A stretch of 64,000 nt of DNA, taken from contig CANFGH010000002.1 of the NCBI GenBank assembly GCA_947446285.1, positions 8,000 to 71,999 of the forward strand. The letters run 5' to 3'. Positions within the stretch are counted from its first letter, which is position 1. Each line of letters begins with the position of its first letter. The DNA is from Chloroflexota bacterium (GTDB taxonomy: Bacteria > Chloroflexota > UBA11872 > UBA12225). Below the pieces are notes generated by a model that searched no databases, was not told the origin of the DNA, and worked only from the letters and a program-made list of their open reading frames with translations. The translations under genes and the position numbers were made by a program. Shown one piece after another: positions 1 to 64,000 of this stretch.

Positions 1-713
1 CGACTGTCCAGGCCAAGTCTCCGCCGGAACGCCTCGCCATCACTTGGCTTGGTCTCGCACGTCGCTGCGTCAAGCCCGTTGTGGACGACGGCGGTGGGAA
101 CATCAGCAAATCCGTTGCACGCCATCGCCCGCGCTTGAGCATGGCTGATGCACACCAGCGAGGTCACGTGTCGCTTGACCAGACCGTGGACCATCATGTT
201 CCGACCTGGAACCCGGCGCATCGTCGTGCAATGCACGCACTGGGTCGGGGTCGCCGCAAAGCCGACGTCCCCGCGCGAACACAGGAACTTGGTAAGGCAG
301 AAGAGCAGGTAGTCGTGCGCGGTGAGGATGACCGGAACCGTCCGGCTTCCGCCGCCGCGCGCTACCGTAAGTGAAGCAAATGACAGGCGCTCGTGGACAT
401 TGTGGACATGAACGGCATCGGGACGGAACTCGCGCGCAACCCGCCACACTCCAGCGACTGCGACCGGGTTCAAGATGCTCAAGTGGCGCCGCGCGATCGC
501 CGGAACCGGTGTTCGGATCCGTCGGACCGTGACACCCGCGCTGCCGGGAACACCGTTTCCACTAGGCGCCTGCCGGTCCGCACCCCGGCCGGACGTAACC
601 ACACAAACTTCATGGCCTCGGGCTGCAAGACCATCAGCAACAAGCGAGGCAACCTCACCCGCCCCGCCTCGGTTCACCGGCGGATAGGTATCGGAAAGAA
701 CTAGTACCTTCAC
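1..713 (-). CDS. Glycosyltransferase, GT4/GT-B family (N-terminal part; 3' end off left edge)
   Basis: Not in the ORF track because it runs off the edge. Reverse translation from GTG (713-711) reads VKVLVLSDTYPPVNRGGAGEVASLVADGLAARGHEVCVVT...AVHVHNVH...VILTAHDY. This is the typical GT4 N-terminal Rossmann half. Confidence 0.75.
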   Translation of the reverse strand, partial: MKVLVLSDTYPPVNRGGAGEVASLVADGLAARGHEVCVVTSGRGADRQAPSGNGVPGSAGVTVRRIRTPVPAIARRHLSILNPVAVAGVWRVAREFRPDAVHVHNVHERLSFASLTVARGGGSRTVPVILTAHDYLLFCLTKFLCSRGDVGFAATPTQCVHCTTMRRVPGRNMMVHGLVKRHVTSLVCISHAQARAMACNGFADVPTAVVHNGLDAATCETKPSDGEAFRRRLGLDS

Positions 714-837
714 GTGGGCGACCCACTCTCACTCGATGGCCCACGCCTCCAGCCGTTCGGGTGGGCAACACTCGCTGACCCTCCACGGATCGTGGGGAGA
801 TTAGCCATACGGTTGTCGCAGAAACCCAGCAGCATCG

Positions 838-1998
838 TCACGCGCCCGGGATCGTCTCGCCAAGATCGCCAGCGTAGGCCGCGACACAGCGTCTCGCCAC
901 CGCCGCCCACGTGAAGTTCGCCGCGATGCGTGCACGACCGGCACGGCCCATCTCTCGCGCCAGCTTCTCATCCCCCAGAAGCCGTTCCACCGCTTCACCG
1001 AGCGCTTCACTATCGCCCGGGGGCACCCCAAGACCAGTTTCTCCGTCTACAACCAGTTCCATCATCCCTCCGATGCGGGATGCAACGACCGGCGTTTCGC
1101 ACGCCATTGCCTCGAGAAGGACCAGACCAAGGATCTCGCTCTTTGGGTACGTCTTGCCGTACATGTCTGTCTCTACCGACGGCAGAACACTGACTGCCGA
1201 GGTGTTGTACGTCCGGACAAGATCCTCCCCCATCAAGGGCCCAAGGAAGGTCACGTTCCGCCCCTGCGACACCACATCAAGATGGGCCCGGTATTCGGCG
1301 TGATACGACTCGCCCGCGATGATCACCGCAGTTTCGGGATGCACCCCCTCGATCAGGTGATGAATCCCCTTATACGGGATCAACCTTCCGGCGTAGAGAA
1401 CCTTTTCCATCCGCGCCAAGCCGGGAAGAGGCCGGAAGCGCGCCGGATCCGCTCCACCATGGATCACCCGGACTTTTGAGGCCCACTTCCGGTATCCACG
1501 GGCATTGAAGTGGCTCACAAGGAGAAGACCAGTCGCCCGGTCCACTGTTCCAAGCCGACGGTTGAAGTTCCGGTCCCCTCCGGCATGGTCGGTCAGGAAG
1601 ACCTTCTTGCCGAACAGCCGGGCGATCAGGACACACTGGTCCGCGAGGAACGTCTCAATCTGGTGCACATGCACCACATCCGCCCAGGCAATCGCCATCG
1701 CAAGGTTTGGCGAAATCGGTCCAAGGCGTTTTCGCCCCACGTACGCAAGCGGGCGAAAGACCTCTATACGCAATCCGTCCACATTCCGCGTCAAGGGTTC
1801 GCCGAATGAGATCAGGCGCGTCCGCGTCCGCATCGCCATGGCCCGTGCCAATTCGTATGCGTACCGTTCACCTCCCCCGACGATGCCACCTTCGCCGAAC
1901 ATGAGCGGCGACACGTGGAGTACCCGGGGACGCGTCGTGCGCACGGGACGGAGCAGATTGGGATCCGGGGCGATGGGGTGGGCTGGTGGTCGGATCAT
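838..1998 (-). CDS. Glycosyltransferase, GT4 family
   Basis: 386-aa ORF. C-terminal GT4 signature LLEAMACETPVVASRIGGMMELVVDGETG. The ATG overlaps the upstream stop by 4 nt (ATGA at 1995-1998). The N-terminal ~20 aa contain a repeat fragment (AHPIAPD), so the true start could be a few codons downstream. Confidence 0.88.
   Translation of the reverse strand: MIRPPAHPIAPDPNLLRPVRTTRPRVLHVSPLMFGEGGIVGGGERYAYELARAMAMRTRTRLISFGEPLTRNVDGLRIEVFRPLAYVGRKRLGPISPNLAMAIAWADVVHVHQIETFLADQCVLIARLFGKKVFLTDHAGGDRNFNRRLGTVDRATGLLLVSHFNARGYRKWASKVRVIHGGADPARFRPLPGLARMEKVLYAGRLIPYKGIHHLIEGVHPETAVIIAGESYHAEYRAHLDVVSQGRNVTFLGPLMGEDLVRTYNTSAVSVLPSVETDMYGKTYPKSEILGLVLLEAMACETPVVASRIGGMMELVVDGETGLGVPPGDSEALGEAVERLLGDEKLAREMGRAGRARIAANFTWAAVARRCVAAYAGDLGETIPGA
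1961..1983 (-). repeat. Partial copy of the CCCCATCGCCCC(T)GAT repeat family
   Basis: The minus strand reads cccaccccatcgccccggatcc, inside the first codons of the GT4 gene (AHPIAPD). Confidence 0.55.
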
Positions 1999-3524
1999 CG
2001 GCTCTTCCCATCGCTTTCACTGGCAAGTGTCCCCACTCCTTCTTTAGAAGCTGTTGGGGATTGGGGGTGTGGATCAAGTGTCTCCGAGAAACTGGGCGAA
2101 CCAGTCACCGACTGCCAGAACCACGGTGTGAGGATCAGTCCTAGATAGACTACGTCTCCAGCCACGTAGACCGTCAACTGGTAGGCGGCGGCACCCATGG
2201 CGCCCCATCCCTGAACCAACCACATGCCCCAAGGCACTGCCACGATGATCAGCGGGATCTTTAGAAGGGCGTTCGTCGCGACGCGCCCGGCGATCAAGTA
2301 GACCGCTCCAAGGGCGACGGTCAGCCCCTGCTTTGCCTGCAACGTGCCGTGGACCGCGACAAGGGCAACGGACGGCAGGTATTCCGCACCGTATGCGATT
2401 CGGAAGACTGGAAGCGCAACTAGGAGTCCGATCGCGCCAACCGCCGACGCGCCTCCCCACGCAAGTGAACCGCGCCAGAACAGACGCCTGGTCGATGCCG
2501 GACCGCGTTGCCCCATCTCCTGTGAGAGACGGACTGACAGTGCCCGGCTTGCGCCCCCGTGCAGCGAGGCCAGCAACGTGAAGACCTTCCCGGCAATCCC
2601 GAAGTACGCCGCTTCCTCGGGACCGGCATAGCGCCCCAGAAGGAGCATCGGCGTCTGTCCGAAGAGTTGGGCGATGTTCTTGTCCACTGAGGCAAGCGCA
2701 CTGAACCGGAAGTAGGTGCCCATCGGCACTGTCCAACCAGTGCGCACCAACCCAGCGAGGCCGGGGAAGTCATCGTGGCGCACTGCAATCCGCCAGTACC
2801 ACCAGACCGCGTGGGCAGCCGACATTGCACCACCGACCACCGTGCCCCACAGGACGCCGGTCACACCACCTCCAGCGATGCCGGCAAGTACGAAGAAGAC
2901 GGCGCAGCCCCGCCCGACCAACAGGTCGAAAATCTCTATGACCGCGAGGGTCGACATCCTCCGGCCAGCCTGCAGTGAGGTGATCGCCACGTTGTAGGCC
3001 ACCGATGGGATAAGCCCCGCCACGACGATTCGGGTCAGGTTGCCCAAGTCGGGACGGTGCATGATGAGATCACCCACCACCTCTCCAGCAAGAAGGACGG
3101 CAAGGACCACAAGTAGCCCGAGGATCAGCCCGAACTTCAGCGTGTAACCAGTTCCGCGGGCAATCGCGCCACGGTCTCGGGTTGCCACCGCCTGCGCGAG
3201 CGGCACCACCAGGAACTGGCCAACCCCAAGGTTTCCCAGTAGGTTCAAAGTGCTGTAGAGGGAAAGCACCAGCAAGTACTCGCCGTACCCGGTAACACCA
3301 AGCACGCGGGCGATCACAATGCTGAAACCGAACCCAAGCGCCCGTTGCAAGCCATTGCTTGCCTGTAGAAAGAAGATGTCCCGCGCCAAACGGCGACGAA
3401 CCAAGGCCTCCAGTGCCGGTCGCAAAGGCCAATAGGGCATGCCCCAAGCAGTTCTCAACCGGGAGTGAGCCCCATCGAAATCTGGCGGCGTGGTCAGGTG
3501 AGGAGGTGACGCGCCGATGGTCAT
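1995..3524 (-). CDS. Polysaccharide/oligosaccharide flippase (Wzx/MOP superfamily)
   Basis: 509-aa ORF, very hydrophobic with ~12-14 predicted helices. N-terminus FFLQASNGLQRALGFGFSIVIARVLG is typical of polysaccharide-biosynthesis (MOP) exporters. ATGA overlap with the upstream GT at 3521-3524. Confidence 0.8.
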   Translation of the reverse strand: MTIGASPPHLTTPPDFDGAHSRLRTAWGMPYWPLRPALEALVRRRLARDIFFLQASNGLQRALGFGFSIVIARVLGVTGYGEYLLVLSLYSTLNLLGNLGVGQFLVVPLAQAVATRDRGAIARGTGYTLKFGLILGLLVVLAVLLAGEVVGDLIMHRPDLGNLTRIVVAGLIPSVAYNVAITSLQAGRRMSTLAVIEIFDLLVGRGCAVFFVLAGIAGGGVTGVLWGTVVGGAMSAAHAVWWYWRIAVRHDDFPGLAGLVRTGWTVPMGTYFRFSALASVDKNIAQLFGQTPMLLLGRYAGPEEAAYFGIAGKVFTLLASLHGGASRALSVRLSQEMGQRGPASTRRLFWRGSLAWGGASAVGAIGLLVALPVFRIAYGAEYLPSVALVAVHGTLQAKQGLTVALGAVYLIAGRVATNALLKIPLIIVAVPWGMWLVQGWGAMGAAAYQLTVYVAGDVVYLGLILTPWFWQSVTGSPSFSETLDPHPQSPTASKEGVGTLASESDGKSR

Positions 3525-4687
3525 TCAGCCCGGTCCGCCCTGCTGTCCCGGTATACCCCCATCATCTGAACGGCAGCGTCACGCCACGGCCTGGCATAGG
3601 TGACCCCCGCCCGCCCAAGCCGGTCGCGCAGTTCCGGACTATCCATCAGGCGCCTCGCCGCCGACACCGCCTCATCGACCCGTGCCGACCGGATCAGCAG
3701 CCCATTCGTCCCATCCTCGATCGCATCGCATGCCCCGGAATCGCTCGCACCAATTACTGGCCGTCCACACGCATTGGCTTCCCAGTACACCAGGCCAAAT
3801 CCATGGAACTGTTCGCCATCATCCTCGGGAAGCAACCAGAAGAACATGCAGCCATGGTAGAGGCCAACAAGCGTCTCCTCGTCGACCCTTCCAAGGAACC
3901 GCACGGCGTCACCAAGCCCGAGCCGCTCAATCGTTGCCCGCAGGGAGGTCAGGAAGACCGGATCGTCGGTCCCACCGACTATCCAGTACTCAAGGTCGGG
4001 ACGCACCTTTCGGAGTTCAGCGAACGCCTCGATGGTGGTCTGATACCCGTTGCGACGCTTGACCGGACCTACGCTGAGCAGGTATGGCTTCTTCACGCTA
4101 CCGTCGGCACGGGGGTGAATCCTCGGATTACTCATGGAAGATGGGGTGGAGTGGCTTCCAGTCGCGAACCGTTCGTGTTCGACACCCTCCGGGACGATCA
4201 CCGTCCGAGATGCAAACTTTGATGGCAACCGGTCACGGGTATATCGACTGACCGCCACCAGCCGGTTCGCCCGGCCATAGCCCAACTCATACCACGGGCG
4301 TGCGCCGGGCCGACGAAACGGACGGACTGCGTAGGTCCCGTGCACCGTGACGACCAATGGCCGGCGACGCCCCAAAAGCCCGGCGACGGCAGCCGGTGCA
4401 GCATATGGTTCGGTCACGCAGTGCACCACATCGCAGTCCCGCGATGCCCGCCAGATCGCCATCGTGTTCGCCAGCACCAAGCGCGACATCCGACGGGTCT
4501 CGGAAACGTATGACGTCACCGAGGCGTGTCCCGGCATCGCCGCGAGATCCGGTTCGGTACACCGTGACAGTGGTGACAAGATCCGCAGGTCGGCACCCTC
4601 GTCGCGCAACGCCCTGATAAGCCCGATCGCATAGCGACCCCAGCCATACGAGGGTGAGAGGGTGTCGGTCACCACCAGTACACGCAT
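3521..4687 (-). CDS. Glycosyltransferase, GT4 family
   Basis: 388-aa ORF. MRVLVVTDTLSPSYGWGRYAIGLIRALRDEGADLRILSP at the N-terminus. C-terminal GLVYWEANACGRPVIGASDSGACDAIEDGTNG (E-x7-E-type region). Confidence 0.88.
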   Translation of the reverse strand: MRVLVVTDTLSPSYGWGRYAIGLIRALRDEGADLRILSPLSRCTEPDLAAMPGHASVTSYVSETRRMSRLVLANTMAIWRASRDCDVVHCVTEPYAAPAAVAGLLGRRRPLVVTVHGTYAVRPFRRPGARPWYELGYGRANRLVAVSRYTRDRLPSKFASRTVIVPEGVEHERFATGSHSTPSSMSNPRIHPRADGSVKKPYLLSVGPVKRRNGYQTTIEAFAELRKVRPDLEYWIVGGTDDPVFLTSLRATIERLGLGDAVRFLGRVDEETLVGLYHGCMFFWLLPEDDGEQFHGFGLVYWEANACGRPVIGASDSGACDAIEDGTNGLLIRSARVDEAVSAARRLMDSPELRDRLGRAGVTYARPWRDAAVQMMGVYRDSRADRAE

Positions 4688-4775
4688 GATCGACGAACCT
4701 CAGCGACTTCGGGTCCCACGCTCCCCATCCCCGCCTCAACTTCCTGCCCGCAACCGCCGATGCACGAGAGGGGTT

Positions 4776-4803
4776 GGGAGCGAAGCGCATGAATATCAGG
4801 CGG
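4776..4803 (-). repeat. Copy of the ..CCTGATnTnCATGCGCTTCGCT.. repeat family
   Basis: The minus strand reads cccgcctgatattcatgcgcttcgctccc. Compare 20160-20190, ccccacctgatttacatgcgcttcgcttgg. Confidence 0.8.
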
Positions 4804-4910
4804 GAGAGTGGTTGGGTCTGCGGGTACGGATTCCTTCCCAGAACAGGGGTCACCACCATCAACGGTCAGCCAAGCGTACCTACATCACGGACGATCAGCC
4901 CCCCGGTTCC

Positions 4911-7772
4911 CTAACGCCCGCGGGTACTCACGTTCAGCAGCCACGCCGCCAGCAGGACGAGTGAAGCCGCCGTCACCGCCCGTGCGGCTCCCCAGCCGTC
5001 CGGTTCATAGGTGAACACGATGCCGTGCCTGCCCGCGGGTACGAACACCCCACGAAACGCCACATTCGTCGCAACGATCGGCACCTTTCGCCCGTCGATC
5101 GATGCCGTCCACCCAGGCGTCAGGGCATCAAGCAATACCACCAGCGTTGGAGCCGCCGTCTCCACCTCCACGGCCACCACTCCGTCCGCCTCCCGTGTAA
5201 TCCGGACGGGAACAACGACGCCTCCGGTTCGGGGCGATTTCGGTATCTCCGCATTGCCGCTACGGGTCACCACTGCCTGGGGCCCCGCAAGCAGGTCAAT
5301 CCCTAGTTCCAGTCCCATCGCATCGTCCGCAGAGCCGGCAATCGCCCACGCCGTCACGCCATACGTCCTGGGCCACGGTTGGATCAGCCGGTACATGTCG
5401 ATGGTCGGGACGTCCCCAGCACCGGGCACCAGCGCCTTCTCGACAATCACGCCTGCGGGAACCTCAAGCGGCGCCATCGCACTCGCGGTCAGAAGTGCAC
5501 CACCGCCCGAACTTGCGAGGACGCCCCAACGTGTCGCCATCGACTGGCGTCGCTGCCTCAGGCCGGTGAGGCTCGACGAATAGGAAGAGCCAGCGGGCGC
5601 ACGTTCGCTACCCAGCGCCGCCGCCACCAACGCCTGTTCCCGCGTCACAAGATTCTCGTAGCCATCAACCGAAGCCAGTCGCAAAATCCGCGGATCACGC
5701 GCGCCTGCATCACGGGCAAACGACATCGCAAGGTTCGGCGTCACCAGGTGCGACCACACCTGATAGGAGAGCGTGTCCACCTCCGTGTACATCCTGCCTG
5801 CCGCGAGTGCGCGAACCCGCAACTCATAGTCGGTGGCCAGGGGCAACCAACTGATGTGGCGGGACGGGACATCACCCACACCGACAAGGGCGAGCCGTGC
5901 AACGGCATCAAAACTGCTCTCCTGCGCCAGCACCACATCATTCGCCGCGATACCCGGCAGCCGAACCTGACCGTACACCAGCAACGGTGCCGCAATGAAG
6001 AGGCCGGCCAGCAGGTTAGCGTCGCGCCGTGGACGTCCCCACGCCCACCACCACCCTGCACCAACCAACGCGAGCAGCGGCACCGCAACGCCCGGAGACG
6101 TCACATCGAACATGTCATGCACGTGTCGCCACGTCGCCTCAAACCTTGCGCGATAGAACTCCGGCGAGTAATCACCACGGTTCTCCGACGCCTCGAAAAC
6201 GCGTGCCCCAACCTGGAACCGCTCCTCCGCTAGGATGCGCAGCGTGTCATCCTGACGGGCGAGCACGACCGAGACCGTCATCACCGCAAGGACCAGCGCC
6301 ACCGCAATCCCGAACCACCATGCCGAACCGGTCACCGGCTGCTGAGAAGAACCCGTGCGCAACCCCAGAAGGCTCCGGACACCCCACGGGTCCCGACGCG
6401 TCGACGAACCCGCGCGTCCCACCACCAGTGGCGTCAGGCGCAAGCCCATCGGTGCAAGGATCGCGACGGCACCGACCGTCCAGAGAAGGAACCGCGAAGG
6501 ATCCCTGAAGAACCCGAGTACCGGCAGTCCACCAACGAACGCACCGACATATCCGTGCTTGCCGAACGCGATCACTATCCCGATCACCGCCATCGCGCCG
6601 AGCCATGGCAACCGGGCAGTCATCGACGGTGAAAACGGCGGCAGCGTCTTCGAATCAGGGGCGATGGGGCGGGGCAGTGCTGCCACCGACTGGCTCACCA
6701 CAGCCGTCGCCTCTCCAACGACGCGACGCGGGGCAATTTGGGCCGCCGATGCCTCCATGGTCGATGCCATCGCACGGGCCCGGCGGGCGACACTCCCGGT
6801 ATCGGTACGGGAGCGTTCATCCCGGATCAGCCTCCGGTACCTCGACACCGAAAAGATTGTCAGGCCCACCGGGAGCGGTCCCAAATAGATGGCCCAATGC
6901 GCCGAAACCCACCGGGATATCGAGAACGATGGGGCGAGCAAACCTAGCAAGAGATCCAGGGGCGACACCGAGCCAAGAGCCCTTGCAGCATCCGGCAACC
7001 CACCCTGACGAACCGACGATTCAAGCACAGCCATCGTCGGGATGATGCGGACTGCCGACACTCCGAGACCGAGAATGCATGCGCCGAGGAGGACAATCAA
7101 CGCCATCCGTCGCGCGAACTCACCCTCCCGGAACAACGCCACCGCCGACCACCCCATCGCTGGAAGCGCGGCGATCAACACCACCTGTGGATGACCACCA
7201 AGGATCCCCAGGGCAAGCACAATGCCACCAAGCGGCGGCGCAAGCGGGTGCCAGTCAATCGTGCGCGCAACGACCCACAAAAGGGCGGGGAGTATCCAGT
7301 ACGCGCCCGCCTGATTGAGCAGTGGCGCACCACCGACAACAAAGAGGGACTGACTGAATATCAGGCCAGCAAGGGTGGCCTCGACGCGGGTGCCACCCCA
7401 CGTTCGCGCAAGGCCATACGTCGCCACACCCGCCAGCGCCGTCGAAAGTGCCACCGCACCGTAGTAGCCAGCATGCGCACCACCGATGAGCAGCGGGATC
7501 CAGACCAGCGGCGAAAACCACCCGTACTCACTGAACGCGATCGGAAAGCCCCCCGAAATCGTCGGCGACCAGAGCGGGATGTCGCCTCGTCTCAGGGCAT
7601 CAGCCAGGATTGCATGCGCCGGCCGGTATGCGAGGATCACATCGGCGTTGGCCAGTTCATCGCCAAGGATAAAGCGTCCATACACGATAAACGGCAAGAG
7701 GAAAAGGAGCCACGGACCAAACGGCACAATGTCCGATACGGCGTCGACCGCCTTCTCCTCTGATCGGGTCAC
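4911..7772 (-). CDS. Large polytopic membrane protein, YfhO-like (GT-C fold candidate)
   Basis: 953-aa ORF, GTG start. YfhO-type N-terminal motif RRGDIPLWSPTISGGFPIAFSEYGWFSP, many TM segments. C-terminal soluble end LDALTPGWTASIDGRKVPIVATNVAFRGVFVPAGRHGIVFTYEP followed by a final TM. Carries a low-complexity loop containing a dispersed-repeat copy (PRPIAPDSK). Confidence 0.65.
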   Translation of the reverse strand: MTRSEEKAVDAVSDIVPFGPWLLFLLPFIVYGRFILGDELANADVILAYRPAHAILADALRRGDIPLWSPTISGGFPIAFSEYGWFSPLVWIPLLIGGAHAGYYGAVALSTALAGVATYGLARTWGGTRVEATLAGLIFSQSLFVVGGAPLLNQAGAYWILPALLWVVARTIDWHPLAPPLGGIVLALGILGGHPQVVLIAALPAMGWSAVALFREGEFARRMALIVLLGACILGLGVSAVRIIPTMAVLESSVRQGGLPDAARALGSVSPLDLLLGLLAPSFSISRWVSAHWAIYLGPLPVGLTIFSVSRYRRLIRDERSRTDTGSVARRARAMASTMEASAAQIAPRRVVGEATAVVSQSVAALPRPIAPDSKTLPPFSPSMTARLPWLGAMAVIGIVIAFGKHGYVGAFVGGLPVLGFFRDPSRFLLWTVGAVAILAPMGLRLTPLVVGRAGSSTRRDPWGVRSLLGLRTGSSQQPVTGSAWWFGIAVALVLAVMTVSVVLARQDDTLRILAEERFQVGARVFEASENRGDYSPEFYRARFEATWRHVHDMFDVTSPGVAVPLLALVGAGWWWAWGRPRRDANLLAGLFIAAPLLVYGQVRLPGIAANDVVLAQESSFDAVARLALVGVGDVPSRHISWLPLATDYELRVRALAAGRMYTEVDTLSYQVWSHLVTPNLAMSFARDAGARDPRILRLASVDGYENLVTREQALVAAALGSERAPAGSSYSSSLTGLRQRRQSMATRWGVLASSGGGALLTASAMAPLEVPAGVIVEKALVPGAGDVPTIDMYRLIQPWPRTYGVTAWAIAGSADDAMGLELGIDLLAGPQAVVTRSGNAEIPKSPRTGGVVVPVRITREADGVVAVEVETAAPTLVVLLDALTPGWTASIDGRKVPIVATNVAFRGVFVPAGRHGIVFTYEPDGWGAARAVTAASLVLLAAWLLNVSTRGR
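6643..6674 (-). repeat. Copy of the CCCCATCGCCCCTGATT repeat family inside the YfhO-like CDS
   Basis: The minus strand reads ccccgccccatcgcccctgattcgaagacgct, translated as PRPIAPDSKT in a low-complexity loop. Confidence 0.8.
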
Positions 7773-7832
7773 CCGTTCGTCCCCAGTGTGTCTCGGTCGT
7801 GTACTGACGCACTTCCCGCGTCCCGCCTTGCA

Positions 7833-10088
7833 TCAGTTCGGACGACCGTAGGTGACCTCAAGGGACCATCCTGCCGTACCCGGCACCGGCGGCCGCGACC
7901 GCTCCGCCCGGACCATCGCGCGAACGTGTGCGCTGCCTTGCCAAACGCACCAACCGGGGTCAGGTTCCCTGGTGCCCGCTGGTCCGCGGGCATCCCTTCC
8001 CGCCCATTCTTGAGATACGCCCGAATCCCCCCGCCCGCCCGTTAGATCCTCTCCGTCGATCAGGAACGCAATGTCACCAGTGCCGCGCAAACGGACATCA
8101 GTTGCCCCCAGCGGCAGCACGTAGTCCAGCGCAATCGCGCACGAAACCGGCACATCCCCGTCAATCCTGTCCGATATCACGATCCCGGTGGCCATGGCAC
8201 AAACCTCACGCGTGGCAACCATTCCGTCCGCCCAACCCGGGGTCGACCCATCCCGGCGTGCAGGCCGGACGGCGGACCGGAGCCACGCACCGTCATCGGT
8301 TACCCCAAGGTCGATCTTCTCGATCGTGCATGCAGCGTGCAAGGAAGCATGATCGTGCAGTTCACTGATGAACAGGCGCCATGTCCTCGCAACCGCGCCA
8401 CGGACCATTCCCCACCCAATCTGCCACGCCCCGCGTGACTGGCCCGCGAGCAGGTGTGCAAGTGCCGACCTCGCCTGCATTCGCCAGACAAACGCCCACT
8501 GGCGACCCTCGCGTCCGGGACGGTTCGCAACCAGAAACCGGCGGGTACCGGCCACAATTTCGCCAACCCGTTCGCGCAGGCTGCGCCCGGTCCGCCTCAC
8601 CGTCAGGCTTCCGGGAGTGAACGGCCCATCCACCCAAGGCACCGGGCCAGTCGCCGTCGCAACGACCGTCGCACCACCCACCGCACCACCCCACTGAGTA
8701 TTGGCCGGCGACTTCCGCGTCCGCACCAGCGCGCTGACCGGCCCATGCGCAACGCGTGCGACCCCGGCGTCAGCCCAGTGTCGGGCCGTCGACGTGACCT
8801 CCCGTGTCTGAGGATGGTCGGCGTCTCCTTCGAGCGACCGCCAGACCCGCGCAACCCACGCCAGATCGGCGGTGTGGAAATCCGGGCAAACGATGTCCAG
8901 CGGGTCGGTCACTCCGCCAGCCCGGACTGCACCGTTCACGTCAATCCGCGCGACGAGGCTTCTCCACGATCGCCACGCCACCGTGAGCAACCCATCGTCT
9001 CCGGTCAGGCGTGCGCCGCGGACAAGTGCATGAATGTCAAATGCGTGGCTTCCAACCTCATCCTGACCCGACCAGAACCATCGCTTTCCCTCGATTGCAA
9101 GTGGCTTGCGGCCGTCACCTGCCACTACGCCAGACAGGAAGTCGGTCCCGCGCCTCAAAGCATCAAGGACCCGTCCGTCATCGTCAAACTCAGGCAGGAC
9201 ATCACGGATGTGATGGAGAAACGCCAGGCACCGTCCGTGGTAATAGACGGTCAGATCCGCAGTACCCGGGTGACTCGCGTGACCGGCGCCTATCTCATAG
9301 CCCCAACTGCCATCGGGATGTTGCGCGCCGAGTGCCCGATCAACCGCCCCACGAACCCCGTCGCGCCACGCCGCCTCACCTGGCACCGCTGCACACGCAT
9401 GCGCAAGACCCATCGCGCCCCAGAGCATCTGGTTCACAATGCCCCGCGTTGCAACGGACGTCGAAAGATAAGTAGACGCGCACCCGGTCACCGCGTCAAT
9501 GACACGCGTCCGCAAAACCTCCGGCACTGCCTCGAACCGCGGGTGCCGGATCAGTTCCGCAAGCGCGTCGACACACTCCCCCGCGTCAATCAGTGACGTT
9601 GAGTTGTTCCGCGCGTCCAGCCTGCCCGGCCAGAACACCAAGCCACCGTGGTGCGGATCGGGCGCAAGCCGTCCGATGACCCAGTCAGCGCGCGCCAGGG
9701 CACGATTCCAGGCGTGTTCACCCGATCGATCATCGGCCCCGGCGACACAGGCATCGTGGACCGCGAGGTCGATGATGATGCTTCGCGCAAGTTTTCCTGT
9801 ATGCGCTATCCCGTGTCGCTCGCAACGTGGCGCCCCACCACGCCCCATCTGATGTATCCCCGCTTCGCTTTGGCCGGTGGACCGCGGCGGAACCATCCCT
9901 TGACGGTCCCGCGAACTCGCCTCATCAGGAACAAATCGATCCCGATGAAGCCAGTCAGACGCACGGATGAGCATCCCGCGCATGCCACTCGACGACGCCA
10001 GCCCGTGATCCGTATGCGCTTCACTTAGCCCACGCCACCGGCCCTTTCCCCCGTACGCTTCGCTCTTGCCTGCCTCATCCATCGCCAC
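7833..10088 (-). CDS. Hypothetical protein; possible alpha/alpha-toroid plus beta-sandwich enzyme acting on polysaccharide (fold guess only)
   Basis: 751-aa ORF with coherent composition. Motifs QMLWGAMGLAHACA and QHPDGSWGYE resemble (alpha/alpha)6 toroid proteins. The C-terminal ~200 aa look beta-rich. Start codon uncertain (several in-frame Met between 10088 and ~9980). Confidence 0.5.
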   Translation of the reverse strand: MAMDEAGKSEAYGGKGRWRGLSEAHTDHGLASSSGMRGMLIRASDWLHRDRFVPDEASSRDRQGMVPPRSTGQSEAGIHQMGRGGAPRCERHGIAHTGKLARSIIIDLAVHDACVAGADDRSGEHAWNRALARADWVIGRLAPDPHHGGLVFWPGRLDARNNSTSLIDAGECVDALAELIRHPRFEAVPEVLRTRVIDAVTGCASTYLSTSVATRGIVNQMLWGAMGLAHACAAVPGEAAWRDGVRGAVDRALGAQHPDGSWGYEIGAGHASHPGTADLTVYYHGRCLAFLHHIRDVLPEFDDDGRVLDALRRGTDFLSGVVAGDGRKPLAIEGKRWFWSGQDEVGSHAFDIHALVRGARLTGDDGLLTVAWRSWRSLVARIDVNGAVRAGGVTDPLDIVCPDFHTADLAWVARVWRSLEGDADHPQTREVTSTARHWADAGVARVAHGPVSALVRTRKSPANTQWGGAVGGATVVATATGPVPWVDGPFTPGSLTVRRTGRSLRERVGEIVAGTRRFLVANRPGREGRQWAFVWRMQARSALAHLLAGQSRGAWQIGWGMVRGAVARTWRLFISELHDHASLHAACTIEKIDLGVTDDGAWLRSAVRPARRDGSTPGWADGMVATREVCAMATGIVISDRIDGDVPVSCAIALDYVLPLGATDVRLRGTGDIAFLIDGEDLTGGRGDSGVSQEWAGRDARGPAGTREPDPGWCVWQGSAHVRAMVRAERSRPPVPGTAGWSLEVTYGRPN

Positions 10089-10190
10089 TCCAGCAAAAAC
10101 CCGACTGCATCACGGTGGGAGGCGAAGCGGATAGATGACTTGGCGCGATGGCGTGTTGGTGCAGGGATATGGGCATTGATCCGGTGTGCG

Positions 10191-11720
10191 TCACTTCACC
10201 GCCGTGATGAACCGAACCCGAGCAAATGGGCGCAGGAAGCGGTGCAACGGTGCGGTGAGTTCGTAAAGCCGACCAAGCGGGCCGGCAAGCGGCGCCACGG
10301 CACGAGGCAGTGCGCGCACCCGGTGCTTCGCCTCATCTGGCGGGGGCAAAGGGAAGGCGCCGTGCCGGTGTTCAATCCGGAAACCCGATTCCACCAAGAG
10401 ATTGCTTACTTCATCGTCTGAGAGGGCCTCGAATGGTCCGAGACTCGGATCGGTGTGCAGCGCGTACTGGACGTCACGCCGGCCAATCAACCACCTAATC
10501 GAGCGGAACACCTCAAAGTACGACCGCACATTCGTGTGGACGACCACCAACGTTCCGCCCGGTTTCAGTATCCGGCGCGCTTCAGCAAGCAGTCGACGCC
10601 TTTCAGCGGTCGGCAGGTTTTCCAACCGGAAAACCAACGTCGCAGCGTCTGCAGACGCGTCCGCGATGTCTGACGAAGCCCCGCCACCCGCAGTCATCGA
10701 GTACTGATGGAATGACGCAGCACGCGGAAGCCGACGCTGCACGAACTCGGCAACCTGCCTGCCCAGTTCAATGAACTGGAAAGACGCCTCGGGCACCTCA
10801 TTCGACATCGCCTCCAGGTAGAGGCCAGTACAGGGAAGCAGGTCTACCGCAACCTTGCCGGATGCGTTGACCCCTGCACGACGTAGGGCATGTCCGAGGT
10901 AGCCACGAACCGCGCGGTACTCGGACACCACCGGCTTGTTATAGCGCGGGCCAGCCCGGATCCGCGCCTGGTGGTAGTCGGCAACCTGCGCCAGGGTCCA
11001 ATTGGTCGGCCGCCATGCCGATGGAAGCACCGGCTTGCGCGTCAGGTCGTACTTCTCCCAGTGCACGAGGTGCGAGGGGTCACGCCGCGCGGGCGCACCC
11101 GGTGTCTCGGCCGGGTAGCCGAACAGCGTCGTTGAAAGCACTTCCACATCTCGAGGAAGGCGCAGGATTTCACGCAACAACAACCGGTCGGTGATCGTCG
11201 CCTGCCAGAATCCCCCCAAGCCAAGAGAGTGCGCCCGCAAGAGCATGTTCATGACCGCTGCTGAGGCACTCTGGATGTTTGCGTACGACCCTTGGGAAAA
11301 CCGCGTGTTGTAGCAAATAAATATGCATACCTGCGCCTTGTCGGCGTGAGGCACAGCCGGGGCGAGGGCGTCACGTGTCGCCTTGTCGGCGATGACGACG
11401 AAGTCCCAGAGCTGCATGTTGCACGCCGATGGCGCCCACAACGCGCACTCGAGCAACTCCTTGACGACTTCCGGTGCGACCGGACGGTCAGTCCAGCGTC
11501 GGATTGTCCTGCGAGTCCGGATGGCCATCGACACATCCATGCCCGAATCCACGTCAAATTCGCTATAGGCACCGTTTTCCGGGCTGCCGAGATCCTCCGG
11601 CGACGCCTCGGCATCATCGATCTCGATGAGCGACGCGTCGTCATCTTCAGAAGTCAGCGGCTTCGCCGTCGAAGTCATCAGGCGTTTCCTTTTCTGCGTC
11701 GCCCACATGCCGCGCGACAA
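10191..11720 (-). CDS. Fusion protein: N-terminal nitroreductase-family (FMN) domain plus C-terminal class I SAM-dependent methyltransferase domain
   Basis: 509-aa ORF. RTRRTIRRWTDRPVAPEVVKELLECALWAPSACNMQLWDFVVI is a nitroreductase signature. C-terminal half has VDLLPCTGLY (motif I-like) and ILKPGGTLVVVH (post-II/III-like). Confidence 0.75.
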   Translation of the reverse strand: MSRGMWATQKRKRLMTSTAKPLTSEDDDASLIEIDDAEASPEDLGSPENGAYSEFDVDSGMDVSMAIRTRRTIRRWTDRPVAPEVVKELLECALWAPSACNMQLWDFVVIADKATRDALAPAVPHADKAQVCIFICYNTRFSQGSYANIQSASAAVMNMLLRAHSLGLGGFWQATITDRLLLREILRLPRDVEVLSTTLFGYPAETPGAPARRDPSHLVHWEKYDLTRKPVLPSAWRPTNWTLAQVADYHQARIRAGPRYNKPVVSEYRAVRGYLGHALRRAGVNASGKVAVDLLPCTGLYLEAMSNEVPEASFQFIELGRQVAEFVQRRLPRAASFHQYSMTAGGGASSDIADASADAATLVFRLENLPTAERRRLLAEARRILKPGGTLVVVHTNVRSYFEVFRSIRWLIGRRDVQYALHTDPSLGPFEALSDDEVSNLLVESGFRIEHRHGAFPLPPPDEAKHRVRALPRAVAPLAGPLGRLYELTAPLHRFLRPFARVRFITAVK

Positions 11721-11949
11721 CGGCGACCCTCAACTGGTTGGCAAACCAACCGGTCAACCGTCCCAACCCGCTCGCGATCATGCGTCTGACCTGATCCTGT
11801 GGTCATGCTGCTGACCGGGACTTGGGTAAGGATAGAACGGACTCGGGAGGCATCGGTGACGCTAGCGAGAGACCCAACGCGGGACGTCAGGCAACGAACG
11901 CCGAACGAGTTCAGGGATTCATTGCCGAAGTCCTACCGGACCCTATCTC

Positions 11950-12552
11950 CTAACCCCGTGTACCAACCACGCGTGCGGGCGACCCGGCGACGATCGCATA
12001 CGGAGCAACGTCACGGGTAACGACCGAACGGATCGCCACAACGGCACCGTTTCCAATTGTCACTCCGGGCAGGATCACGACATCGTTGTAGATCATCACG
12101 TCGTCACCGATGCTTACCGGAGCCACCGTGATCGGAGCGTTAAGCACAGGCACGTCCCTGCGCGACGTATCGTGGGAATGGGTGAAGATCTGGGCACGTC
12201 TCCCGACGTGGGTGCCGGACCCAACCCGGACCCATGCACTGCAGTCGATCTGGGTGTCGGAGAGAATCACCGTCCCGGCACCGATATCAAGTTGCCCGGC
12301 ACGTTCGCCAGACTCGGCAATCCCGATCCGTACCCGATCGCGCAGGTCCACGCGGTCGCCAATCGTGACGGCGACCCGACGATCAATGTGCACCTGTTCG
12401 TGGATGGTTACCGAGTTGCCAACTGAAACCCCTGCCATTCGCAGGGTTCGCCTGCGCATGGCACGGACGACCCGCCAATACGGGCCAACCCGATGCCAGT
12501 CGGGTAACGTGGCCACGAGCCTCGACGCCAAGAGACCAAACCGAGGCATCAA
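11950..12552 (-). CDS. Acyl/acetyltransferase, left-handed beta-helix (hexapeptide repeat) family
   Basis: 200-aa ORF. Hexapeptide-type repeats IGDDVMIYNDVVILPGVTIGNGAVVAIRSVVTRDVAPYAIVAGSPARVV. Confidence 0.85.
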   Translation of the reverse strand: MMPRFGLLASRLVATLPDWHRVGPYWRVVRAMRRRTLRMAGVSVGNSVTIHEQVHIDRRVAVTIGDRVDLRDRVRIGIAESGERAGQLDIGAGTVILSDTQIDCSAWVRVGSGTHVGRRAQIFTHSHDTSRRDVPVLNAPITVAPVSIGDDVMIYNDVVILPGVTIGNGAVVAIRSVVTRDVAPYAIVAGSPARVVGTRG

Positions 12553-12631
12553 ACGACCTCCTCACCAACCCTGTCAGGACCACGCAAACTCCGATTGCAG
12601 ATGCATTGCGATCGTGTGGGAGGCTTGCATC

Positions 12632-15043
12632 TCATCGCCGTTCCAACGTTTCGACGAAGGTGCGAATCAGGTTGGCGCGCGCGTCCCACGTCCTCGACTG
12701 GACCCACTCACGTCCTGTGTTGCCAATCCGATCCGCGCGCACCTGATCGGTAAGCAACGTCCTGATGCCTTCCGCCAAAGCCGCGGGGTCGTCTGGAACC
12801 ACCAGAACCCCTGTTTCGCCATCCCTGATGACCTCGCGGATGGCCGGCACGTCACTTGCGACGATCGGCCTGCCGGATGCGAGGTACTCATATAACTTCA
12901 AAGGCGACGTATAGAGAGATCCAATGACCGACTGGGCGGAATTTGGCAACACAACAACGTCGGCGGCGCGTAGCCACACAGGTACCTGGGTCGGCGGGAC
13001 GTGGCCAACGACCCGGACTTGCCCGAGTTCCTCGGACTGCACGTATGTGCGGAATGCGATGACATCCGCCGGTGTGCCCCCGACGATGCAGATCGTCACA
13101 TCCTCGGGCAGGAACCGCCCGGTCCGTGCGAGGACATGAGATCCCTTCCACGGATAGAGGTGCCCGGCATACACAACCACCCTTCCCGCGACTGGCAGCC
13201 CCAGTATCCGGCGGGCATCATCGGCACTTGTCTGGATGGCGAAGCGTTCCCACGCAACCGCGTCCGGCGCAACGAGAATTCGGTCAGGATCCGCACCCAT
13301 CTCGATGAGCGCCGCACGGACACCATTCGTGATCGCGACAATCCCATCGAACCTGGGCAAGACCCGTCGCAACCAAGACCTTGATCGATCCCGTTCGGGC
13401 AGGTCGTGAGCCTCCCACACAACCGGTCGTCCCGTACCGGCAAGTGCGAGCGCCCCGAGGATTGGCCAATCACGCCCGTAGATCACCTTTGCACGCGACT
13501 TCCTCGCATGCAGAGCGGCGCCGATCGCGAAGGTGCATGCCTGCACGGCAAAGGCCAGACTGGGCCAAGGCGGACGATTGAGCTCGGGGTGATCGATGGT
13601 GACCAGTTTCACCGCATCGATTACCCGGACAGCATGTCTGCGAAGCGGCCCCCGCAATTCGTAAAACCATCGTGGATCCTCCTCACGGATGCCATCGAGG
13701 TTCGCGCGGTCCGGGTGAACGAGTTCAACTGCAACGCCCTCGGTTGCAAATGCATCGACCATTTGGGCAATCTGGTAGGACTGCGCCTTTTCGCTTGGAA
13801 ACCGTGCATTCGCCACATACAACCAATCCGGATCTGACAGACCACTCCCCGAGAGGTCAGAACCCCCCGGGAAAGCAGTTTGGGTCCAAAGATCGGTCAG
13901 CGCGGCAACTGCGTCATCGCGCCCAAACTGCGTCCGCACGTGACGGCGGGCCGCCTCGCCCATTGCCAAGCGCCTCACCGGATCATCCAGCAAACCAAGC
14001 AGTGCCGTCGCGAACGCGCGACCATCGCCGATCGGAACAACGATCCCGGTCACTCCATTGATGATCGTGTCATCAGTTCCAGCCACATCGGTGGAAACAA
14101 CCGGCACACCAGACGTGCCCGCCTCAAGGGTGACGAGACTGGTGCCTTCATACCACGATGTCAGCGCGTAGATATCGGCGGATGCCATCGCCGATGGTGC
14201 TTCAGTCCCATCGATCACCCCGGCAAACTTGACGGCATCGCCAATGCCAAGTGAACGCGCTTCCGCCTCAAGCCGCTGTCGCAGTGGCCCGCCACCCACA
14301 AGAATGAACCGCGTTCGCGGCCTGACAGAAATGACAAGGGAGGCTGTGCGCAGGAGAGTGGATAGATCCTTCGATGGCACCAACCGGCACATGGTCAGTA
14401 CCAAGGCGTCACCACCCGTCTCGTCGACCCATGAACGCAAACCGTGATTTGGGGCCACATCCGTGAAGCGGTCAAGGTCTACCGCAACGGGTGCCACCCA
14501 TATTCGACTGGGGTCAATACCCCAATCCGAATAGATCCTCCGTTCCCGCGTGGTCCCCACCCGAACGGTCTGCGCCTGCCTCACGATCCAGCGGGCAAAA
14601 GGGAAAAACAATCGGTGTTCCAACCGTTCACGGCGCCAGAAAGGATGCCCGGCAAAGTCGAAATGCACCTGCATATTCAATGGACACCGAAGGATGCGTG
14701 CGATTGCCACGGCGGCAATCCCGGTTGCGAACGGATCCTGTGCCGACACGACATCAATCCCCTCGCGACGCCCAACGGTGATGCCGATCCGGATCGCATC
14801 AGCGATGAACGCGTACCGGTTGACCGACCGCGTCGGGTGCACCACCAATCCCGGCGAGAGATCAAGGCGTTCCGGGATTGACCCCCCGTCCACCCAGTTT
14901 CGACCGGTCTTGACGACCACATGGAGTGACCCAAGGTTCCGCGCGTAGTCGACATGGCGCAACACCGTGTCGCCAAGCACCGGGTCTCCAAGGTTCCGGA
15001 CCAACGAAGTGTCCAGACTCACCGTCAGGACCCGGGGATGCAC
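12632..15043 (-). CDS. Bifunctional glycosyltransferase: two complete GT4 domains in tandem
   Basis: Open frame to 15244, but the segment above 15043 is repeat-derived. Start taken at the GTG giving VHPRVLTVSLD (TTG 3 codons upstream also possible). First GT4 ends with TLEAGTSGVPVVSTDVAGTDDTIINGVTG. Second ends with LYEYLASGRPIVASDVPAIREVIRDGETG. Confidence 0.8.
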   Translation of the reverse strand: MHPRVLTVSLDTSLVRNLGDPVLGDTVLRHVDYARNLGSLHVVVKTGRNWVDGGSIPERLDLSPGLVVHPTRSVNRYAFIADAIRIGITVGRREGIDVVSAQDPFATGIAAVAIARILRCPLNMQVHFDFAGHPFWRRERLEHRLFFPFARWIVRQAQTVRVGTTRERRIYSDWGIDPSRIWVAPVAVDLDRFTDVAPNHGLRSWVDETGGDALVLTMCRLVPSKDLSTLLRTASLVISVRPRTRFILVGGGPLRQRLEAEARSLGIGDAVKFAGVIDGTEAPSAMASADIYALTSWYEGTSLVTLEAGTSGVPVVSTDVAGTDDTIINGVTGIVVPIGDGRAFATALLGLLDDPVRRLAMGEAARRHVRTQFGRDDAVAALTDLWTQTAFPGGSDLSGSGLSDPDWLYVANARFPSEKAQSYQIAQMVDAFATEGVAVELVHPDRANLDGIREEDPRWFYELRGPLRRHAVRVIDAVKLVTIDHPELNRPPWPSLAFAVQACTFAIGAALHARKSRAKVIYGRDWPILGALALAGTGRPVVWEAHDLPERDRSRSWLRRVLPRFDGIVAITNGVRAALIEMGADPDRILVAPDAVAWERFAIQTSADDARRILGLPVAGRVVVYAGHLYPWKGSHVLARTGRFLPEDVTICIVGGTPADVIAFRTYVQSEELGQVRVVGHVPPTQVPVWLRAADVVVLPNSAQSVIGSLYTSPLKLYEYLASGRPIVASDVPAIREVIRDGETGVLVVPDDPAALAEGIRTLLTDQVRADRIGNTGREWVQSRTWDARANLIRTFVETLERR

Positions 15044-15068
15044 GCGGGCCAATACTGGGGGTAACCCG

Positions 15069-15160
15069 TCAGAATCCCGGCCGTGCGAACGACCGCTCCC
15101 CCTTCCCGCGTGGGGAGGGGGGTGAGGGGGGGATGCGGGACTGACGTCGGGCGGCGTGGT
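15069..15160. repeat. Direct repeat copy A (~90 bp) containing a CCCCTTCCC/GGGGAGGGG hairpin
   Basis: tcagaatcccggccgtgcgaacg (23/23 identical with copy B), then ctcccccttcccgcgtggggaggggggtgaggggg, then ..gtggtcacgcgaactccc. Confidence 0.9.
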
Positions 15161-16350
15161 CACGCGAACTCCCTGAAGACAGCCGCCACGCCGGCAGCGA
15201 AATCCCCAGTCGATCGGGGGCGAGCAGGGGCGCCAGCGCCCCACTGACGCGCATCAGAATCCCGGCCGTGCGAACGCCTTCTCCCCCTTCCCGAGTCGGG
15301 AGGGGGGTTAGGGGCCCGTGTGTGGTCACGTGAGACACCCATTGCCGCTTCAAGCGCTATCCGCAGACCCGGCACATCCCGGACGGTCACTGTCGTCACG
15401 GTATCCGCATTCACGGTGTACTCCGGCACTGACCTGCGCGACGTAATCACAACCGGGGCACCCATCGCGAACGCATCCAGAAGCACCAGCGTTCCCGAGC
15501 AATCCGATCCAACTGGCGCATCCTCATCACTCCCCGTAGGGATCACCACTACTCGCGCCGCCGCGTACAAGTCCCGCAGTTCTCGCGGTGGCAGGTCATA
15601 GCGGACCGTCACGTTCGGTGGCACCGATACGCCCTCCAGGTTGCGCGGACTGCACACGATGGTGACTGGCCACGACGCGCCGGTTACCGCCAGGCACAAG
15701 GTTGCGTAGTCGCGACCGGCATCACGGCCCGCGGTTAGGACAAACGGGATGCTTCCATCCGCGACCGGCGACGCCAACGCCTTATCGAAGAAGCGGGTGT
15801 CCGTTCCCGACCTCACAACAGGCAGCCGTGACACCGGCAGGCCCAGACGTCTCGAGAGGTATGCCTGCTGATCCGAAGAGACACAGATGATGCGATCAGC
15901 CATGCGGGCTGCCATCGCGATCAGGCGTGCGCGGACGCCACCTGCACGAAGCAGGTTTGTCAGCGTCATGTTCAGCCACACCAGCCTTGGTCGCCGGGAC
16001 GCCGGGATAACCCTCGACGCCAGAAGCAACGGCCACCCACCAGTCAGAAAGACCACATCATTGCGGGTGAAATGGGGCAGCACCCGCAGCTGCACCACAT
16101 CCGGTCCGAGACGCCCTACCAGACCCATCAGCGCACGGCCCAGCGGCCCGTATTCCGGTTCATGGACCTCCACGCGCACCGGGCGCCCTTCATCGGTCAA
16201 CGCACCCGCCAATCCGGCTTCCAGTCGAGGCCGTGCCTGCAGCCAGTTGTAGCCGAACAGGAGCGTGTCCGGATCGGTCATCGCCGCCACTCCCTCCGCG
16301 AGGCGACGCTTGCGTGCCGTGAATACATAGAGGACCCGGATTGGTTGCAT
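15160..16350 (-). CDS. Glycosyltransferase, GT4-like
   Basis: Start at ATG giving MQPIRVLYVFTA, 4 nt after the upstream stop. GT-B-like C-terminus LLDAFAMGAPVVITSRRSVPEY. The last ~60 codons read through a dispersed repeat (..PPPDSGRGRRRSHGRDSD..) before the first stop. Confidence 0.7.
   Translation of the reverse strand: MQPIRVLYVFTARKRRLAEGVAAMTDPDTLLFGYNWLQARPRLEAGLAGALTDEGRPVRVEVHEPEYGPLGRALMGLVGRLGPDVVQLRVLPHFTRNDVVFLTGGWPLLLASRVIPASRRPRLVWLNMTLTNLLRAGGVRARLIAMAARMADRIICVSSDQQAYLSRRLGLPVSRLPVVRSGTDTRFFDKALASPVADGSIPFVLTAGRDAGRDYATLCLAVTGASWPVTIVCSPRNLEGVSVPPNVTVRYDLPPRELRDLYAAARVVVIPTGSDEDAPVGSDCSGTLVLLDAFAMGAPVVITSRRSVPEYTVNADTVTTVTVRDVPGLRIALEAAMGVSRDHTRAPNPPPDSGRGRRRSHGRDSDARQWGAGAPARPRSTGDFAAGVAAVFREFA
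15254..15345. repeat. Direct repeat copy B, 185 bp from copy A
   Basis: tcagaatcccggccgtgcgaacg, then ctcccccttcccgagtcgggaggggggttaggggc, then ..gtggtcacgtgagacaccc. Confidence 0.9.
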
Positions 16351-16354
16351 CCTC

Positions 16355-17485
16355 TCAAAGCCCTCCAACGACATCCGCAACACGGTCCGCCCAGTGGTCC
16401 AGGCCATGTCCCGCAATCACGGCGGCCCGCAATGCCTTCCCCACGTCATCGCGCTTGGCTACGGACCATCCCAGAACAGCACGAAGCCGCTCGCCGAATT
16501 CCCGGTCATCCGAAGCGAGCAACTCGTCACCAAACGGGCCGAGGATTGCCCTCGAAGACGGCGCCGTACTGACGACCGGCACACCGCAGGCCGCCGCCTC
16601 AAGCACCACCTTGTCGAGGCTCCCCGTCCGGCTTGTGTGCGCCAGCACCCACGCCGCTCGGTATTCCGTCGCCATCCGGTCAAACGGAACGGCACCGACA
16701 AGTGTCACCCGATGCGCAACCCCCAGAGAATGCGCCTCGGCAGCCAGACGAACCCGGTACACGGCGTCCGCATCATGCAACGGTGCCCCGACCACCCGCA
16801 GTGACCACCGATCAGGTGTGATCGCGGCGAGTTCCCGCATGACCACCTCATGCCGCTTCACCGGCGAAAGCCTGCCCGCAGTTACGACGAGACCAGGGAC
16901 CGGGTCGGGCAGGTCATCGGGGGAGTAACGCGCCGTATCGATCCCATGACCGATGCACGCGAGGCGCGCACGAACGCGAGGGTCACGCGCGCCATCGATC
17001 GGGAAACTGTCACGGGTCGGCGTCAGGATGCGGTGGACGAGGGGCACCGCCATCCGCAACGCCCGGTCAACATTCCCGTGCGCGTACCACAGGATGATCG
17101 GTACCCGAAAGATCCGGGCCAGAGGCGCCGCTAGCACGGCGTACCGGGGAACCATGTGGACGAACACCGCACGCGCCCCGCCCACCCCACCCCACCCCCT
17201 CGCCCCTCGATGTAGAGCTTCGCTCAAGGCCTGCGCCAAGGATGCCTGCATCGCCACAAACTGTCCGACGCGACCCGCACCGCGTTCCTTGCCCATCGTC
17301 GCGACACGGACCCCCACCCGATCCCGGTCACGAAGTCGCCAACTCGCCACTCCCGGGGCACGCTGGGCAATCACGTCAACCCCGTCAAAACGCCTCGCGA
17401 GTTCCCCAACCCAATCGCCTACGACCCCCAGCAATGGATCCGACCGGTCATACGCCTGCGTGACGAAGACAATTCGCCCGTTCAC
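16355..17485 (-). CDS. Glycosyltransferase, GT4 family
   Basis: 376-aa ORF, GTG start (VNGRIVFVTQAYD). C-terminal VVLEAAACGVPVVSTAPSSRAILG. Confidence 0.85.
   Translation of the reverse strand: MNGRIVFVTQAYDRSDPLLGVVGDWVGELARRFDGVDVIAQRAPGVASWRLRDRDRVGVRVATMGKERGAGRVGQFVAMQASLAQALSEALHRGARGWGGVGGARAVFVHMVPRYAVLAAPLARIFRVPIILWYAHGNVDRALRMAVPLVHRILTPTRDSFPIDGARDPRVRARLACIGHGIDTARYSPDDLPDPVPGLVVTAGRLSPVKRHEVVMRELAAITPDRWSLRVVGAPLHDADAVYRVRLAAEAHSLGVAHRVTLVGAVPFDRMATEYRAAWVLAHTSRTGSLDKVVLEAAACGVPVVSTAPSSRAILGPFGDELLASDDREFGERLRAVLGWSVAKRDDVGKALRAAVIAGHGLDHWADRVADVVGGL
17166..17196 (-). other. G-quadruplex-type motif (six C-runs on the plus strand, so G-runs on the sense strand of the GT4 gene)
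   Basis: Plus strand: ccccgcccaccccaccccaccccctcgcccc. Encodes GARGWGGVGGARA on the minus strand. Confidence 0.8.
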
Positions 17486-17571
17486 CCCGCGTTACTCATC
17501 ACGCCCACCACCGCAAGGGGGGAGGGGAGCCAATGCCCGAAGGGAGGCCAGATCTCTGCCTACGAACGGAA

Positions 17572-18762
17572 TCAGGCCGGGCGACGCGCACCCGCCGCCT
17601 CCTCCAGGGTCCTCGCCGTCTGCTCAACCAACACCGGCCAGCGATACGACTTCACGTCTACGGCCGCTTGGCGACGCACACGTTCCGAAAGTTCGCGATC
17701 CCCAAGCAACCGGGCCATCGCGTAGGCAATGCCAGTGCGGTCATCGACCTCGAACAAAAGCCCGTTCTCTTCATCACGGATCACTTCCGGGTTCCCCCCG
17801 ACATTCGAGACCGCTGAAGGCGCACCGGCCCCCATCGCTTCCAGGAGGACATGGGACAGGCCTTCATACCGGGTGTTCAGGACAAAGGCATCGGCCGCCA
17901 TCAGGTATCGCTGGGTATCGGCATGGGAGATTCCACCGGTGAGCACCACACGACGTGACAGGCCCTCACGCTGGACAATCATTTCCAGACGCTTGCGTTC
18001 AGGACCATCTCCAATGATGACCAACGTCGCCAAAGGTGGGAACTTCGGCACAAGCCGGATCATCACGTCCAGGTTCTTCCAGGGATACAACCGCGCGACG
18101 GTGACGATGAAAGGGCCACTTCGCCCAAGTTCGTACTTCACGGTCGAACGCGCCTGCATTCGTTCCGCTCCGCTGGCTACCCGAGTGGTCAGTGCATTTG
18201 TGACAACCCGGACCGATGTGCGGTCCACGCCCCAGCCTTGCACCAGACCACCGAGGAAGTGACTGGGAACGATCAACCGGGTCACCCGCCTCGCGAACCA
18301 CCGGACCATCGCACGCACCACCGAAACCTGCCAGCCATACGAACCGGTCTGGAACTCCACGATCCCGTCGTCGGTCAGTTGCAACCGGATGGCGTACTCC
18401 CAGGCATTGTCACCGACCGTCTTGAGGACGACCGGGCGCCGGAGCACCCACGCGAACAGCACCGCCACCATCTCGGGACCAGACAGGCCTTGGACATACA
18501 GGCAGTCTGCCCGCCAAGCGGTCCTCAGGAGGGCCCACAGCGCCACAAGTAACCGGATTGGCAAGGGGAGTCCGCGGGAAACGCGGTGCACTGGAAACGG
18601 CCACGCATCACGGTCTGTCCGCGAATCGTGGCCCGGGGGCGATCCGCCTACCACCGAAACCAGATGGCCACGCGCTTTCAGTTCCTGGGCGATGCGCGGA
18701 ACGTACGTCGCCGGTCCGCCGATATCTGGCGGAAACAGGTTACTGACGATCACAATCCGCAC
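17572..18762 (-). CDS. Glycosyltransferase, GT4 family
   Basis: 396-aa ORF. MRIVIVSNLFPPDIGGPATYVPRIAQELKARGHLVSVV, C-terminal VLLEAMGAGAPSAVSNVGGNPEVIRDEENG. AAGGTG Shine-Dalgarno 5 nt upstream of the GTG start. Confidence 0.9.
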   Translation of the reverse strand: MRIVIVSNLFPPDIGGPATYVPRIAQELKARGHLVSVVGGSPPGHDSRTDRDAWPFPVHRVSRGLPLPIRLLVALWALLRTAWRADCLYVQGLSGPEMVAVLFAWVLRRPVVLKTVGDNAWEYAIRLQLTDDGIVEFQTGSYGWQVSVVRAMVRWFARRVTRLIVPSHFLGGLVQGWGVDRTSVRVVTNALTTRVASGAERMQARSTVKYELGRSGPFIVTVARLYPWKNLDVMIRLVPKFPPLATLVIIGDGPERKRLEMIVQREGLSRRVVLTGGISHADTQRYLMAADAFVLNTRYEGLSHVLLEAMGAGAPSAVSNVGGNPEVIRDEENGLLFEVDDRTGIAYAMARLLGDRELSERVRRQAAVDVKSYRWPVLVEQTARTLEEAAGARRPA

Positions 18763-18830
18763 GAAACACCTTTTTCGTTCGCTATCCAGTCCGCACGACC
18801 ATCGCCTGGTCCGCGGGCATCCCTGCCCGG

Positions 18831-18865
18831 CCTCTCCCCTCTCCCGTCGGAACAGGGGAGGGGCC
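18831..18865. repeat. GC-rich hairpin repeat (CCCCTC..GAGGGG family)
   Basis: cctctcccctctcccgtcggaacaggggaggggcc, between the radical SAM stop and the next GT4 start. Confidence 0.8.
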
Positions 18866-18876
18866 GGACCCCTGGT

Positions 18877-20109
18877 TCAGTTCGCGGACGGCATCCCCGC
18901 CGGCCCGTTCTTCCATCCAGTCGCCGAAATCGGGCCGGTGAACCCGTTCCGCGCAGCCGCAATCGATGCGACCGTCTGCGGTCCCAGTTCCGCCGCGTGG
19001 GGTGAGACGTGCGCCTCGCCAGCCGCCGGAGCCGCGATCGAGGTCAGACGCCCGGTCGGCAAGGATGATGGACGGATCTGCTTCTCGATGGCGTCAAACA
19101 GCGACCAAGAAGGCGTGTCCTTCTGCCAAACAGCATCGCATCCGGCACAGAGTGGCGCTTCCTTGTACCGCCCCTCCACCTGAAGGGTGCGAAGCTTCAC
19201 CATCTCGGGCCCATTCCACACGTCCATCAGGGAACTGGTCTTCAAGTTGCCGATCAACTGGTCGGCCGTGAAATCAGCGCAGCACGAGGCAACCCGTCCA
19301 TCCCAGTAGATGGCCAGGCTCTTCCACAGCCAGTTGCAGGGGTGATAGTTCTCCCCGTAGGGCTGCGCCTCCACAACCTCGTTCTCCTGCATCACCCCAG
19401 CCCAGCCATGGGGCCAGATCGGATCCCATTCATCAACCGGCAGGTCAGCAAAGAGGTCCCGCATATGTTGGGGCAGGTTCGGCCCCTTCTGCGTAGCATC
19501 GTAAGGAAGGATCACCTGCATCACTGTGTACGGCGTCGGTCGACCGTTCTCACGGTATTCCTTCACGAGTGCAAGGAACTGCCGAACGTTTTGGAGTGTG
19601 ACCTCGTACTTCGCACCCTTGCGCATGATCTCGTACATCGCCTTGTCAGGCCCGTCGAACGAGATTGTCACCTTGGATGCGCCGTCTTCCACCAGCATGC
19701 GCGCTTGGCTTTCACGGAGAATGGTTGCGTTGGTGTTCACATGCAAGCGGACGCCTTTGGAGCGACCGTACCGCAAGAGTTCCGGCAGCTTGCGGTGCAG
19801 GAGTGGCTCACCACGGAAGAACAGGTTGATCTCGAGGGCAAACTTCGATGCCTCGTCGACAATCTTCCGGTAGAGGTCCATGTCAATGTAGCCGGTGTCA
19901 CCCTTGACTGCATCAAGCGACTGCGGGCACATCGGGCAGCGCAGGTTGCAGACGCTTGTCGATTCAAGGTGCAGTTTCAGCGGCGGATACGGGAGCGTGG
20001 TCGTGCCACGCATCCAGTGGTACATGAACTGCACGGTACGGGGATGGATGACCGCCTTGTGGCGACGCCAGTTCTTGACAAGTTTGATAGCTTGGTCGAC
20101 CGTATTCAC
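18877..20109 (-). CDS. Radical SAM enzyme with C-terminal SPASM-type auxiliary-cluster domain
   Basis: 410-aa ORF. CX3CX2C motif in LESTSVCNLRCPMCPQ. C-terminal Cys-rich region HPCNWLWKSLAIYWDGRVASCCADF...APLCAGCDAVW. GTG start preceded by AGAGAGGAA. Confidence 0.85.
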   Translation of the reverse strand: MNTVDQAIKLVKNWRRHKAVIHPRTVQFMYHWMRGTTTLPYPPLKLHLESTSVCNLRCPMCPQSLDAVKGDTGYIDMDLYRKIVDEASKFALEINLFFRGEPLLHRKLPELLRYGRSKGVRLHVNTNATILRESQARMLVEDGASKVTISFDGPDKAMYEIMRKGAKYEVTLQNVRQFLALVKEYRENGRPTPYTVMQVILPYDATQKGPNLPQHMRDLFADLPVDEWDPIWPHGWAGVMQENEVVEAQPYGENYHPCNWLWKSLAIYWDGRVASCCADFTADQLIGNLKTSSLMDVWNGPEMVKLRTLQVEGRYKEAPLCAGCDAVWQKDTPSWSLFDAIEKQIRPSSLPTGRLTSIAAPAAGEAHVSPHAAELGPQTVASIAAARNGFTGPISATGWKNGPAGMPSAN

Positions 20110-20155
20110 GGACCGTTCCTCTCTGCGCCGCCGGAAGTATCAACCCCTCGCGCAT

Positions 20156-20345
20156 CCCGCCCCACCTGATTTACATGCGCTTCGCTTGGCGCAAGGAGCG
20201 AGGAGAATGACACTCGGATTGGAGCCGGTTCTACGGTGAGCGAAGCTTGGCGTGCCCCGCACCACCCTTACACCCCGGATTGCAATACGCTTCTCTCTGC
20301 TCACCCCCACGCCCCGCCTGATTTATATGACCTTCGGTTGGCCCG
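20156..20345 (+). repeat. Two copies of the ..CCTGATTTAnATG..CTTCGnTTGGC.. repeat family in a long intergenic region
   Basis: 20156: cccgccccacctgatttacatgcgcttcgcttggcgc. 20306: ccacgccccgcctgatttatatgaccttcggttggccc. Each is followed by a purine-rich aaggag..agaatg block (20193-20209 and 20388-20404). Confidence 0.85.
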
Positions 20346-20521
20346 CACCACTCATTCCATTCGCTCGTCGGTCGCAGGCTGGGTGCACGGGAAGGAGAAG
20401 AATGTAGCTGCCGAGTCTCTCGGGATAAGTCATCGCACGGGCACCGGTTGACGCACTCGGTGCCCAAGAACGCACACCCGATGGTGCACCATGCGATTCC
20501 GGTAACGGCGGCCCCGCCCCC

Positions 20522-20571
20522 GTGGCACCGCATGCCACGCCTCGCCTCTCCCGGATAACCGAGAAGAGGCG
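20522..20571 (-). terminator. Two GC-rich hairpins directly after the dehydrogenase stop (no U-tract)
   Basis: GTGGCA-ccgca-TGCCAC (20522-20538, perfect 6 bp) and cgcctctcccgg-ataa-ccgagaagaggcg (20543-20571). Confidence 0.3.
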
Positions 20572-20588
20572 ATGGCGCCAGCGACCCG

Positions 20589-21674
20589 TCAGCGACCCGC
20601 GTGTGTCAGCGCCGCGATGACCGCATCAGTGACCTTGCCCGTTGTGGCCGTGCCACCAAGATCCGGTGTCAGCACGGTGCCCGCCTGCGTGACGGCTTCG
20701 ATCGCCTGCATCAACAATGTGGCAGATTCCGTCTCTCCCAGAAAGTCGAGCATCATCTGACCCGCCCAGATAGTGCCAAGCGGGTTTGCGATCCCCTTTC
20801 CGGCAATGTCCGGTGCCGAACCGTGTACCGGTTCAAAGAGCGACGGGTGACGCCGCGTCGGATCGATATTTGCCGACGGAGGCATCCCCATGCTTCCCTG
20901 AATGGCTCCGCCGAGGTCAGTCAGGATGTCGGCAAAGAGGTTGCTCGCAACCACCACATCAAGGGACTCGGGATGGGTCACGAACCGTGCAGCCATGGCA
21001 TCGACCAAGTACCGTTGCGTCGCAATCGCCGGGTACTCAGTCGCGACTTCTTCGAAGACGTCGTCCCAGAAGACCGCAGAGAACTGCATCGCGTTCGACT
21101 TGGTCACACTCTGAACACTCTTCCGGCCACGAGTGACTGCGTATTCGAAGGCATACCGAATGATCCGTTCGGTGCCCATCCGAGTGAAGACGATGTCCTG
21201 GATTGCCACTTCATGCGGCGTCCCACGATGTACCCGCCCCCCAACACCGGAATACTCGCCCTCGGTGTTCTCGCGTACGCAGACGAAATCAATGTGTTCC
21301 GCACCCTTGCCGACCAATCGTCCGCGCAGTCCCGGCAGGAGACGAACTGGCCTCACGTTGGCGTACTGGTCGAATGCCTTCCTTATCGGAAGGAGCAATC
21401 CCCAGAGACTGATGTGGTCCGGTACCGTCGGCCACCCGACCGCACCGAAGTAGATCGTCTGAAAGGGCTGGAGAACCTTCGTCCAATCCGAAGGCATGTA
21501 CGACCCTTGTTCGAAGTACCGCGCCGTACTCCAGTTGAACCGCTCATAGTCAAGCCGGAACGCGCCGGTCACGTCTGCAAGGTGGTCAAGGACCCGGACA
21601 CCCTCGTTGATGACATCAACACCGATCCCGTCCCCCGGGATCACGGCGACTGCGTAATGGTTCGGCATGGTCAA
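20589..21674 (-). CDS. Tartrate dehydrogenase/decarboxylase-like enzyme (isocitrate/isopropylmalate dehydrogenase family)
   Basis: 361-aa ORF. VIPGDGIGVDV, FGAVGWPTVPDHISLWGLLLPIRKAFDQYANVRP, NLFADILTDLGGAIQGSMGMPPSANI. Confidence 0.85.
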   Translation of the reverse strand: MTMPNHYAVAVIPGDGIGVDVINEGVRVLDHLADVTGAFRLDYERFNWSTARYFEQGSYMPSDWTKVLQPFQTIYFGAVGWPTVPDHISLWGLLLPIRKAFDQYANVRPVRLLPGLRGRLVGKGAEHIDFVCVRENTEGEYSGVGGRVHRGTPHEVAIQDIVFTRMGTERIIRYAFEYAVTRGRKSVQSVTKSNAMQFSAVFWDDVFEEVATEYPAIATQRYLVDAMAARFVTHPESLDVVVASNLFADILTDLGGAIQGSMGMPPSANIDPTRRHPSLFEPVHGSAPDIAGKGIANPLGTIWAGQMMLDFLGETESATLLMQAIEAVTQAGTVLTPDLGGTATTGKVTDAVIAALTHAGR

Positions 21675-21701
21675 CCTCCGAAGTTCTGGGTCTGCGCGGT
21701 T

Positions 21702-21729
21702 CCCCTATCCCGTCGTGACGGGTAAGGGG
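21702..21729. repeat. GC-rich hairpin repeat (same family)
   Basis: cccctatcccgtc-gt-gacgggtaagggg: 13-bp stem with 2 mismatches. A related half-site ccctctcccgtctcc lies at ~21787. Confidence 0.8.
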
Positions 21730-21816
21730 TGGGGGTCTCCAGGCGAAAGGACGATATCGGTTGAACCCGGGGTAGTGAGTGGGGTGCCCTCTCCCGTCTC
21801 CACGTCAACCGATGAT

Positions 21817-22608
21817 CTAGACGCCCTGAACCTTTCGTCGTGCCCCCATGAGCGCCCACAGGGTCGCAACCCAAAGGATGCCGCACACAACTGCCAACGT
21901 GCCGGGCAACCACGCCGAACCCGCATGCACCGGCATCGCCCGAGCAAGGTTCGTGACCGCGCGTCGCACCCCCGCCGCTACGGTTTCCTCTCCTGCAAGG
22001 CGGATGAGCAGGGTTCCACGTGCCTGGAATGCGTTCACATAGAGTTCCCCACGGACGTACCGGTTGGGAAACTTTGCAAGGGTTGAGATCCGGTTACCCG
22101 CTGTGTCGGTGCCATCGGGATAGGCCAGCGTCACCAAGTACGTGCGCCCTCGCGAGGCTGAGATCGCCTCGAACCGAACCGGAACCCACGTCTCCTCTGG
22201 AGTTCCGGGCCCAATCCTCCATGCAGACCCGACCGGCAATGCCGAAGCGGCAACGGACGACTTGCGGACGACCCGACGACGGTCTGGTGCAGGCAGGACG
22301 GCTGGCCACGAGGCTTCTGGGAGCGCACCATCCGACAATTCCTCAACGGTGAGTTCCACCACTCCCGGCAAGCCTTCCGTCTCGGCTGCCAGGACCAGGT
22401 CAATCTGGGCAAGTCCGTCCCGATCAGGCACCAGCCCCTGAGCGAGTGACGATGCGCCACCCAGTTTCATCTCCAGGGAGGCCGCCGGTGCCGTCTGGTG
22501 GTCAGCCACTACCGATGGGGACTGCCACCAATACCTCGCAGCGAAGCCTCCGGCAAAGATAGGGATACATGCACCGAGCGCGGCCGCGGTCAACCATCGG
22601 CTGTTCAC
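21817..22608 (-). CDS. Hypothetical bitopic/anchored envelope protein
   Basis: 263-aa ORF. N-terminal TM (WLTAAALGACIPIFAGGFAARYWW) and C-terminal TM (LPGTLAVVCGILWVATLWALMGA) flank a beta-rich segment (WVPVRFEAISASRGRTYLVTLAYPDG...YVRGELYVNAFQARGTLLIRL). Divergent from the GT-C array. Confidence 0.55.
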   Translation of the reverse strand: MNSRWLTAAALGACIPIFAGGFAARYWWQSPSVVADHQTAPAASLEMKLGGASSLAQGLVPDRDGLAQIDLVLAAETEGLPGVVELTVEELSDGALPEASWPAVLPAPDRRRVVRKSSVAASALPVGSAWRIGPGTPEETWVPVRFEAISASRGRTYLVTLAYPDGTDTAGNRISTLAKFPNRYVRGELYVNAFQARGTLLIRLAGEETVAAGVRRAVTNLARAMPVHAGSAWLPGTLAVVCGILWVATLWALMGARRKVQGV

Positions 22609-22766
22609 GTATCCGCCAACGAGACCACCACGGCTATGGTCACTCTGGTAACCACGCTCGCGCCACGCCGCGGTATCGTCGGGTACACGGGCATCCTCTC
22701 ACTCCCGTTTATCGTTTGCCAACAGGTATCCCGCCACGTCCCAACCACCGGATGCGTTGTGAAAGT

Positions 22767-24296
22767 GTGACGCCCACACGCGACGCGGGTCGTCGCACAT
22801 CCCCTGAAACCAGCGGCGACGATGCCCCGTGGCGACGCCAATCTGACGCGAGACTGGGTCTCACGGCGGCGGGCGAGTCTGGCCGGGCCAGATGGGGGCG
22901 ATTTGCGTACCTTACGCGTCTTGTCGCGCTGGTGTTTCGCCATTCCACCCTCGTAAGTTGGGTGATCCTGCCAGTCGTGGCGACCGTCCTGCGCCTGGCC
23001 TATGTCGCAACCCTTCCGCCGACCAACATCGTTACTTTTGAAGCCGACCCAATCACCTACGAACAGATTGCCAGAAACATCCTGTCTGGTCGCGGTTACT
23101 CCGGCGCGTCCTTCTACTATCCGCCGGGTTCCGACACCCTCACGTCCTTCTGGGACCCGCTCTACCCCTACTTCCTCGCGGCAATCTACTCCGTGACGGG
23201 TCCGTCCATCCCCGCAGTACGCATCGTCCAGTCAATCATCGGCGGCATCAGCGTCGGCCTGATCGCGCACGTCGGAACCCGTCTTGGCAGCACTGGCACT
23301 GGCCTGATTGCCTCGGCGTGGGCAACGATCTATCCGTTCTTCTTTTACTACACGGGTCAGTTGCTCACCGAGACCGTCTATATCGGACTGATCCTCGCAA
23401 CAGTTGCTCTCGGCATCGAGGCCATCCATCGACGGCACGCCGGGTGGTTTGTCGCCCTTGGCGTTGCTGGTGGTCTCGCCTCCCTCGGACGCGCCGAGGC
23501 ATTTGCATTCACCATCGCGTACGTAGGGTGGTGCGCCACGCGCAGCGTATCTGAACCCAGGGCGAAGGGGTTGGGTGGTTCGGACGCAGGCAAGAACCAA
23601 TCGCCACTTGAAGGGCAACACTCCTGGTCCGATGCCAAACGTCCCTACATATCCTCCGGGTGGGTCCCCTTGATCACGGTCGGATGGTTGGCCATGGCAG
23701 TCCCGATTGCCCCGTGGGCAATCCGGAACTACATCGTATTTGACCGGCCAATCATGACAACAACCAAGCTCGGCTACAACTTGTACAAGTATTACCATCC
23801 GTTGATGACCGCCGATCAGACCGTCCGGATTGTCCCGTTCCCCGAGTTCGGGACGATGACCGAACCTGAACGCGCCGACCTGATGCAAGCCATCGGCATC
23901 GGGTACATGCTCGAGGACCCGTTGCGAACCGCCACGTTTATGGTGTCGAAGTTCTTCCTGCTGTTCAAGCTGACCCCATCAAACGACGCAACCCGAGGCT
24001 ACGCGCTTGTCAGTCTTTTGAGTTACGGCATCCTGCTGCCGTTCATGGCCGCCGGTGCCGTGATGGCCCTCTTGCGTGGCAAGGCGTGGTGGCCCCTTCT
24101 CGGGTACGTCGCTTTCAACATCGCTTCAAAAACCGCGGTGTTTGCGGGGATCCGATTGCGGATGCAGATCGAACCGTTCTTGCTCATCCTGGCGGCCTTC
24201 GCGGTCGTGAAAATTGGCGAAGCCTTGCGTAATGGCGAGGCAGCGTGGGTACTTGGTGCGCGGCACCGCATTGGTTTCGCCTCGCCACCCCAATGA
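22767..24296 (+). CDS. GT-C family glycosyltransferase candidate (ArnT/PMT_2, GT39/GT83-like)
   Basis: Frame is open from 22569 but overlaps the divergent gene. First plausible start is GTG 22767 (uncertain). Shows TM1, then FEADPITYEQIARNILSGRGY (acidic first-loop motif), then many TM helices. Confidence 0.7.
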   Translation: MTPTRDAGRRTSPETSGDDAPWRRQSDARLGLTAAGESGRARWGRFAYLTRLVALVFRHSTLVSWVILPVVATVLRLAYVATLPPTNIVTFEADPITYEQIARNILSGRGYSGASFYYPPGSDTLTSFWDPLYPYFLAAIYSVTGPSIPAVRIVQSIIGGISVGLIAHVGTRLGSTGTGLIASAWATIYPFFFYYTGQLLTETVYIGLILATVALGIEAIHRRHAGWFVALGVAGGLASLGRAEAFAFTIAYVGWCATRSVSEPRAKGLGGSDAGKNQSPLEGQHSWSDAKRPYISSGWVPLITVGWLAMAVPIAPWAIRNYIVFDRPIMTTTKLGYNLYKYYHPLMTADQTVRIVPFPEFGTMTEPERADLMQAIGIGYMLEDPLRTATFMVSKFFLLFKLTPSNDATRGYALVSLLSYGILLPFMAAGAVMALLRGKAWWPLLGYVAFNIASKTAVFAGIRLRMQIEPFLLILAAFAVVKIGEALRNGEAAWVLGARHRIGFASPPQ

Positions 24297-27253
24297 CCGG
24301 TCAGGCTTCGCCAAGTACGCACCCCGTTCCGGAATGGAGTGCCGAACGTAGTGCATCTACGTCAGGCAGCAAAGATGGGGAGCCGGGGACAGGAAGCCCC
24401 CGTGGGCAACCATCACCATGGCGATTGGCAGGGATTGTGTTCCTGTTCTTTGCCTGTCTCTACGCGTCCACCGCCGGGGCCGTTGGGTATTCCGTCGATG
24501 GCCAATTCTCGTACCGTGTCGCGCGAGACATGGCCAACCGAGGCGTAGTGGCCGCTTTCGAGAAGGAACGCGACCTCTTGCGCCGGTGGGGTCCGGGCCT
24601 GCCTCTCATTGGCGCACCATTCGTGTGGATCGGCGAACGCATCGCCCGCGCCATGCCTCCCATGCACAGCCTGGTTCTGGCAGACCTTCCAGGCGAAACC
24701 GGTCCACGTCCCGTCTTGCTAACCGACACACCTCCAATCAGTCGGGATCGCATCAACGCGCCACAGGACCAGTCCTCACTAACCCTCCCCATCCCGGCCG
24801 GGACTGGTCAGATCACTGCGTTGACCCTCATTTCCTATCTCTCGTTCGCCCGCGACATCCCGACGGGAACGCCAATCGCGACTGCCACCTTCTTCGATGC
24901 CGATGGGCGGACCCTCGGCGAAGTGATCCCCATCAGGGTGGGCGATGACACCTCGGAATGGGCATACGACGACCCAATCCAGGGCAAACCCGTCCATTCG
25001 CGGGCGAAGGTCGCCGGGATGTGGACGGGCAACCCGGATGCAGTCATCTACCGGATGACCGCTCCGGTCGCCAAGGGCGATCTGACTACAAATCAAGTGG
25101 GGAGGGGAGGGGAGGGGGTCGCATCTTCAATCAGGTTCGACGCGGTCACCGAGACCGGGCGGCTTCATTTGCGCGCGGTCTTGGTCAGAGGCGAACGCGG
25201 TTCGAAAGCCGTGACCGAAGTCACGAGTGGCTCCACTCACGAGACGGCGGATTGGGTGACCCGAGCCGCCTTCGGGTTTGCGAACGTGATCCCCGGCGCG
25301 GCATCTGTAGGACTTCTCATTCCGATCGCCAGTTGGTATGGCGCGTCGCGTCGCACCACCTTGACCATCGCATTGCTTTTTGGGGGCGCAACCCTCGCCT
25401 GGCCATACGCCCGCTTTGACTTCTCGGAGACGCTTGCCGGCGCGTTTGCGATCGGGGCATTCGCCGCCCGCATCGCATCAATCGACGCGACGACCACCCG
25501 TTGGACCGTGATGTTCAACCTGATCGCCGCGCTCGCTACCGTCGGGGCCGGGCTCACCAAGTACACCGCTCTCTGGTTCATCGGACTGATAGCGATTGAC
25601 GCCATCGTGCACCCAGGGCGCATTCCCCGGACCGTCACCGCAGTCGCCATCGCAATCCTAGGAATGCTGGTCGGGGTCGTCGCCCTAGCTGGTGGGGTGT
25701 CGGCGCCAATCCTCATAACCCAGTTGTGGGATGGGCTGACGCGCGGTTGGCTTGGCTTTCCGCTTTGGGCGGGACTTGCCAGTCTGGTGCTGTCGAGCGG
25801 CAAGGGCTTGGTCTGGTTCGCGCCGCCGGTGCTTCTCGCCGGTATGGGTGCCGTGTCGTTCGTTCGCCGTCACGGATCTCGGGCCTGGATTCCGGTCGCG
25901 GTCTCGCTCATGTATCTCGCAATTTTTGGCAGCAAGGGCGGGTGGCATGGCGGAGGTTGGGGTCCGCGCTACCTGGTGCCGATGGTCCCATTCCTGATGC
26001 TTCTCTCGCTTCCGGTGATTGGGGCCGCCGTTGATCGCGAACCCGACGCACCTCGCGCTTTCGGGGAGGGCCAAGCCAAGCGTCTAGCAATCAAGAGCGA
26101 TGGGGGAGGGCGGGGCTGGATCCGGTTTGCGCAGTGGGCGACCATCTTGACGACTTTGGCAGGGCTGGCTGTCCAGACGGAGGTCGTCCTGAAGCACCCC
26201 AATGCCTACTCGATCATGTTCCGTGACCACATAGCCCCGGAACTGGACGGCTACGGGATTGCAGTCGGCGGAACGTTGGCATCGACTTATGCCGAGTACT
26301 ACCGTGTAGAGAAGGCGCGATCCGAACTGGTGTCCCCGCCTGGTGCGCCAACGGACATCCACGGCAACCCGCTTCCGCGGCGAGGCCTTGGGCATGCCAT
26401 CGACCGCGATAGCCCGATGGTGGTGAAGATCTGGCCCGAGCGCACGGGACGCTTCCGCCTCACGGTCTACCTGTGCAACTACGACGGACTACCCGAAGAG
26501 GACCGGTTCCAGAACATGACGGTTGTCGATGCCTCTGACATCCAGTCGGTGATGGTGACGGACTTTGCCCGTGGTGAATACATCACGTGGGTGGTGGATG
26601 CACGTGTCGGCGACCCGGTCACCCTTCTCGCGTACGACTCCGGTTCGGCGTTCCCGGTCGTTTCCGCGCTCTTTTTCGACCCGGACACCGAGACGAGCGG
26701 GCCGGTGTCACCAATCCAGGACCGGTCGACTGGCGGCGACTGGGTTGGCCGGTACGGGCGTGACGGTGCACTCCTCCTTGCCTGGGAGATGGGACCCCGC
26801 GACGTTGGCAAACTCCCGCCCTACATCAATGCGGTCACTGGAGGCGAGCGGGTCTGGGTGGACACCGGCGAGGCCGAGCGGTCGGAGATCGCCATGCTGT
26901 ACGCGCCCGGGTTCAGTCCATTGCTCGCCCACGCATGGTTGCTTGGCAACGACCTGATCCGCTTCTTGTGGCCCGCCGATGCCGCGTTGCAGCAACGTGC
27001 CCTCGCGTCACCACCCTGGCGCTACGTACATGGATTGGAAGTGCACAGCCCGCATCCGGAGTACGGTCTCGGCATCGACCTGTGGCCGATCGAGGCGCGC
27101 CAGATGTTCGCATCGCACTCCGGTGTGATGGCTGCGGTGTGGGTCGTTGAGGGACTGTTCCTCATTGGACTGGCCGTTGCGGCGGTCATGGTGGTCCGCG
27201 CGTGGAACAACAGTGGTGCGGCTGCTCCCGGAGAAGGGAGGGAACGCCCGTGA
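24293..27253 (+). CDS. Giant polytopic membrane protein, paralog A (GT-C-like core with two large soluble inserts)
   Basis: ATG 24293 overlaps the upstream TGA (ATGA). TM1, then GYSVDGQFSYRVARDMA. A ~200-aa insert carries IRVGDDTSEWAYDDP. About 10 further TM helices, then a ~330-aa soluble region (GGDWVGRYGRDGALL..LPPYINAV), then terminal TM helices. Confidence 0.65.
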   Translation: MTGQASPSTHPVPEWSAERSASTSGSKDGEPGTGSPRGQPSPWRLAGIVFLFFACLYASTAGAVGYSVDGQFSYRVARDMANRGVVAAFEKERDLLRRWGPGLPLIGAPFVWIGERIARAMPPMHSLVLADLPGETGPRPVLLTDTPPISRDRINAPQDQSSLTLPIPAGTGQITALTLISYLSFARDIPTGTPIATATFFDADGRTLGEVIPIRVGDDTSEWAYDDPIQGKPVHSRAKVAGMWTGNPDAVIYRMTAPVAKGDLTTNQVGRGGEGVASSIRFDAVTETGRLHLRAVLVRGERGSKAVTEVTSGSTHETADWVTRAAFGFANVIPGAASVGLLIPIASWYGASRRTTLTIALLFGGATLAWPYARFDFSETLAGAFAIGAFAARIASIDATTTRWTVMFNLIAALATVGAGLTKYTALWFIGLIAIDAIVHPGRIPRTVTAVAIAILGMLVGVVALAGGVSAPILITQLWDGLTRGWLGFPLWAGLASLVLSSGKGLVWFAPPVLLAGMGAVSFVRRHGSRAWIPVAVSLMYLAIFGSKGGWHGGGWGPRYLVPMVPFLMLLSLPVIGAAVDREPDAPRAFGEGQAKRLAIKSDGGGRGWIRFAQWATILTTLAGLAVQTEVVLKHPNAYSIMFRDHIAPELDGYGIAVGGTLASTYAEYYRVEKARSELVSPPGAPTDIHGNPLPRRGLGHAIDRDSPMVVKIWPERTGRFRLTVYLCNYDGLPEEDRFQNMTVVDASDIQSVMVTDFARGEYITWVVDARVGDPVTLLAYDSGSAFPVVSALFFDPDTETSGPVSPIQDRSTGGDWVGRYGRDGALLLAWEMGPRDVGKLPPYINAVTGGERVWVDTGEAERSEIAMLYAPGFSPLLAHAWLLGNDLIRFLWPADAALQQRALASPPWRYVHGLEVHSPHPEYGLGIDLWPIEARQMFASHSGVMAAVWVVEGLFLIGLAVAAVMVVRAWNNSGAAAPGEGRERP
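25099..25118 (+). other. Canonical G-quadruplex-type motif GGGG-A-GGGG-A-GGGG-A-GGGGG on the sense strand of paralog A
   Basis: Read directly: gtggggaggggaggggagggggtc. Encodes VGRGGEGV. Confidence 0.85.
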
Positions 27254-30243
27254 TTGCCTTCCTGACGGCGCGACGCCACGGTGACGCACAAACGACGCGC
27301 AGATCCACCTGGCGCCGTGGGGTGGGGTTGAACCTGACGGCCATCGTCCTGGCGATCTACCTGATGACCGGAGGCGGCCATGGCTACAGCATTGACGGCG
27401 CCTTTGCGTTCGAGATGACCAAGACTGCCTTCCTCGATCCGGATCATCAGTACTTCACACGGTTCAAGACCGCGTTTGCCCGGTGGGGAATTGGGCTGCC
27501 GATCATCGGGCAACCGTTCATCCTTGCCGGGGCGGCGCTTGGAACCATTGCTCCCGAACGCGACGACTTGACCGCGGATGGCCACCGCTTCCGAGTCGAA
27601 GAGTGGCCCGTGGTGTCGGCCGGGAAGACCGAGATCTTCCCGGTGCCGGGTTCCATCGTCTCTGGCTCCCCGGTGACCACGTTCACCATTGTCAGCTTTC
27701 TGGCCAACACGGTGGCGGTGCCTGACGGGACGACGGTTGCCGAACTGCGCCTGGTAACCGCCACGAACACGGTGACGATCCCTATTCGCGCCGGGATGGA
27801 GACCGCCGAGTGGGCGTGGGATCGACCGGATATCCGGGGAACGGTCGCTCACGCACGCGCACGTGTCGCCGGGCACTGGATCGGCCAACCGAGGGGAAAC
27901 CTCTACATCGCTTCGATACCGGTTCCAGTGCCAGTGTCGATCGACCGGTGGGAAGTTGCCGGGTCCGGTGGCCTTGGTCAGGCCGGTACCTTTTCGCTTC
28001 GCGCGGTCACGATCGGCACGGTGCCTGCCCGCACCCCGACTCCGTCAACGCCCGTAACGTGGCATGACGCACGAACCGGCGAGCGATTCTGGTCCGAACG
28101 GCAGACGGGCGACTTCTTTGCTCACCTCGGGTTCAGCGTCACCAATGCCGTGGTCACCGCCGCAACGGTCTGGGCGCTGTATCGCGCCACCCTGAACTTC
28201 GGCTACCGCCCGGTCGTCGCCCTCATTGTCGGTGCAGCGTTTGGCTTGGGAACCCTCGCGTGGCCGTACGCGAAGTATGACTTTGCAGAACCGACCGCAT
28301 CGCTCGCCTTGGCGTTGGCGGTACTGGCAATCCACCGGAACTTTCCGCCGAGTGTCACTCCCAGCCCGGCAACACCAGCATGGGCACGCCGTTCGACGTC
28401 GGTCCCGCCTACCCCCCTCGCGACGCGGGAAGGGGGAGTGGGCGTTCTCTCGGCCATGCCGGCGCTCCCGGGGTTCGCGGACCCTCTACCACTGCGGCGC
28501 AAATTACGCGTCATGGCCTACACGACGATGCTGGCCCTGATCTTCGCCATCGGGGCGAAGTACACCGCCATCCTCGGGGTCGTCGCGGTCGTCGCCGAGC
28601 TTTTCGTCACATCGCAACCGTGGCGACGTGACCGGCGACGCGATGCCCTCCGGTTTGCGGGAATAGTCGCCTTGCCGGGCGTTGCCGTCGCCACGGCAGC
28701 CATCGGTGTTGGCCTCTGGACGACGGGTGAGACCCCGATCGTGCTTACCTCGGACCTGTCGCGCCTCACCAGTGACTGGCTCTCGCTGCCGTTTTGGACA
28801 GGTTTCCGGGGCCTCGTATTCAGTTTGGGGAAGAGTCTTTTCCTGTATGCTCCATGGCTGCTGCTCGCAATCCCCGGGTCGATCCTTTGGGTCAGGCGCC
28901 ATCGCTTCTCTGGATCCGCGCTGACGGTGGTGTTTCCAATCGTCACGATCCTGCTCTACAGCATGAAACTTGTCTGGCATGGCGGATCATGGGGACCCCG
29001 CTACCTGCTGATGACCGTCCCATGGTTGACCCTCGCTACCGCACCAGTCGTTGACACTCTCATCACACGCCGTTTCGGGCGTGTGATCCTGAGCGTCCTG
29101 GCCACTATGTCTCTCGCAATCCAGGTGATCGCCATCGCCAAGCATCCGGAGCAATACCCGGCGATGGTTCGCCGCCATGTCGTGCCCACCATGACACAGT
29201 TCGGCGCAACGTATGGAGGCCAAGACTATTGGGATGCGCGAAAAGGTGACCGCCTTGTCATGGCACTCCGCGACCCGGATCCCGAGACCGGCCGGTCACG
29301 CAGTCTTGGGTACCTATGGGGGCTTCCCGATGCATCGGTAACCATCACCGCACCCGAAAGCGAAGGGCCAATCCTCCGGGATGTCAACCTGAGCCTCTAC
29401 GTCATTGACTGGGACCGGCAGGGGCGGACCGAAACGATGACGATCACCGACGCAATCGATACCCGCCGGGTTGACCTCGACCAAGGTCTGGACGAAGGTG
29501 TCTGGGTTCGCGCCGTCATCCGTATCGACCCGGCCAACCCGGTCACTGTGGGAATCCGGCAGACCGGACCAGACACCGCGGTGGTGTCGGCGATGACCTT
29601 TGATCCCATCTCCCCCGGAATGGCCGGTTCCTCGCGGGAGGTTCGCCTCGATCGGCACACCCGTGGCGAATGGCCTGGCACCTACGGACGCGATGGGTAT
29701 GCCTTCTTTGGGTTCCGAAGCTTCAACATTGACCTGGCGAAACTGCCTCCCTACGTCAAGGGATACGAACTCCGCCACGTCGGAGACCGAGAACACCCCA
29801 CCATCCACGTCGAAATTCCCGAAGACGACCTTCTCGATACCGCAATGCTGTACGCCCCACCGTTCAGTCCCATCCTGGGAAACATCTGGCTCCTTGGCGC
29901 AGATGCATTCCACCTTGTGCTGCCATCACGACCGGACTTCACCCAGGGTGTCCTCCTGCGCCCTCCGTGGACGTGGTTTGGCATCAGTGCCCCAGTCCCA
30001 CCTCACCCTGAATATGGACTCGGTCTCGACTTCTGGCCGACGTTGATCTGGACTACGTATGCATCTCACACTGGCGTGATTGTCGTATCGGGAACCGTCC
30101 TCCTTGGCCTCCAAGGGGTAATCCTCACCTGCACGAACCAGTTGCTCTCAACACTTGGGCTGGTCCGTCGCTCTCGCCTGACCTCAATCGGGGTTGTCAC
30201 CGCGATGCTGGTGGTCTTCGACTGGCTGCAGGTGCAGGGGTGA
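27250..30243 (+). CDS. Giant polytopic membrane protein, paralog B of 24293..27253
   Basis: GTG 27250 overlaps the upstream TGA (GTGA). Collinear with paralog A: GYSIDGAFAFEMTKTAF; IRAGMETAEWAWDRPDIRG; RGEWPGTYGRDGYAF..LPPYVKGY. Has an extra ~40-aa loop that coincides with a hairpin-repeat copy. Confidence 0.65.
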   Translation: MIAFLTARRHGDAQTTRRSTWRRGVGLNLTAIVLAIYLMTGGGHGYSIDGAFAFEMTKTAFLDPDHQYFTRFKTAFARWGIGLPIIGQPFILAGAALGTIAPERDDLTADGHRFRVEEWPVVSAGKTEIFPVPGSIVSGSPVTTFTIVSFLANTVAVPDGTTVAELRLVTATNTVTIPIRAGMETAEWAWDRPDIRGTVAHARARVAGHWIGQPRGNLYIASIPVPVPVSIDRWEVAGSGGLGQAGTFSLRAVTIGTVPARTPTPSTPVTWHDARTGERFWSERQTGDFFAHLGFSVTNAVVTAATVWALYRATLNFGYRPVVALIVGAAFGLGTLAWPYAKYDFAEPTASLALALAVLAIHRNFPPSVTPSPATPAWARRSTSVPPTPLATREGGVGVLSAMPALPGFADPLPLRRKLRVMAYTTMLALIFAIGAKYTAILGVVAVVAELFVTSQPWRRDRRRDALRFAGIVALPGVAVATAAIGVGLWTTGETPIVLTSDLSRLTSDWLSLPFWTGFRGLVFSLGKSLFLYAPWLLLAIPGSILWVRRHRFSGSALTVVFPIVTILLYSMKLVWHGGSWGPRYLLMTVPWLTLATAPVVDTLITRRFGRVILSVLATMSLAIQVIAIAKHPEQYPAMVRRHVVPTMTQFGATYGGQDYWDARKGDRLVMALRDPDPETGRSRSLGYLWGLPDASVTITAPESEGPILRDVNLSLYVIDWDRQGRTETMTITDAIDTRRVDLDQGLDEGVWVRAVIRIDPANPVTVGIRQTGPDTAVVSAMTFDPISPGMAGSSREVRLDRHTRGEWPGTYGRDGYAFFGFRSFNIDLAKLPPYVKGYELRHVGDREHPTIHVEIPEDDLLDTAMLYAPPFSPILGNIWLLGADAFHLVLPSRPDFTQGVLLRPPWTWFGISAPVPPHPEYGLGLDFWPTLIWTTYASHTGVIVVSGTVLLGLQGVILTCTNQLLSTLGLVRRSRLTSIGVVTAMLVVFDWLQVQG
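28412..28438. repeat. GC-rich hairpin repeat copy inside the CDS of paralog B
   Basis: cccccctcgcgacgcgggaagggggag is the reverse complement of the 15096-15122 core (cgcgggaagggggag identical). Translated as PTPLATREGGVG. Confidence 0.75.
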
Positions 30244-33173
30244 GTTCCGACAGCGGGCTCCCCACCCCATCGCCCCTGAGTGCAAGACGCTTCGCTCCTC
30301 GCCACGATCCAGGCGCGCATCGCACGAAGCAAAGCGTGAGTCAGTCGGGCGGGGCGGGCTGGTGGTCGGGTTTCGCCTGGATTCCGCTTGTCGTTCTCGC
30401 CGGGTGGTATCTCTGGCCAATCGCGGGACCAGGTCGGCTTCCCCAGAACCTCGACCTCATGCTTCAGTACGTCCCGAACGCCGCGCATCTTGCCCGTTCC
30501 CTTTCGCAGTGGCACATCCCCCTCTGGAACCCATGGCAGGGCGGCGGGATGCCATTTGCCGCCGATCCCGGCACCGGCGCCTGGTATGTCCCGAACTGGA
30601 CACTGCTTGCAGGCCTGGATCTCTGGAGTGCAGTACGTGCGTCAATCTGGTTTCACCTCGCAACTGCGATTGCCGGCACGTGGTTCTGCCTTCGGCATGG
30701 CGTGCGCGTCGGCCCGATTGCTGCAATTGCGGGGACGGCGACATTCACGCTGACTCCTTGGTTGCCGGGCATCGCCGGGATGCCGGTCGTACTCACGAGC
30801 CTGGCCTGGATGCCGTGGGTTGTCTTCGCCGGACTGCATCTGGCGACACTGTCCAGACCGTCGGCCCGCCTCATCGGTGTCCTTGCAACATCCACGACAT
30901 TGCAACTGGCCAGTGGATGGCCTGCCGGTGCCTACCTGTCGTGGTTGACCATTGGTGGCGCGATTCTCCTCGGTCATGGACGCGCAAATGAACGATGGGT
31001 CCAACGCTTGCGCCACCTCATCCCGAGTTACGTGGCCTCAGGGTTGCTTGCTTCGGTCATGGCAGGCGTAGTCCTGATCCCAGGTGCCGAGTTCGTCGCG
31101 GAGACGACCTACGCCACCACGAGGCCCCTCGAAAGCCTCGGCAGTGACGGGTACCTGACCCTGCTATCGTGGCTTCGCCCAGCTGCCGGGGCGGGCGCCG
31201 TCGAAGGTGGACAGGTCTCAGTCGGAATCGTGGCCCTCTGCCTCGCCGTGACTGCACCGGCCATCCTCTGGCGCACGGGTCATCACGACAGGTTGACCAT
31301 CTGGGGTGGGGTGGCCCTGGTGTCCATCGTTCTGTCGTGGGGTACGCGAACCCCACTGTTCGGCCTTCTCTACGCGTGGCTGCCGGGCTTTCGGATCCTG
31401 TACCTGCCAGCACGCCTCGGGATCATCGCTGCATTCGCACTGTCAGCGCTCGCTTCATTAGTGATCGACGTTCTGGACAAGCCACCCAACGAGGGGCGAG
31501 ACCCATCCTACCTATCTCCCGCGACGCAAAGGCAATTCGCCACCACCCCGCCGCCCCTGATGTCCATGCGCTTCACTACCATCTGCGGACTTCTGACGGC
31601 CCTTCCCGTCATGATGATCCTCCAGTTCTGGCATTCGGAGGGGTACGACAACTTCCGTCGCCTCCTCACGAACCTCTGGCGCATTGCCGGGACACCGTTC
31701 CTCACCGTGGGTCAGGAATTCCACACGCTGGTGTTCGGACTGGTCGTCCTGGCGATCCTATTTTCGAACCAGCGCCGTCCAGTCCCAAAGGCCGGGGTTC
31801 TCTTGGCGATTGCAGTGATCGCCGATCTCGGATCGCTGCGATTGATGACCCAGAATGTGTCGTTCAACCCAGATGCTTGGTACGCCCCAGCCTACGCGTC
31901 AGCACGAACGATCGCGCTGAGCATTGGTCACGACCGCTATCTCGGTCTTGTCTGGCACGGAGAAGACCTGCCACGCCACTTCCTCGGCGACTTCCCAAGC
32001 GCTACACGAACCGGTCAACTACCGCCAAATCTCGGTCTCCTCACGGCGACACGAGACGCCCAAGGTTACAACCCGCTCATCCTGCGGACCGCAGCGACTG
32101 CCTTCGCGAACGTGGGCAACAACGACGATCACTGGCTGTGGGCCAACCGGTTCGACACCGCCGGCCTCTCACCCCTTGCCGTCCGTGCCATCATAATGGG
32201 AGAGGCCGGCGTCACTTCGAGAAATACTTCCCTAGTTGCCAGTGAATGGCGGGTGACCACCCTTGACCTCGGGCAGGCCACCGCGGACTGTTGTTCGGAA
32301 GTACCAATCTGGTCGGCAACCGGCAACCCGGTATTCACTGGCCTCCTGGAGGCGATCACTTTTTTCGGGGAAGGTACAACGGTTGCGCAAGGACAGACCG
32401 CTGCTGAAATCCGCCTGACCGGCCCTGACGGTACGACGGCAACCTACCCACTCCGTGCAGGCGTCGAAACTGCCGAATGGGCGTGGGACCGACCAGACGT
32501 CCGCACGATCGTGACGCATGGTCAGGCCCCCGTTGCACTGGTCACTCGCATGGTCAGTGCCGTTGGCGGACGATTCGACACCTTCGAATACCGTGCCACC
32601 CTGCCAATAGCACTTCCGGGTGGGATCGTGAGTGCCACGTTGCGGTCAACGATCCCGGGAGTGCGCGTTCACCTGACACACCTCGCCATGCATCCTCCAA
32701 CCGACATGGAGCCATGGGTGCGGGAACCGTGGGGCATGCGCGCCACCAGTACGACCCCATCACTCGTCCCTGATGATCGCTCCGTTTGGCCTCCAACGCG
32801 CCTTCGGGTTGTCCCGCCGGAAGCCGGAACCGCAACGTGGGTGACCGACGACCCAGAACGTCTGGTCATCTCCACGTCCCTTGCATCCGATGCCATGATC
32901 GTGATTGCGGACACCGACTATCCTGGATGGCGGGTTTCGATCGACGATGTGGCGACTGCGGATGCGTCCCCACATACGCTGAGCGCGTCGCAGGGAGTGC
33001 GTTCACCTGACATTCCGTTCGGTCGGTCGATACCGTCACCAGCCGGAAAACACGTGATCGAACTGACCTTCGATCCGTCGTCGACGCGTCTCGGCTTTGC
33101 CATCAGTTGCATCGGCATCATGGTCGCAGGGTTCCTTATCAGCTTTGACCCCTCACCAATTCGCCGTGTCTAA
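30240..33173 (+). CDS. Large polytopic membrane protein, YfhO-like, with C-terminal 'ETAEWAWDRPD' module
   Basis: GTG 30240 overlaps the upstream TGA (GTGA). An alternative start at GTG 30336 would exclude a repeat copy. YfhO-type motif SQWHIPLWNPWQGGGMPFAADPGTGAWYVP. C-terminal LRAGVETAEWAWDRPDVR and DTDYPGWRVSIDD, then a final TM. Confidence 0.65.
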   Translation: MSSDSGLPTPSPLSARRFAPRHDPGAHRTKQSVSQSGGAGWWSGFAWIPLVVLAGWYLWPIAGPGRLPQNLDLMLQYVPNAAHLARSLSQWHIPLWNPWQGGGMPFAADPGTGAWYVPNWTLLAGLDLWSAVRASIWFHLATAIAGTWFCLRHGVRVGPIAAIAGTATFTLTPWLPGIAGMPVVLTSLAWMPWVVFAGLHLATLSRPSARLIGVLATSTTLQLASGWPAGAYLSWLTIGGAILLGHGRANERWVQRLRHLIPSYVASGLLASVMAGVVLIPGAEFVAETTYATTRPLESLGSDGYLTLLSWLRPAAGAGAVEGGQVSVGIVALCLAVTAPAILWRTGHHDRLTIWGGVALVSIVLSWGTRTPLFGLLYAWLPGFRILYLPARLGIIAAFALSALASLVIDVLDKPPNEGRDPSYLSPATQRQFATTPPPLMSMRFTTICGLLTALPVMMILQFWHSEGYDNFRRLLTNLWRIAGTPFLTVGQEFHTLVFGLVVLAILFSNQRRPVPKAGVLLAIAVIADLGSLRLMTQNVSFNPDAWYAPAYASARTIALSIGHDRYLGLVWHGEDLPRHFLGDFPSATRTGQLPPNLGLLTATRDAQGYNPLILRTAATAFANVGNNDDHWLWANRFDTAGLSPLAVRAIIMGEAGVTSRNTSLVASEWRVTTLDLGQATADCCSEVPIWSATGNPVFTGLLEAITFFGEGTTVAQGQTAAEIRLTGPDGTTATYPLRAGVETAEWAWDRPDVRTIVTHGQAPVALVTRMVSAVGGRFDTFEYRATLPIALPGGIVSATLRSTIPGVRVHLTHLAMHPPTDMEPWVREPWGMRATSTTPSLVPDDRSVWPPTRLRVVPPEAGTATWVTDDPERLVISTSLASDAMIVIADTDYPGWRVSIDDVATADASPHTLSASQGVRSPDIPFGRSIPSPAGKHVIELTFDPSSTRLGFAISCIGIMVAGFLISFDPSPIRRV
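30261..30300 (+). repeat. Copy of the CCCCATCGCCCCTGA repeat family at the 5' end of the YfhO-like gene
   Basis: cccaccccatcgcccctgagtgcaagacgcttcgctcctc. Confidence 0.8.
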
Positions 33174-33280
33174 CCCTTGGACCTCAAGCCCCTAACCGTG
33201 ACCCGTGTTGACGGGAGAACACGTGCGAACCAACAGGATCGTATGAGCCAGATGATTTGAAACCCGTATCCTAATAAAAA

Positions 33281-34456
33281 ATGAATGCTGTTGAACCTTC
33301 CGCTGAACCCTCCGCATCTTGGGACGCCCCCTACGACACGTTTTCGAAGAAATGGAACTACTATCCGCGCGACGTGATCCCGATGTGGGTTGCCGACATG
33401 GACATGCCTCACGCCCAAGTGATCATCGAGGCGGTCATGCGCCGGATCACCGAGAACCGGATCGGGTACCCGGGTCAGGGTGGCAAGCACTTGGCGGAAA
33501 CACTGGTCGCACGTCTGAGCGAACGCCACGGCCTGCATGGTCTTCCTGCGGAGAACGCAGTCTTCATGTCTTGCGTTCCCGGCCTGCATGCAACCGCGCG
33601 CGCCCTGACGGCGCCCGGTGACGCGATTGTGGTGCAAACTCCCCTATACGGTCCGTTCCTGGATGCGATCTCGACCGCACGTCTCCAACGCCAGGATAAT
33701 CCCCTGGTCCCCGGCCCAAATGGCTATGAGATCGATTTCGATCACCTCGAAACCGTCATCACTCCGGCCACCAAGGTTCTGATGGTGTGCAACCCGCACA
33801 ACCCAACAGGCAGGGTGTGGCGCCGTGCCGAACTCGAACGACTTGCCGACGTCGTACTACGCCATCGCCTATGGCTCGTCAGCGACGAACTTCACAACGA
33901 ACTTGTCTTCGACGGACCGTACATCCCTTTCGCAAGCCTTTCGACCGAACTGGCGATGCGCACGATCACACTGACCGGCCCGGCGAAGACCTTCAACACC
34001 GCTGGTCTGAGCACCGGGATCACGATCAGCCACAGCGCGGCGCTGATCAGCCGTGTGCGTGCCATCACGCATGGACTGGTTTCTGGGTGCCCGAACGTCC
34101 TCTCCGAGGCCGCCTGGCTCGCAGCCATCGCCACTCCTGAAGGCGATGCGTGGCACCAGTCAACGCTCGCCGACCTCCGTGCAAACCGTGACCAGCTGAC
34201 GGCATTCCTTCATGACCACGCCCCGCGCGTGGCTTATCACCCGTCCGAAGGGACCTACTTGGCGTGGCTTGACGTCCGCGCGTACGACTGGGGCAAGGAG
34301 AAGCCGGGCGACTTCCTGCTTGAGCATGCAAGGGTCGGGCTCAGCGATGGCCTCGGCTACTCGCCGACCGGCGCAGGACACGTGCGACTGAACTTCGCTA
34401 CGACCCGCCCGGTCCTCGACGAGGCACTCAACCGCCTCAAACCATTCCTCGCCTGA
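33281..34456 (+). CDS. PLP-dependent aminotransferase class I/II, MalY/PatB-type C-S lyase-like
   Basis: 391-aa ORF. DTFSKKWNYYPRDVIPMWVADMDMPHAQVIIEAV and MVCNPHNPTGRVW are typical of PatB/MalY-type enzymes. Unusually AT-rich 40 nt upstream. Confidence 0.8.
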   Translation: MNAVEPSAEPSASWDAPYDTFSKKWNYYPRDVIPMWVADMDMPHAQVIIEAVMRRITENRIGYPGQGGKHLAETLVARLSERHGLHGLPAENAVFMSCVPGLHATARALTAPGDAIVVQTPLYGPFLDAISTARLQRQDNPLVPGPNGYEIDFDHLETVITPATKVLMVCNPHNPTGRVWRRAELERLADVVLRHRLWLVSDELHNELVFDGPYIPFASLSTELAMRTITLTGPAKTFNTAGLSTGITISHSAALISRVRAITHGLVSGCPNVLSEAAWLAAIATPEGDAWHQSTLADLRANRDQLTAFLHDHAPRVAYHPSEGTYLAWLDVRAYDWGKEKPGDFLLEHARVGLSDGLGYSPTGAGHVRLNFATTRPVLDEALNRLKPFLA

Positions 34457-34502
34457 CCAGAACCGGGGGCGACGCTTGATGACAATCAGTGCCCGGTCAC
34501 GA

Positions 34503-36614
34503 TCACGTAACCGGGCCATCACCTTCGTCGGCCAAGCGTTCGACCTGCCATGCGGCAGCCCAGGCAGTCACCGAAACCACGAGCAATCCGACCATGACCA
34601 GGACACCGGAAACTGCGGGGTTGCCGTCTGGTCCCCGTAGCCAGTGGATGTCAAGGCTGGCGTCGCCACCGCGAAGCCACAGGCGCGAGAGTCGCACATG
34701 CGCGGTGACCCCCGAGAAGTACGGCACCCACGTCGTCGCCAGGTAGGTCGCCCCGAGTGACCAATGGTCCTGCCATCCCCGACTGAAGTCGACAACGATG
34801 GCCAAGGCATTTGCCACGACATTCAAAGCCCACGGCAGCCCAATCGCAAGCCAGGCAAAAGGGTTCCTGCTCATTCCACCCCGCCCACTCGCCCCCGATT
34901 GAGCGTCGCTCCGCTTCGCCCACCCCATCCGCTTCACAATCGCCGCGACAGGGAGGTACGCCAACGGTGCTACCCCAACCAAGTATCGCGGGCCCCATGT
35001 CGTCTGGGCGCACCACGTTGTCTCGAGGCTTCCGTAATACAGGCACGCAAGACCCACCATGGCTGCAACCGCACCGGCCGTATCCGGGGCGTCCTCCCAG
35101 AGCCAGACCAGCCCCGCGAGACCAACGAACATCATTGGCGCATGCACGGCAATCCCGCATCCCGGACTGAACAGAAGCCCGAACCACCCATACCACGGCT
35201 TCTCCAGCAACGAAGAGAGGAATCCTTCTCCGCCATAGCCGAAATCGAGGGCCTGACCGGTCCGCATCAGGTTGTAGCCAAGGGTAAGTGGCAGTGCGGT
35301 CACGCCACCGGCCACCACGGCCAGTCCCCCCAGGAATGCCCCGCCTGCGAGTCCGGACCGTTGGAAAACCACCCAGGCGAGCAATGCCCACAGTGGCAAG
35401 GCGAGGACCAGATATTCGTACCGCGCCGCCCCGGCGAGGCCGAGGAGGGCGCCGGCGAGGGCAGCCATGCGACCGGCGTCGAAATCAGGAGCTTTGGGTT
35501 CCCGGTTGGGTCGGTCAACCCCAGTTGCGCGACGCAGGTACCCGATCACCGCCATGGCCGCCCCGGTCAGGGCCGCCGGAAGTGCCATGTTGAGAACAGT
35601 GCGCGAATACGGCCAAACCAAGGAGGCCGTGGCAACCGCCAATGCCGGCAAAAGCGACGATGCCCCACGATACCCAAGTGAACGAGCCATGAGATAGGTC
35701 ACCATCACGGTCAATGCGCTGAGGAATGGCCCGAACCCAAGTGTCACGAGGTCTGGTGCACGGCGGGCCAGCGGACCTTGCCCGGCGGTACGCGGTTCAG
35801 GCGCACCGAATATCCGCGCAACTGCCTGAAAGGGAGAAATCGCCAACGACGAAAGCACTGGGTACTTCGACATGAGGCCAGAAGACTCTTCCTCGGGGTG
35901 ACCAGGCCGACGCACAATTCCGACAACCGTGAACGGGTAGGGTTCGCCATCGAAGATGGCTAGCCGCCCATGTTCCACCAGACCGACCGCGGCACCGTGT
36001 GCCGTCCATTCGTCAGGTGTCACGAGTTCGCCGGATGCCGTCGCCACAAAGAAGGCAAACGCACCACCAAGGACAAGAAGTGTCACCGTGGCCCCATGTC
36101 GGCCACTTTCCGACGGGCGAAGCACACCCACATCCGTCAAGACAGGATCGGATTGCCGTTGGTCGCGAGTTGGTCCGTAACCAGTCCGAATGCGCCATTC
36201 CACCGCAGCGATGGCCAGCCGCGAAACCAGGATGATTCCGATCAGCAGCGCGATCGCCCCTCGAACACGGGGCAAGGTCGCCCACGCATGATTCAGGTCG
36301 TCACTGACCCATAGCGAGCCAAGCAATAGTGCGAGCGCACCAACTTCCAAGAACAGAAAAGGTCTTGAGGTACCGCCGCCTGGCAATACCGTCACCAAAC
36401 CATCCGGGCGCGTGTCGCGACGCTGATGAAGCCAACTCGCAGCGATAACGGCGAACCCGCCACCAGCGCCGACGATCAGTGCTGGCACAAGCCACGCAAA
36501 ACTTGCCCCTAACCCGCGTTGGCCGGTCGCGACACTTCCACCAAACCACCCGGCGAGGACCGCACCAAGCAGGACACTCCACGGGGCCGGCAATGTCCAC
36601 CGCACCTCACGCAT
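34503..36614 (-). CDS. Polytopic membrane protein, GT-C-like candidate
   Basis: 703-aa ORF with >12 hydrophobic segments. First loop GELVTPDEWTAHGAAVGLVEHG, then KYPVLSSLAISPFQAVARIFG and LTVMVTYLMARSLGYRGA..LVWPYS. Same order of elements as paralogs A/B but without the large inserts. Confidence 0.6.
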   Translation of the reverse strand: MREVRWTLPAPWSVLLGAVLAGWFGGSVATGQRGLGASFAWLVPALIVGAGGGFAVIAASWLHQRRDTRPDGLVTVLPGGGTSRPFLFLEVGALALLLGSLWVSDDLNHAWATLPRVRGAIALLIGIILVSRLAIAAVEWRIRTGYGPTRDQRQSDPVLTDVGVLRPSESGRHGATVTLLVLGGAFAFFVATASGELVTPDEWTAHGAAVGLVEHGRLAIFDGEPYPFTVVGIVRRPGHPEEESSGLMSKYPVLSSLAISPFQAVARIFGAPEPRTAGQGPLARRAPDLVTLGFGPFLSALTVMVTYLMARSLGYRGASSLLPALAVATASLVWPYSRTVLNMALPAALTGAAMAVIGYLRRATGVDRPNREPKAPDFDAGRMAALAGALLGLAGAARYEYLVLALPLWALLAWVVFQRSGLAGGAFLGGLAVVAGGVTALPLTLGYNLMRTGQALDFGYGGEGFLSSLLEKPWYGWFGLLFSPGCGIAVHAPMMFVGLAGLVWLWEDAPDTAGAVAAMVGLACLYYGSLETTWCAQTTWGPRYLVGVAPLAYLPVAAIVKRMGWAKRSDAQSGASGRGGMSRNPFAWLAIGLPWALNVVANALAIVVDFSRGWQDHWSLGATYLATTWVPYFSGVTAHVRLSRLWLRGGDASLDIHWLRGPDGNPAVSGVLVMVGLLVVSVTAWAAAWQVERLADEGDGPVT

Positions 36615-36629
36615 GCGGGTTGTCGCCCA

Positions 36630-39600
36630 TCACTCCCCGCGCCCACTTGGCAAGAGCCCGGTATTCCCAGATCCCCCTTCCAAAGGTGGGCCAAGAGAAC
36701 CATCCTGGTATCCGGCAGGATGCGTCGGGAACCTACTCCCCTCCCCCGTTGCGACGGGTGAGGGGTTGGTGGTGGGGGTATCCAATCGATCGGGAATTCC
36801 GAGAAAAGCGTAGTTGAACCCGGGTTGGGGTTGCGGAGCCAACACCACCGGTGCGTTCGGCACGGACGATGGGGCGGGAGACGCGCGAAGACCGAACCGT
36901 TCAACGATCTCTTGCAGCTGCGCGGTGAAGACGTCCTCACCAAAGTCCCGACTTCGCATCAGGGCGCCTGCCCGAAGTCGCGAGGCGAGTGCCGGATCAT
37001 TCGCAACCTGGACCGTCCTCGACTTCCACGCGTCACGTGTCGTCCATGTGAACCCGGATATTCCGTCCGCCACGATCTCAGGTTGTGCACCCTTTCCGAT
37101 TACCACCGGCACGCACCCCGCGGCCATTGCTTCGACCGTGGTGATCCCGAAGTGTTCGAACAGGATCGGATCCCGGTTCTCATCGTTTCCGAACCCGGTC
37201 GCGTGCCAGAAGATCGTGGCGCGTTCATAAAGGGCGGTCAGCATGTCCGCCGGGGCGTCAACGTGAAGGTGAACCGGCAACCCGGATGCTAGCGCCCGGC
37301 ATCTGGCGAGGTACTTCTGATGGCGCGCCTCCGGCATGGATCCACCCACGAGGTGGAGTTCCCATCCCGGCACCACACCCTCGCGCACGAGTTCACCAAA
37401 TGTGCGGATCATCTCATCGTGCTTCTTATTGTGGCTTCCCTGGAAGAAGCGACCGACGCCTAGGATGATCCGGTCCCGGGACGCCCGAGGCGTGAATTGC
37501 GCGACATCGACGGGCGGGTACAGGATGTCGGTCCCGCGCACCGACCAGTACTTCGCCAGCCACGTATCCGTGAACCGGGAAATCGGGAGGACCGCGTCGT
37601 AGGTCGACAGGTATTCCATCGCCCGCGGATCCGGGAGGCCATGCAGCCTGCGCGAAAGTTCCGGCACCAGGCGTTCGAACAGGAGTTCATAGAGATGGTG
37701 GCGCGGATGGCGAACCATCACCCGCGCAACTGCCACTCCCAGTTCGCGATAGTCATCAGGGTCGGACGCATCACCACCGTTCTCAAAGGGACGGTACACC
37801 GGGGACGAGATGGTTATCTCGACTGATCCGGAGGCCGTCAAGTGGCCCGGGATGCGTGCGTCAATCGTCTGGTAATTGCCGGGTGTCGTTGCAACGTCAC
37901 CACTCCAGAGGGCGACACTGCCCTCCCCTTCATGTGGCGCTTGCTCTACTCCACGATCATCGCGAGGTCGTAAATCTCCTGGCGCGCGCGCGGTGATTGT
38001 GACCCTCACCGGCGCTGTCCCCGCCGGACGGAAGCTGCCAAGCACAATCCGCGAATTCAATTCGCACCCCGGCCAAGGAGTTTCCAGAACCACCTGTCCA
38101 TGCCCCGCCGTGAACCGGTAGCGGCTACCAGCCAGTTCCTGAGGCCCGAAAAAGCCAGTGCCGTAGCGCGGGATGAGAAGTTGCCGGTGGAGGCGTGCCC
38201 CAACCCATGCCTTGAACCGGCCAAACGCAGTCGTGTCAAGAGGAAACGGGAACAGGACAAGCAGGATGGACCGATGCGCCATTGTCGGCAGGCATGACAT
38301 GAAACTTGCGTTGACGAACAGGTCGTACTCCGCCGTCAACTCGCGCAACTGGTCAAATGGGAGCAACGGTGTCGTCCGGACCGTCACGCCATCAAGATCG
38401 AGCCCAAATCGTGCACTCAGGCGGTCGATCGAGACCGGCACGTGGGTGATGAGTTCAACGTCAAAACCCGACTTCGCCAGGACCTGCGCCGCCATCCCCA
38501 TGTGGCGTTCACCACCACCCATCGTCGCGAGGAACTGGTTGTAGATGCCTACCCGCATTCCAGATGCTGTTCGTGGGCTACGCGCGACCTGCCCTCGGAC
38601 CCTGGCCAATCCCGGTGCCCGGACCGCACCCATCCACTGAGTGATCACCGCGTCAGGCACCAGCCGGGAAGCATTGATTGCACGTCGATCCCGCAGCACC
38701 CCGGGCAAGTCACGCAACCAGGACCACACCACACGCGCCTGCATCCGTGTCCGTGAGGCATGGGGACCGCGTTGGCGGTGACGGATGGCCCAGTAGGCGA
38801 CACGGGCGACATTCAAGCCCAGTTCACCGACATAGCGACCCGCTTCGGTCATCGCGAGGCGCCATGGTGCCAGTTTCATGAGCATCAAGGGCCGGTTGCG
38901 TTCGACGTTGTAGGTGAACAGGGGCGACCACTCACCACTGCTTGCCGCATGTTCGTGCTGGACCACGGCGTCAGGCGCAAAGACAACCGTCCATCCGTGG
39001 ATCCGCAGACGCCATGACAGGTCCAGATCCTCGTAATACATGAAGTAGCGTTCGTCGAAGTACCCGACCTCGTCAAGCGCCGCCTTCCGCAACATCACCG
39101 AGGCCCCACAAAAGAAGAAGACCTCTTCCCGCAGGTCATACCGACCGTCGTCGGGTTGGTGCGAGACTTGCCCGGCATCCACGACCGTTCCCCGGTCGCG
39201 TCCACTGCCATCCGACAGGAGCATCCCACCAGCGTTCTGGATCTGGCCACGTCTCGCGCCATCATCGGGAAAGAGCAGCTTTGCGGTCGCGGCCCCCGCA
39301 CGAGGTTCGGCTTCCATGGTGTCCACCAAGGCCCGTAGCCAACCCGGGCGAACTCGTGTGTCCGAGTTCAGCAGCACCACAAACGGACCCGGCGCATCGC
39401 GCATCGCCGGGTTGTTGCCCCGTCCGAATCCCCAGTTTCTGGGGTTGCGCCGTACACGGACCCACGGATGGTTCGCCTCAACCCACTCGGCAGATCCGTC
39501 CGTCGAGGCATTGTCAACGACCACCGTCTCCCATCGACCGGCCAGATAGTCCGTCTGCGCAACGGCCTCGAGGCATGGTGGAAGCAGGCGTCGCCCATTC

Positions 39601-39662
39601 CAGTTGAGAACAACCACCGTGACGAACGGCGGCACCGTACCGGTCTCGCCCGTGGCCGTCAT
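36630..39662 (-). CDS. Multidomain glycosyltransferase: N-terminal GT2 domain plus GT4 domain with an internal insert
   Basis: 1010-aa ORF. GT2: VVVLNWNGRRLLPPCLEAV..VVVDNASTDGS..LLNSDTRV. GT4: MRVGIYNQFLATMGGGERH ... EHFGITTVEAMAAGCVPVVIGKGAQPEIVADGISG. The C-terminal tail reads through a hairpin repeat (PSPVATGEGS). ATGA overlap with wzt at 39659-39662. Confidence 0.85.
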   Translation of the reverse strand: MTATGETGTVPPFVTVVVLNWNGRRLLPPCLEAVAQTDYLAGRWETVVVDNASTDGSAEWVEANHPWVRVRRNPRNWGFGRGNNPAMRDAPGPFVVLLNSDTRVRPGWLRALVDTMEAEPRAGAATAKLLFPDDGARRGQIQNAGGMLLSDGSGRDRGTVVDAGQVSHQPDDGRYDLREEVFFFCGASVMLRKAALDEVGYFDERYFMYYEDLDLSWRLRIHGWTVVFAPDAVVQHEHAASSGEWSPLFTYNVERNRPLMLMKLAPWRLAMTEAGRYVGELGLNVARVAYWAIRHRQRGPHASRTRMQARVVWSWLRDLPGVLRDRRAINASRLVPDAVITQWMGAVRAPGLARVRGQVARSPRTASGMRVGIYNQFLATMGGGERHMGMAAQVLAKSGFDVELITHVPVSIDRLSARFGLDLDGVTVRTTPLLPFDQLRELTAEYDLFVNASFMSCLPTMAHRSILLVLFPFPLDTTAFGRFKAWVGARLHRQLLIPRYGTGFFGPQELAGSRYRFTAGHGQVVLETPWPGCELNSRIVLGSFRPAGTAPVRVTITARAPGDLRPRDDRGVEQAPHEGEGSVALWSGDVATTPGNYQTIDARIPGHLTASGSVEITISSPVYRPFENGGDASDPDDYRELGVAVARVMVRHPRHHLYELLFERLVPELSRRLHGLPDPRAMEYLSTYDAVLPISRFTDTWLAKYWSVRGTDILYPPVDVAQFTPRASRDRIILGVGRFFQGSHNKKHDEMIRTFGELVREGVVPGWELHLVGGSMPEARHQKYLARCRALASGLPVHLHVDAPADMLTALYERATIFWHATGFGNDENRDPILFEHFGITTVEAMAAGCVPVVIGKGAQPEIVADGISGFTWTTRDAWKSRTVQVANDPALASRLRAGALMRSRDFGEDVFTAQLQEIVERFGLRASPAPSSVPNAPVVLAPQPQPGFNYAFLGIPDRLDTPTTNPSPVATGEGSRFPTHPAGYQDGSLGPPLEGGSGNTGLLPSGRGE
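36738..36765. repeat. GC-rich hairpin repeat copy inside the 3' end of the GT2-GT4 gene
   Basis: cccctcccccg-ttgcga-cgggtgagggg: 11-bp stem with 1 mismatch. Translated on the minus strand as PSPVATGEGS. Confidence 0.85.
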
Positions 39663-41569
39663 TCGACCCAGACCTCACGCACCGCAACCCCGAGGATGCG
39701 ACGGTCGGTCCCGGCGGGGTCAAGCAGGACCGGTCGTTCCACCTCGATGGAGACCGTGATCTCGCGCGGGGTATCCACTGGTTCGATCGGGAAGGTATAG
39801 GGTTCCAGGAGCGCGGCGCCGAGCGTCAGTCGCCCGACCTGTCCACCGTCCACCCGGATTGTCACGATCACCGGGTCGACATCATCGGCACGTGCATGGG
39901 GTCTGCACAGGGTCACTCCAAGCGCGGTTGCCCACTCATCCTGCGTCAGGAACATCGTCCCGACCGGCAATCGCCGCATGCTTCCCTCTCCCGTCGCAAC
40001 CGGGGAAAGCGCCTGCCCGCTTCGGCCGTGGGCATCACCAGCGACAGCCCCGGTTGTAGAAGGGTGAAGGGGTAGGCGTCCGCCGGCATCTGCGTCAGCA
40101 GTCGCACCCAACGAACCACCGTCACCATCAATCCAGCCGGTCCATCTGATCGCCGGAGGCCAATCTTCTGGAGCGTGCCATCCTGGTCCAAGGAATTCAT
40201 CCTCGCCACCGCCGACTGTCAGTCGTGATGGTGCCGGAAGGAACCGCCCGTGAAACCCCCGACCCGCTCGCGACTCGTGTGTCGGCAAGGAGGGTGTGGG
40301 GTCAGTCCGGACAAGCGCATCGTCGGGCCACTCCCACTCAAGCCGTGGGGCGAGCAGTCCAGCAGTGAGGATCCTAGGCGTCTCGACGGCGACACTGGCC
40401 GCCCTTGTCAGGCGGTGATCTGGCGGATCGCCATCTTCCGGTGAAGCGCCATCCAACCAGAGGCCGGCCGAAACCGAGTACAGGCCGGGTGCCAACGGGA
40501 GGCCCTCCGTCGTCACGACCACCGCGCCATCGCCCACCGGGAGGTCATGCCTTGCCCCAGTCGATCCGGCCCCAAGAACGTACGTGCCACCGTCGCGATG
40601 CACCGCCACACCGAACGACACCCCAGATACCGGTTCGCGCACCGAGTATCGAAGTCGCATCCGCCACACATCGCCCGGCGCGCGGACCGTCCGCACATCG
40701 CGGAATGGCGTCTGCGTGCCCTCACCATTTTCGAGGAGGTCGACACCGGTAAGCGCGACTGGTCCACGCGGCGTCCCGTATGGGTCGGTTGGGGGCCCTT
40801 CCGGAACAACACCGGCGCCGTGGGTCGTTGTCGTTGCGAGGTACGCCCTTAGCACATCGAGGGCAGGGCCTGCCGCCTGCACCTTGCCTCGTTCCAGCCA
40901 AACCGCATCGTCGCAGAAACGGCGGACTGCACCCGGGTCGTGCGTGACGAACAGGATCGTCCGTCCCTGCGCCTTCGCCGTCGCCAGCGCCGCAAGGCAT
41001 TTCTGACGGAAAGCAGCGTCGCCGACGGCAAGCACCTCATCGACGATCAGGATGTCCGGTTCAACCGAGAGGGCAACCGCAAACCCGAGACGCATGTACA
41101 TGCCCGACGAGTAGTGCTTGACCGGCTGGTCGATGAACTGTTCGAGTTCCGAGAACGCGATGATCTCGTCAAGGCGCTTCGCCATGTCGCCATGCGAACG
41201 TCCCAGGAATGCGCCATTCAGGAAGACATTCTCGCGACCCGACAGGTCAGGATGGAACCCAGCCGCCAGTTCGAGCAGGCCGAAGACCTTGCCGTTGGCG
41301 ATCATCCGTCCCGATGTCGGTTGCATCGTCCCGGCAAGCAGCTTGAGCAATGTGCTTTTCCCAGCACCATTGCGCCCGATGATCCCAAGTGTCCGTCCCG
41401 CCTCAACTGAGAAGGAGACCCCGTCCAGGGCCCAGAACTCGTCACGTTGCCCAAACGCCTGTCCACCCTGGAAGAGGGCCAAGGCGGCTTCCTGAAAGGT
41501 TCGGGCGCGCCCGCGCCGGATCACAAACCGTTTGCGGACGTCTTCACACCGCACTGCGACACGCGCCAT
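39659..41569 (-). CDS. wzt: ABC transporter ATP-binding protein, Wzt/TagH type, with ~390-aa C-terminal extension
   Basis: Start taken at MARVAVRCEDV, 7 nt after the wzm stop. Walker A GRNGAGKST, signature YSSGMYMRLGFA, Walker B ILIVDE. Followed by a beta-rich Wzt_C-like region and a second domain (FLGPGWHAPEDWPPAIRWTG ... ILGVAVREVWVE). Confidence 0.88.
   Translation of the reverse strand: MARVAVRCEDVRKRFVIRRGRARTFQEAALALFQGGQAFGQRDEFWALDGVSFSVEAGRTLGIIGRNGAGKSTLLKLLAGTMQPTSGRMIANGKVFGLLELAAGFHPDLSGRENVFLNGAFLGRSHGDMAKRLDEIIAFSELEQFIDQPVKHYSSGMYMRLGFAVALSVEPDILIVDEVLAVGDAAFRQKCLAALATAKAQGRTILFVTHDPGAVRRFCDDAVWLERGKVQAAGPALDVLRAYLATTTTHGAGVVPEGPPTDPYGTPRGPVALTGVDLLENGEGTQTPFRDVRTVRAPGDVWRMRLRYSVREPVSGVSFGVAVHRDGGTYVLGAGSTGARHDLPVGDGAVVVTTEGLPLAPGLYSVSAGLWLDGASPEDGDPPDHRLTRAASVAVETPRILTAGLLAPRLEWEWPDDALVRTDPTPSLPTHESRAGRGFHGRFLPAPSRLTVGGGEDEFLGPGWHAPEDWPPAIRWTGWIDGDGGSLGATADADAGGRLPLHPSTTGAVAGDAHGRSGQALSPVATGEGSMRRLPVGTMFLTQDEWATALGVTLCRPHARADDVDPVIVTIRVDGGQVGRLTLGAALLEPYTFPIEPVDTPREITVSIEVERPVLLDPAGTDRRILGVAVREVWVE
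39980..40010. repeat. GC-rich hairpin repeat copy inside the wzt C-terminal extension
   Basis: gcttccctctcccgtcgcaaccggggaaagc. Translated on the minus strand as LSPVATGEGS, the same frame and peptide as the 36738 copy. Confidence 0.8.
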
Positions 41570-41576
41570 GGTGCGG

Positions 41577-42449
41577 TCAGACCTCCTCGGCGAAAGCTGG
41601 GGCAACCCGGCGGAACGCCCACCACCCTGCACCAAGCAGCGCGATGCCGATCACGAACGGTATCAGCGTATGCCGGATGATCGGCGTCTCGTACAGCATC
41701 ACGTAGCGGTAGTCCGTTATCAGCGTCGCCATCGGGTTCAGCGTGTAGACCAATCGCCACACGTCAATGCCGAGGAACTGGTTCGGTAGCAACTCGAGTT
41801 CGTAGAAGACCGGCGTCAGGAAGAACCACGCGGTCAAGGCAACCTCGAGGACCTGTTCCGTATCCCGGTAGAAGACATTGAGCGCCGCCAACATCATGGA
41901 GATGCCCGTAACGATCATGACCTCGATCAGGATCACCAGAGGCAAGGCGAAGATCCACCCGTTCCACCGCGCCCCAAGCAGCAGCGCGAGTGGGAGGAAC
42001 ACGGCCAAACTCAACAGGAAGTTGACGAGGTTCGCAATCACCACGGAGAGTGGCAGGATCTCCCTCGGGAAATAGACCTTATCGATCAGGTGGGCATTTC
42101 CAGTCACACTGCGCGTGGCGCCACTGATTGCCCCGGCAAGAAAGTTCCAAGGCAACAGTCCGGCGAGAACAAACAGCGGATAGTTCCGCACCGACTGGGG
42201 CTTCACGACCTGGAAGACGATCGTGAAGACAAGCATCATCAGCAGTGGGTTCAGAAGCGACCAGACGAACCCCAAGGCGGATCGTCGGTACCGCACCGCA
42301 AGGTCACGTGAAACGAGACTTCTCAGCAGATCGCGGTAGTGCCAGAGTTCGCGGAAAACCGAGACCGCCCCTCCCAATCGCCCCTGATTGGAAGATGGTT
42401 CGCTTGGCCCACCCCATCGCCCCTGATTAGAAGGCGTGTCGCCTGCCAT
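41577..42449 (-). CDS. wzm: ABC-2 type polysaccharide exporter permease, Wzm type
   Basis: FRELWHYRDLLRSLVSRDLAVRYRRSALGFVWSLLNPLLMMLVF plus 6 TM segments. Start is uncertain: ATG 42449 or 42464 would include repeat-derived PSNQGRWGG/SSNQGRLGG codons. A TTG at ~42362 would give a canonical short N-terminus. Confidence 0.85.
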   Translation of the reverse strand: MAGDTPSNQGRWGGPSEPSSNQGRLGGAVSVFRELWHYRDLLRSLVSRDLAVRYRRSALGFVWSLLNPLLMMLVFTIVFQVVKPQSVRNYPLFVLAGLLPWNFLAGAISGATRSVTGNAHLIDKVYFPREILPLSVVIANLVNFLLSLAVFLPLALLLGARWNGWIFALPLVILIEVMIVTGISMMLAALNVFYRDTEQVLEVALTAWFFLTPVFYELELLPNQFLGIDVWRLVYTLNPMATLITDYRYVMLYETPIIRHTLIPFVIGIALLGAGWWAFRRVAPAFAEEV

Positions 42450-42642
42450 CGGGTCCGCGGGCATCCCCGCCCGTCCGTTGGATCCACCCCATCCACCTGA
42501 TGAACTCGCCCCAGTCAGCCCGGGTAGAGGTACATTGGAACCGCCTTCAGATGCTGAATGCCCGGGCGTGGGCACCAACGTCGGAATCCCACTCATTCGC
42601 CGAACCCCGTCGCCCCTGCCATACGTACGCTGCGCTTGGTCG
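42367..42642 (+). repeat. Cluster of four copies of the CCCCATCGCCCCTGATT repeat family upstream of, or in the first codons of, wzm
   Basis: 42367: gcccctcccaatcgcccctgattggaagatggttcgcttggcc. 42408: cccaccccatcgcccctgattagaaggcgtgtcgcc. 42484: ccaccccatccacctgatgaactcgcc. 42604: accccgtcgcccctgccatacgtacgctgcgcttggtcg. Confidence 0.8.
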
Positions 42643-42705
42643 TACTCGCCACTCGCATCTAACGGTGCGGCAAATGTGCGGGTACCGCGAGACGCACCCG
42701 GGAGG

Positions 42706-43026
42706 TCAGTCCGATTGCATCGCACGTGCCCGCGCAATCTCGTCCGGTTCGGCAGGCGCGACACCATCGACTTCTGCGTGGGCCGCCTCGGATTCAAAGG
42801 CAAGTTTCACGTGATAGGCGATGTCGGGTGTGAACCACTCGTCGATCGTGCGAGCAAGTTCGCGCACGCGCATCGTCTCGAACTGGATTTCCAGTTCCTC
42901 GCGTGTGAAGACGCCCTTGGCAATCAGCACCTCGGCCATTGCCCGCATCTGAACGTAGGCAACGATGGAGTGGCCTGCCACGCTCATCATCATGCGCGCA
43001 ATCGGCGCGTCCACCTCGTCAGACAT
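42706..43026 (-). CDS. Small hypothetical protein (106 aa) heading the wzm-wzt operon
   Basis: ATG preceded by AGGAG at ~9 nt. Helical-looking sequence MSDEVDAPIARMMMSVAGHSIVAYVQMRAMAEVLIAKGVFTREELEIQFETMRVRELARTIDEW. No family recognised. Confidence 0.45.
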   Translation of the reverse strand: MSDEVDAPIARMMMSVAGHSIVAYVQMRAMAEVLIAKGVFTREELEIQFETMRVRELARTIDEWFTPDIAYHVKLAFESEAAHAEVDGVAPAEPDEIARARAMQSD

Positions 43027-43206
43027 CCCGGTCACTCCTGTGTCATCGGCGACCAGACGCGCCTTCCGGACGGGCCAATCGCTACCCTCACCAGTGTACG
43101 ATCCAGTCGACGCCCGCCGGCGACGATCTGGTGACGGCAAGATGAGTGGTAGGGAACCTCTGATGCACTCCTCTCCGCCAGGCCCGGATTCCAGTCAGGT
43201 GCACAA

Positions 43207-44229
43207 GTGAACCCACGAACGACGGTAATCATCGTCACATGGAATGGCCGGACCCATCTCGACGGCCTGATGCCTGCCCTCCTTGCCCAAGAGGCACCCG
43301 GTGGGTTCGAGGTGATCGTTGTCGACAACGACTCTCGTGATGGCACTCCCGAAGTCATCGCCGACCTCGCGTCCCGGGATTCCCGGGTCAAACTTATCCG
43401 CAACCCCACGAACGAGGGGTTCGCCCCAGCCAACAATCGCGCCACCAGTGAGGCGCGAGGCGAGTTTGTCGTGACCCTGAACAACGACACTGTCCCCGAA
43501 TCAGGATGGTTGGACGCCTTGGTCACAGGCGCTGCAAAGGACGAGCGGATCGGCAGCGTCGCAAGCCAGATGGTCTTTGCCCACGACCCGGACACGATCC
43601 AGTCTGCGGGGATCCGGATCGACCGTGCCGGCATCGCCTGGGATCGCGGATCCGGTGAACCCCGCATCAAGCCAGGGCCACTAGTCCCCGTCTTCGGTGC
43701 AAGTGCAGGTGCCGCCCTCTACCGCCGGGCAATGCTTCGCCAACTTGGTGGCTTCGATCCGTCGTACTTCATGTACCTCGAGGATGTCGACCTCGCGTGG
43801 CGCGCCCGACTCGCGGGATGGGAGAGCGTCGTCGCCCCCGCTTCGGTGGTCCGTCACGCTCACTCTGCCAGCGCCGGAGAGGGATCGCCGTTCAAGAACT
43901 GGCACCTCGGGCGAAACAAGGTCTGGACAATCGCGCGGTGCTACCCGGCACCCGGGCTTCTGGAATACCTGCCGGCCATTATCGGCTACGACCTCGCATC
44001 TTTGCCGTACACCATGGTTACCCGTCGTGACCTCAGCCCACTTCGGGGACGCATCGCCGCGCTTCGTGGCCTCAGGCCCATCCTTCGAAGCCGCACCCGC
44101 CTGCACCAGACCTATCCCGGAGGATGGAACCGCACGCGCGAGTGGATGGAACCGATCGAACTGCCCACGCGCGTCTTCGCGAGGTACCAGCGTCTCCGAG
44201 ACATCCTTTCCCACCGAGACGCCAGATAA
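43207..44229 (+). CDS. Glycosyltransferase, GT2 family
   Basis: 340-aa ORF, GTG start. VIIVTWNGRTHLDGLMPALLAQ..VIVVDNDSRDGT..NEGFAPANNRA..TLNNDT is a GT2 (rhamnosyltransferase-like) pattern. Divergent from the wzm operon. Confidence 0.88.
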   Translation: MNPRTTVIIVTWNGRTHLDGLMPALLAQEAPGGFEVIVVDNDSRDGTPEVIADLASRDSRVKLIRNPTNEGFAPANNRATSEARGEFVVTLNNDTVPESGWLDALVTGAAKDERIGSVASQMVFAHDPDTIQSAGIRIDRAGIAWDRGSGEPRIKPGPLVPVFGASAGAALYRRAMLRQLGGFDPSYFMYLEDVDLAWRARLAGWESVVAPASVVRHAHSASAGEGSPFKNWHLGRNKVWTIARCYPAPGLLEYLPAIIGYDLASLPYTMVTRRDLSPLRGRIAALRGLRPILRSRTRLHQTYPGGWNRTREWMEPIELPTRVFARYQRLRDILSHRDAR

Positions 44230-44274
44230 CTCCGAGGCATGACGGCCTCGCCAAGTCTCATCCCTTGAGAGACT

Positions 44275-44288
44275 AGAACATATGTGCT
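44275..44288. promoter_or_regulatory. Near-palindromic GAAC-N4-GTnC box (Cheo/SOS-box-like) upstream of recX
   Basis: AGAACATATGTGCT, one mismatch from the perfect palindrome AGAACATATGTTCT. Lies in a local AT-rich island. Confidence 0.35.
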
Positions 44289-44298
44289 CTTTTTCATG

Positions 44299-44310
44299 GT
44301 ACACTTGTTC
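44299..44310. promoter_or_regulatory. Second GnAC-N4-GTTC box upstream of recX
   Basis: GTACACTTGTTC, 23 bp downstream of the first box and immediately before the in-frame ATG 44314. Confidence 0.3.
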
Positions 44311-44313
44311 ATA

Positions 44314-45126
44314 ATGATCCGCCGACGCTTCTTGCGTGCCGGACGCGACCCGGACGCGCCCGCACCCATCCCGCTATCCATCTCAGACCTCTCCCCGTGG
44401 TCGGATGATTTGCAGGGTGACAGTATTTCCCTCATTCCATCGCACACCAGCCCTGTCAAAGTCGTCGGGCGGCAGTCTTGGAGTGCAGATACCAGGGGGA
44501 GACCAAGTACCGATGAATCACCGCTGGGTCGGACTCGGTCTGGGGCCCGGTCACCCGGCACCCGCCGACACCGTGACGCAAATGGTCCGCCAATCGAACC
44601 AGCTGGTGACCCGCGTCCTCGCGCCGCCGCCCGTGCGTTTGACGCCCTCGCCTCATGCGCGCACACCGTGAAGCAGATGCGAACCAGATTGACACGCGCC
44701 GGTTTCGAAGACGACGTGGTTACCGATACCGTGACACGATTGCTCGAACTCGGATACCTGAACGATGGGACGTACGCCGACTCCTGGGTCGCAACCCGGC
44801 GTGAACAACGCCTGCATGGCGAGGTTCGCCTCCGCCATGACTTGGCGCAAAGTGGCGTCGCCCCCGAGACCATCATCCTCGCCGTCGTCGACGATGGCGA
44901 GGAGCTGAACCGTGCCAGGGCCGCCATCGAGAGACGGGTCGGTTCCCTCGCCGGTTTGGACCGGGAAGCATTCTCGCGACGACTAGGATCGTTCCTCGCC
45001 CGACGTGGGTTCCGCGCGTCTATCGTCACCGCGGTTGTCCGCGATGCATTCGCCTCATCGGCAGACGACAGCGACCCTCCGGTTATCTCAGAGGATGAAC
45101 TGGACGCAAGCACCGACAGCGAGTGA
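44314..45126 (+). CDS. recX: Recombination regulator RecX
   Basis: C-terminal ~170 aa show RecX three-helix repeats: AFDALASCAHTVKQMRTRLTRAGFEDDVVTDTVTRLLELGYLNDGTYADSWV...FLARRGFRASIV. The N-terminal ~100 aa are Arg/Pro-rich and the start is uncertain (44284, 44296 or 44314 are in frame). Confidence 0.7.
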   Translation: MIRRRFLRAGRDPDAPAPIPLSISDLSPWSDDLQGDSISLIPSHTSPVKVVGRQSWSADTRGRPSTDESPLGRTRSGARSPGTRRHRDANGPPIEPAGDPRPRAAARAFDALASCAHTVKQMRTRLTRAGFEDDVVTDTVTRLLELGYLNDGTYADSWVATRREQRLHGEVRLRHDLAQSGVAPETIILAVVDDGEELNRARAAIERRVGSLAGLDREAFSRRLGSFLARRGFRASIVTAVVRDAFASSADDSDPPVISEDELDASTDSE

Positions 45127-45177
45127 ACCCTGCAAGTCACCAACCGCGCGGACTCCGCGGTGGCCTATGATCGCCAA

Positions 45178-46164
45178 ATGGATGATTCTTTCGGACTGAT
45201 CCGGGACTTCAGTTCCACTGGGAGTGACTACCCTGAGACGGTTCGGATCTTCAACCATATCGAAGGTGAGGACGGCCTGACAGTCGAGGCACTCCGCGCC
45301 TAGGATGAGGGATGGCCTCGAGACACGTACCGCGCCCACCGGTGGGTGGCCGTATCCAACGACGGCGACGCAGTCGGATGCTGCGATGCCACGCACGTGC
45401 CCAATCAGTTCGACTCAAGCCGGTATAGCGTCCTCGTCTTCGTCTTCGTCTCATCAAGCTACCAACGGCAGCAGTGGGGGACACGCCTGCTTGGGCATGC
45501 CGAGGCGTTCCTGAAACCGCTGGGTGCGCGCGAACTGATCGGGGCGGCGAAGGCGAACGCAGTCGGCAGCATTTTCTTCCTTGGGAAACACGGGTTCGAA
45601 GAAACGCACCGGCTATGGGAATCGCACCTTGATGTCGCGATGTTCAACATATCACGGTTCTCTGGTGAACGTGCCCGGACCGACGCCGCCGGCATAACCA
45701 TCAGAACATCGACGAACGAGCGATCGCGCACTCCCAACTGCATCGAAAGGCTTCATGACCTCCATACCGGGATTGAGGCTGACGTACCCCGACCGGTCCA
45801 AGCAAATGCAGTTTCAATTGAAACCTTTACCTCGCAAGTGACCGATCATTCCACGACAATTCCGGAGGCCTTCCTGATAGCGTGCCGGGGCGAGGAATAT
45901 GTCGGCCTCACGCATTTGCGCCGGGTTCCCAGACTTCCCCGCATGCTGTCGCAAGCCTTGACCGGAGTGACCCGCCAAGCGCGAGGCCTGGGCATTGCAA
46001 AAGCCCTCAAGGTGGCGGGCATCTAATGGGCGCGGGCACAAGGCATCGCGGAAATCAGGACGTGGAACAGTCAGCGCAATCCACGCACGATTTCCATCAA
46101 CGAACGTTTCGGATTCATTCGTGAGGTCGCGGTGTGCGAGTTCCGCAAGGACCTCTCCGAATGA
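45178..46164 (+). pseudogene. Two-domain GNAT N-acetyltransferase interrupted by two in-frame stop codons (TAG 45301-45303, TAA 46024-46026)
   Basis: One frame reads MDDSFGLIRDFSSTGSDYPETVRIFNHIEGEDGLTVEALRA*DEGWPRDTYRAHRWVAVSNDGDAVG...YQRQQWGTRLLGHAEAFL...TGVTRQARGLGIAKALKVAGI*WARAQGIAEIRTWNSQRNPRTISINERFGF...SE. GNAT motifs continue on both sides of each stop. Confidence 0.75.
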
Positions 46165-46200
46165 CCCGCATGGCATCGTTGGACGCAGGGCAAACCCGGA

Positions 46201-47277
46201 CTACGGCGTGACAACCACCCGAAGTCCCTCACCTCGGCGAGTGACGTCAAAGGCCTCCTGCACTTGTGCAAGGGGAAACTGGTGCGAGACCAGGGCGGAT
46301 GCGTCGAACCTGCCGCTCGCCAGAAGGTTGAGCGCCACCCGGAAATCCTCACTCGTGCACGCACTTGTGCCAGTGACGATCAGTTCGCCGTAATGGATCA
46401 GGTTGGCCGAGATCGTGGCATCACCGGACCCGGCGTACCCGGCGAACAGGTTCACCCGACCTCCAGGGCGCACCCACCGCAACAGGTCATGCACGAGACC
46501 CGGCACACCGATGGCGGCAATCGCCACGTCGGCCCCATCACCTCCGGTTACCGAACGCACAACATCCAGCACTTCATCATGGGTCGGATCAAGCGCCATT
46601 GTCGCGCCCATCGCCATCGCCTGTTCACGTCGCGTGGTCGATGGCTCGCTCACGATGATGGACCGTGCGCCGGCCAGACGGGACATCTGGACGTGCATCA
46701 GGCCAATCGGACCGGCCCCCGCCACCACGACCACATCCCCGACACCCACCTGGCTCTTCCGCTGCCCATTCACCACACACGCCAGTGGTTCGGCTAGCGA
46801 CGCCTCGGCATCGGCAAGCGTGTCCGGGATAGCCATGAGGATGCCCCGACGTGCGGCATGGGCCGGGACAACCATGTACTCGGCAAACCCGCCGTCGTAC
46901 CTGTAGCCAAAAGCCTCACGACGCTTGCAGTGGTTTTCCATCCCGATCACGCAGAAGCGACAGGCGCCGCACGTGATCCCTGGCGGAAAGACCACCCGTT
47001 GGCCGACAGGCAGACCAACCGCTGCCTCCGCGCCTTCGCCGAACGAGACGATGTGCGCCGCAATCTCATGCCCAAGCACGCGCGGGGGGTAGACGCCACG
47101 CGTCTTGCCTCCACCGAGGATCCGTAAGTCGGTTCCGCACACTGCGCAGGCGTTGACCCTCAGAAGGACCTCGCCCGGACCGGGCACCGGCACTGGGGCC
47201 TCGCGCAATTCCATCTGGTTCGGACCGAGAAAAAATGCGGCCTGCATCAGCGCGCCATGCGCAATCGTCGTCGCCAC
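46201..47277 (-). CDS. Zinc-dependent alcohol/polyol dehydrogenase (MDR family)
   Basis: 358-aa ORF. GHEIAAHIVSFGEG, structural-Zn Cys cluster GITCGACRFCVIGMENHC, Rossmann VVVAGAGPIGLM. Confidence 0.88.
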   Translation of the reverse strand: MATTIAHGALMQAAFFLGPNQMELREAPVPVPGPGEVLLRVNACAVCGTDLRILGGGKTRGVYPPRVLGHEIAAHIVSFGEGAEAAVGLPVGQRVVFPPGITCGACRFCVIGMENHCKRREAFGYRYDGGFAEYMVVPAHAARRGILMAIPDTLADAEASLAEPLACVVNGQRKSQVGVGDVVVVAGAGPIGLMHVQMSRLAGARSIIVSEPSTTRREQAMAMGATMALDPTHDEVLDVVRSVTGGDGADVAIAAIGVPGLVHDLLRWVRPGGRVNLFAGYAGSGDATISANLIHYGELIVTGTSACTSEDFRVALNLLASGRFDASALVSHQFPLAQVQEAFDVTRRGEGLRVVVTP

Positions 47278-47474
47278 CGGAACTCCCTCATTCGCCCGTC
47301 ACACACTTGCGGACCCACCGTCCGCACCAGTCACTGCACCCTCGGCGAGGGTCTGCCTGACCGGCCTTTGCAGTGTACGCACCGTCACGCGAACCCGCCG
47401 ACTCGACCGGGACAGTTCAAATCCAGCCCCGGAAACGGCGGGAGCGACCAGTAGACTAGTGCCACAGGCCCGAT

Positions 47475-50126
47475 ATGGAACGTACGTACGAACCCACCCC
47501 CTCGCCGGCACCATCACCGGACATCCGGCAGTTCCTTGCCACCCAACTCAATCCACCGCAGATGGACGCCGTCTCCCACGGGGATGGTCCCTTGCTGATC
47601 CTTGCAGGCGCCGGATCGGGCAAGACCAGGGTCATCGCCTACCGGATTGCCTACATCATCCGGGAACGCCAGATCCCACCGTGGCAAATCCTCGCCGTCA
47701 CATTCACCAACAAGGCAGCCCGCGAACTTACCCACCGCGTGACCGAACTTACCGGCGAGGATCAGGCACGCCAGGTCAGGATGGGCACCTTCCACGGTCT
47801 CTGTGCCCGTTTTCTCCGCTCGGAGATCGAACTACTCTCTCGGCGCTACGACCGGAACTTCACGATCTACGACACTGACGATCAATTGCGCGTCCTCAAG
47901 AGGCAGTTCGCCGAGGCCGGCCTCAACCCGAAGCTGGTCAGCCCGAACGCTGTCCTGGGTGCGATCGGTCGACTGAAGGACCGACTGGTCAGCCCGGCCC
48001 AAGCGGCGAGTGCGAGTGAGGCCCACAACCCCTTCGAGACCGCCGTCGCAACCCTCTACCGGCGGTACCAGGACGCCCTCGAGGCGGCCAACGCGGTCGA
48101 TTTCGGCGACCTCATTAACCTGATGCTTCAGTTGCTCGAGAATTTCCCGGACGTTCGGCAACGCTACGCCAACAGGTACCGGCACGTCCTCGTCGATGAA
48201 TACCAGGACGTCAACGAAGCGCAATACCGCCTCGTCAAGGCCATCGCCGGCGACCACCGCAACCTCACCGTGGTAGGTGACGACTCGCAGGCGATCTATG
48301 GATGGCGTGGCGCTGACGTCCGCTACATCCTGCAGTTCGAACAGGACTTCGCCGAGTGCACCACGGTCCGTCTTGAACAGAACTACCGGTCGACCCAGAC
48401 GATCCTTGTCGCCGCCCAAGCCATCGAGGCCGGTCTGACCAAACGCCACGCCAAGGAACTGTGGACGGCAAACCGGAAGGGTGACCCGATCACCGGCGTC
48501 GTGGCCGGGAACGAGACTGACGAAGCCCAGTTTGTGATCCGGGAGATTGACCGCCTCGTCGTTACGGGCATCGCCTACCGCCAGATCGCAATCCTTTACC
48601 GAACCAACGCGCAGTCTCGCGTCCTCGAGGAACAGTTGGTACGCCGTCGCCTGCCGTTCCAGATGGTTGGAGGTACCCGCTTCTATGATCGGCGGGAGAT
48701 CAAGGAGGTCATCGCCTACCTGCATCTCTTGGTCAACCCATACGACGCGGATGCATTCAGGCGTGCCGGCGCGACACGCAAAGGCCTTGGCGACACCACC
48801 ATCGACAAGTTCGTCGCGTGGGCGGCCGAGACATCGAGGCCAGTCGTCGATGGTCTGATCTCGTTGCTGCGTGCGGAAGCCACGGAACGTCCTGCCCCAT
48901 TGATCAATGGCGCGGTTGAACCAGACCTGGATGAACGGTCAGGGGTTCTGGGACCTCTGCCGTGGAACCGTCGCGCCCATGAACTCCTCCTCGCCTACGC
49001 CCGCGACCTCGATGCGTTGATCACGGGCCTCCGCACCCTTTCACTCCCCGACCTCCTCGACCTCCTCCTCAAGCGGACCGGCTTCCGGGAGTACCTTCTC
49101 GAACACCGGGACGACAACGGTGAGGAACGGTGGGATAACGTCCAGGAACTCAAGTCCGTCGTCACTGAGTACGGGGCATCGGGTGCCGATGAGGGACTGC
49201 GACTCTTCTTGGAGAATGCAGCCCTTGTCTCGGATGCCGACACCATCCGGGCCGGACCACGTGATGACGTGGTGACCCTGATGACCCTCCACACCGCGAA
49301 AGGGCTTGAGTTCCCCGCGGTCTTCATCGTCGGCATGGAAGAGGGCATTTTTCCGCACTCACGCGCCCTTGAGGAAGGCAATATCGACGAGGAACGACGC
49401 CTTTGCTACGTCGGGATCACGCGGGCGATGCAGTCGCTCTATCTCGTCGGCTGCCGCTCGCGTTCATTCCGCGGCATGTTCGTCGAAAACGATCCCTCGC
49501 GATTCCTCCGGGAACTTCCCGGTGAACTCGTCCGGTGGGTCGATGGCAATGGCTTCCGCCTCGATGCAGCGCGGGTCATGGCGATGCAGTCCGGCGCGTG
49601 GCCCGGCCACGGCGCGTCACGCGCCGCCGGATACTGGGGCGGCGGAACGGCCACAGGTTCGCCGCCTAATGGATCGCTTCCCCCCGTCGATCCTAACCGT
49701 CCACCCCCGCCCGGTGCCCCCACGCCAATCAGGCCATGGTCCGGACAGGCCACTCGGGTCGGCGGTCCTTCCGCGTCCCGCCAGCCATCATCTGGACCCT
49801 CCGGACTTGGGATTCCCAACATCCGAGAATTCAACGGTCCCGCCCCGACCCCACTGCGACCCGGACTGGAGAACATTTCTGGACTGCGGCGTGCTAGCGA
49901 TCTCACTCCGGGAATCGGCCGGGCCCAGACACCTCCGGCACCCCCCGCCCCGCCTTCGCCGACCTACGGTCTCGACGAACGAGTCCGTCACCCCTCGTTC
50001 GGGGATGGCACGGTCATCGAGATAGAACCGGGGCGCGGAACCGAAGTCATGATCCAGGTGAAGTTCGACACCGTCGGGGTCAAGAAGCTGTCCACTGGCC
50101 TCGCACCGTTGACCCGTATCCCGTGA
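47475..50126 (+). CDS. pcrA: ATP-dependent DNA helicase PcrA/UvrD family
   Basis: 883-aa ORF. LNPPQMDAV, AGAGSGKT, VLVDEYQDVN, TLHTAKGLEFPAVFIVG. A ~130-aa Pro/Gly-rich linker precedes the C-terminal RVRHPSFGDGTVIEIE module. Confidence 0.9.
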   Translation: MERTYEPTPSPAPSPDIRQFLATQLNPPQMDAVSHGDGPLLILAGAGSGKTRVIAYRIAYIIRERQIPPWQILAVTFTNKAARELTHRVTELTGEDQARQVRMGTFHGLCARFLRSEIELLSRRYDRNFTIYDTDDQLRVLKRQFAEAGLNPKLVSPNAVLGAIGRLKDRLVSPAQAASASEAHNPFETAVATLYRRYQDALEAANAVDFGDLINLMLQLLENFPDVRQRYANRYRHVLVDEYQDVNEAQYRLVKAIAGDHRNLTVVGDDSQAIYGWRGADVRYILQFEQDFAECTTVRLEQNYRSTQTILVAAQAIEAGLTKRHAKELWTANRKGDPITGVVAGNETDEAQFVIREIDRLVVTGIAYRQIAILYRTNAQSRVLEEQLVRRRLPFQMVGGTRFYDRREIKEVIAYLHLLVNPYDADAFRRAGATRKGLGDTTIDKFVAWAAETSRPVVDGLISLLRAEATERPAPLINGAVEPDLDERSGVLGPLPWNRRAHELLLAYARDLDALITGLRTLSLPDLLDLLLKRTGFREYLLEHRDDNGEERWDNVQELKSVVTEYGASGADEGLRLFLENAALVSDADTIRAGPRDDVVTLMTLHTAKGLEFPAVFIVGMEEGIFPHSRALEEGNIDEERRLCYVGITRAMQSLYLVGCRSRSFRGMFVENDPSRFLRELPGELVRWVDGNGFRLDAARVMAMQSGAWPGHGASRAAGYWGGGTATGSPPNGSLPPVDPNRPPPPGAPTPIRPWSGQATRVGGPSASRQPSSGPSGLGIPNIREFNGPAPTPLRPGLENISGLRRASDLTPGIGRAQTPPAPPAPPSPTYGLDERVRHPSFGDGTVIEIEPGRGTEVMIQVKFDTVGVKKLSTGLAPLTRIP

Positions 50127-50364
50127 TGCCCTGTGACCTACATTCACGCCTCGACGTACTCAGACCGGCCCAATCCTTCTGGCCCTATCGTGCATATGCT
50201 GCCAGACCCACTTCAACCGTCTCACATTGCACCCGGGGAGGTGCATCGGTTGGGAGGCAAACACCTGGGCTGCGGAACAGGGGTCTCGGGGCTTGGGGGT
50301 GCAGAGCTGACGCCAAGTGTCCGGTCCTCGTCGGCCGCCAATCCGCTGCGGTGGCAAGACACGT

Positions 50365-51076
50365 ATGTCTAGTGAACGCGACGCACTGAACGGACCCGAC
50401 CAGAACGACGACGACGCAAGCACAGCGTCCGGAAATCACGGGTCACGGGTCGGGGAAGTGGACGAGGCAGATGTTTCCCTTGCACGGCGGATTGCCATAC
50501 GTGACGTCGCCGCACTCGAAGCGGTTTACAACCGCTATTCGCGTCCGGTCTACTCGCTGGCCAGGAGGCTTCTGCGAGACGACGAAACTACCGTGGAAGT
50601 GGTGCAGGAAGTCTTCATGCGCCTCTGGACGCGTGCAGATGAGTTCGATTCCAAGCGCGGACGGCTCCTCACCTGGCTCCTCACCATCACCCATCACCCA
50701 TCACCGTGCGATTGACGAACTTCGTCGACGCCGCGCCCGGGGGCAGCACGATGACATCGACATCGTTCTGGCAACTGCCGAAGCGCCAGATGGTGATCCC
50801 GCCCATAAAGCTGCACTTGCAGAGACCCGCGAAGCGGTGCGGCGGGCGCTTCAACACCTGCCAGTGGCACAGCGGCGCCCTATCGAGCTTGCGTACTTCG
50901 GAGGGCTTTCGCAACCCGAAATCGCCGCCATGCTTGAGGAACCTCTCGGGACAATCAAGACCAGAATGCGTCTCGCCATGCAAAAGCTTCGGGAGTTCCT
51001 GCGCGCCGACCGCAACCCGCCCGAGGAGCACCGTCGTTTTCCGGACCCAACACCGCGTCGCATCCCAGCGTCGTGA
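50365..51076 (+). pseudogene. ECF (sigma-70 family) RNA polymerase sigma factor, split by a frameshift at a CCATCAC x3 repeat
   Basis: Region 2 (YNRYSRPVYSLARRLLRDDETTVEVVQEVFMRLW..LLTWLLTITHH) is in one frame and stops at 50713-50715. Region 4 (RAIDELRRRR...LPVAQRRPIELAYFGGLSQPEIAAMLEEPLGTIKTRMRLAMQKLREFL) continues in the +1 frame to 51076. Confidence 0.8.
50684..50704 (+). repeat. Perfect tandem heptamer CCATCAC x3 at the sigma-factor frameshift point
   Basis: Read directly: a|ccatcac|ccatcac|ccatcac|cgtg. Two copies would give the in-frame reading ..WLLTITHHRAIDELRRRR.. Confidence 0.95.
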
Positions 51077-51121
51077 CGAGCACTGATCGATGAAACCAGG
51101 ACACCCTCGAGAGGCCAACCC

Positions 51122-51787
51122 GTGGCGATGACCGGACCGCGTTCATGGCGCGAGCCCGGTGTGCTGGCACGTCTGTCACGGATCGTCCAATCCCGCCTCG
51201 GGTCCGCGGTAAGCACTGCCTGCCCCGTCGAGTGCCCTGACGATGCCATGCACTACCTGATCGGTTCAATGCCCACCGCTGATCGGGCGCGCTTCGAGGG
51301 TCACCTCCGGTGGTGCCTGAAGTGCCAGCGTGAGACGCAGTCGCTCGAACCGGTCATCGAGACCCTCGCCGGGACTGCGAAGCAGATCAGCCCGCCTGAA
51401 TACCTTGGTCGAGCCATCATCCGGCAGGCGCGCATCTCAACTGCGGTGATGGCTGGCACGCACCAAGGCGCATCACTCGGCGCGAGTCCGTTCACGCCAC
51501 TCATTGCATGGCTCAGCCACCGGCGTGTCGGAGCCATCGTGACCGCTGGGTCACTCGCACTGTGCATGGCCAGTCTTGGATGCTCCATGCTTCTTCATTC
51601 GCAGACGGCGCAGAATGCGTTGGTTGCTTCGCGCCTTGCCGAAACCCTCAGCCTCGTCTACCACCCCGGTGCGGTTACCCGGACCCTGGCGGGAACCGAT
51701 CGTGCGCCCCGGTCCACCGGACGCCTCGCGGTCATACCGGAAAGCAACCGCGCCGTCCTAGTTGTCGTCGCGGAACTTGGAGCGTGA
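51122..51787 (+). CDS. Anti-sigma factor (zf-HC2 type), probably 3'-truncated
   Basis: HLRWCLKCQ (H-x3-C-x2-C) after CPVECPDDAMHYLIGSMPTADRARFEG. One TM (VGAIVTAGSLALCMASLGCSMLL). The extracytoplasmic part stops abruptly (..GRLAVIPESNRAVLVVVAELGA*) where RskA-like domains normally continue. Start uncertain. Confidence 0.65.
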   Translation: MAMTGPRSWREPGVLARLSRIVQSRLGSAVSTACPVECPDDAMHYLIGSMPTADRARFEGHLRWCLKCQRETQSLEPVIETLAGTAKQISPPEYLGRAIIRQARISTAVMAGTHQGASLGASPFTPLIAWLSHRRVGAIVTAGSLALCMASLGCSMLLHSQTAQNALVASRLAETLSLVYHPGAVTRTLAGTDRAPRSTGRLAVIPESNRAVLVVVAELGA

Positions 51788-52004
51788 CGGCCTTGTGCGA
51801 CGCACGATCTACCCAGAGGTCCCGCCACGGGTCGAGTACGAACTGACCCCATTGGGACGCACACTCATCGAACCAGTCTCCGCCCTATCGGCGTGGGCAC
51901 TCGCCCACAGCGACGAAATCGAACACCACCGGGCATCGTCCATTGCGACCATTGGGAACGAAGCCAGTGGAGACGACGCTGACCGGTCTTCGCAAGTTGT
52001 CTGA
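51762..52004 (+). pseudogene. HxlR-type (winged-helix) transcription regulator, C-terminal fragment only
   Basis: LSSRNLERDGLVRRTIYPEVPPRVEYELTPLGRTLIEPVSALSAWALAH matches the recognition-helix/wing half of HxlR proteins. The frame is closed by TAG immediately upstream (51759-51761) and the N-terminal ~45 aa are missing. Confidence 0.7.
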
Positions 52005-52255
52005 CACGGCAGCTGCACCGGACTGCAACTCAAGGCAGAAGGATGCGTTCCCGCAGTCCCGGCACATCCCGACCCTGTCGCCTCGCCTGTTTCGAATTCG
52101 CTTCACTTTGCACGCCCGCCAAACCCCAACCGGGCGTTGACCGACCAACGGGACAATCGGACGCAGGAATAAACGCGGTTACGGCAAGTCTCACGGTACC
52201 CTTATCCACACGACACCGCGCATACGTCACCGCCAGTGCCGGAACGGAGGTTGTC

Positions 52256-52411
52256 ATGCAGGTCGCGACCAGGCGAATCCTGAGCCGGGTCGCCGTCCAG
52301 GGCAAACCACACGTCCGGGTCAGTCCAGGCGCAGGTGAATCTGGGACTGGCGGCCGAGCGGCCCCCATCGGGGCCGGAGATACGATCACTTGCGTACCGG
52401 AAGCACCATGA
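52256..52411 (+). CDS. Small ORF (51 aa) with strong Shine-Dalgarno; possibly a gene remnant
   Basis: GGAGG lies 5 nt upstream of ATG 52256. Product MQVATRRILSRVAVQGKPHVRVSPGAGESGTGGRAAPIGAGDTITCVPEAP. No family recognised. Confidence 0.25.
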   Translation: MQVATRRILSRVAVQGKPHVRVSPGAGESGTGGRAAPIGAGDTITCVPEAP

Positions 52412-52457
52412 GCGAAGCAACTAGAAGCATTGGCGTCGACAGCGTGAGGTTCGGACT

Positions 52458-52748
52458 ATGAACCTGACCCCCGAAGACGTCGACCACGTCGCAACCCTCG
52501 CCCGATTGGGGATCACCGCCGAGGATCGTTCGCGGTTCGCGGAACAGTTGTCCGATGTCCTTGAACACTTTCGGGCCCTGCAAGCACTTGACACCACGGG
52601 AATCTCGCCGACCGCCCAGGTCTTCAATCTCCATTCGGTCATGCGGGACGATGTCGCACGGCCGTCTCTTCCCCGTGAACAGGTCCTCGCCAACGCCCCT
52701 CGGCAGGAAGATGGCTTCTTCAGGGTGCAGGCGGTACTCGAGACATAA
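52458..52748 (+). CDS. gatC: Asp/Glu-tRNA(Asn/Gln) amidotransferase subunit C
   Basis: 96-aa [55 protein letters not shown]. Confidence 0.92.
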
Positions 52749-52777
52749 GCGCCTTCCCCATGCACGGGACACTCAGT

Positions 52778-52805
52778 CCTCTCTCCAGTCGCAAGGGGGA
52801 CGGGG
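52778..52805. repeat. GC-rich repeat copy between gatC and gatA
   Basis: cctctctccagtcgcaagggggacgggg matches ccctctcccgtcgcaaccgggga (39984-40006) at ~19/23 positions. Confidence 0.6.
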
Positions 52806-52906
52806 CAAGAGGTGGCGCCTTCTGCCCGGCAATCGCGGCGCACGGGATGCTAGGAGAATTCGGACTCATGGGCGCGCCCGGCCAACCGGCTGGTCACACC
52901 CGACAC

Positions 52907-54496
52907 ATGCACGTGACGAGGGAACACCTGGTGGGCATATCCGGCGACCTGACCGCACTGACTGCGCCCGAAGCCCGGGACCTATTGGTCCGCAGGCAGA
53001 TTTCCGCGACCGAACTGGCACACGCCGTCCTCGGCCAGATCGAACGCACGGAGAGCCAGGTGCGCTCCTTCATTACCGTGACCGCCGACGAGGCGCTGGC
53101 GCAGGCGCGCGCCGCCGATGTCGCGCTGGGTGGCAGTGATCCGGGCGCAACGCCTCCACTCACCGGCATCCCAGTCGCCCTCAAGGACCTCTTCTGCACC
53201 ACCGGCGTCCAGACGACGGCGGGATCACGCATCCTCGAAGGCTTCATTCCCCCATACGACGCCACGGTCGTGGCCCGCTTGCGCGCGGCCGGCGCTGTCT
53301 TCGTCGGGAAGGCGAACATGGATGAGTTCGCCATGGGGTCCAGTACCGAGAACTCCGGCTACCACCCAACGCACAACCCCTGGGACGTCAGCCGCGTGCC
53401 GGGTGGGTCATCAGGCGGATCCGCCGCCGCCGTGTCCGCGGGTCAGGCCATCCTCTCGCTCGGTACCGATACCGGGGGGTCAATCCGCCAACCAGCGTCC
53501 CTGTGTTCAGTGACTGGGCTCAAGCCTACATACGGTCGGGTCTCACGCTATGGGGTCGTCGCCTTCGCGTCATCACTTGACCAAGTGGGGCCGTTCTCGA
53601 TCGGTGTCGAGGGATCGGCGATGGTCCTCCAGGCAATCGCCGGCGCGGACCCGATGGACGCCACGACTGCGCCGTTCGCCGTGCCAGACTACCGCTCGAC
53701 GATCCGGGACGGCGTCAAGGGGCTCCGCATCGGGGTTCCCGCCGAGTACTTCACCGCGGGCATGGAACCGGACGTGGAGCGACTCGTCCGCGAGGCCATA
53801 CAGACCCTCACTAGCCTCGGCGCAACCGTCCACCCGGTCTCACTGCCGTACTCCGAACACGGCCTCGCAACCTACTACATCATTGCCCCGGCCGAAGCGA
53901 GCAGCAACCTGTCCCGGTACAACGGCATCAAGTACGGCCTTGCCGCACTCGATGAAGTCGACATGACCCGTGCGATGGACGCCACCCGTCAGCGAGGCTT
54001 CGGGAACGAGCCGAAGCGACGGATCATGCTTGGCACCTACGCACTGTCCTCGGGTTACTACGACGCCTACTACCGCAAAGCCCAGCAGGTCAGGACGCTC
54101 ATCAAGGCGGACTTCGACAACGCATTCGCATCAGTGGATGTCATCGCCGCGCCAGTTTCGCCAACCGTGGCGTTCAAGATGGGTGCCCGTATCGACGACC
54201 CCCTCGCGATGTACCTGTCTGACGTCTGCACCATCCCGGTGAACGTCGCCGGACTCCCGGGGATCAGCGTTCCATGCGGGTTCGACCACCAGGGCCTCCC
54301 CGTCGGATTGCAACTCATCGGCAAGGCATTCGACGAGGCAACCCTCTTCCGCGCGGCATTCGCCTATGAGGAAGCGACCAGTTTCCACCGGCAACGCCCA
54401 CCCCTGGCGGAACAGGCGGGCAGCGAAGGGTCTGTAAACCAGGCGGCGATGGGGGCGGGCAAGGCCGGCGGACCACAGCGGGCACCACACGCATGA
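52907..54496 (+). CDS. gatA: Asp/Glu-tRNA(Asn/Gln) amidotransferase subunit A (amidase)
   Basis: Amidase signature [35 protein letters not shown]. Open frame begins at 52760, but that segment contains a hairpin-repeat copy. Start taken at ATG 52907 (GTG 52913 also possible). Confidence 0.9.
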
Positions 54497-55719
54497 GCCA
54501 CCCGCACCGCGCACCCAGGAATTTCGTGTCCGCCCGCGTGGAGGCGATTCCACCGTCAGGGATCAGAAAATTCTTCGATGTTGCGGCGACGATGCCCGAC
54601 ATCATCTCCCTCGGCGTTGGTGAACCGGATTTCGTCACGCCCGAACACATCCGTGAAGAGGCAAAGGCATCCCTGGACCGGGGGAAGACCGGCTATACCT
54701 CGAACCGGGGATTGGCCGAGTTGCGGGTCCTGATCGCCAGCGATCTCTCCAACCGGTTCGGGGCCACCTATCACTCGGATGACGAGATCATCGTGACCAC
54801 GGGGGTTTCCGAGGCATTCGACCTCGCCATCCGGGCAACGGTTGACATCGGCGATGAAGTCATCATCCCGGAACCGAGTTATGTCTGTTACGCGCCGTGC
54901 GTCTCCCTTGCGGGCGGAGTGCCGGTGCATGTGCCAACGCACGACATCGATGGCTTCGCGATCACCGCCTCCGCCATCGAGACCGCCATTACCCCACGGA
55001 CTAAGGTGATCGTCCTCGGCTACCCCAACAACCCCACGGGCGGGGCAGTTTCGCGCGTCGACCTCGAGGCAATCGTCCGGCTTGCGGTCAAGCACGACCT
55101 GCTGCTTGTCTCGGACGAAATCTATGCGCGCCTAGTCTACGACGGATGGACGCACACCTGCGTCGCTTCGCTGGCGGGTGCATGGGAACGGACCATCCTT
55201 CTCAATGGGTTCTCCAAGGCCTACGCCATGACTGGTTGGCGCCTTGGCTATGCGTGCGCCCCCCAACATCTGGTGGAAGCGATGATGAAGGTCCACCAAT
55301 ACGGCATGCTGAGTGCGCCGACAATGGCCCAGTACGCCGGCATCGAGGCGCTCCGCAACGGGGAACCAGACGTCCAGACCATGCTCGCCGAATACTCCCG
55401 CCGGCGCACGCTCATCGTGGATGGTCTCAACCGGATTGGCCTGCGTTGCGCCCGACCACAAGGCGCGTTCTACGTGTTCCCGGACATCAGCGGAACCGGA
55501 CTGACGAGCGACGAGTTCGCAAACCGGCTCCTCCAGGAGGAACACGTGGCCGCCATCCCGGGTTCGGTCTTCGGGCCGAGTGGGGAAGGGCACGTCCGCA
55601 TGTGCTACGCAACCAGCACCACGCATCTGGAAGAAGCCATCGATCGCCTGTCGCGCTTCCTCGGCCGGGTAAACAGGTTCACACCTCTCCCGCTGGGGCA
55701 TGGGCAGGGGACCACATAA
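54493..55719 (+). CDS. PLP-dependent aminotransferase class I/II (aspartate aminotransferase-like)
   Basis: 408-aa [59 protein letters not shown] overlap with the gatA stop. Confidence 0.88.
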
Positions 55720-55831
55720 AGATGCTCGGCTTGGGCCACCACGCGCCATCCATGCTTGCAGACGTTTCTCTTGGGGTATCGACGCACCTTCCAGAGGGAT
55801 CCCGCCTCTCGACACGGGAATGGGTCACGAA

Positions 55832-57319
55832 ATGACAGGAACGCATCATGCCGGGACTTCACCGGCCACGGATTACGAGGTAGTCATCGGGCTCGAGGTC
55901 CATGCACAAGTCGTGACCGAAAGCAAGATGTTCTGCGGCTGTTCCTCGCGCTACTCGGGCGCCCCACCCAATACCCTCGTCTGCCCGGTGTGCCTGGGAA
56001 TGCCGGGTTCGCTACCCGTCATGAACCGCACCGCTGTCGAGGCGACGATCATCACCGCCCTTGCCTTGAACTGCGAGATTCCCGAATTCAGCAAGTTCGA
56101 CCGCAAGAACTACAACTACCCCGACCTCATGAAGGGCTACCAGATCAGCCAGTTCGACCTGCCTTTCTCGCAAGCCGGTTGGCTCGAATTCGATGATCCT
56201 GCCAATCCCGGGCAGATGCGTCGCGCTGGAATCACACGGGTCCATCTCGAGGAAGACACCGCAACCCTCAAGCACGTGCGCGACAGCAGCGGCGAGACCT
56301 ACTCCCTAATGGACGTCAACCGTGCCGGCGTTCCTCTCATGGAAATCGTCGGCGATCCTGACCTCCGCACCGCCGACGAAGCCGGTTCATACCTGCGCGC
56401 CGTGCGCCAGATCCTCCGCTATCTCGGTGTCTCCACCGCAAACATGGACGAGGGTGCGTTCCGTTGCGACGCAAATGTCTCCCTGCGTCCGTGGGGCCAG
56501 GCCGAATATGGTGCCAAGGTCGAAGTCAAGAACATGAACTCGTTCCGGTCGGTCGTCAGGGCCATCGAGTTCGAGATCGTGCGTCAACGCGACCTACTTG
56601 ATGCTGGCGGCCGGATCGTCCAGGAGACGCGGGGCTGGGTTGACGACCGGGCCATCACGGTGACGCAACGCAGCAAGGAGGCGGCGCATGATTACCGCTA
56701 CTTCCCCGAACCCGACCTTCCGCCAATCATCACCCCAGAGGCCGAAGTGGAACGGTTGCGATCTCTCCTCCCGGAACTTCCCGACGCCAAGCGTCAGCGA
56801 TTCGCCGACGCATACCGGATGACTTCCGACATTGCAGACACCCTGACACAGACGCGCGCACTCGCCGAGTATTTCGAGCAGACCGTGAACCTTTCCGGCA
56901 ACGCCCGCGCCGCCGCGAACTGGATCACCCGGGATGTCCTCCGCATCCTCGGCGCCACCGGCGCCGAGATCGATCAGATCCTCCTGACCCCCGCGCACCT
57001 TGCTGACCTCATCAAACTGTTGGACACGGGTACGATCAGTGGGCGTACTGCGCCCGAAGTCCTCGAAGAGGCGGTCAGCACGGGGTCGATGCCCCGCGAG
57101 ATCGTCCAGCAACGTGGCCTCGGACAGGTCTCTGATACCGACGCCCTAACCACCGCCGTGGCCGACGCCATTGCATCCAACCCCAAGGCCGTCGCCGATT
57201 ACCGTGCCGGGAAGGCAACCGCAATGGGTTTCCTTGTCGGGGCAGTAATGAAGGCAACGCGCGGGAAAGGCAACCCAGGCCTCGTGAACGAACTTCTCAA
57301 GCAGCAACTCGATGGATAG
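55832..57319 (+). CDS. gatB: Asp/Glu-tRNA(Asn/Gln) amidotransferase subunit B
   Basis: DYEVVIGLEVHAQVVTESKMFCGCS, NRAGVPLMEIV, C-terminal GatB/YqeY domain GFLVGAVMKATRGKGNPGLVNELL. Start at 55832 or 55820. Confidence 0.9.
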   Translation: MTGTHHAGTSPATDYEVVIGLEVHAQVVTESKMFCGCSSRYSGAPPNTLVCPVCLGMPGSLPVMNRTAVEATIITALALNCEIPEFSKFDRKNYNYPDLMKGYQISQFDLPFSQAGWLEFDDPANPGQMRRAGITRVHLEEDTATLKHVRDSSGETYSLMDVNRAGVPLMEIVGDPDLRTADEAGSYLRAVRQILRYLGVSTANMDEGAFRCDANVSLRPWGQAEYGAKVEVKNMNSFRSVVRAIEFEIVRQRDLLDAGGRIVQETRGWVDDRAITVTQRSKEAAHDYRYFPEPDLPPIITPEAEVERLRSLLPELPDAKRQRFADAYRMTSDIADTLTQTRALAEYFEQTVNLSGNARAAANWITRDVLRILGATGAEIDQILLTPAHLADLIKLLDTGTISGRTAPEVLEEAVSTGSMPREIVQQRGLGQVSDTDALTTAVADAIASNPKAVADYRAGKATAMGFLVGAVMKATRGKGNPGLVNELLKQQLDG

Positions 57320-58868
57320 CACGGACGGCCCCGGACGCCCCAGAACCCAGGACCTGGATGCCCGATTCCTTGGGGATGACCCCGAAAATGATGGCGAACC
57401 AGCTCCTCCACCGGTTCGGCGCCGCACGCTTGAGGATCCCTACGAAGTCGACCTCCCCCTACATGGGGTAAGTCACGGCGGTGAGGCGGTTGGTCGCGTC
57501 GATGGGCAAATCGCCTTCATCTCTGGCGCCCTGCCAGACGAGAAAGTTCACGCCCTCATCACCGAACGCAAGCCCTCGTACTTGAGGGGATTGACGCTTT
57601 CAGTCACGGCAGCGTCGCCAGACCGGACCGAACCGCCGTGCCCCCATTTCGGCCTGTGCGGTGGGTGCCACTGGCAACACGCCGACTACGAGGCGCAGCT
57701 GCGTTACAAGACCCAGGTCCTGCGCGATCAGTTGCGCCGTCTTGCTGGCATCGATGATCCACCGATGGTCCCCGCGGTCGGGTCGCCAAACCCATGGAAT
57801 TACCGCAACAGCGTGCAACTCGTGCCCGGTTTCGGGCCAAAGGGCGAACGCTCGCTGAATTACCAGGTTGCGCACGCCCAGGGCATGGTGCCGATTGATG
57901 TCTGCGCGATTGCGTCCAAGGACATCAACCGCGCGATCGAGATCATGCCCTGGGCGCTCATTCCCGAGGAGACTTGGGAACGCCTCGACGCGATCATCCT
58001 GCGTCACGCCCCGCCAATCCCCGGCATGCCGATGGTCGCGACCCGCCTCCGCGAAATGGCGCCAAAGCCCATCCAAGGGCGCATGATGCCACCGGGCCCC
58101 GTTCGGGACGAACAAGGAATCGGGTACGGCATCCAGGTAACCGTGGTGTGCCGGTCGCCGGTGTCGAAGCGGGACATGCGGGCGTTCGTCGATGCTACGG
58201 TGAAGTCTGTCCCAGATCTCGCGGCGATCATGGTTGCCCGAGGCCGACATGATCGCGGAACGCTTCTCTGGGGGTTCCCAACCCTCGCCTATGAGATGGG
58301 TGGCCAGATCCTTGCCGTCCCTCCAGGCGCATTCTTTCAAGTGAACCTCGGTGCCGCTGACCGTCTTGTTGCCCGGGTACGCGAATGGCTTGCACCTACA
58401 AAGACCAGCCAGATCATCGATGCGTACTCGGGTGTCGGAGTGTTCGCACTCAACCTCGCACCATTCGCCGGAGCAGTTGTCGCAATCGAGAGCGACGATT
58501 CAGCCGTCGCCGGGGCGTACGACAACGTCGCCGCCCTGGGCCATACCAACGTGGCCATCCATCACGAACCAGTCGAGACCGCCCTGCCTCGGCTTGCAAA
58601 GGGTTCATCGGTCCCTGACAGGTCCGTCATCCTGGATCCTCCACGGCGGGGAGTTGAACCAGCCGTGCTGGACGCGCTCGCAATTCTCGCACCGGACCGC
58701 ATCGTGTACGTGTCGTGCGAACCCTCAACCCTCTCGCGCGACCTGAAGCGCCTGATTGCATCGGGCTACCGCCTGACACGAACCGGGGTCATCGACATCT
58801 TTCCGCAGACCTACCACTTGGAGTCAGTCTCTCTCCTCGAACGGGTTGAAGGAGAAACAAACCAGTAA
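57312..58868 (+). CDS. RumA/RlmD-type (uracil-5) RNA methyltransferase with TRAM domain and Fe-S cysteine cluster
   Basis: 518-aa ORF. HGVSHGGEAVGRVDGQIAFISGALPDE (TRAM-like), PCPHFGLCGGCHWQH, DAYSGVGVFAL (SAM motif I), LDPPRRG, YVSCEPSTLSRDL. Overlaps the gatB end by 8 nt. Confidence 0.85.
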   Translation: MDSTDGPGRPRTQDLDARFLGDDPENDGEPAPPPVRRRTLEDPYEVDLPLHGVSHGGEAVGRVDGQIAFISGALPDEKVHALITERKPSYLRGLTLSVTAASPDRTEPPCPHFGLCGGCHWQHADYEAQLRYKTQVLRDQLRRLAGIDDPPMVPAVGSPNPWNYRNSVQLVPGFGPKGERSLNYQVAHAQGMVPIDVCAIASKDINRAIEIMPWALIPEETWERLDAIILRHAPPIPGMPMVATRLREMAPKPIQGRMMPPGPVRDEQGIGYGIQVTVVCRSPVSKRDMRAFVDATVKSVPDLAAIMVARGRHDRGTLLWGFPTLAYEMGGQILAVPPGAFFQVNLGAADRLVARVREWLAPTKTSQIIDAYSGVGVFALNLAPFAGAVVAIESDDSAVAGAYDNVAALGHTNVAIHHEPVETALPRLAKGSSVPDRSVILDPPRRGVEPAVLDALAILAPDRIVYVSCEPSTLSRDLKRLIASGYRLTRTGVIDIFPQTYHLESVSLLERVEGETNQ

Positions 58869-58897
58869 TCGCGACCGGCTTCGGCCCCACTCACGTG

Positions 58898-58962
58898 GCG
58901 CGGAACACCATCGGTTGGACCAAGCGAACTCGTACACCCCTCGACCTACTCCCTGGGAGCGC
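58898..58962. repeat. Intergenic repeat X, copy 1
   Basis: gaacaccatcggttggaccaagcgaactcgtacacccctcgacc. Compare with copy 2. Confidence 0.75.
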
Positions 58963-59094
58963 CGGCGCCCTCGCCGGCCCATCCCATCACGCACGATGCT
59001 TGGATGCGGGACCTGCTGTCCTCTCCAACCAACCCACCACGTCGCGGCGACAAGTGCCTGCACGCTTACGCACCGATTTTTTCGGCACAGGTTC

Positions 59095-59160
59095 CATGCC
59101 ACTGAACACCGCTGGTTGGGCCACGCAAACTCGCACCCCTCTCACACCATGGGGAGCATG
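59095..59160. repeat. Intergenic repeat X, copy 2
   Basis: gaacaccgctggttgggccacgcaaactcgcacccctctcacacc, ~75-80% identical to copy 1. Both copies are followed ~90-110 bp later by ggacctgctg. Confidence 0.75.
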
Positions 59161-59192
59161 GACGGTCACACGCGAGTGGTCGGACCTGCTGA

Positions 59193-59972
59193 TCAGGAGC
59201 GACGGGATGTGGCGTGGCTCCGCGACTCTTCCACGAGTGCCCTGAACAGCCGATGGTGGACCTCGTATTCCGCGTCGAGGAATTCAGGATGCCACTGCAC
59301 GCCAAGGACGAAGCGACGGTCTGGCATCTCGAGTGCCTCGATGCACCCATCAGGCGCATGGGCGGACGCGACCAATCCGGCCGGCACAACCCTCACGGCC
59401 TGGTGATGCAGGCTGTTCACCCGCAGATCGGTCTCCGGTCCCAGTTCCAGGACACCGTGCAATTTCGTCCCGGGCACGACTGCCACGCCGTGGGCAGTGG
59501 GTTGCGACTTCGTTTCATACTGACGATGCAGTATCTCCACGCCACGCTGGGAAGGTAGATCCTGCCAGAGGGCACCACCCATCGCGATACCGAGAACCTG
59601 GCAACCCCGGCACAACGCAAGGATTGGAACGTCTCTTTCGATTGCCCGGCGCATCAAGGGCAACTCGAAGGCGTCCACTTCGGGCGCTGGTTCAACCGTC
59701 TCATTGATCGCGACCTCCCCGTACTCGCAGGGATCAATGTCTGGCCCACCCGCGAAGATCAGACCATCAACACGATCAAGGAATTGGTCGATATCCGACA
59801 GATCGACGACCGGAGGAATCAGGATAGCGATGCCACCCGCGCGTCGCACCGCGTCAATATCGGGCCCGCGAACGCCAACCACCGGGACGCCAACCTGGGC
59901 ATTCGGTTCAGGGTTCAGCGACGCCGTAATCCCGATGATTGGTGGACGTCCGGCGGCGCCCGTCCGCCTCAC
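59193..59972 (-). CDS. Class I glutamine amidotransferase-like hydrolase (peptidase C26 / PuuD-like), paralog 2
   Basis: Start at the GTG that overlaps the upstream TGA (GTGA at 59969-59972). RPPIIGITAS.., ILALCRGCQVLGIAMGG (nucleophile Cys), GVQWHPEF. Confidence 0.8.
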   Translation of the reverse strand: MRRTGAAGRPPIIGITASLNPEPNAQVGVPVVGVRGPDIDAVRRAGGIAILIPPVVDLSDIDQFLDRVDGLIFAGGPDIDPCEYGEVAINETVEPAPEVDAFELPLMRRAIERDVPILALCRGCQVLGIAMGGALWQDLPSQRGVEILHRQYETKSQPTAHGVAVVPGTKLHGVLELGPETDLRVNSLHHQAVRVVPAGLVASAHAPDGCIEALEMPDRRFVLGVQWHPEFLDAEYEVHHRLFRALVEESRSHATSRRS

Positions 59973-60754
59973 ACGTCGCCTCGGGAAGCATTCACGAGCG
60001 ACTCGAACAACCGCCGATGGACCTCTTGTCCCGGCGCAAGGAACTCGGGATGCCACTGCACACCCACGGCAAAACGACGGGCGGGTGCCTCTATGGCCTC
60101 GATGCATCCGTTGGGTGCATACGCCGTCGGGACGAAGCCGTCCGGGACACGATGGATCGCCTGGTGGTGAAAGGTGTTCGTCGGCACATCCTCGAACGGA
60201 GACACGCCGAGAATTGCTTGCAATCGCGTGTGGGGTTCAACCCGTACCGTGTGGGTCGTCTCGGCCCGTGCCTCCTTCTGGGAGTGCACCAATCCGTCTG
60301 GTTTCTGCGAGGGCAGGTCCTGCCAGAGGGATCCCCCAAGCGCGACACCCATCACCTGGCAACCACGGCAGATCGCAAGCACGGGTAGGTCACGGGCAAC
60401 GGCACGGCGCATCAGGGGCAGTTCAAAGGCGTCGCGTTCAGGCGTCACCACCACCGTGTCGTTCACTGGCGCCTCGCCGTACTCAGCGGGATCAACATCC
60501 CTGCCCCCGGTAAACAACAGCCCATCAACAAGGTCAAGCACCTGATCAATCTCATCTGCATCCGAAATAGGAGGCAACAGGAACGCCAATCCCCCGGCCC
60601 TTTGGACGGCGTGAACATCTGCCGACCGCGAGCCAATGATCGGCAGGCCAAGCGGAGCGTTCTCGGGAATGTGTGAGTACCCGGTAATCCCGATCACCGG
60701 TCGACGGGTCGCTGAGGGCGAATGCACGGATTGAAGCCTGTCTGTGTCTTCCAC
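59969..60754 (-). CDS. Class I glutamine amidotransferase-like hydrolase (peptidase C26 / PuuD-like), paralog 1
   Basis: Start at GTG 60754 preceded by AAGGAG at ~7 nt. RRPVIGITGY.., VLAICRGCQVMGVALGG, GVQWHPEF. Collinear with the downstream paralog. Confidence 0.8.
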   Translation of the reverse strand: MEDTDRLQSVHSPSATRRPVIGITGYSHIPENAPLGLPIIGSRSADVHAVQRAGGLAFLLPPISDADEIDQVLDLVDGLLFTGGRDVDPAEYGEAPVNDTVVVTPERDAFELPLMRRAVARDLPVLAICRGCQVMGVALGGSLWQDLPSQKPDGLVHSQKEARAETTHTVRVEPHTRLQAILGVSPFEDVPTNTFHHQAIHRVPDGFVPTAYAPNGCIEAIEAPARRFAVGVQWHPEFLAPGQEVHRRLFESLVNASRGDV

Positions 60755-60933
60755 CGCGAACTCTCCTTTGCCACCCACCGCCTGCACGATGGGTTCCCGG
60801 CCATTTGAGGATGTAAAAGGGTAGCCAGTCTCCGGATGATTATTCACGGTCGTGCTAGCACGGTCCATTCGCGCGTTATGCACTTGAATCCTCGCCAGAC
60901 GACAATGGAGGTCGTTCGGCAAGACAAACCCGG

Positions 60934-62523
60934 ATGATGATAGTCAATCAGCCCGACGCACCCGACAACATCCCGGCCAAGTCAGTGCCCACGGGTGACG
61001 AACCGACCCCGGACGCAGTCCCTGCGCGGGATGCGATCCCGGCAACGGGCAGCACTGCACGACGCATCCTGAAGAACACGGCCTCACCATTTGTCGCCTC
61101 TCTCGGCGCGCGGGTGCTCTCCTGGGGTCTGGCCATCGTGATGGCCCGCACCATTGGACCGGGCGGAACTGGCGACTACGCCATCGCCGTGAATCTCTGG
61201 TTGTACGCCAGCATCATCGCGGACTTCGGTCTCGGTACATGGCTTACCCGCGAGGTCGCGCGCGCGCGCAACCTCACCGATGGCTCCGCCCACGCACGAA
61301 CCGTCGTGGCATCCACACTCGGCATCCGGCTTGTCCTGAGCGCGATCGCAGCCATCCTGATGGGCCTGCTTGCAATCGTTGGTGTCTCAACGGGACGGCT
61401 CTCAGTTGACCTCGCCTGGACGATTGTCCTACTTGCGATCGGCCTCATACCCGGTGCCATCAGCGCGTCAGGAAGTGCGGTCTTCAACGCGAATGAGCGC
61501 ATGACCTTCCCAGCGGCAATGCAGCTGGTTTCCGGTGGCATATCTACCGTGGCAGGGATGGTCGCAATCCTCGCCGGCCAAGGCACAGTCGGACTCGCCG
61601 CCGTTTCACTCCTCACCAACGTGATCAGCGCAATCATCTTTGCCGTGGCGGTGCGACGGACCTTCTTCCCGCTCGCTGTCATCTGGCCCGACCGGTCAGT
61701 GCGGTCCCTCGCAACCGACACCGTACCTCTGATGCTCAACAACCTCCTGAACAATGTCTTCTTTCGGATTGACGTCCAGATCCTTGGCTCATGGGGCCGC
61801 GCCACGGTCGGTCAATACGCGAGCGCTTACAAGATCATCGATGGCGTTGGCACTGTGCCAAGCAGTTTCGTGCTCGCACTCTTCCCGGTCTTGTCGCGCC
61901 GCGCCGGTGACGCCGACGGGGCCCTCGCCCGCATCTACCACCTCGCCCTGACACTCCTCGTCGCGGTCGCGATCCCCTTGGCGACATTGCTTACGTGGAC
62001 CGCGTACCCGGTCTCACGCCTGCTATGGGGTGAAACGTTCCTGCCCGAAAGCGCCCGCGCCCTGCAGATCCTGATCTGGTTCCTGCCCTTGAGTTTCATC
62101 AATGGCCTGACACAGTACGTACTTATCGCCCTGGGACTGCAATCGCGAATCACTGTTGCGTTTGCAATTGCCGCCGCATTCAACCTTGCAGCCAACCTGA
62201 TCCTGATCCCGATGTTCGGCTATTCCGCGGCTGCCGTGGTCACGATTGCCACCGAAGTTGTCCTGCTTGCACCATTTGTCCGGGTGATCGGATCACGGAT
62301 ACCGCTGAATACCCTTGCCGTCGCCATCCTGCGACCAGTGCCCGCCGCGATCCTTTTCGCCGGGATCATCGTGGCGATTACTCCTTTGACGGACTGGGGT
62401 GCTGGCATCTTCGCGTGTGCCGTCTATCCGTTGGCGTTGTGGTTCGGTGGAGCCATCACGCCGGCAGACCGCGAACTCCTGCTATCGGTCGTTCGCCAAA
62501 AACCCTCCGCCCAGGCAATCTGA
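60934..62523 (+). CDS. Polysaccharide/oligosaccharide flippase (Wzx/MOP superfamily), second copy
   Basis: 529-aa ORF. RILKNTASPFVASLGARVLSWGLAIVMARTIGPGGTGDY followed by ~14 hydrophobic segments. Confidence 0.8.
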   Translation: MMIVNQPDAPDNIPAKSVPTGDEPTPDAVPARDAIPATGSTARRILKNTASPFVASLGARVLSWGLAIVMARTIGPGGTGDYAIAVNLWLYASIIADFGLGTWLTREVARARNLTDGSAHARTVVASTLGIRLVLSAIAAILMGLLAIVGVSTGRLSVDLAWTIVLLAIGLIPGAISASGSAVFNANERMTFPAAMQLVSGGISTVAGMVAILAGQGTVGLAAVSLLTNVISAIIFAVAVRRTFFPLAVIWPDRSVRSLATDTVPLMLNNLLNNVFFRIDVQILGSWGRATVGQYASAYKIIDGVGTVPSSFVLALFPVLSRRAGDADGALARIYHLALTLLVAVAIPLATLLTWTAYPVSRLLWGETFLPESARALQILIWFLPLSFINGLTQYVLIALGLQSRITVAFAIAAAFNLAANLILIPMFGYSAAAVVTIATEVVLLAPFVRVIGSRIPLNTLAVAILRPVPAAILFAGIIVAITPLTDWGAGIFACAVYPLALWFGGAITPADRELLLSVVRQKPSAQAI

Positions 62524-62584
62524 TCCCAAGGTCGAGCTGTGCGACCACTGTCGTAGTGCAACGCCGACGGTGGGATGCTCAGGG

Positions 62585-63784
62585 CTACTTCCTGGCGGGT
62601 GCCTGCCTCGCTTCGCGGTATAGGTTGAGTGTTGACGCCACCACTGAGGGCCATTCAAAACGGGTCGCGAACTCCTGGCCCCGCGTCTGCAATTCCTGGC
62701 GCAAATCTGGCGACATGATCAACTTGTCTATCGCGATTGCAATCGCCTGCGGATCAGGCGCGTACGCAATCTCCACTGGAGGCGTACCCCGCAACCAGTC
62801 CACTGGCATGGACGGTTCGGTCGTCACCACGGGAATCCCTTGCGCCCACGCCGCAATCAGGCTTGTCCGCCGCAGCGATGCGCCATCCCGGAACGGCAGT
62901 GACATGATGTCCACACACCGCAACCACCCGACTGCGTCAGGGACGGAAACCCGCGACGTCCAGTGCACGCGGTCTGACAGTCCAAGCTTGCCAATCATCG
63001 AGATCAAGGAATCAAGATAGCGGCCACTGTCAGGATCCGTCGCACTCACCACCTGCCCGATCATCAGCAAATGGGCATCGTGTCCGGCGGCGACCAACAT
63101 CGCCATCGCCGTGACCGTCGCGTCAACGGCCTTGCTTGCATTTACGAAGCCGAGATGGCCAAGCACAATCGAACTAGGCCCAATTCCACGATCGGCTCGC
63201 CACGCATCCCGGTCGAACCCTGGGGGAGGGGCTTCATCAAAGTGGTTGCCCAGTGGAACATGCGCCACGGCTATCTGGTGCCCAAGGCCAGCCGTCCAAC
63301 CGTACAACTGCCCGACCGAGTCGTCGGAGACCGAGAGAATCCCGTCAGAGTTCTGGGCCATGTCTTGCACGAACCGGCGACGCAATTTCCCTACTTTCGG
63401 AAAGAGATACGGAACGGCAAGGTCGTGGAACGTCGTGACGACTGCTGGCGCGGTCGGGCGCCTCCGCAGGAATCGCGGAAGGAGGCAGATTGCACCGTTC
63501 AGGGCATATGCGCCTGGTTGATATTGGATATGCGCGACATCCCACGCCTGCCGGATCGCCAAGCGGGGTAGCGAAAACAAGATGCGCCAGTCCCAACGGT
63601 CCACGATGCGTTGCACGCGCGATCCGCGAGCGAGGTTGTCATCGTCCGGGCTATTCGTCCCGTAACTTGTAACGACTTGGACCCCGTGACCAAGCCCACG
63701 CAACTCGTGCGCCAGACGCGCGGTGTGATCGCCGACGCCGCCGGTTCGTGGCGGGTATTCTGCGGAGATCAGGCCAATTCGCAT
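62585..63784 (-). CDS. Glycosyltransferase, GT4 family
   Basis: ORF is open to 63970, but the GT4 N-terminus starts at ATG 63784: MRIGLISAEYPPRTGGVGDHTARLAHELRGLGHGVQVVT. C-terminal SLIAAWAQGIPVVTTEPS. Confidence 0.85.
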   Translation of the reverse strand: MRIGLISAEYPPRTGGVGDHTARLAHELRGLGHGVQVVTSYGTNSPDDDNLARGSRVQRIVDRWDWRILFSLPRLAIRQAWDVAHIQYQPGAYALNGAICLLPRFLRRRPTAPAVVTTFHDLAVPYLFPKVGKLRRRFVQDMAQNSDGILSVSDDSVGQLYGWTAGLGHQIAVAHVPLGNHFDEAPPPGFDRDAWRADRGIGPSSIVLGHLGFVNASKAVDATVTAMAMLVAAGHDAHLLMIGQVVSATDPDSGRYLDSLISMIGKLGLSDRVHWTSRVSVPDAVGWLRCVDIMSLPFRDGASLRRTSLIAAWAQGIPVVTTEPSMPVDWLRGTPPVEIAYAPDPQAIAIAIDKLIMSPDLRQELQTRGQEFATRFEWPSVVASTLNLYREARQAPARK

Positions 63785-63902
63785 CCACAGAAGGGTACGT
63801 GATCCCGATTTTCGACCCTGACTAGGGTACCCGCAACCGCCTGCTCGGCACTCCCAAAGGCACGGTCCGTCGCCACCCCTGCCAACGCATGAACCAGGCT
63901 CA

Positions 63903-63928
63903 GCGCTTGAACTCTTGGTTGCAAGCGC
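63903..63928 (-). terminator. Hairpin after the stop of the edge gene
   Basis: GCGCTTG-12 nt-CAAGCGC, a perfect 7-bp stem. No U-tract. Confidence 0.25.
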
Positions 63929-63941
63929 GAACCCTACGTGC

Positions 63942-64000
63942 CTACGCGCGGTACACGACTTCACCGTCAAAGACGGTTGCGACCACCCGGATGCTGGAAA
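63942..64000 (-). CDS. 3' end of an unidentified gene (only 19 codons in window)
   Basis: Reverse frame reads ..SSIRVVATVFDGEVVYRA* with TAG at 63944-63942. Followed by a 7-bp-stem hairpin. Too short to name. Confidence 0.3.
   Translation of the reverse strand, partial: SSIRVVATVFDGEVVYRA

Follow-up and report, generated by a model that had tools for sequence, protein, structure and literature searches.

Overlapping genes for GT-C-type glycosyltransferases in an expanded form of a conserved Chloroflexota polysaccharide-export cluster

This work concerns a 64,000-nucleotide stretch of a Chloroflexota contig (hereafter the window), in which four genes chained by 4-nt overlaps (G1 to G4) encode large membrane proteins, and it finds that these four and two further proteins of the same locus (Y5 and F6) are supported as glycosyltransferases of the GT-C type. 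We regard it as probable that G1–G4 carry out extracytoplasmic glycosylation, namely the decoration or extension, of an envelope polysaccharide that is exported by an ABC transporter. G2, G3 and G4 have only a beta-sandwich module of ~120 aa in common, which was previously unannotated, and the locus as a whole expands on a conserved Chloroflexota cluster, which consists of Wzm-Wzt, GT2/GT4, PMT-like GT-C, radical SAM, GT4 and YfhO genes.

Results

The four genes are chained by overlaps that are retained in orthologous arrays

All four genes lie on the forward strand, in the order G1 (22767..24296, 509 aa), G2 (24293..27253, 986 aa), G3 (27250..30243, 997 aa) and G4 (30240..33173, 977 aa). The first-pass annotation of this DNA had described them as chained by 4-nt start/stop overlaps, and both the coordinates and the junctions hold as it gave them: ATGA at 24293-24296 (G1/G2), GTGA at 27250-27253 (G2/G3) and GTGA at 30240-30243 (G3/G4). 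Public gene calls on the contig CANEWN010000003.1 (GCA_947442665.1) place identical boundaries on G3 and G4, including the 4-nt overlap, and identical or near-identical database proteins are of equal length (P0001, 997 aa, for G3; P0064, 977 aa, for G4). An SD-like GGGAGGG lies upstream of the G3 start. For G1, an in-frame ATG at 22752, 15 nt upstream, offers an alternative start.

Start/stop overlaps of 4 nt are widespread in bacterial operons, and therefore the G1–G4 overlaps, taken alone, are unremarkable. They persist, however, in the orthologous arrays that other Chloroflexota MAGs carry (L001-L006 and L037; proteins 47-93% identical). The synteny across genomes for which the first-pass annotation had suggested a survey is conserved, all the relatives compared being uncultured MAGs, the closest of them from lakes (for example Lake Biwa and ZH samples). 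Because each of the four genes has many homologues, and because G3 and G4 give confident predicted folds, G1–G4 are taken as real genes and not as chance ORFs of GC-rich DNA. A scan of 21.7-34.6 kb for promoter- and terminator-like sites was uninformative, since such sites were no commoner inside the array than in shuffled sequence. As part of the reading favoured here, and judged from the sequence, G1–G4 probably form one operon.

All six candidates are of the GT-C type, with a conserved acidic residue in the first loop

The first-pass annotation had put forward six GT-C/YfhO-type candidates, and each of them is now supported by Pfam, hhalign, identity or Foldseek evidence, GT-C or YfhO matches having been found at the level of both profile and fold. 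A strict hydropathy scan gave 6-11 TM segments in G1–G4, Y5 and F6. Structure models were made with AF2 for G3 and G4, both of which show long helical bundles, and G1, G2, Y5 and F6 are tied to the GT-C enzymes by sequence or profile. Sequence and profile searches of the PDB (G1, G3, G4 and X7; profiles A1, A2 and A4) returned nothing meaningful, and the link of G3 and G4 to solved GT-Cs runs only through structure prediction and Foldseek.

Because Arg-rich N-termini precede TM1 in G1–G4, loop 1 and the modules described below are predicted to face outward. The motifs that had been pointed out in the four proteins are all present, namely FEADP in G1, YSVDG in G2, YSIDG in G3 and IPLWNPWQGGGMPF in G4, and the acidic residue of the first loop proved to be an Asp that is invariant in the G1 and G2/G3 families and nearly so in the G4 family.

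G1 is of the ArnT/PMT_2 type. It matches Pfam PMT_2 (PF13231) at E 7.5e-13 with 49.4 bits, above the gathering cut-off of 26.1, and nearly all of the G1 homologues listed have PF13231 and bear a GT39 or ArnT-like name. The FEADP motif occupies residues 91-95 (23037-23051); every one of 28 homologues, the most distant being 26% identical, has D94, and VTFEADPxTYxQIA is invariant in 6 orthologues. Asp94 is the probable catalytic residue. Kinship of G1 with G2/G3 was rejected, as hhalign gave E 0.55 and no similarity between G1 and the G2/G3 profile.

G2 and G3 represent a GT-C family missed by current domain libraries

G2 and G3 are paralogues within a PMT-related GT-C family and are 30% identical over their full length (E 2e-92). 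This family is Pfam-less and almost confined to Chloroflexota: neither G2 nor G3 matches Pfam at E<=0.01, the Emb/arabinosyltransferase families included, and among the 37 family members PMT is matched by nine and PMT_2 by five, with one single-copy relative (in L049) scoring above both the PMT and the PMT_2 gathering cut-offs. The AF2 model of G3 (pLDDT 85.9, pTM 0.84) has Pmt4 as its top Foldseek match (6.6e-4), with ALG12, ALG9 and ArnT next and then AftD and ALG3, at probabilities from 0.82 (AftD) to 1.00. The G2/G3 type makes up a GT-C family that is missing from current domain libraries. Its conserved Asp lies in YSVDG of G2 (residues 66-70, Asp69; 24488-24502) and in YSIDG of G3 (residues 46-50, Asp49; 27385-27399) and is invariant across 37 family sequences, G2 included; further motifs of G3 are AWPYA (28258-28272) and WGPRY (28990-29004).

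Both proteins have an N-proximal insert of ~175 aa and a C-proximal non-membrane stretch of ~310 aa, of which ~170 aa are a beta-sandwich and the rest conserved helices. In the G3 model the beta domains span residues 106-273, all-beta and between TM1 and TM2, and residues 686-854. The architecture outlined in the first-pass annotation therefore stands as regards the N-terminal insert and the C-proximal domain, and its soluble domain of ~330 aa is corrected by the AF2 model to ~310 aa, partly helical. As modelled, the beta-sandwich inside the catalytic first loop of G2/G3 is a new point of architecture.

F6 (34503..36614, reverse strand, 703 aa) is a third and diverged paralogue of this type, which aligns over residues 283-559 with the core of the G2/G3 family (alignment A1; hhalign 98.7%, E 4e-16), in agreement with its earlier listing as a GT-C candidate; it carries an extra N-terminal membrane extension of ~170 aa and has 11 TM segments by hydropathy. 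Both G3 (3.8e-8, 32.6 bits) and F6 (1e-4, 21.2 bits) bear a weak local likeness to NCBIfam LA_3751/LA_3752 (NF047440) over the SPGK...WGPRY core region, differing from that family in that their scores are far under its 200-bit cut-off and only ~110-180 residues align.

F6 retains WPY, SPG and WGPRYL and is altered at residues that are invariant in the family, with E347 and K437 replaced and SPGK changed to SPGC, which would agree with some of the paralogues (G2 or G3, and F6) being non-catalytic scaffolds, so that the active enzymes would be fewer than the genes. We hold such a role to be very improbable, as every family-invariant residue in A1 is kept in G2 and G3, the loop-1 Asp included, and the two clades go back to before the sampled species split, their order having been maintained ever since. 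The G2/G3 duplication is thus old, and not the lineage-specific event that had been considered in the first-pass annotation.

G4 and Y5 are of the YfhO type

G4 is a divergent YfhO-type GT-C, which has no Pfam YfhO match itself and has ~20 orthologues (25-45% identity) with PF09586. Foldseek with its AF2 model (pLDDT 79.1, pTM 0.85) gave AftD (6.9e-7), EmbC (1.9e-5) and ArnT (7e-5) as the best matches. Asp72 lies in NLDLML (30447-30464), IPLWNPWQGGGMPF occupies residues 93-106 (30516-30557), and among 32 G4 homologues the conservation of D72 and of the PLWNP..G.PF motif is at least 90%. The N-terminal D..Q..P and the PLWNP..G.PF motifs are common to G4 and Y5 (4911..7772, reverse strand, 953 aa). 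Y5 had already been called YfhO-like, as is borne out by a Pfam YfhO match of 33.6 bits (cut-off 28.5) that is restricted to its last 43 residues, and its N-terminal core aligns with the G4 family (hhalign 99.5%, E 8e-23). It is the YfhO protein of the conserved core cluster and is syntenic in ~25 loci.

A beta-sandwich module is shared by three of the four proteins

The module occurs in G2 at residues ~158-300 (24764..25192, forward strand; module HMM i-E 8e-30; alignment A3), in the first extracytoplasmic loop; in G3 at residues ~126-255 (27625..28014, forward strand; i-E 7e-47; all-beta in the AF2 model), between TM1 with its juxtamembrane helices and TM2; and in G4 at residues ~697-818 (32328..32693, forward strand; i-E 5e-42), in the C-terminal ectodomain ahead of the last TM helix. 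Its core motif in G3 is RAGxETAEWAWDRPD. The HMM was built from the module columns of A1 and of A2, the alignment of the G4 family. BLASTP aligned G3 132-207 with G4 688-766 at 47% identity (E 3e-14), and in the profile-profile comparison of A1 with A2 the module alone aligned (99.1%, E 1.5e-18), by which detectable kinship between the membrane cores of G2/G3 and G4 was rejected. The sharing of this module by G2, G3 and G4 had not appeared in the first-pass annotation.

Within the window, the HMM found the module absent from Y5, F6, u263 and every other ORF. Elsewhere it gave 1084 cluster-level matches at E<=1e-3; Pfam YfhO was present in seven of ten sampled matches, and some proteins have up to four module copies. 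The soluble domains of the G3 and G4 models showed weak Foldseek likeness to CBM16, CBM22, laminin-G and toxin receptor-binding beta-sandwiches, and these matches (E ~0.1-0.3), together with conserved aromatic residues, hint that the module could be sugar-binding-like and related to CBMs. A new domain or CBM family could be built on it.

The array lies among conserved genes of ABC-transporter-dependent polysaccharide synthesis

In dozens of Chloroflexota genomes the core gene set surrounds one G3-like gene in collinear order, a wide conservation that was absent from the first-pass annotation. Across Chloroflexota, no neighbour accompanies the G3-like GT-C more constantly than the radical SAM/SPASM protein (18877..20109, reverse strand; Pfam Radical_SAM and SPASM), which is syntenic in most loci. 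A GT2-GT4 fusion of 1010 aa (36630..39662, reverse strand; Glycos_transf_2 6e-21, Glycos_transf_1 2e-13) adjoins the G3-like gene in ~35 loci and is likely a cytoplasmic chain-building glycosyltransferase of the ABC-dependent pathway. The transporter consists of Wzt, an ABC ATPase with Wzt_C (39659-41635, reverse strand; ABC_tran 5e-23; Wzt_C 30.5 bits against a cut-off of 30.4), and Wzm, an ABC-2 permease (41577-42803, reverse strand; ABC2_membrane 3e-19), both with uncertain starts; in NCBIfam they come nearest to TagH and the galactan-export Wzt/Wzm, with scores under the cut-offs. Divergent from G1 lies u263 (21817..22608, reverse strand), a bitopic protein with TM segments at both ends and an ectodomain of ~200 aa, which had no match in family searches and is kept beside G1 in L001, L005, L006 and L037. 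The locus also holds many GT4s, an acetyltransferase, and MOP-family (Polysacc_synt) proteins at 1995-3524 and 60934-62523, and its sole free-standing GT2 (43207-44229) is without a TM segment, with MftF- and EpsD-like NCBIfam models as the best. The locus may thereby combine the three export or assembly routes proposed in the first-pass annotation, namely an ABC transporter, a Wzx flippase and extracytoplasmic transferases that depend on lipid-linked sugars. A search of the literature found no description of this cluster.

The window searches covered ORFs of at least 150 aa taken as real genes, most overlapping alternatives being left out, and two larger gaps. The first-pass annotation had noted neither an initiating phosphoglycosyltransferase nor nucleotide-sugar genes, and the scan agrees with it: no initiating enzyme (Bac_transf, WecA/MraY-type) was found among the window ORFs scanned, and neither nucleotide-sugar genes, nor an LCP ligase, nor a membrane GT2 of the GtrB/CsbB/Ppm1 type was found among these ORFs and the two gaps. 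A GtrA flippase was likewise not found in the scanned ORFs, nor any small polytopic ORF in the two gaps. The initiating phosphoglycosyltransferase may be encoded elsewhere in the genome. Because the window yielded neither a polyprenyl-phosphate-sugar synthase nor a GtrA-type flippase, the donor side of the proposed reaction is unsupported in cis.

An LCP ligase might be replaced if at least one of the GT-Cs worked like PglB/AglB, as a transferase or ligase that moves the finished polyprenyl-diphosphate-linked polymer en bloc onto peptidoglycan, lipid or protein, and the G4 model does match the oligosaccharyltransferases AglB and STT3 at lower rank (E 0.015-0.05). However, the better structural matches are to monophosphate-donor enzymes (AftD, EmbC and ArnT for G4; Pmt4, ALG9/12 and ArnT for G3), signatures of OSTs (WWDYG, for example) were not seen, and an LCP gene may sit elsewhere in the genome, and we consider en-bloc transfer very improbable.

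Discussion

For the glycosylation of an exported polysaccharide, we propose the following mechanism. Each GT-C would lie in the cytoplasmic membrane with its conserved Asp in the first outward-facing loop, and would move a sugar from what is presumably a polyprenyl-phosphate-sugar donor to an acceptor at the outer face of the membrane. The acceptor would most likely be the envelope polysaccharide, built by GT4/GT2 enzymes in the cytoplasm and exported by Wzm/Wzt; once it is outside, G1–G4, with Y5 and F6, could attach side branches to it or build an outer glycan domain. The module shared by G2, G3 and G4 may bind this common glycan acceptor and keep it close to the active sites, and the 4-nt overlaps would hold the four proteins co-expressed, possibly through translational coupling and with the formation of a complex. 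There is precedent for such a process, in that, on the outer side of the membrane, YfhO- and PMT_2-type GT-Cs use C55-P-sugars to glycosylate teichoic acids and wall polysaccharides, and that large GT-Cs bear carbohydrate-binding ectodomains thought to bind the acceptor (PMC8035078).

A different acceptor would apply if the array served protein O-glycosylation, wherein polyprenyl-phosphate-sugars would be used on Ser/Thr-rich surface or S-layer proteins emerging from the membrane, and the module would bind the protein or the growing glycan. Protein glycosylation is also possible for enzymes of the PMT family and of the YfhO family (PgfM1/PgfM2), and such a role would accord with the match of distant G2/G3 relatives to Pfam PMT, the protein O-mannosyltransferase family, with Pmt4 as the best structural match of G3, with a weak match of Y5 to the streptococcal protein-glycosylating PgfM1 and PgfM2, and with a locus in which no lipid-carrier initiating enzyme was found. 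However, the PgfM matches are far under the cut-off (E 0.04-0.07), the conserved partners of the array are genes of ABC-transporter-dependent polysaccharide synthesis with no candidate target protein conserved alongside, and the characterised PMT_2 and YfhO enzymes of monoderms mostly act on wall polymers (PMC8035078). We consider protein O-glycosylation rather unlikely, and glycosylation of the exported polysaccharide remains the preferred reading.

A more far-reaching combination of these findings is conceivable, though speculative and on the whole doubtful: many Chloroflexota would make a major envelope heteropolysaccharide in two stages, in which a primer from the cytoplasm is exported by Wzm/Wzt and then extended and branched outside the membrane by four to six GT-Cs, G2 and G3 would work as an obligate heteromer, and the RAGxETAEWAWDRPD beta-sandwich would be a new CBM family that has moved between unrelated GT-C families and targets them to the same polymer, which would form the outer envelope layers. 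The heteromer idea is modelled on EmbA-EmbB or Pmt1-Pmt2, and the two-stage idea on mycobacterial arabinogalactan. Chloroflexota are without LPS and the BAM machinery and yet have multilayered envelopes, whose layers have only been suggested to be polysaccharide or protein (PMC13319060). Since the cluster of which the locus is an expanded form recurs in dozens of Chloroflexota species genomes, the locus is a concrete candidate for envelope-layer genes.

Among known systems, the multi-component (three-component) transmembrane glycosylation systems of monoderms (CsbB-GtcA-YfhO, GtlA-GtlB and GacI-GacL) resemble the locus in that YfhO- or PMT_2-type GT-Cs act on wall polymers outside the membrane, the large ones bear carbohydrate-binding ectodomains, and the genes are encoded in or linked to clusters for ABC-exported polysaccharides (PMC8035078). 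However, those systems have one GT-C each, usually together with a GtrA flippase and a membrane GT2 for synthesis of the C55-P-sugar (PMC8035078), whereas here there are six GT-Cs, four of them in an overlapping operon, no donor-synthase GT2 or GtrA was found nearby in the scanned window, and the G2/G3 family is unrecognised by Pfam. With the PMT/ArnT-type GT-Cs (PF02366, PF13231; CAZy GT39/GT83), of which G1 is a bona fide PMT_2 member, the G2/G3 family shares the loop-1 acidic residue and, in its single-copy relatives, PMT and PMT_2 gathering scores, but G2 and G3 differ in having no Pfam score, a beta-sandwich of ~175 aa in loop 1, a second ectodomain and no MIR domain.

The synthesis of mycobacterial arabinogalactan/LAM likewise combines an ABC-exported primer, the galactan carried by Wzm-Wzt, with several clustered GT-Cs that act after it, AftA-D and EmbA/B/C (PMC7305291; bioRxiv 10.1101/2019.12.22.885152); in structure G4 comes closest to AftD and EmbC, and two paralogues are neighbours, as are embA and embB. 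However, no Emb/Aft sequence signature and no DPA-type donor genes were found in this Chloroflexota locus, and G3 is structurally nearer to Pmt4, ALG and ArnT. EmbB has a jelly-roll between TMH1 and TMH2 and another at its C-terminus (PMC7305291), as G2/G3 have a beta-sandwich between TM1 and TM2 and a second near the C-terminus, but in G2/G3 the loop that holds the insert also holds the conserved Asp, immediately behind TM1, and the C-proximal domain is succeeded by two more TM helices. The Emb resemblance suggested in the first-pass annotation thus survives as one of architecture, seen in the G3 model, and not of family: membership of G2/G3 in the Emb family (GT53) was rejected, as there is neither an Emb Pfam match nor another sequence signature, and PMT, ALG and ArnT have the closest folds. 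These findings leave the current understanding of GT-C enzymes standing, and the locus is a variant within the known GT-C glycosylation systems, to which it adds the shared module, the G2/G3 family and the loop-1 beta-sandwich.

Gene array and its conservation

The four overlapping genes for large membrane proteins, G1 (22767-24296, 509 aa), G2 (24293-27253, 986 aa), G3 (27250-30243, 997 aa) and G4 (30240-33173, 977 aa), all lie on the + strand of a window with ~63% G+C throughout. The ORF listing and direct reading confirmed these coordinates and the chaining of the genes by 4-nt start/stop overlaps claimed in the first-pass annotation, namely ATGA for G1/G2 and GTGA for both G2/G3 and G3/G4. 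A 4-nt overlap is a common layout in bacterial operons; here the overlaps carry more weight because the orthologous arrays of other genomes (L001-L006, L037) repeat them at 47-93% protein identity. Public gene calls place the G3 and G4 boundaries identically (source contig CANEWN010000003.1, NCBI GCA_947442665.1), and identical or near-identical database proteins have the same lengths. A Shine-Dalgarno-like sequence (GGGAGGG) is clear for G3 only and none was found at G2, which would fit termination-reinitiation without proving it. Promoter- or terminator-like sites within the array are no more numerous than in shuffled sequence.

The G2/G3 profile, run against a single genome for each GTDB species, returned 192 related stretches, and 75 distinct loci, nearly all labelled Chloroflexota, were kept. 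Eight loci, which stand for some six or seven genomes at species level, have the full G1-G2-G3-G4 array with the same flanks; nine have two G2/G3-type genes in tandem, and about 40 have a single G3-like gene of ~700-750 aa without the C-proximal beta domain. Most single-gene loci form a collinear cluster in the order Wzm, Wzt, GT2/GT4, G3-like gene, radical SAM, GT4s, acetyltransferase, X7, GT4 and YfhO; a few lack those neighbours. In a rough neighbour-joining tree covering the window, L002, L004, L005, L008 and L037, the first-position (G2-type) and second-position (G3-type) genes fell into separate clades across loci, and therefore the duplication is old and the gene order stable. The array is thus not a lineage-specific duplication without conserved synteny, the outcome that would have undone the original proposal. 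Two of the eight array loci carry a fifth, GT-C-like polytopic gene between G1 and G2, with DDAEF after TM1 plus YPPGYP (L004 7070-8725; L037 ~4960-6770), and therefore the array is four to five genes long by lineage; the L004 copy is in frame with G2, which may be due to an assembly artefact (run of X).

Genes around the array

By their sequence families, the genes around the array belong to an ABC-transporter-dependent polysaccharide pathway: Wzm and a Wzt with a Wzt_C domain, a GT2-GT4 fusion, many GT4s including a double GT4, an acetyltransferase, a nitroreductase-methyltransferase fusion, a radical SAM/SPASM protein and a MOP-family flippase. The window locus carries the gene set of the collinear Chloroflexota cluster, with its GT-C complement expanded. 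The glycan locus ends on the right near 44.2 kb, where housekeeping genes follow.

Among the neighbours of the G3-like GT-C, the radical SAM/SPASM gene (18877-20109, -), which has no specific NCBIfam assignment, is the most constant, recurring in nearly all Chloroflexota loci. X7 (7833-10088, -), a soluble protein of 751 aa without a match in Pfam, NCBIfam or PDB sequences, is a conserved near neighbour of the YfhO-like gene (about 25 loci). The bitopic protein u263 (21817-22608, -), with a TM helix at each end, a ~200-aa ectodomain and no family match, is transcribed divergently from G1 and keeps its position in L001, L005, L006 and L037. Between it and the radical SAM gene lies an isocitrate/isopropylmalate-dehydrogenase-family gene (20589-21674, -), found at the same position in L005, L006 and L037 at 79-97% identity. 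The gene at 10191-11720 (-) fuses a nitroreductase domain to a SAM methyltransferase domain and, with a Wzt carrying Wzt_C, could conceivably supply a methyl chain-terminator. Directly 3' of G4, a PatB-type C-S lyase or aminotransferase gene (33281-34456, +; NCBIfam 1e-100, just under cut-off) is shared with the closest relatives only (L001-L003). In the space separating Wzm from the GT2 at 43207 lies a soluble ORF of 144 aa (42706-43140, -). Farther right are a tandem pair of Peptidase_C26 (gamma-glutamyl hydrolase-like) genes (59193-60107 and 59969-60922, -) and, at the window edge, a second MOP-family flippase (60934-62523, +) and a GT4 (62585-63970, -), where a further glycan locus may begin.

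Six GT-C-type proteins in three families

G1 is matched by Pfam PMT_2 (7.5e-13, 49.4 bits vs a cut-off of 26.1), and among the matches listed nearly all its homologues have PF13231 and bear source names of GT39, ArnT-like or 4-amino-4-deoxy-L-arabinose-transferase-like. VTFEADPxTYxQIA is invariant across six orthologues. A relationship of G1 to the G2/G3 family was rejected, no similarity between them being detectable.

For G2, G3 and G4, neither Pfam (E<=0.01) nor the sequences of the PDB yielded a match. G2 and G3 are paralogues over their full length (30% identity, E 2e-92), and their family comes almost only from Chloroflexota MAGs. Pfam PMT matches nine of 37 members and PMT_2 five, and a single-copy relative in L049 (~750 aa) clears both gathering cut-offs. 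The 37 family sequences gave a confident AlphaFold2 model of G3 (pLDDT 85.9, pTM 0.84), whose top-ranked Foldseek matches in the PDB were Pmt4, ALG12, ALG9, ArnT, AftD and ALG3, all GT-C enzymes. The acidic residue right after TM1, pointed out earlier in three of the proteins, is invariant among homologues: D49 in YSxDG of G3 (D69 in G2) in all 37 sequences, down to 23% identity, and D94 in FEADP of G1 across 28 homologues, down to 26%. W338, Y340, E347, K437 and the W581-G-P-R-Y585 motif (G3 numbering) are likewise invariant in the G2/G3 family.

Pfam YfhO is present in G4 orthologues at about 40% identity, and the G4 model (pLDDT 79.1, pTM 0.85) matched AftD (6.9e-7), EmbC (1.9e-5) and ArnT (7e-5), with weaker matches to AglB and STT3. 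D72 and the YfhO-type motif already recognized in G4, PLWNP..G.PF, show at least 90% conservation across 32 sequences. Y5 (4911-7772, -) matches Pfam YfhO at its C-terminus, and the G4 family profile could be aligned with its N-terminal core (99.5% probability). F6 (34503-36614, -), a third G2/G3-type paralogue with an additional N-terminal membrane extension, aligned (98.7% probability) with the core of the G2/G3 family. F6 keeps the WPY, SPG and WGPRYL motifs and has lost some family-invariant residues; loss of part of catalysis, an alternative to uniformly active paralogues, is plausible for F6 only. Based on Pfam, full-length paralogy, profile alignment or Foldseek of models, all six candidates are therefore GT-C-type, as first proposed, in three sequence families. 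The N-termini are Arg-rich before TM1, and therefore the first loops face outward by the positive-inside rule.

A shared beta-sandwich module

G2, G3 and G4 have in common a ~120-aa beta-sandwich module that the first-pass annotation did not remark. G3 132-207 and G4 688-766 share 47% identity (E 3e-14), and in profile-profile comparison of the G2/G3 and G4 families the module region alone aligns (~117 columns, 99.1% probability, E 1.5e-18), with the core motif RAGxETAEWA(W/Y)DRPD. In the G3 model it belongs to an all-beta domain (106-273) of the first outer loop, with the Asp and the juxtamembrane helices preceding that domain and TM2 following it; in the G4 model it sits in the C-terminal ectodomain, ahead of the last TM helix. 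Within the window the module HMM found G2, G3 and G4 only, and the three-copy profile found 1084 proteins at E<=1e-3 (274 at E<=1e-10) among 1.84 billion cluster representatives. Pfam YfhO occurs in seven of ten sampled module proteins, some have up to four copies of the module, and Pfam holds no separate model for it. In structure, the soluble domains of the G3 and G4 models resemble CBM16, CBM22, laminin-G and the receptor-binding beta-sandwiches of binary toxins only weakly, and a carbohydrate-binding role is therefore put forward for the module as an inference.

Proposed function

We propose, as the best-supported reading, that G1-G4 and their companions glycosylate an ABC-exported envelope polysaccharide. 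Once exported, the polysaccharide would be glycosylated on the external side of the membrane by the GT-C enzymes from polyprenyl-phosphate-sugar donors, and the module would hold the acceptor common to the enzymes carrying it. The characterised YfhO-/PMT_2-type enzymes of monoderms modify teichoic acids and wall polysaccharides in this manner, and acceptor binding is the role suggested for the ectodomains of the large monoderm GT-Cs (PMC8035078). Donor supply is where the proposal is weakest. Among the window ORFs scanned there was neither a membrane-anchored GT2 of the GtrB/CsbB type nor GtrA, and likewise no LCP ligase and, in agreement with the first observation, no initiating phosphoglycosyltransferase. 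Protein O-glycosylation, to which the resemblance to PMT and PgfM points, remains a rival, as does an en-bloc transferase or ligase role.

Comparison with known systems

A literature search found no paper on this cluster, and the Chloroflexota envelope layers have so far been suggested to be polysaccharide or protein (PMC13319060). Jelly-rolls occur at two places in EmbB, as a domain between TMH1 and TMH2 and within the C-terminal domain (PMC7305291), and the G3 model gives G2/G3 the same domain layout. The resemblance to Emb suggested earlier therefore holds as architecture; membership in the Emb family was rejected on four grounds: G2/G3 have no Emb-family sequence signature, G3 has its nearest folds in PMT, ALG and ArnT, the conserved Asp comes directly after TM1, and the C-proximal domain has two TM helices after it. 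In conclusion, the superfamily of these enzymes and the logic of the system are both well known. New are the G2/G3 family without annotation, the beta-sandwich inserted in loop 1, the module common to several GT-C families and a GT-C array that is unusually large and made of overlapping genes.

Follow-up and report, generated by a model that had tools for sequence, protein, structure and literature searches.

A previously unnamed, predicted β-sandwich module on three families of bacterial polytopic membrane proteins and its possible role in glycan binding

Introduction

Eukaryotic PMTs carry a luminal MIR domain, a β-trefoil located between TM7 and TM8, and EmbC has a lectin-like C-terminal domain. 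A precedent for carbohydrate-binding modules (CBMs) on polymer-acting GT-C enzymes is provided by the mycobacterial GT-C enzyme AftD, which has three of them (PDB 6wbx; bioRxiv 10.1101/2019.12.22.885152); CBMs of this type are proposed to keep a large glycan acceptor close to the active site, and some bind Ca2+. The YfhO family (PF09586) comprises GT-C enzymes of teichoic-acid glycosylation, such as YfhO of B. subtilis (PMC5836110). It is difficult to tell which substrates are used by the GT-C enzymes that modify polymers of the bacterial envelope, and a portable external domain would offer a handle on the targets they recognise.

Here we describe such a candidate domain, present in three neighbouring proteins (A, B and C) encoded in a window of 64,000 nucleotides, the whole stretch of DNA analysed, from a Chloroflexota bacterium (GCA_947446285.1, CANFGH010000002.1:8000-71999). 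Like the CBMs of AftD, the module appears to be an extracytoplasmic β-sandwich accessory domain on a polytopic GT-C core that may occur in multiple copies; unlike them, it has a strictly conserved loop signature and in A and B lies inside EL1 instead of being appended after the transmembrane core. It shares no sequence similarity with AftD-type CBMs, its fold resemblance to them is weak (TM-score ≤0.44), and its own ligand binding is putative. With the MIR domain of eukaryotic PMTs it shares the arrangement of a soluble, lectin-like domain placed within an extracytoplasmic loop of a GT-C enzyme of the PMT clan, but it is predicted to be a β-sandwich rather than a β-trefoil, it occupies EL1 rather than the TM7-TM8 loop, and the two are not homologous. 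The best credible Foldseek neighbours of the module, namely the C-terminal CBM of AlgX (4knc), CBM16 (2zey) and CBM6 (1uxz), bind polysaccharide and are likewise jelly-roll β-sandwiches of similar size, whereas query-normalised TM-scores of 0.27–0.44, identities of 7–11%, E-values of 4e-3 to 1e-2 and no Pfam CBM match set the module apart from them.

At about 135 aa and confidently modelled, the module is a small soluble target for binding and structural work, and its signature makes it possible to annotate a region that so far lacks a name in roughly a thousand proteins listed as 'hypothetical' or 'YfhO family'. It can also serve as a marker for polysaccharide pathways of Chloroflexota and Acidobacteria, whose envelopes are poorly known, and the case of A and B suggests that EL1 of a PMT/ArnT-like enzyme can take a whole inserted domain.

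Results

Three module copies in a polysaccharide gene cluster

The PMT_2 gene, A, B and C and the module features within them are on the plus strand. Protein A (ORF 24245..27253, 1002 aa), a polytopic, GT-C-like paralog of B, has its likely true start at an ATG at 24293, which overlaps the stop codon of the upstream gene (ATGA). That gene (22569..24296), translationally coupled to A, encodes a PMT_2 (GT-C) protein (Pfam PMT_2, E=9e-13), in which the module HMM gives no match. Protein B (ORF 27202..30243, 1013 aa), predicted to have a GT-C fold, likely begins at a GTG at 27250 in a GTGA overlap with the stop codon of A; a homolog 99% identical to B, P0164, is 997 aa long. Protein C (ORF 30240..33173, 977 aa), a YfhO-like GT-C protein, has a GTG start in a GTGA overlap with the stop codon of B, such that the PMT_2 gene, A, B and C are linked throughout by ATGA or GTGA overlaps. 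The surrounding polysaccharide cluster encodes GT4 and GT2 enzymes, a Wzx-like protein and Wzm/Wzt.

An earlier note on this DNA had pointed to a module marked by 'ETAEWAWDRPD' in three of its giant membrane proteins. Six-frame translation of the whole window bears this out, with three EWA[WY]D strings and no more: one in A (24956-24970), one in B (27808-27822) and one in C (32475-32489), each within the intervals that had been marked. HMM envelopes place the copies at 24767..25201 in A (aa 175-319, E=8.5e-33), 27619..28026 in B (aa 140-275, E=1.3e-44) and 32283..32708 in C (aa 682-823, E=5.6e-42). Envelopes measure 125–145 aa, below the ~150–200 aa first estimated, and the copy in C continues to about nt 32708, past the end first set at 32640. 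In the full-length AlphaFold model of B, the entire β insert in EL1 covers aa ~120–292 (nt 27559–28077), with strands at aa 122–290. When all ORFs of the window were searched with the module HMM, only these three copies were recovered (domain E-values 4e-44, 2e-41 and 3e-32), the next best ORF reaching E=0.05; a second YfhO (4911-7772) and the other GT-C-like ORFs of the window had no module in this search.

The signature loops, delimited by ORF translation, motif search and family alignment, are RVGDDTSEWAYDDP-IQGKPVH in A (24935..24997), RAGMETAEWAWDRPDIRGTVAH in B (27787..27852) and RAGVETAEWAWDRPDVRTIVTH in C (32454..32519). Copy A is the most divergent of the three; when aligned to the family columns, it has D in column R64, and column D66 is deleted. 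In the AlphaFold model of C, the loop forms a long connection from strand 5 to strand 6, with a short helix at PDVR.

Several carriers often share a locus elsewhere too. At least 18 of 77 related loci hold two or more module genes within 10 kb, and the succession of an A/B-type gene followed by a YfhO-type gene is seen again in L001, L003, L005 and L008. The immediate neighbours of carriers in other phyla are mixed: among six loci checked, a GT2 is adjacent in two, a PMT in one and a hexapeptide-repeat transferase in one, and no constant partner gene emerges.

Homology of the copies and the conserved signature

The similarity between copies survives proper alignment. By BLASTP, B and C match with E=4e-14 (47% identity over 79 aa) and A and C with E=2e-4 (29% identity over 106 aa), while A and B are full-length paralogs (30% identity, E=3e-92). 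In hhalign comparisons of the YfhO-type with the A/B-type host families, the module is the only aligned part (99.8%, E=9e-28), and between the third host family described below and the A/B-type it is again the module alone that aligns. Outside the module, no similarity is detectable between the host scaffolds, in agreement with the earlier view that the hosts belong to different families. These alignments support the interpretation that the module is one homologous domain, differently placed in hosts of different families. Two details of the original description apply in part. The nucleotide identity of ~75% given for B and C describes the 15-codon RAG..RPD core (34/45 nt) and declines beyond it to 64% over 25 codons and 53% over 76 aligned codons. 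The 'G-T-T-(V/I)-A-E-(I/L)-R-L' strand said to precede each core stands out clearly in B (GTTVAELRL); C has a partial form (GQTAAEIRL) and A a weak one (GTPIATATF), and the family consensus at this position is only 'qG..Va'.

The most conserved part of the module is the signature R-A-G-x-[ED]-T-A-E-W-A-[WY]-D-R-P-D-V-x5-H together with one Tyr, and it has a high content of aromatic (Trp, Tyr) and of polar or charged side chains. In C, the invariant residues are R739, G741, T744, E746, W747, D750, R751, D753, H760 and Y784. In carriers from three host families and several phyla, conservation reaches 100% for G and E, 99% for H and 98% for T and Y; in the family alignment, D is conserved at 94%, R at 91%, two A positions at 96% and 93%, and P at 79%. 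Copies with a degraded signature (A in the window and the first copies in P0024 and P0026) still match most of the domain profile, which suggests that the signature is not needed for the fold.

Spread of the module and its host scaffolds

Protein clusters (50% identity) that contain the module at E≤1e-3 number 1,672, and 291 species genomes encode it, chiefly those of Chloroflexota and Acidobacteriota, and the same signature is also found in genomes labelled as Heliobacteria and Proteobacteria. Module-masked all-vs-all BLAST resolves the carriers into three host families, with one to five module copies per protein. Most carriers, as well as copy C, have a YfhO-type GT-C host, in which one to five tandem copies occupy the external loop preceding the last transmembrane helix. 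The second scaffold is a Chloroflexota-specific PMT/ArnT-like GT-C family that includes A and B, where the module is inserted in EL1 just past the catalytic Asp and the juxtamembrane helices. The third is a polytopic family whose members, about 840 aa long, carry two copies at the C-terminus. Tandem arrays of two to five copies keep the motif. The module is an autonomous domain that, over evolution, has been joined to no fewer than three polytopic membrane scaffolds.

The description of C as YfhO-like rests on its relatives, 34 of 40 of which (aligned and module-bearing) match Pfam YfhO; C alone has no YfhO match at E≤0.1 and hence falls below the gathering threshold. The alignment consensus contains an N-terminal block, D..L.Y.P...PLWNP..GG.P, and a C-terminal block, YPGW...DG...AG.H, before the last TM helix. 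By BLASTP, C aligns with the Pfam-positive YfhO of the window in an N-terminal block (E=7e-6) and a C-terminal block (E=0.002) in the same order. This collinearity of N- and C-terminal blocks argues for a YfhO architecture in C. In the carriers that were scanned, the reported best YfhO match is to the last ~45–80 residues of the model and never to the module, and the YfhO at 4911-7772 lacks the module; we therefore regard it as an optional insert rather than a family-defining part. Sequence searches of the PDB retrieved no solved structure for YfhO-type proteins.

For A and B, Pfam gives no PMT or PMT_2 match, nor any family at E≤0.1; four homologs carry PF02366 in precomputed annotation, and PMT_2 is matched by 1 of 21. 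The full-length AlphaFold model of B (pLDDT 84, pTM 0.82) has as its top Foldseek matches Pmt4 (including structures 9i5k and 9e61), STT3, AftA, AftD, ALG9, ALG12 and ArnT, with probabilities of about 0.92–1.0. The E-values of these matches are just 1e-3 to 0.2 and the target-normalised TM-scores do not exceed 0.45, so the similarity is at the level of fold only. On the basis of this model, the transmembrane core of B, and by extension that of its paralog A, is predicted to adopt a GT-C fold.

Predicted side of the membrane

The module is predicted to be extracytoplasmic, as an EL1 insertion in A and B and within a large external YfhO loop in C. In 45 homologs of B, D360, E363, K453 and R600 are invariant and D65 is nearly so. 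When B is compared with the GT-C/PMT-clan core (layout of helices, loops and conserved residues from PMC7801869), D65 falls in EL1, D360 and E363 in EL2 and K453 in EL3, a helical EL4 spans 509-550, and R600 precedes TM10, a mapping made by the position of motifs and the order of helices and loops rather than by residue-level structural alignment. B thus shows the loop pattern of GT-C/PMT-ArnT proteins: an EL1 acid after TM1, long helical EL1 and EL4, short EL2, EL3 and EL5, and a basic residue before TM10. In GT-C/PMT enzymes, EL1 helps build the donor and acceptor sites (PMC7801869).

The earlier note had raised the concern that the insert of A and B would lie in a cytoplasmic TM2-TM3 loop. 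This concern arises from reading the second hydrophobic segment as TM2, whereas the GT-C core reading puts that segment in EL1 and makes the module an extracytoplasmic insertion; helix and loop order, conserved residues and positive-inside counts of B fit this core. The density of K+R in B is 0.25–0.27 in predicted inside loops versus 0.07 in EL2. At the level of prediction, a cytoplasmic insert is rejected by loop charge and by the mapping to the GT-C core. In C, hydrophobic segments at aa 515-536 and 951-969 bracket a loop of ~415 aa, flanked by an RR/K-rich stretch ahead of the preceding helix and by a C-terminal tail containing RR. The corresponding loop of B. subtilis YfhO has been predicted to be extracellular (PMC5836110), and the architecture of C agrees with that study.

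Predicted fold and search for named relatives

AlphaFold models the isolated module of C (aa 675-830) with high confidence (pLDDT 93.9, pTM 0.86) as nine strands and one short helix, and the module is accordingly modelled as an autonomous, jelly-roll-like, all-β sandwich of about 135 residues. Foldseek searches against the PDB and BFVD found no close structural relative, only weak jelly-roll matches; these included the AlgX CBM, CBM16, CBM6, phage tail-fibre tips and lysin wall-binding domains, as well as jelly rolls that are not lectins, among them nucleoplasmin and viral capsid proteins.

Searches for a family name were blank over the module: a 2025 copy of Pfam-A gave nothing over it in A, B, C, other carriers or multi-copy proteins, and NCBIfam r20 had no match for isolated modules. 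The PDB was searched by sequence with one profile for the module and one for each of the A/B-type and YfhO-type hosts; nothing aligned over the module, whose own profile drew only noise at E~0.5. The all-β model and the GT-C-like hosts agree with the definition of a CBM as a discrete β-sandwich on a carbohydrate-active enzyme, its non-catalytic nature being assumed. With regard to similarity to an established CBM family, there is no Pfam CBM match, and structural matches have TM-scores of 0.27–0.44 at E≥4e-3. No Ig or fn3 Pfam match falls on the module, and no Ig-like structures are among the top Foldseek matches. The module accordingly has no clear place in any known CBM or Ig family, and it is previously unnamed in the domain libraries searched. 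Literature searches on YfhO with a β-sandwich and on Thermoflexus glycosyltransferases found nothing relevant. The sole fn3_3 match, in P0027 (E=0.096), falls outside the module.

Discussion

The most likely explanation for these results, to which we assign a probability of about 0.5, is that the module is a glycan-binding accessory domain on GT-C enzymes. It would bind glycan in the manner of a carbohydrate-binding module, possibly assisted by a metal ion, and would keep the exported acceptor polymer above the outward-facing GT-C active site while sugars pass from polyprenyl-phosphate donors to the polymer it holds. A, B and C would form one translationally coupled operon within a large polysaccharide gene cluster and might successively modify one polymer, the shared module giving them a common handle. 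We count the ATGA/GTGA overlaps, the content of the cluster and the multi-carrier loci in favour of a shared substrate; the tandem arrays, the weak CBM-like neighbours, the Trp/Tyr-rich signature and the AftD precedent favour binding over catalysis. Two observations count against this explanation: no CBM structural match reaches E≤1e-3, the best TM-score being 0.44, and the genes next to carriers in other phyla vary.

The signature is stricter than is usual for CBMs of variable glycans, which could alternatively be explained by a role in structure, by a metal or catalytic site, or by an invariant ligand. One may postulate that the module is structural or a scaffold, acting as spacer or lid, or providing a surface that partner proteins or the transmembrane core contact, and having no glycan ligand, with the signature mainly stabilising a long loop or holding a structural metal ion. 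The motif does contain fold-type residues (G 100%, A 96% and 93%, P 79%) and exceeds the CBM norm in conservation, non-lectin jelly rolls are among the Foldseek neighbours, and AftD has a purely structural β-sandwich beside its CBMs. We nevertheless consider this scenario unlikely: the copies with degraded signatures in A, P0024 and P0026 still match most of the profile, and arrays of up to five copies, together with independent capture by three host families, fit portable binding better.

It is also conceivable, though quite unlikely in our view, that the module, rather than being an ordinary CBM, forms a new class of site, serving recognition or depending on a metal, for a single conserved ligand of the envelope, and works as an adaptor that draws several transferases, unrelated but all dependent on lipid carriers, to one polymer as it grows. 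The ligand could be an intermediate linked to lipid, peptidoglycan or a linkage unit that is conserved, and E, H, T, D, R and Y would make up a binding or catalytic centre of an undescribed kind. Less probable still is the purely inferential idea that the module recognises a species-invariant ligand, either peptidoglycan, for example, or, on lipid-linked intermediates, the polyprenyl-(pyro)phosphate head group. Such a ligand would explain the invariant motif, since one signature is kept on three scaffolds in Chloroflexota, Acidobacteriota and Heliobacteria- and Proteobacteria-labelled genomes, and the identified hosts all are, or resemble, lipid-carrier-dependent enzymes; yet a head group at the membrane surface would be out of reach for all of three to five tandem copies, and Pfam scans reveal no LysM, SH3b, PGRP or SPOR similarity.

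A slimmer prospect is that the module is a small enzyme or catalytic helper that trims, deacylates or otherwise processes the polymer, or lends residues to the GT-C site. The residues E, H, D, T, R and Y would make a catalytic or metal centre, and they are nearly invariant across phyla and hosts (E 100%, H 99%, T 98%, Y 98%, D 94%, R 91%); in A and B the module moreover sits in EL1, the loop contributing to donor and acceptor sites. Against this, tandem repeats of two to five copies that keep the motif would be unusual for a catalytic domain, no enzyme family is matched by sequence or fold, and the modules of YfhO-type and third-family hosts are far in sequence from the EL1 catalytic loop.

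How the module came to be shared is a separate matter from what it does. Of the original proposal of a mobile or shuffled domain, shuffling between host families stands, and recent exchange, to which nucleotide identity lends no support, is contradicted by codon and nearest-neighbour data; the shuffling appears instead to be ancient. Synonymous sites between B and C are saturated. Recent DNA exchange between B and C by gene conversion or a mobile cassette is highly improbable and, as far as codon identity and nearest neighbours can tell, refuted: the two genes are adjacent and their 45-nt core is 76% identical, but identity is 53% across 76 aligned codons, the codon is shared at 10 of the 35 positions where B and C have an identical residue, whereas codon usage alone predicts 12.4, and the B module is closer to A/B-type orthologs in other genomes (median identity 49%) than to YfhO-type modules (median 32%) or to C itself (32% over the whole module), while the pair of A/B-type and YfhO-type genes also exists in Chloroflexota with a B-type module only about 50% identical to that of the window.

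A shared beta domain in three neighboring membrane proteins

Three consecutive large ORFs on the same (+) strand of the window, A (24245-27253, 1002 aa), B (27202-30243, 1013 aa) and C (30240-33173, 977 aa), encode membrane proteins that each carry one copy of a module of ~135 aa. Six-frame translation of the window yielded exactly three EWA[WY]D strings, one per protein, at the positions reported in the earlier note. In BLASTP comparisons the alignment of B with C was limited to the module region (47% identity over 79 aa, E = 4e-14), A and C matched in this same region (29% over 106 aa, E = 2e-4), and A and B aligned as full-length paralogs (30% identity, E = 3e-92). A module HMM searched against all ORFs of the window recovered the three copies with domain E-values of 4e-44, 2e-41 and 3e-32, and no fourth copy among ORFs of at least 50 aa (next match E = 0.05). 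The proposed shared module is therefore real, and the similarity lies far beyond chance.

Neither Pfam nor NCBIfam has a model that covers the module, and the best reported YfhO match in every scanned carrier was to the last ~45-80 residues of the YfhO model. A PDB sequence search with the module returned nothing, and the family has no name in the literature searched. We modeled C aa 675-830 in AlphaFold with 51 diverse sequences (pLDDT 93.9, pTM 0.86); the nine strands and one short helix of the model indicate a beta-sandwich, in which the signature R-A-G-x-E-T-A-E-W-A-W-D-R-P-D-V-x5-H forms the long connection from strand 5 to strand 6 and the short helix falls on PDVR. Across 161 modules drawn from the three host families described below, conservation was 100% at family columns G54 and E59, 99% at H73, 98% at T57 and Y94, 96% at A53, 95% at W60, 94% at D66, 93% at A61 and 91% at R64; copy A deviates at two of these columns, with R64 replaced by D and D66 deleted. 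Foldseek found nothing in the PDB at E ≤ 1e-3 with the module model, and the clean mapping to a known CBM or Ig-like family that the earlier note had raised against its own proposal was thus not observed. The credible neighbors were generic jelly rolls, namely the AlgX CBM (query-normalized TM-score 0.44), CBM16 and CBM6; other PDB neighbors were nucleoplasmin, viral capsid proteins and phage tailspike tips, and a BFVD search gave structures of a similar kind (tail fibers, lysins and a hyaluronidase). Given these weak jelly-roll matches in both databases, the module is CBM-like in fold class only.

Host proteins and predicted membrane side

C has no Pfam match by itself, although 34 of its 40 aligned module-bearing relatives match PF09586. 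It has in common with the Pfam-positive YfhO at 4911-7772 an N-terminal PLWNP block (E = 7e-6) and a C-terminal YPGW...DG block (E = 0.002), in the same order, and on these grounds we regard C as YfhO-like. In C the module lies within a ~415-aa loop bounded by two hydrophobic segments (aa 515-536 and 951-969), a loop whose 389-aa counterpart in Bacillus subtilis YfhO has a predicted extracellular location (PMC5836110). The flanks of C fit an extracellular loop: SNQRRPVPKAG stands before the penultimate helix, and the tail after the last helix contains RR.

A and B belong to a Chloroflexota family and have no Pfam match of their own, although PF02366 (PMT) is present in a few homologs. A full-length AlphaFold model of B (45 sequences; pLDDT 84.2, pTM 0.82) found its best PDB matches in the GT-C enzymes Pmt4, STT3, AftA, AftD, ALG9/12 and ArnT, with probabilities of ~0.92-1.0 but E-values of just 1e-3 to 0.2. 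The order of helices and loops in the model and the invariant residues in the family alignment match the GT-C/PMT-clan core (PMC7801869). TM1 ends at aa 55 and is followed by extracytoplasmic loop EL1 (aa 56-298), which contains a nearly invariant D65, helices at 64-116 and then the beta insert; TM2 (299-332), a short inner loop (333-336) and TM3 (337-359) lead to EL2 around aa 360-363 with invariant D360 and E363. TM4 (362-380), a disordered inner loop (381-430) and TM5 (431-452) precede EL3 around aa 453 with invariant K453, after which come TM6 (454-471), an inner loop at 470-480 containing RRDRRR, TM7 (476-508), a long helical EL4 (509-550) and TM8 to TM10 (551-621), with invariant R600 before TM10. 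Among 45 homologs, K+R density was 0.25-0.27 in the short predicted-inside loops versus 0.07 in EL2. From the modeled loop order, this charge bias and the motif positions, we infer that the module in B is an insertion in EL1, a loop that helps form the donor and acceptor sites in this clan (PMC7801869). In the earlier note the hydrophobic stretch at aa 98-116 of B was counted as TM2, a reading under which the insert would be cytoplasmic. Both the model and the family alignment speak against this, and the segment, which has three invariant Pro/Gly positions (P100, P105 and G96), is best read as a juxtamembrane or re-entrant helix within EL1. We consider it very likely that the module represents a true, new domain family and lies outside the membrane.

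Near its C-terminus (aa ~700-870, window 29300-29810) B carries a further external, all-beta domain in which the blocks DWDR and GPDTAV.SA..FDP are conserved; A has an equivalent region. Local Foldseek matches to CDTb, iota-toxin Ib chains and C. difficile RBD1 probably stem from this domain, which is a separate accessory domain with no relation to the module. P0187, an A/B-type GT-C homolog of B, is named "Cell division protein FtsK" in NCBI and UniRef, apparently a misannotation in these public databases.

Distribution across host families

A profile built from 19 module sequences and searched against 1.84 billion representative proteins matched 1,672 clusters at a cut-off of E ≤ 1e-3, of which 932 still matched at E ≤ 1e-10, with 2-5 matched stretches in some proteins. 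Scanning one genome per species gave 291 confirmed module loci, the best 77 of which fall in Chloroflexota (37), Acidobacteriota (33) and others (7: two Heliobacteria-labeled and two Deltaproteobacteria-labeled MAGs, one labeled Sphingomonadaceae, one labeled Hyphomicrobium and one unclassified bacterium); single MAG cases could be binning errors. At least 18 of these 77 loci have two or more module carriers within 10 kb. The motif lies at aa ~90-330 or ~470-915 of the host ORFs, with one intermediate case.

An all-versus-all BLAST of 153 long carriers with the module masked resolved three host families: YfhO-type (84 proteins, 1-4 copies by HMM, module at ~0.64 of protein length), A/B-type (50 proteins, one copy at ~0.12 of length), and a third family of 15 proteins plus a few singletons (~842 aa, always two copies near the C-terminus). 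This third, polytopic family (P0030-P0048; genomic example L043:1926-4499) has no Pfam or NCBIfam match, and its members always end in two tandem module copies. Three YfhO-type proteins of 1,368-1,677 aa (P0024, P0025 and P0026) have 3-5 tandem modules, placed after the transmembrane core and ahead of the C-terminal YfhO block; the signature of the first module is degenerate. In profile-profile comparisons the module alone aligned between YfhO-type and A/B-type hosts (probability 99.8%, E = 9e-28, 123 columns) and between the third family and A/B-type hosts (E = 1.7e-25); beyond it, no similarity between host families was detectable.

The suggestion that the module is mobile or shuffled is thus well supported as shuffling across families, but not as a recent exchange between B and C. 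Their nucleotide identity is 53% over aligned codons, and of 35 identical residues 10 share a codon, where codon usage alone predicts 12.4. The full module is 32% identical between B and C, compared with a median of 49% between B and A/B-type modules of other genomes; the median between B and YfhO-type modules is 32%. The pair of an A/B-type gene followed by a YfhO-type gene also recurs in other Chloroflexota (loci L001, L003, L005 and L008). The high identity of the B/C core reflects purifying selection on the signature.

Possible function

The module is all-beta, external and portable, with a loop of polar and aromatic residues that is nearly invariant, and it occurs on lipid-carrier-dependent transferase scaffolds, often as tandem copies and often in several genes per locus. 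We assign a probability of about 0.5 to the module binding glycan; it would then present acceptor polymer to the GT-C active site, similar to the role proposed for the CBMs of AftD (bioRxiv 10.1101/2019.12.22.885152). It is unusual, however, for a motif to vary so little between phyla and between host families, and this speaks against a plain CBM; three alternatives therefore stand. A structural or metal-binding role would account for such invariance but seems unlikely, and recognition of a non-variable ligand, to which the same observation lends weight, is somewhat less probable still. A catalytic role would also explain the invariance but is about as improbable as the latter. Binding is favored over catalysis because tandem arrays of 2-5 copies keep the motif, because of the kind of fold neighbors in the PDB and BFVD, because the signature is rich in Trp, Tyr and acids, and because divergent copies with a decayed signature still match the domain profile over most of its length.

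Polymer-acting GT-C enzymes such as AftD are known to bear lectin-like external domains, so in principle the finding is no surprise. New here are the domain family, which is unnamed in all sources consulted, the signature motif, the occurrence in three host families and, in A and B, the predicted insertion inside EL1. The module is a good candidate for a new domain or CBM family, and offers a practical way in to the substrates of YfhO-type enzymes.

Genomic context

A PMT_2 gene (22569-24296) overlaps the start of A by ATGA (24293-24296), and GTGA overlaps join A to B (27250-27253) and B to C (30240-30243). These start/stop overlaps imply that the four genes (22569-33173) form one translationally coupled operon; they also imply that A and B truly start 16 codons downstream of the longest-ORF starts. 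Divergent from and directly upstream of the operon is a 263-aa ORF (21817-22608, - strand) whose C-terminus forms a hydrophobic anchor; it matches nothing in Pfam or NCBIfam and has no relation to the module (module HMM E = 8.5).

The operon sits within a very large envelope-polysaccharide gene cluster (800-44300) containing many GT4 genes, GT2 genes, a GT2-GT4 fusion (1010 aa), a Wzx-like Polysacc_synt protein, a second YfhO, and Wzm and Wzt bearing a glycan-binding Wzt_C domain. Three further large polytopic proteins without the module are encoded on the - strand, namely the second, Pfam-positive YfhO at 4911-7772, a 751-aa protein without a Pfam match (7833-10088) and a 703-aa protein with a weak match to NCBIfam LA_3751/LA_3752 "putative glycosyltransferase" (34503-36614), which brings the number of GT-C-like proteins in the cluster to about seven. 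The window DNA is ~93% identical to a contig of a Thermoflexus hugenholtzii JAD2 MAG. The cluster also includes a nitroreductase-methyltransferase fusion (10191-11720) and an ORF (18877-20109) that is radical-SAM-like by the look of its sequence.

What the first reader, a model, noticed from the sequence alone, without database searches (positions are those of the whole stretch)
50684..50704. ECF sigma factor gene frameshifted exactly at a CCATCAC x3 tandem heptamer
Sigma region 2 (50365-50704) and region 4 (to 51076) are in different frames.

The switch point is a perfect triple heptamer, a|CCATCAC|CCATCAC|CCATCAC|cgtg. With two copies the reading is continuous: ..LLTWLLTITHH-RAIDELRRRR.., the normal region 2.4/linker sequence of ECF sigmas. 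With three copies the frame ends at TGA 50713-50715.

A unit length not divisible by 3 in a short tandem repeat is the classic substrate for slipped-strand ON/OFF switching. It may equally be a fixed inactivating duplication or an assembly error.
Basis: seen in the sequence. Interest (0 to 1): 0.6.

Follow-up and report, generated by a model that had tools for sequence, protein, structure and literature searches.

The report
Frameshifted sigma factor gene, polymorphic in nature
A stress-response sigma factor gene in an uncultured lake Chloroflexota bacterium is broken by a real 7-base tandem duplication that coexists in nature with the intact version, inside a regulatory module that is visibly decaying, so it is an ordinary slippage mutation caught mid-spread rather than a purpose-built on/off switch.

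Summary
CCATCAC x3 lies at 50684-50704, sigma region 2 and region 4 are in different frames, and the first frame stops at TGA 50713-50715.

It is not an assembly error. The identical broken ORF occurs on 18 contigs from at least 10 samples and two assemblers. It is not fixed either. The exact two-copy 234-aa protein occurs on 11 or more contigs of the same near-clonal species (>99.7% identical flanks). All four congeners carry two copies.

The context matters:
- Every contig of this lineage also carries a 1.14-kb deletion. It removes most of the RskA_C sensor domain of the cognate anti-sigma factor, a small membrane-protein gene and the 5' half of an HxlR regulator gene.
- A 98-99% identical sister strain keeps all of these intact.
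- One three-copy contig has a second frameshift, a 4-bp tandem duplication.
- One two-copy genome has a nonsense codon in the anti-sigma gene.
- No 1-, 4- or 5-copy alleles were found, and the genome is poor in repeat tracts.

Best reading: a slipped-strand loss-of-function allele segregating in a decaying SigK/RskA-like module, possibly as a suppressor of a deregulated sigma. An evolved phase switch is unlikely but not excluded.

The parts
50365..50715 (+). 5' part of the ECF sigma gene (sigma region 2). It gives a 116-aa product ending in the out-of-frame tail ...THHPSPCD and stops at TGA 50713-50715.
   Evidence: ORF list. Pfam Sigma70_r2, 2.6e-15. The identical 116-aa product, P0124, is on 18 public contigs.
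50684..50704 (+). CCATCAC x3 tandem heptamer. The periodic tract runs to 50705. Relatives and the intact allele have two copies, so this is a +7 bp insertion.
   Evidence: Alignment with congeners and conspecific contigs.
50705..51076 (+). 3' part of the sigma gene (end of region 2.4, linker, region 4), in the +1 frame relative to the 5' part. Stop at 51074-51076.
   Evidence: Pfam Sigma70_r4_2 1.4e-14 and Sigma70_ECF 8e-08. Continuous with the 5' part in the two-copy allele P0126.
50663..50685 (+). Adjacent 12-nt direct repeat GGCTCCTCACCT x1.9 (encodes LLTWLLT). It abuts the heptamer tract, so the motif TCACC recurs five times within 45 nt.
   Evidence: TRF and sequence.
50616..50619 (+). 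CATG, the site of a second frameshift seen only in contig L037. There it is tandemly duplicated (CATGCATG) on the three-copy background. It is single-copy in the window.
51122..51787 (+). Truncated anti-sigma factor gene (221 aa). It keeps the HxxxCxxC anti-sigma motif, the transmembrane helix and the first part of the extracytoplasmic domain. Homology to the full-length 291-308-aa orthologs stops at codon 213, and the last 8 codons are novel.
   Evidence: Pfam RskA_C in the orthologs. zf-HC2 is weak, at 16 bits. The identical 221/219-aa product is on 16+7 public contigs.
51760..51765 (.). Junction of a deletion of about 1,136 bp relative to the sister strain and all congeners. Lost are the 3' third of the anti-sigma gene, a minus-strand 153-164-aa membrane-protein gene and the 5' half of an HxlR gene.
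   Evidence: blastn breakpoints. Junction sequences. Gene content of the intact arrangement.
51762..52004 (+). 3' fragment of an HxlR-family regulator gene (profile positions 41-88 of 91 only).
   Evidence: Pfam HxlR 1.3e-12. The full-length 160-164-aa gene is present in sister strain L040/L041.

Best explanation
The window carries a genuine loss-of-function allele of a SigK-like ECF sigma factor gene.

How it arose and what it does:
- The allele arose by replication slippage at an incidental two-copy heptamer. The codons ACC ATC ACC CAT CAC encode the conserved residues TITHH of region 2.4. Slippage added a third copy (+7 bp).
- The product is cut after region 2, so no functional sigma is made.
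- The allele is neither fixed nor artefactual. It segregates with the intact two-copy allele in a near-clonal natural population of an uncultured freshwater Chloroflexota species.

Order of events (shown):
1. A 1.14-kb deletion removed most of the extracytoplasmic RskA_C domain of the co-transcribed anti-sigma factor, a membrane-protein gene and half of an HxlR regulator gene.
2. The 7-bp duplication followed in the sigma gene.
3. Separately, a 4-bp duplication arose on a three-copy background, and a nonsense codon arose in the anti-sigma gene on a two-copy background.

Inferred: after the sensor domain was lost, the module became useless or misregulated. Selection on the sigma gene was then relaxed, or favoured its inactivation, and the commonest kind of spontaneous frameshift rose to high frequency. 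The three-copy tract can in principle slip back, but this is a mutational hot spot, not an evolved switch.
For: - Ancestral state: all four congeners have two copies and an intact 234-aa gene.
- Real allele: the exact 116-aa broken product is on 18 contigs from at least 10 samples, assembled by MEGAHIT and by Logan.
- Polymorphic: the exact two-copy protein P0126 is on 11 contigs, and near-identical P0125 is on 2 more. Their flanks are >=99.7% identical to the window over 10-20 kb.
- Co-occurrence: a k=141 MEGAHIT contig (L023) ends at window base 50831. That is exactly the end of the first 141-mer shared by the two alleles, and only conspecific sequences share this 141-mer.
- Deletion: all 30 contigs of this lineage lack about 1,136 bp that is present in a 98-99% identical sister strain (L040/L041) and in every congener. 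The lost part holds most of RskA_C.
- Further decay: L037 carries three copies plus a CATG duplication, so slipping back would not restore its frame. L038 carries GAA->TAA at anti-sigma codon 172.
- Not a designed tract: more distant relatives encode TITHH with non-repeating codons. The genome has 242 two-copy heptamers but only 3 with three copies, and few long simple repeats. No 1-, 4- or 5-copy alleles were found by exact look-up.
- Literature: removing the extracytoplasmic tail of M. tuberculosis RskA locks SigK on (PMC7509140). P. aeruginosa anti-sigma mucA mutants are suppressed by reduced AlgU activity (PMC10069406; PMC3750012).
Against: - Both alleles persist at intermediate frequency (about 18 versus 13 contigs) in a population with almost no other variation. 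Frequent back-and-forth slippage would also produce this.
- The repeat site fails the four-gamete test against 38 of 47 informative sites, more than any SNP. This is compatible with recurrent mutation.
- The direction of the effect of the anti-sigma truncation is unknown. This sigma has no cysteines, unlike M. tuberculosis SigK, so the activating role of RskA may not apply.
- dN/dS of sigma against the sister strain (0.86, from 5 non-synonymous and 2 synonymous changes) is too imprecise to show relaxed selection.
- No read-level or expression data could be obtained.
Confidence: 0.75

Rival explanations
1. Reversible phase variation. The heptamer tract slips 2<->3 copies often enough that lineages toggle the sigma factor OFF and ON, giving the population a bet-hedging switch for this envelope or stress regulon.
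For: - The unit length is not divisible by 3, inside the ORF.
- Both states are common in a near-clonal population and lie on overlapping SNP backgrounds.
- A contig break at the predicted bubble merge point suggests both states in one sample.
- Three copies are more slip-prone than two. This rests on general knowledge of short tandem repeat hot spots such as lacI CTGG x3 (from memory).
Against: - Only 2 or 3 units occur. No 1-, 4- or 5-copy alleles were found.
- The repeat is a by-product of conserved codons and is absent at the DNA level outside the genus.
- The genome has no repertoire of repeat-tract genes.
- A three-copy lineage has a second frameshift, so it cannot switch back.
- The partner anti-sigma gene is already crippled, and in one genome is hit again.
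- SNP-SNP four-gamete failures are also frequent. Recombination or mosaic metagenome consensus explains the scrambled backgrounds without recurrent slippage.
Confidence: 0.13
2. Assembly or sequencing artefact. The true sequence has two copies and the third was introduced by the assembler.
For: The window comes from a fragmented metagenome-assembled genome (217 contigs, 89% complete). The raw reads could not be inspected.
Against: The identical three-copy allele was assembled independently in at least 10 samples by two pipelines, while other samples from the same accession series gave two copies. The tract is 22 nt, far shorter than any k-mer used, so it cannot confuse a de Bruijn graph. One three-copy contig carries a further private mutation.
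Confidence: 0.02
3. The three-copy gene is still expressed at a low level. One route is translational bypass: the peptidyl-tRNA on ATC, ACC or CAC of one repeat unit re-pairs with the identical codon 7 nt downstream, which would recreate the wild-type protein. The other route is separate sigma-2 and sigma-4 polypeptides.
For: A tandem duplication necessarily provides matched take-off and landing codons 7 nt apart (sequence). The frame that carries region 4 is open from 50471.
Against: No stimulatory element is evident, and the stop lies 3 codons after the tract, not at the take-off site. Spontaneous hops are inefficient (general knowledge, from memory). The sigma-2 fragment lacks the end of region 2.4. 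The second frameshift in L037 suggests the gene is not under selection in three-copy cells.
Confidence: 0.03

Closest known systems
mucA (anti-sigma) / algU (ECF sigma) evolution in Pseudomonas aeruginosa
   Same: A C-terminally truncated transmembrane anti-sigma factor deregulates its ECF sigma. Secondary mutations that lower or abolish sigma activity then arise and coexist with the parental type (PMC3750012, PMC10069406). The order seen here is the same: the anti-sigma gene is truncated first and the sigma gene is hit second.
   Different: Here no phenotype or sigma activity is known, and the direction of the effect of the truncation is inferred. The setting is a free-living lake bacterium, not a chronic infection. 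The sigma lesion is one recurrent-looking 7-bp duplication at high frequency.
SigK-RskA of the Mycobacterium tuberculosis complex (ECF19-type pair)
   Same: - The sigma's second-best NCBIfam match, nearly tied with the top hit, is the SigK subfamily.
- The cognate downstream anti-sigma factor carries the RskA_C domain in relatives.
- Natural mutations in the extracytoplasmic part of RskA, and an artificial deletion of its C-terminal tail, change SigK activity (PMC7509140).
   Different: - The sigma scores below the SigK model cut-off (157 versus 226 bits).
- It has no cysteines, so the redox-sensitive SigK-RskA contact cannot apply.
- The truncation here removes about 57% of RskA_C rather than a short tail.
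- The sigma itself is additionally frameshifted.
Slipped-strand frameshift hot spots at short tandem repeats (e.g. the lacI CTGG x3 hot spot of E. coli; from memory, not checked here)
   Same: A two- or three-copy repeat with a unit not divisible by three gains one unit and inactivates the gene. The expanded tract is itself prone to lose the unit again.
   Different: That case is a laboratory mutation spectrum. Here the allele has reached roughly half of the assembled contigs of a wild population.
Simple-sequence contingency loci (phase-variable genes of Neisseria, Haemophilus, Campylobacter and others)
   Same: An intragenic repeat whose copy number sets the reading frame, and copy number that differs among very close relatives.
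   Different: Contingency loci have long tracts with many length variants. They are maintained as DNA repeats and occur in sets per genome. Here the maximum is 3 units, only two states occur, the codon origin is incidental, there is no genome-wide repertoire, and the surrounding module is decaying.

Membership tests
ECF (group 4) sigma-70 factors | Sigma region 2 and region 4 domains only, about 200 aa | tested here: met
   Pfam Sigma70_r2, Sigma70_r4_2 and Sigma70_ECF. TIGR02937 sigma70-ECF scores 110.8 bits against a cut-off of 42.9 on the two-copy protein.
ECF (group 4) sigma-70 factors | Uninterrupted reading frame in this genome | tested here: not met
   The +7 bp insertion shifts the frame, with a stop at 50713-50715.
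SigK/RskA-type (ECF19-like) sigma/anti-sigma pair | Sigma reaches the SigK subfamily model threshold | tested here: not met
   NF007228 SigK scores 156.6 bits against a cut-off of 226. It is nearly tied with the best hit, PRK12519 (157.9 bits against 222).
SigK/RskA-type (ECF19-like) sigma/anti-sigma pair | Co-oriented downstream transmembrane anti-sigma factor with an RskA_C domain | tested here: met
   Met in the orthologs and the sister strain: PF10099 scores 52-53 bits against a cut-off of 29.4. In the window the domain is cut at codon 213 and no longer scores.
SigK/RskA-type (ECF19-like) sigma/anti-sigma pair | Redox-sensing cysteine pair in the sigma (M. tuberculosis C133/C183, PMC7509140) | tested here: not met
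   The 234-aa protein contains no cysteine (sequence).
Simple-sequence contingency (phase-variable) locus | Intragenic tandem repeat with a unit not divisible by 3, whose copy number sets the frame | tested here: met
Simple-sequence contingency (phase-variable) locus | Copy number differs among otherwise near-identical genomes | tested here: met
   Two versus three copies on contigs >=99.7% identical.
Simple-sequence contingency (phase-variable) locus | Long, hypermutable tract with a spectrum of lengths | tested here: not met
   Only 2 and 3 units were seen. Products of 1-, 4- and 5-copy alleles are absent from 15 billion proteins. Pattern scans allowing 1-4 units found only 2.
Simple-sequence contingency (phase-variable) locus | High-frequency reversible switching within a clone | not testable with these tools
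The four-gamete test was inconclusive.
Pseudogene / decaying module | Disabling lesion relative to intact orthologs, plus independent further lesions in the same module | tested here: met
   The +7 bp insertion, the 1.14-kb deletion, the +4 bp insertion in L037 and the nonsense codon in L038.
Pseudogene / decaying module | Lesion fixed in the species | tested here: not met
   The intact two-copy allele is on 13 conspecific contigs.

The most novel reading that the evidence does not exclude
The 7-bp duplication in the sigma gene and the independent nonsense codon in the anti-sigma gene are alternative adaptive suppressors of a sigma factor deregulated by the sensor-domain deletion. The three-copy tract also reverts often enough to work as a de facto reversible OFF/ON switch. 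That would keep both states in a wild, near-clonal population of an uncultured Chloroflexota species.
Probability: 0.12. Interest if true: 0.6.

Novelty: new member of a known kind. Interest (0 to 1): 0.3.

Why it matters
This is a clean, datable series of steps in the loss of a sigma/anti-sigma signalling module in a wild population of an uncultured lineage (class-level clade UBA2235 of Chloroflexota). The steps are a sensor-domain deletion, then a slippage frameshift in the sigma gene, then secondary hits.

It shows that a frameshift in a metagenome-assembled genome can be a true, common allele rather than an error. It also gives a natural test case for the idea that anti-sigma truncation drives secondary loss of the sigma, as in mucA/algU. 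It does not reveal a new mechanism.

Tried and rejected
- **Read-level check.** The look-up of sequencing runs and read laying were both closed, so allele fractions within samples could not be measured.
- **Pattern scans.** Scans of JGI metagenomes and GTDB genomes allowing 1-4 repeat units found only two-copy congeners.
- **Whole-locus alignment.** A 20-kb MAFFT alignment timed out. Pairwise blastn mapping replaced it.
- **Single versus recurrent origin.** The repeat site fails the four-gamete test against 38 of 47 informative sites. SNP-SNP failures are also common, up to 28 of 46. Several failures come from short imported tracts shared by two- and three-copy contigs. Recombination, mosaic consensus and recurrent slippage therefore cannot be separated.
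- **dN/dS against the sister strain.** Sigma 0.86 and anti-sigma 0.74 versus pcrA 0.39, but from only 6-7 substitutions each, so it is inconclusive.
- **Logan contig L024.** It ends at 50730, which does not fit the k=31 bubble boundary of 50721. A congener SNP at 50731 is a likelier cause (sequences). It is not used as evidence.
- **Other copy numbers.** Exact look-up of the predicted 1-, 4- and 5-copy products was negative.
- **Split or bypass expression.** Considered and rated unlikely.

Full report
**1. Observation**

The sequence at 50684-50704 is exactly CCATCAC x3, preceded by A and followed by CGTG. Tandem Repeats Finder reports period 7, 3.1 copies and 100% matches over 50684-50705. 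The 21-mer is unique in the window, with 0 expected in shuffles.

The ORF starting at ATG 50365 ends at TGA 50713-50715 and carries Pfam Sigma70_r2. The next frame, open to 51076, carries Sigma70_r4_2 and the C-terminal half of Sigma70_ECF. Read with two copies, the product is a 234-aa ECF sigma factor. Its region-2 match then becomes complete, rising from 56 to 69 bits and reaching profile position 70 of 71.

**2. Ancestral state**

The window is part of a metagenome-assembled genome of 217 contigs, 89% complete. It belongs to the uncultured Chloroflexota lineage that includes MAG UBA2235 (PMC10608941).

Three same-genus genomes have an uninterrupted ortholog at 80-91% amino-acid identity. 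In the fourth, the gene runs off a contig end. At the DNA level the two closest congeners read ACCATCACCCATCACCGTGCG, which is two copies. Across the family the peptide WLLTITHHRAIDELRRRR is conserved, but it is encoded by non-repeating codons such as ACGATCACTCACCAC. Pattern scans of JGI metagenomes and GTDB genomes that allowed 1-4 units found only two-copy sequences.

The two-copy repeat is therefore an incidental codon arrangement. The third copy is a derived +7 bp tandem duplication, the classic product of replication slippage.

**3. Real and polymorphic**

| Allele | Product | Where found |
|---|---|---|
| Three copies | P0124, the window's 116-aa truncated product | 18 contigs read; 10 loci from 10 samples fetched, from MEGAHIT and Logan assemblies and an NCBI MAG; all fetched loci carry three copies |
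| Two copies | P0126, the exact 234-aa protein | 11 contigs |
| Two copies | P0125, a one-residue variant | 2 contigs |

The flanks of both allele classes are >=99.7% identical to the window over 10-20 kb. Both classes occur in neighbouring accessions of the same ENA series: 191 and 197 have three copies, 192 and 196 have two.

One MEGAHIT k=141 contig (L023) terminates at window base 50831. That is exactly the end of the first 141-mer shared by the two alleles, and only conspecific sequences share this 141-mer. This suggests a two-copy conspecific in the same sample.

Assembly error and a fixed pseudogene are both ruled out.

**4. The cognate anti-sigma factor is already damaged**

The downstream ORF 51122-51787 has an HxxxCxxC anti-sigma motif and a transmembrane helix. 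Homology to all relatives stops at 51759-51763. Orthologs are 291-308 aa and end in a Pfam RskA_C domain.

About 1,136 bp present in all four congeners is missing from the window. It is also missing from every two- and three-copy contig of this lineage.

A sister strain (L040/L041, 98-99% nucleotide identity) retains it:
- sigma, 234 aa
- anti-sigma, 291-293 aa, with RskA_C at residues 158-286
- a minus-strand 153-164-aa membrane protein
- a full 160-164-aa HxlR regulator

The deletion therefore removed about 57% of the sensor domain, the membrane-protein gene and the DNA-binding half of HxlR. The HxlR fragment at 51762-52004 is what remains. Because both sigma alleles carry the deletion, it came before the 7-bp duplication.

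**5. Further independent lesions**

Contig L037 has three copies plus a 4-bp tandem duplication (CATG, window 50616-50619). The total is +11 bp, so losing a heptamer would not restore its frame. Genome L038 has the intact two-copy sigma but a GAA->TAA nonsense mutation at anti-sigma codon 172 (window 51641), just after the membrane helix.

Four separate disabling events in one small module within one species indicate decay, or selection against the module's activity.

**6. Single origin or recurrent slippage**

The population is nearly clonal. The few informative SNPs occur on both repeat backgrounds: the repeat fails the four-gamete test against 38 of 47 sites. SNP pairs also fail frequently. 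Several of the failures are short imported tracts shared between a two-copy and a three-copy contig (for example 47996-48143, and 50012-50027). Metagenome contigs are also consensus mosaics of co-occurring strains.

Recombination, mosaic consensus and recurrent slippage cannot be told apart without reads.

**7. Is the tract a designed switch?**

- Predicted products of 1-, 4- and 5-copy alleles are absent from the 15-billion-protein collection.
- Genome-wide there are 242 two-copy heptamers but only 3 three-copy ones, few tracts of any period with three or more units, and one homopolymer of 10 or more bases.
- The organism therefore has no repertoire of simple-sequence contingency genes.
- The precursor site is one of hundreds of equivalent slip sites.

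**8. Mechanism**

*Shown:* slippage-type +7 bp duplication, then a frameshift, then a stop 3 codons later. The product is a region-2-only fragment lacking the end of helix 2.4, the linker and region 4, so no functional sigma is made.

*Inferred:* loss of the RskA_C domain either left the module unable to sense its signal or deregulated the sigma. In M. tuberculosis, deleting the extracytoplasmic tail of RskA locks SigK in an active state, while deeper truncations do not (PMC7509140). In P. aeruginosa, truncated MucA deregulates AlgU, and reduced-activity AlgU variants relieve the cost (PMC10069406, PMC3750012).

On that model, the sigma frameshift and the deeper anti-sigma truncation in L038 would be alternative suppressors.

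One caution applies. This sigma has no cysteines, and the same paper reports cysteine-free SigK proteins that work without activation by RskA. The sign of the effect is therefore uncertain, and neutral decay is about equally likely.

**9. Family placement**

The protein is an ECF sigma: TIGR02937 is above its cut-off. Its best NCBIfam subfamily hits (PRK12519 and SigK) are below their cut-offs. Together with the RskA_C anti-sigma factor, it is SigK/RskA-like but not a demonstrated member.

As a phenomenon it is a new example of known kinds: a slipped-strand frameshift polymorphism, and secondary loss of a sigma factor after damage to its anti-sigma factor.

**10. Verdict**

- The slipped-strand origin and the copy-number heterogeneity are confirmed.
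- An evolved ON/OFF switch is unlikely (about 0.13), and an artefact is essentially excluded.
- Interest is moderate to low. The value lies in a well-resolved natural series of module decay and in showing that a MAG frameshift can be a true common allele.

Noticed in passing
window 45178-46164: A double-GNAT acetyltransferase gene has two in-frame stop codons (45301, 46024) in the window. Conspecific contigs call it as 47-aa and 226-aa pieces. Contig L028 has an intact 326-aa gene, but inside a divergent tract. One sister-strain contig (L041) has a 287-aa gene, while the other (L040) is split. This is another decaying gene within 5 kb of the sigma.
   Followed up: partly
window 47996-48143 (pcrA); 44637-44745; 50012-50027; L028 left part = window 41.5-46.5 kb: Short clusters of SNPs, 16 within 150 bp in pcrA, are shared by otherwise near-identical contigs (L020 and L039; L020 and L028; L018 and L031). 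L028 is about 10% divergent over 5 kb and then near-identical. These look like imported recombination tracts or chimeric metagenome consensus.
   Followed up: partly
L041:7650-8144 (-), absent from the window (deleted): The gene lost between the anti-sigma and HxlR genes encodes a 153-164-aa hydrophobic protein with no Pfam match. It is divergently oriented to HxlR, the usual layout of a regulator and its target.
   Followed up: partly
genome contigs C106:8090, C7:12681, C1:1, C7:10231, C15:39569, C66:2172: A few longer tandem arrays occur elsewhere in the genome: CCCGGCAA x9, CGCCGTGGG x9, CGCAACTGG x8 at a contig end, and several hexamers x5. They were not examined for coding context.
   Followed up: no
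window 50663-50685: A 12-nt direct repeat, GGCTCCTCACCT x1.9 (encodes LLTWLLT), directly abuts the heptamer tract. This gives a 45-nt stretch dense in TCACC repeats.
   Followed up: no
L015 / G001 record title: The closest congener MAG (ZH-03apr19-133) is deposited under the name Thermoflexus hugenholtzii JAD2. It shares 92-95% nucleotide identity with this UBA2235-type lineage, so the name looks like a mislabel.
   Followed up: no
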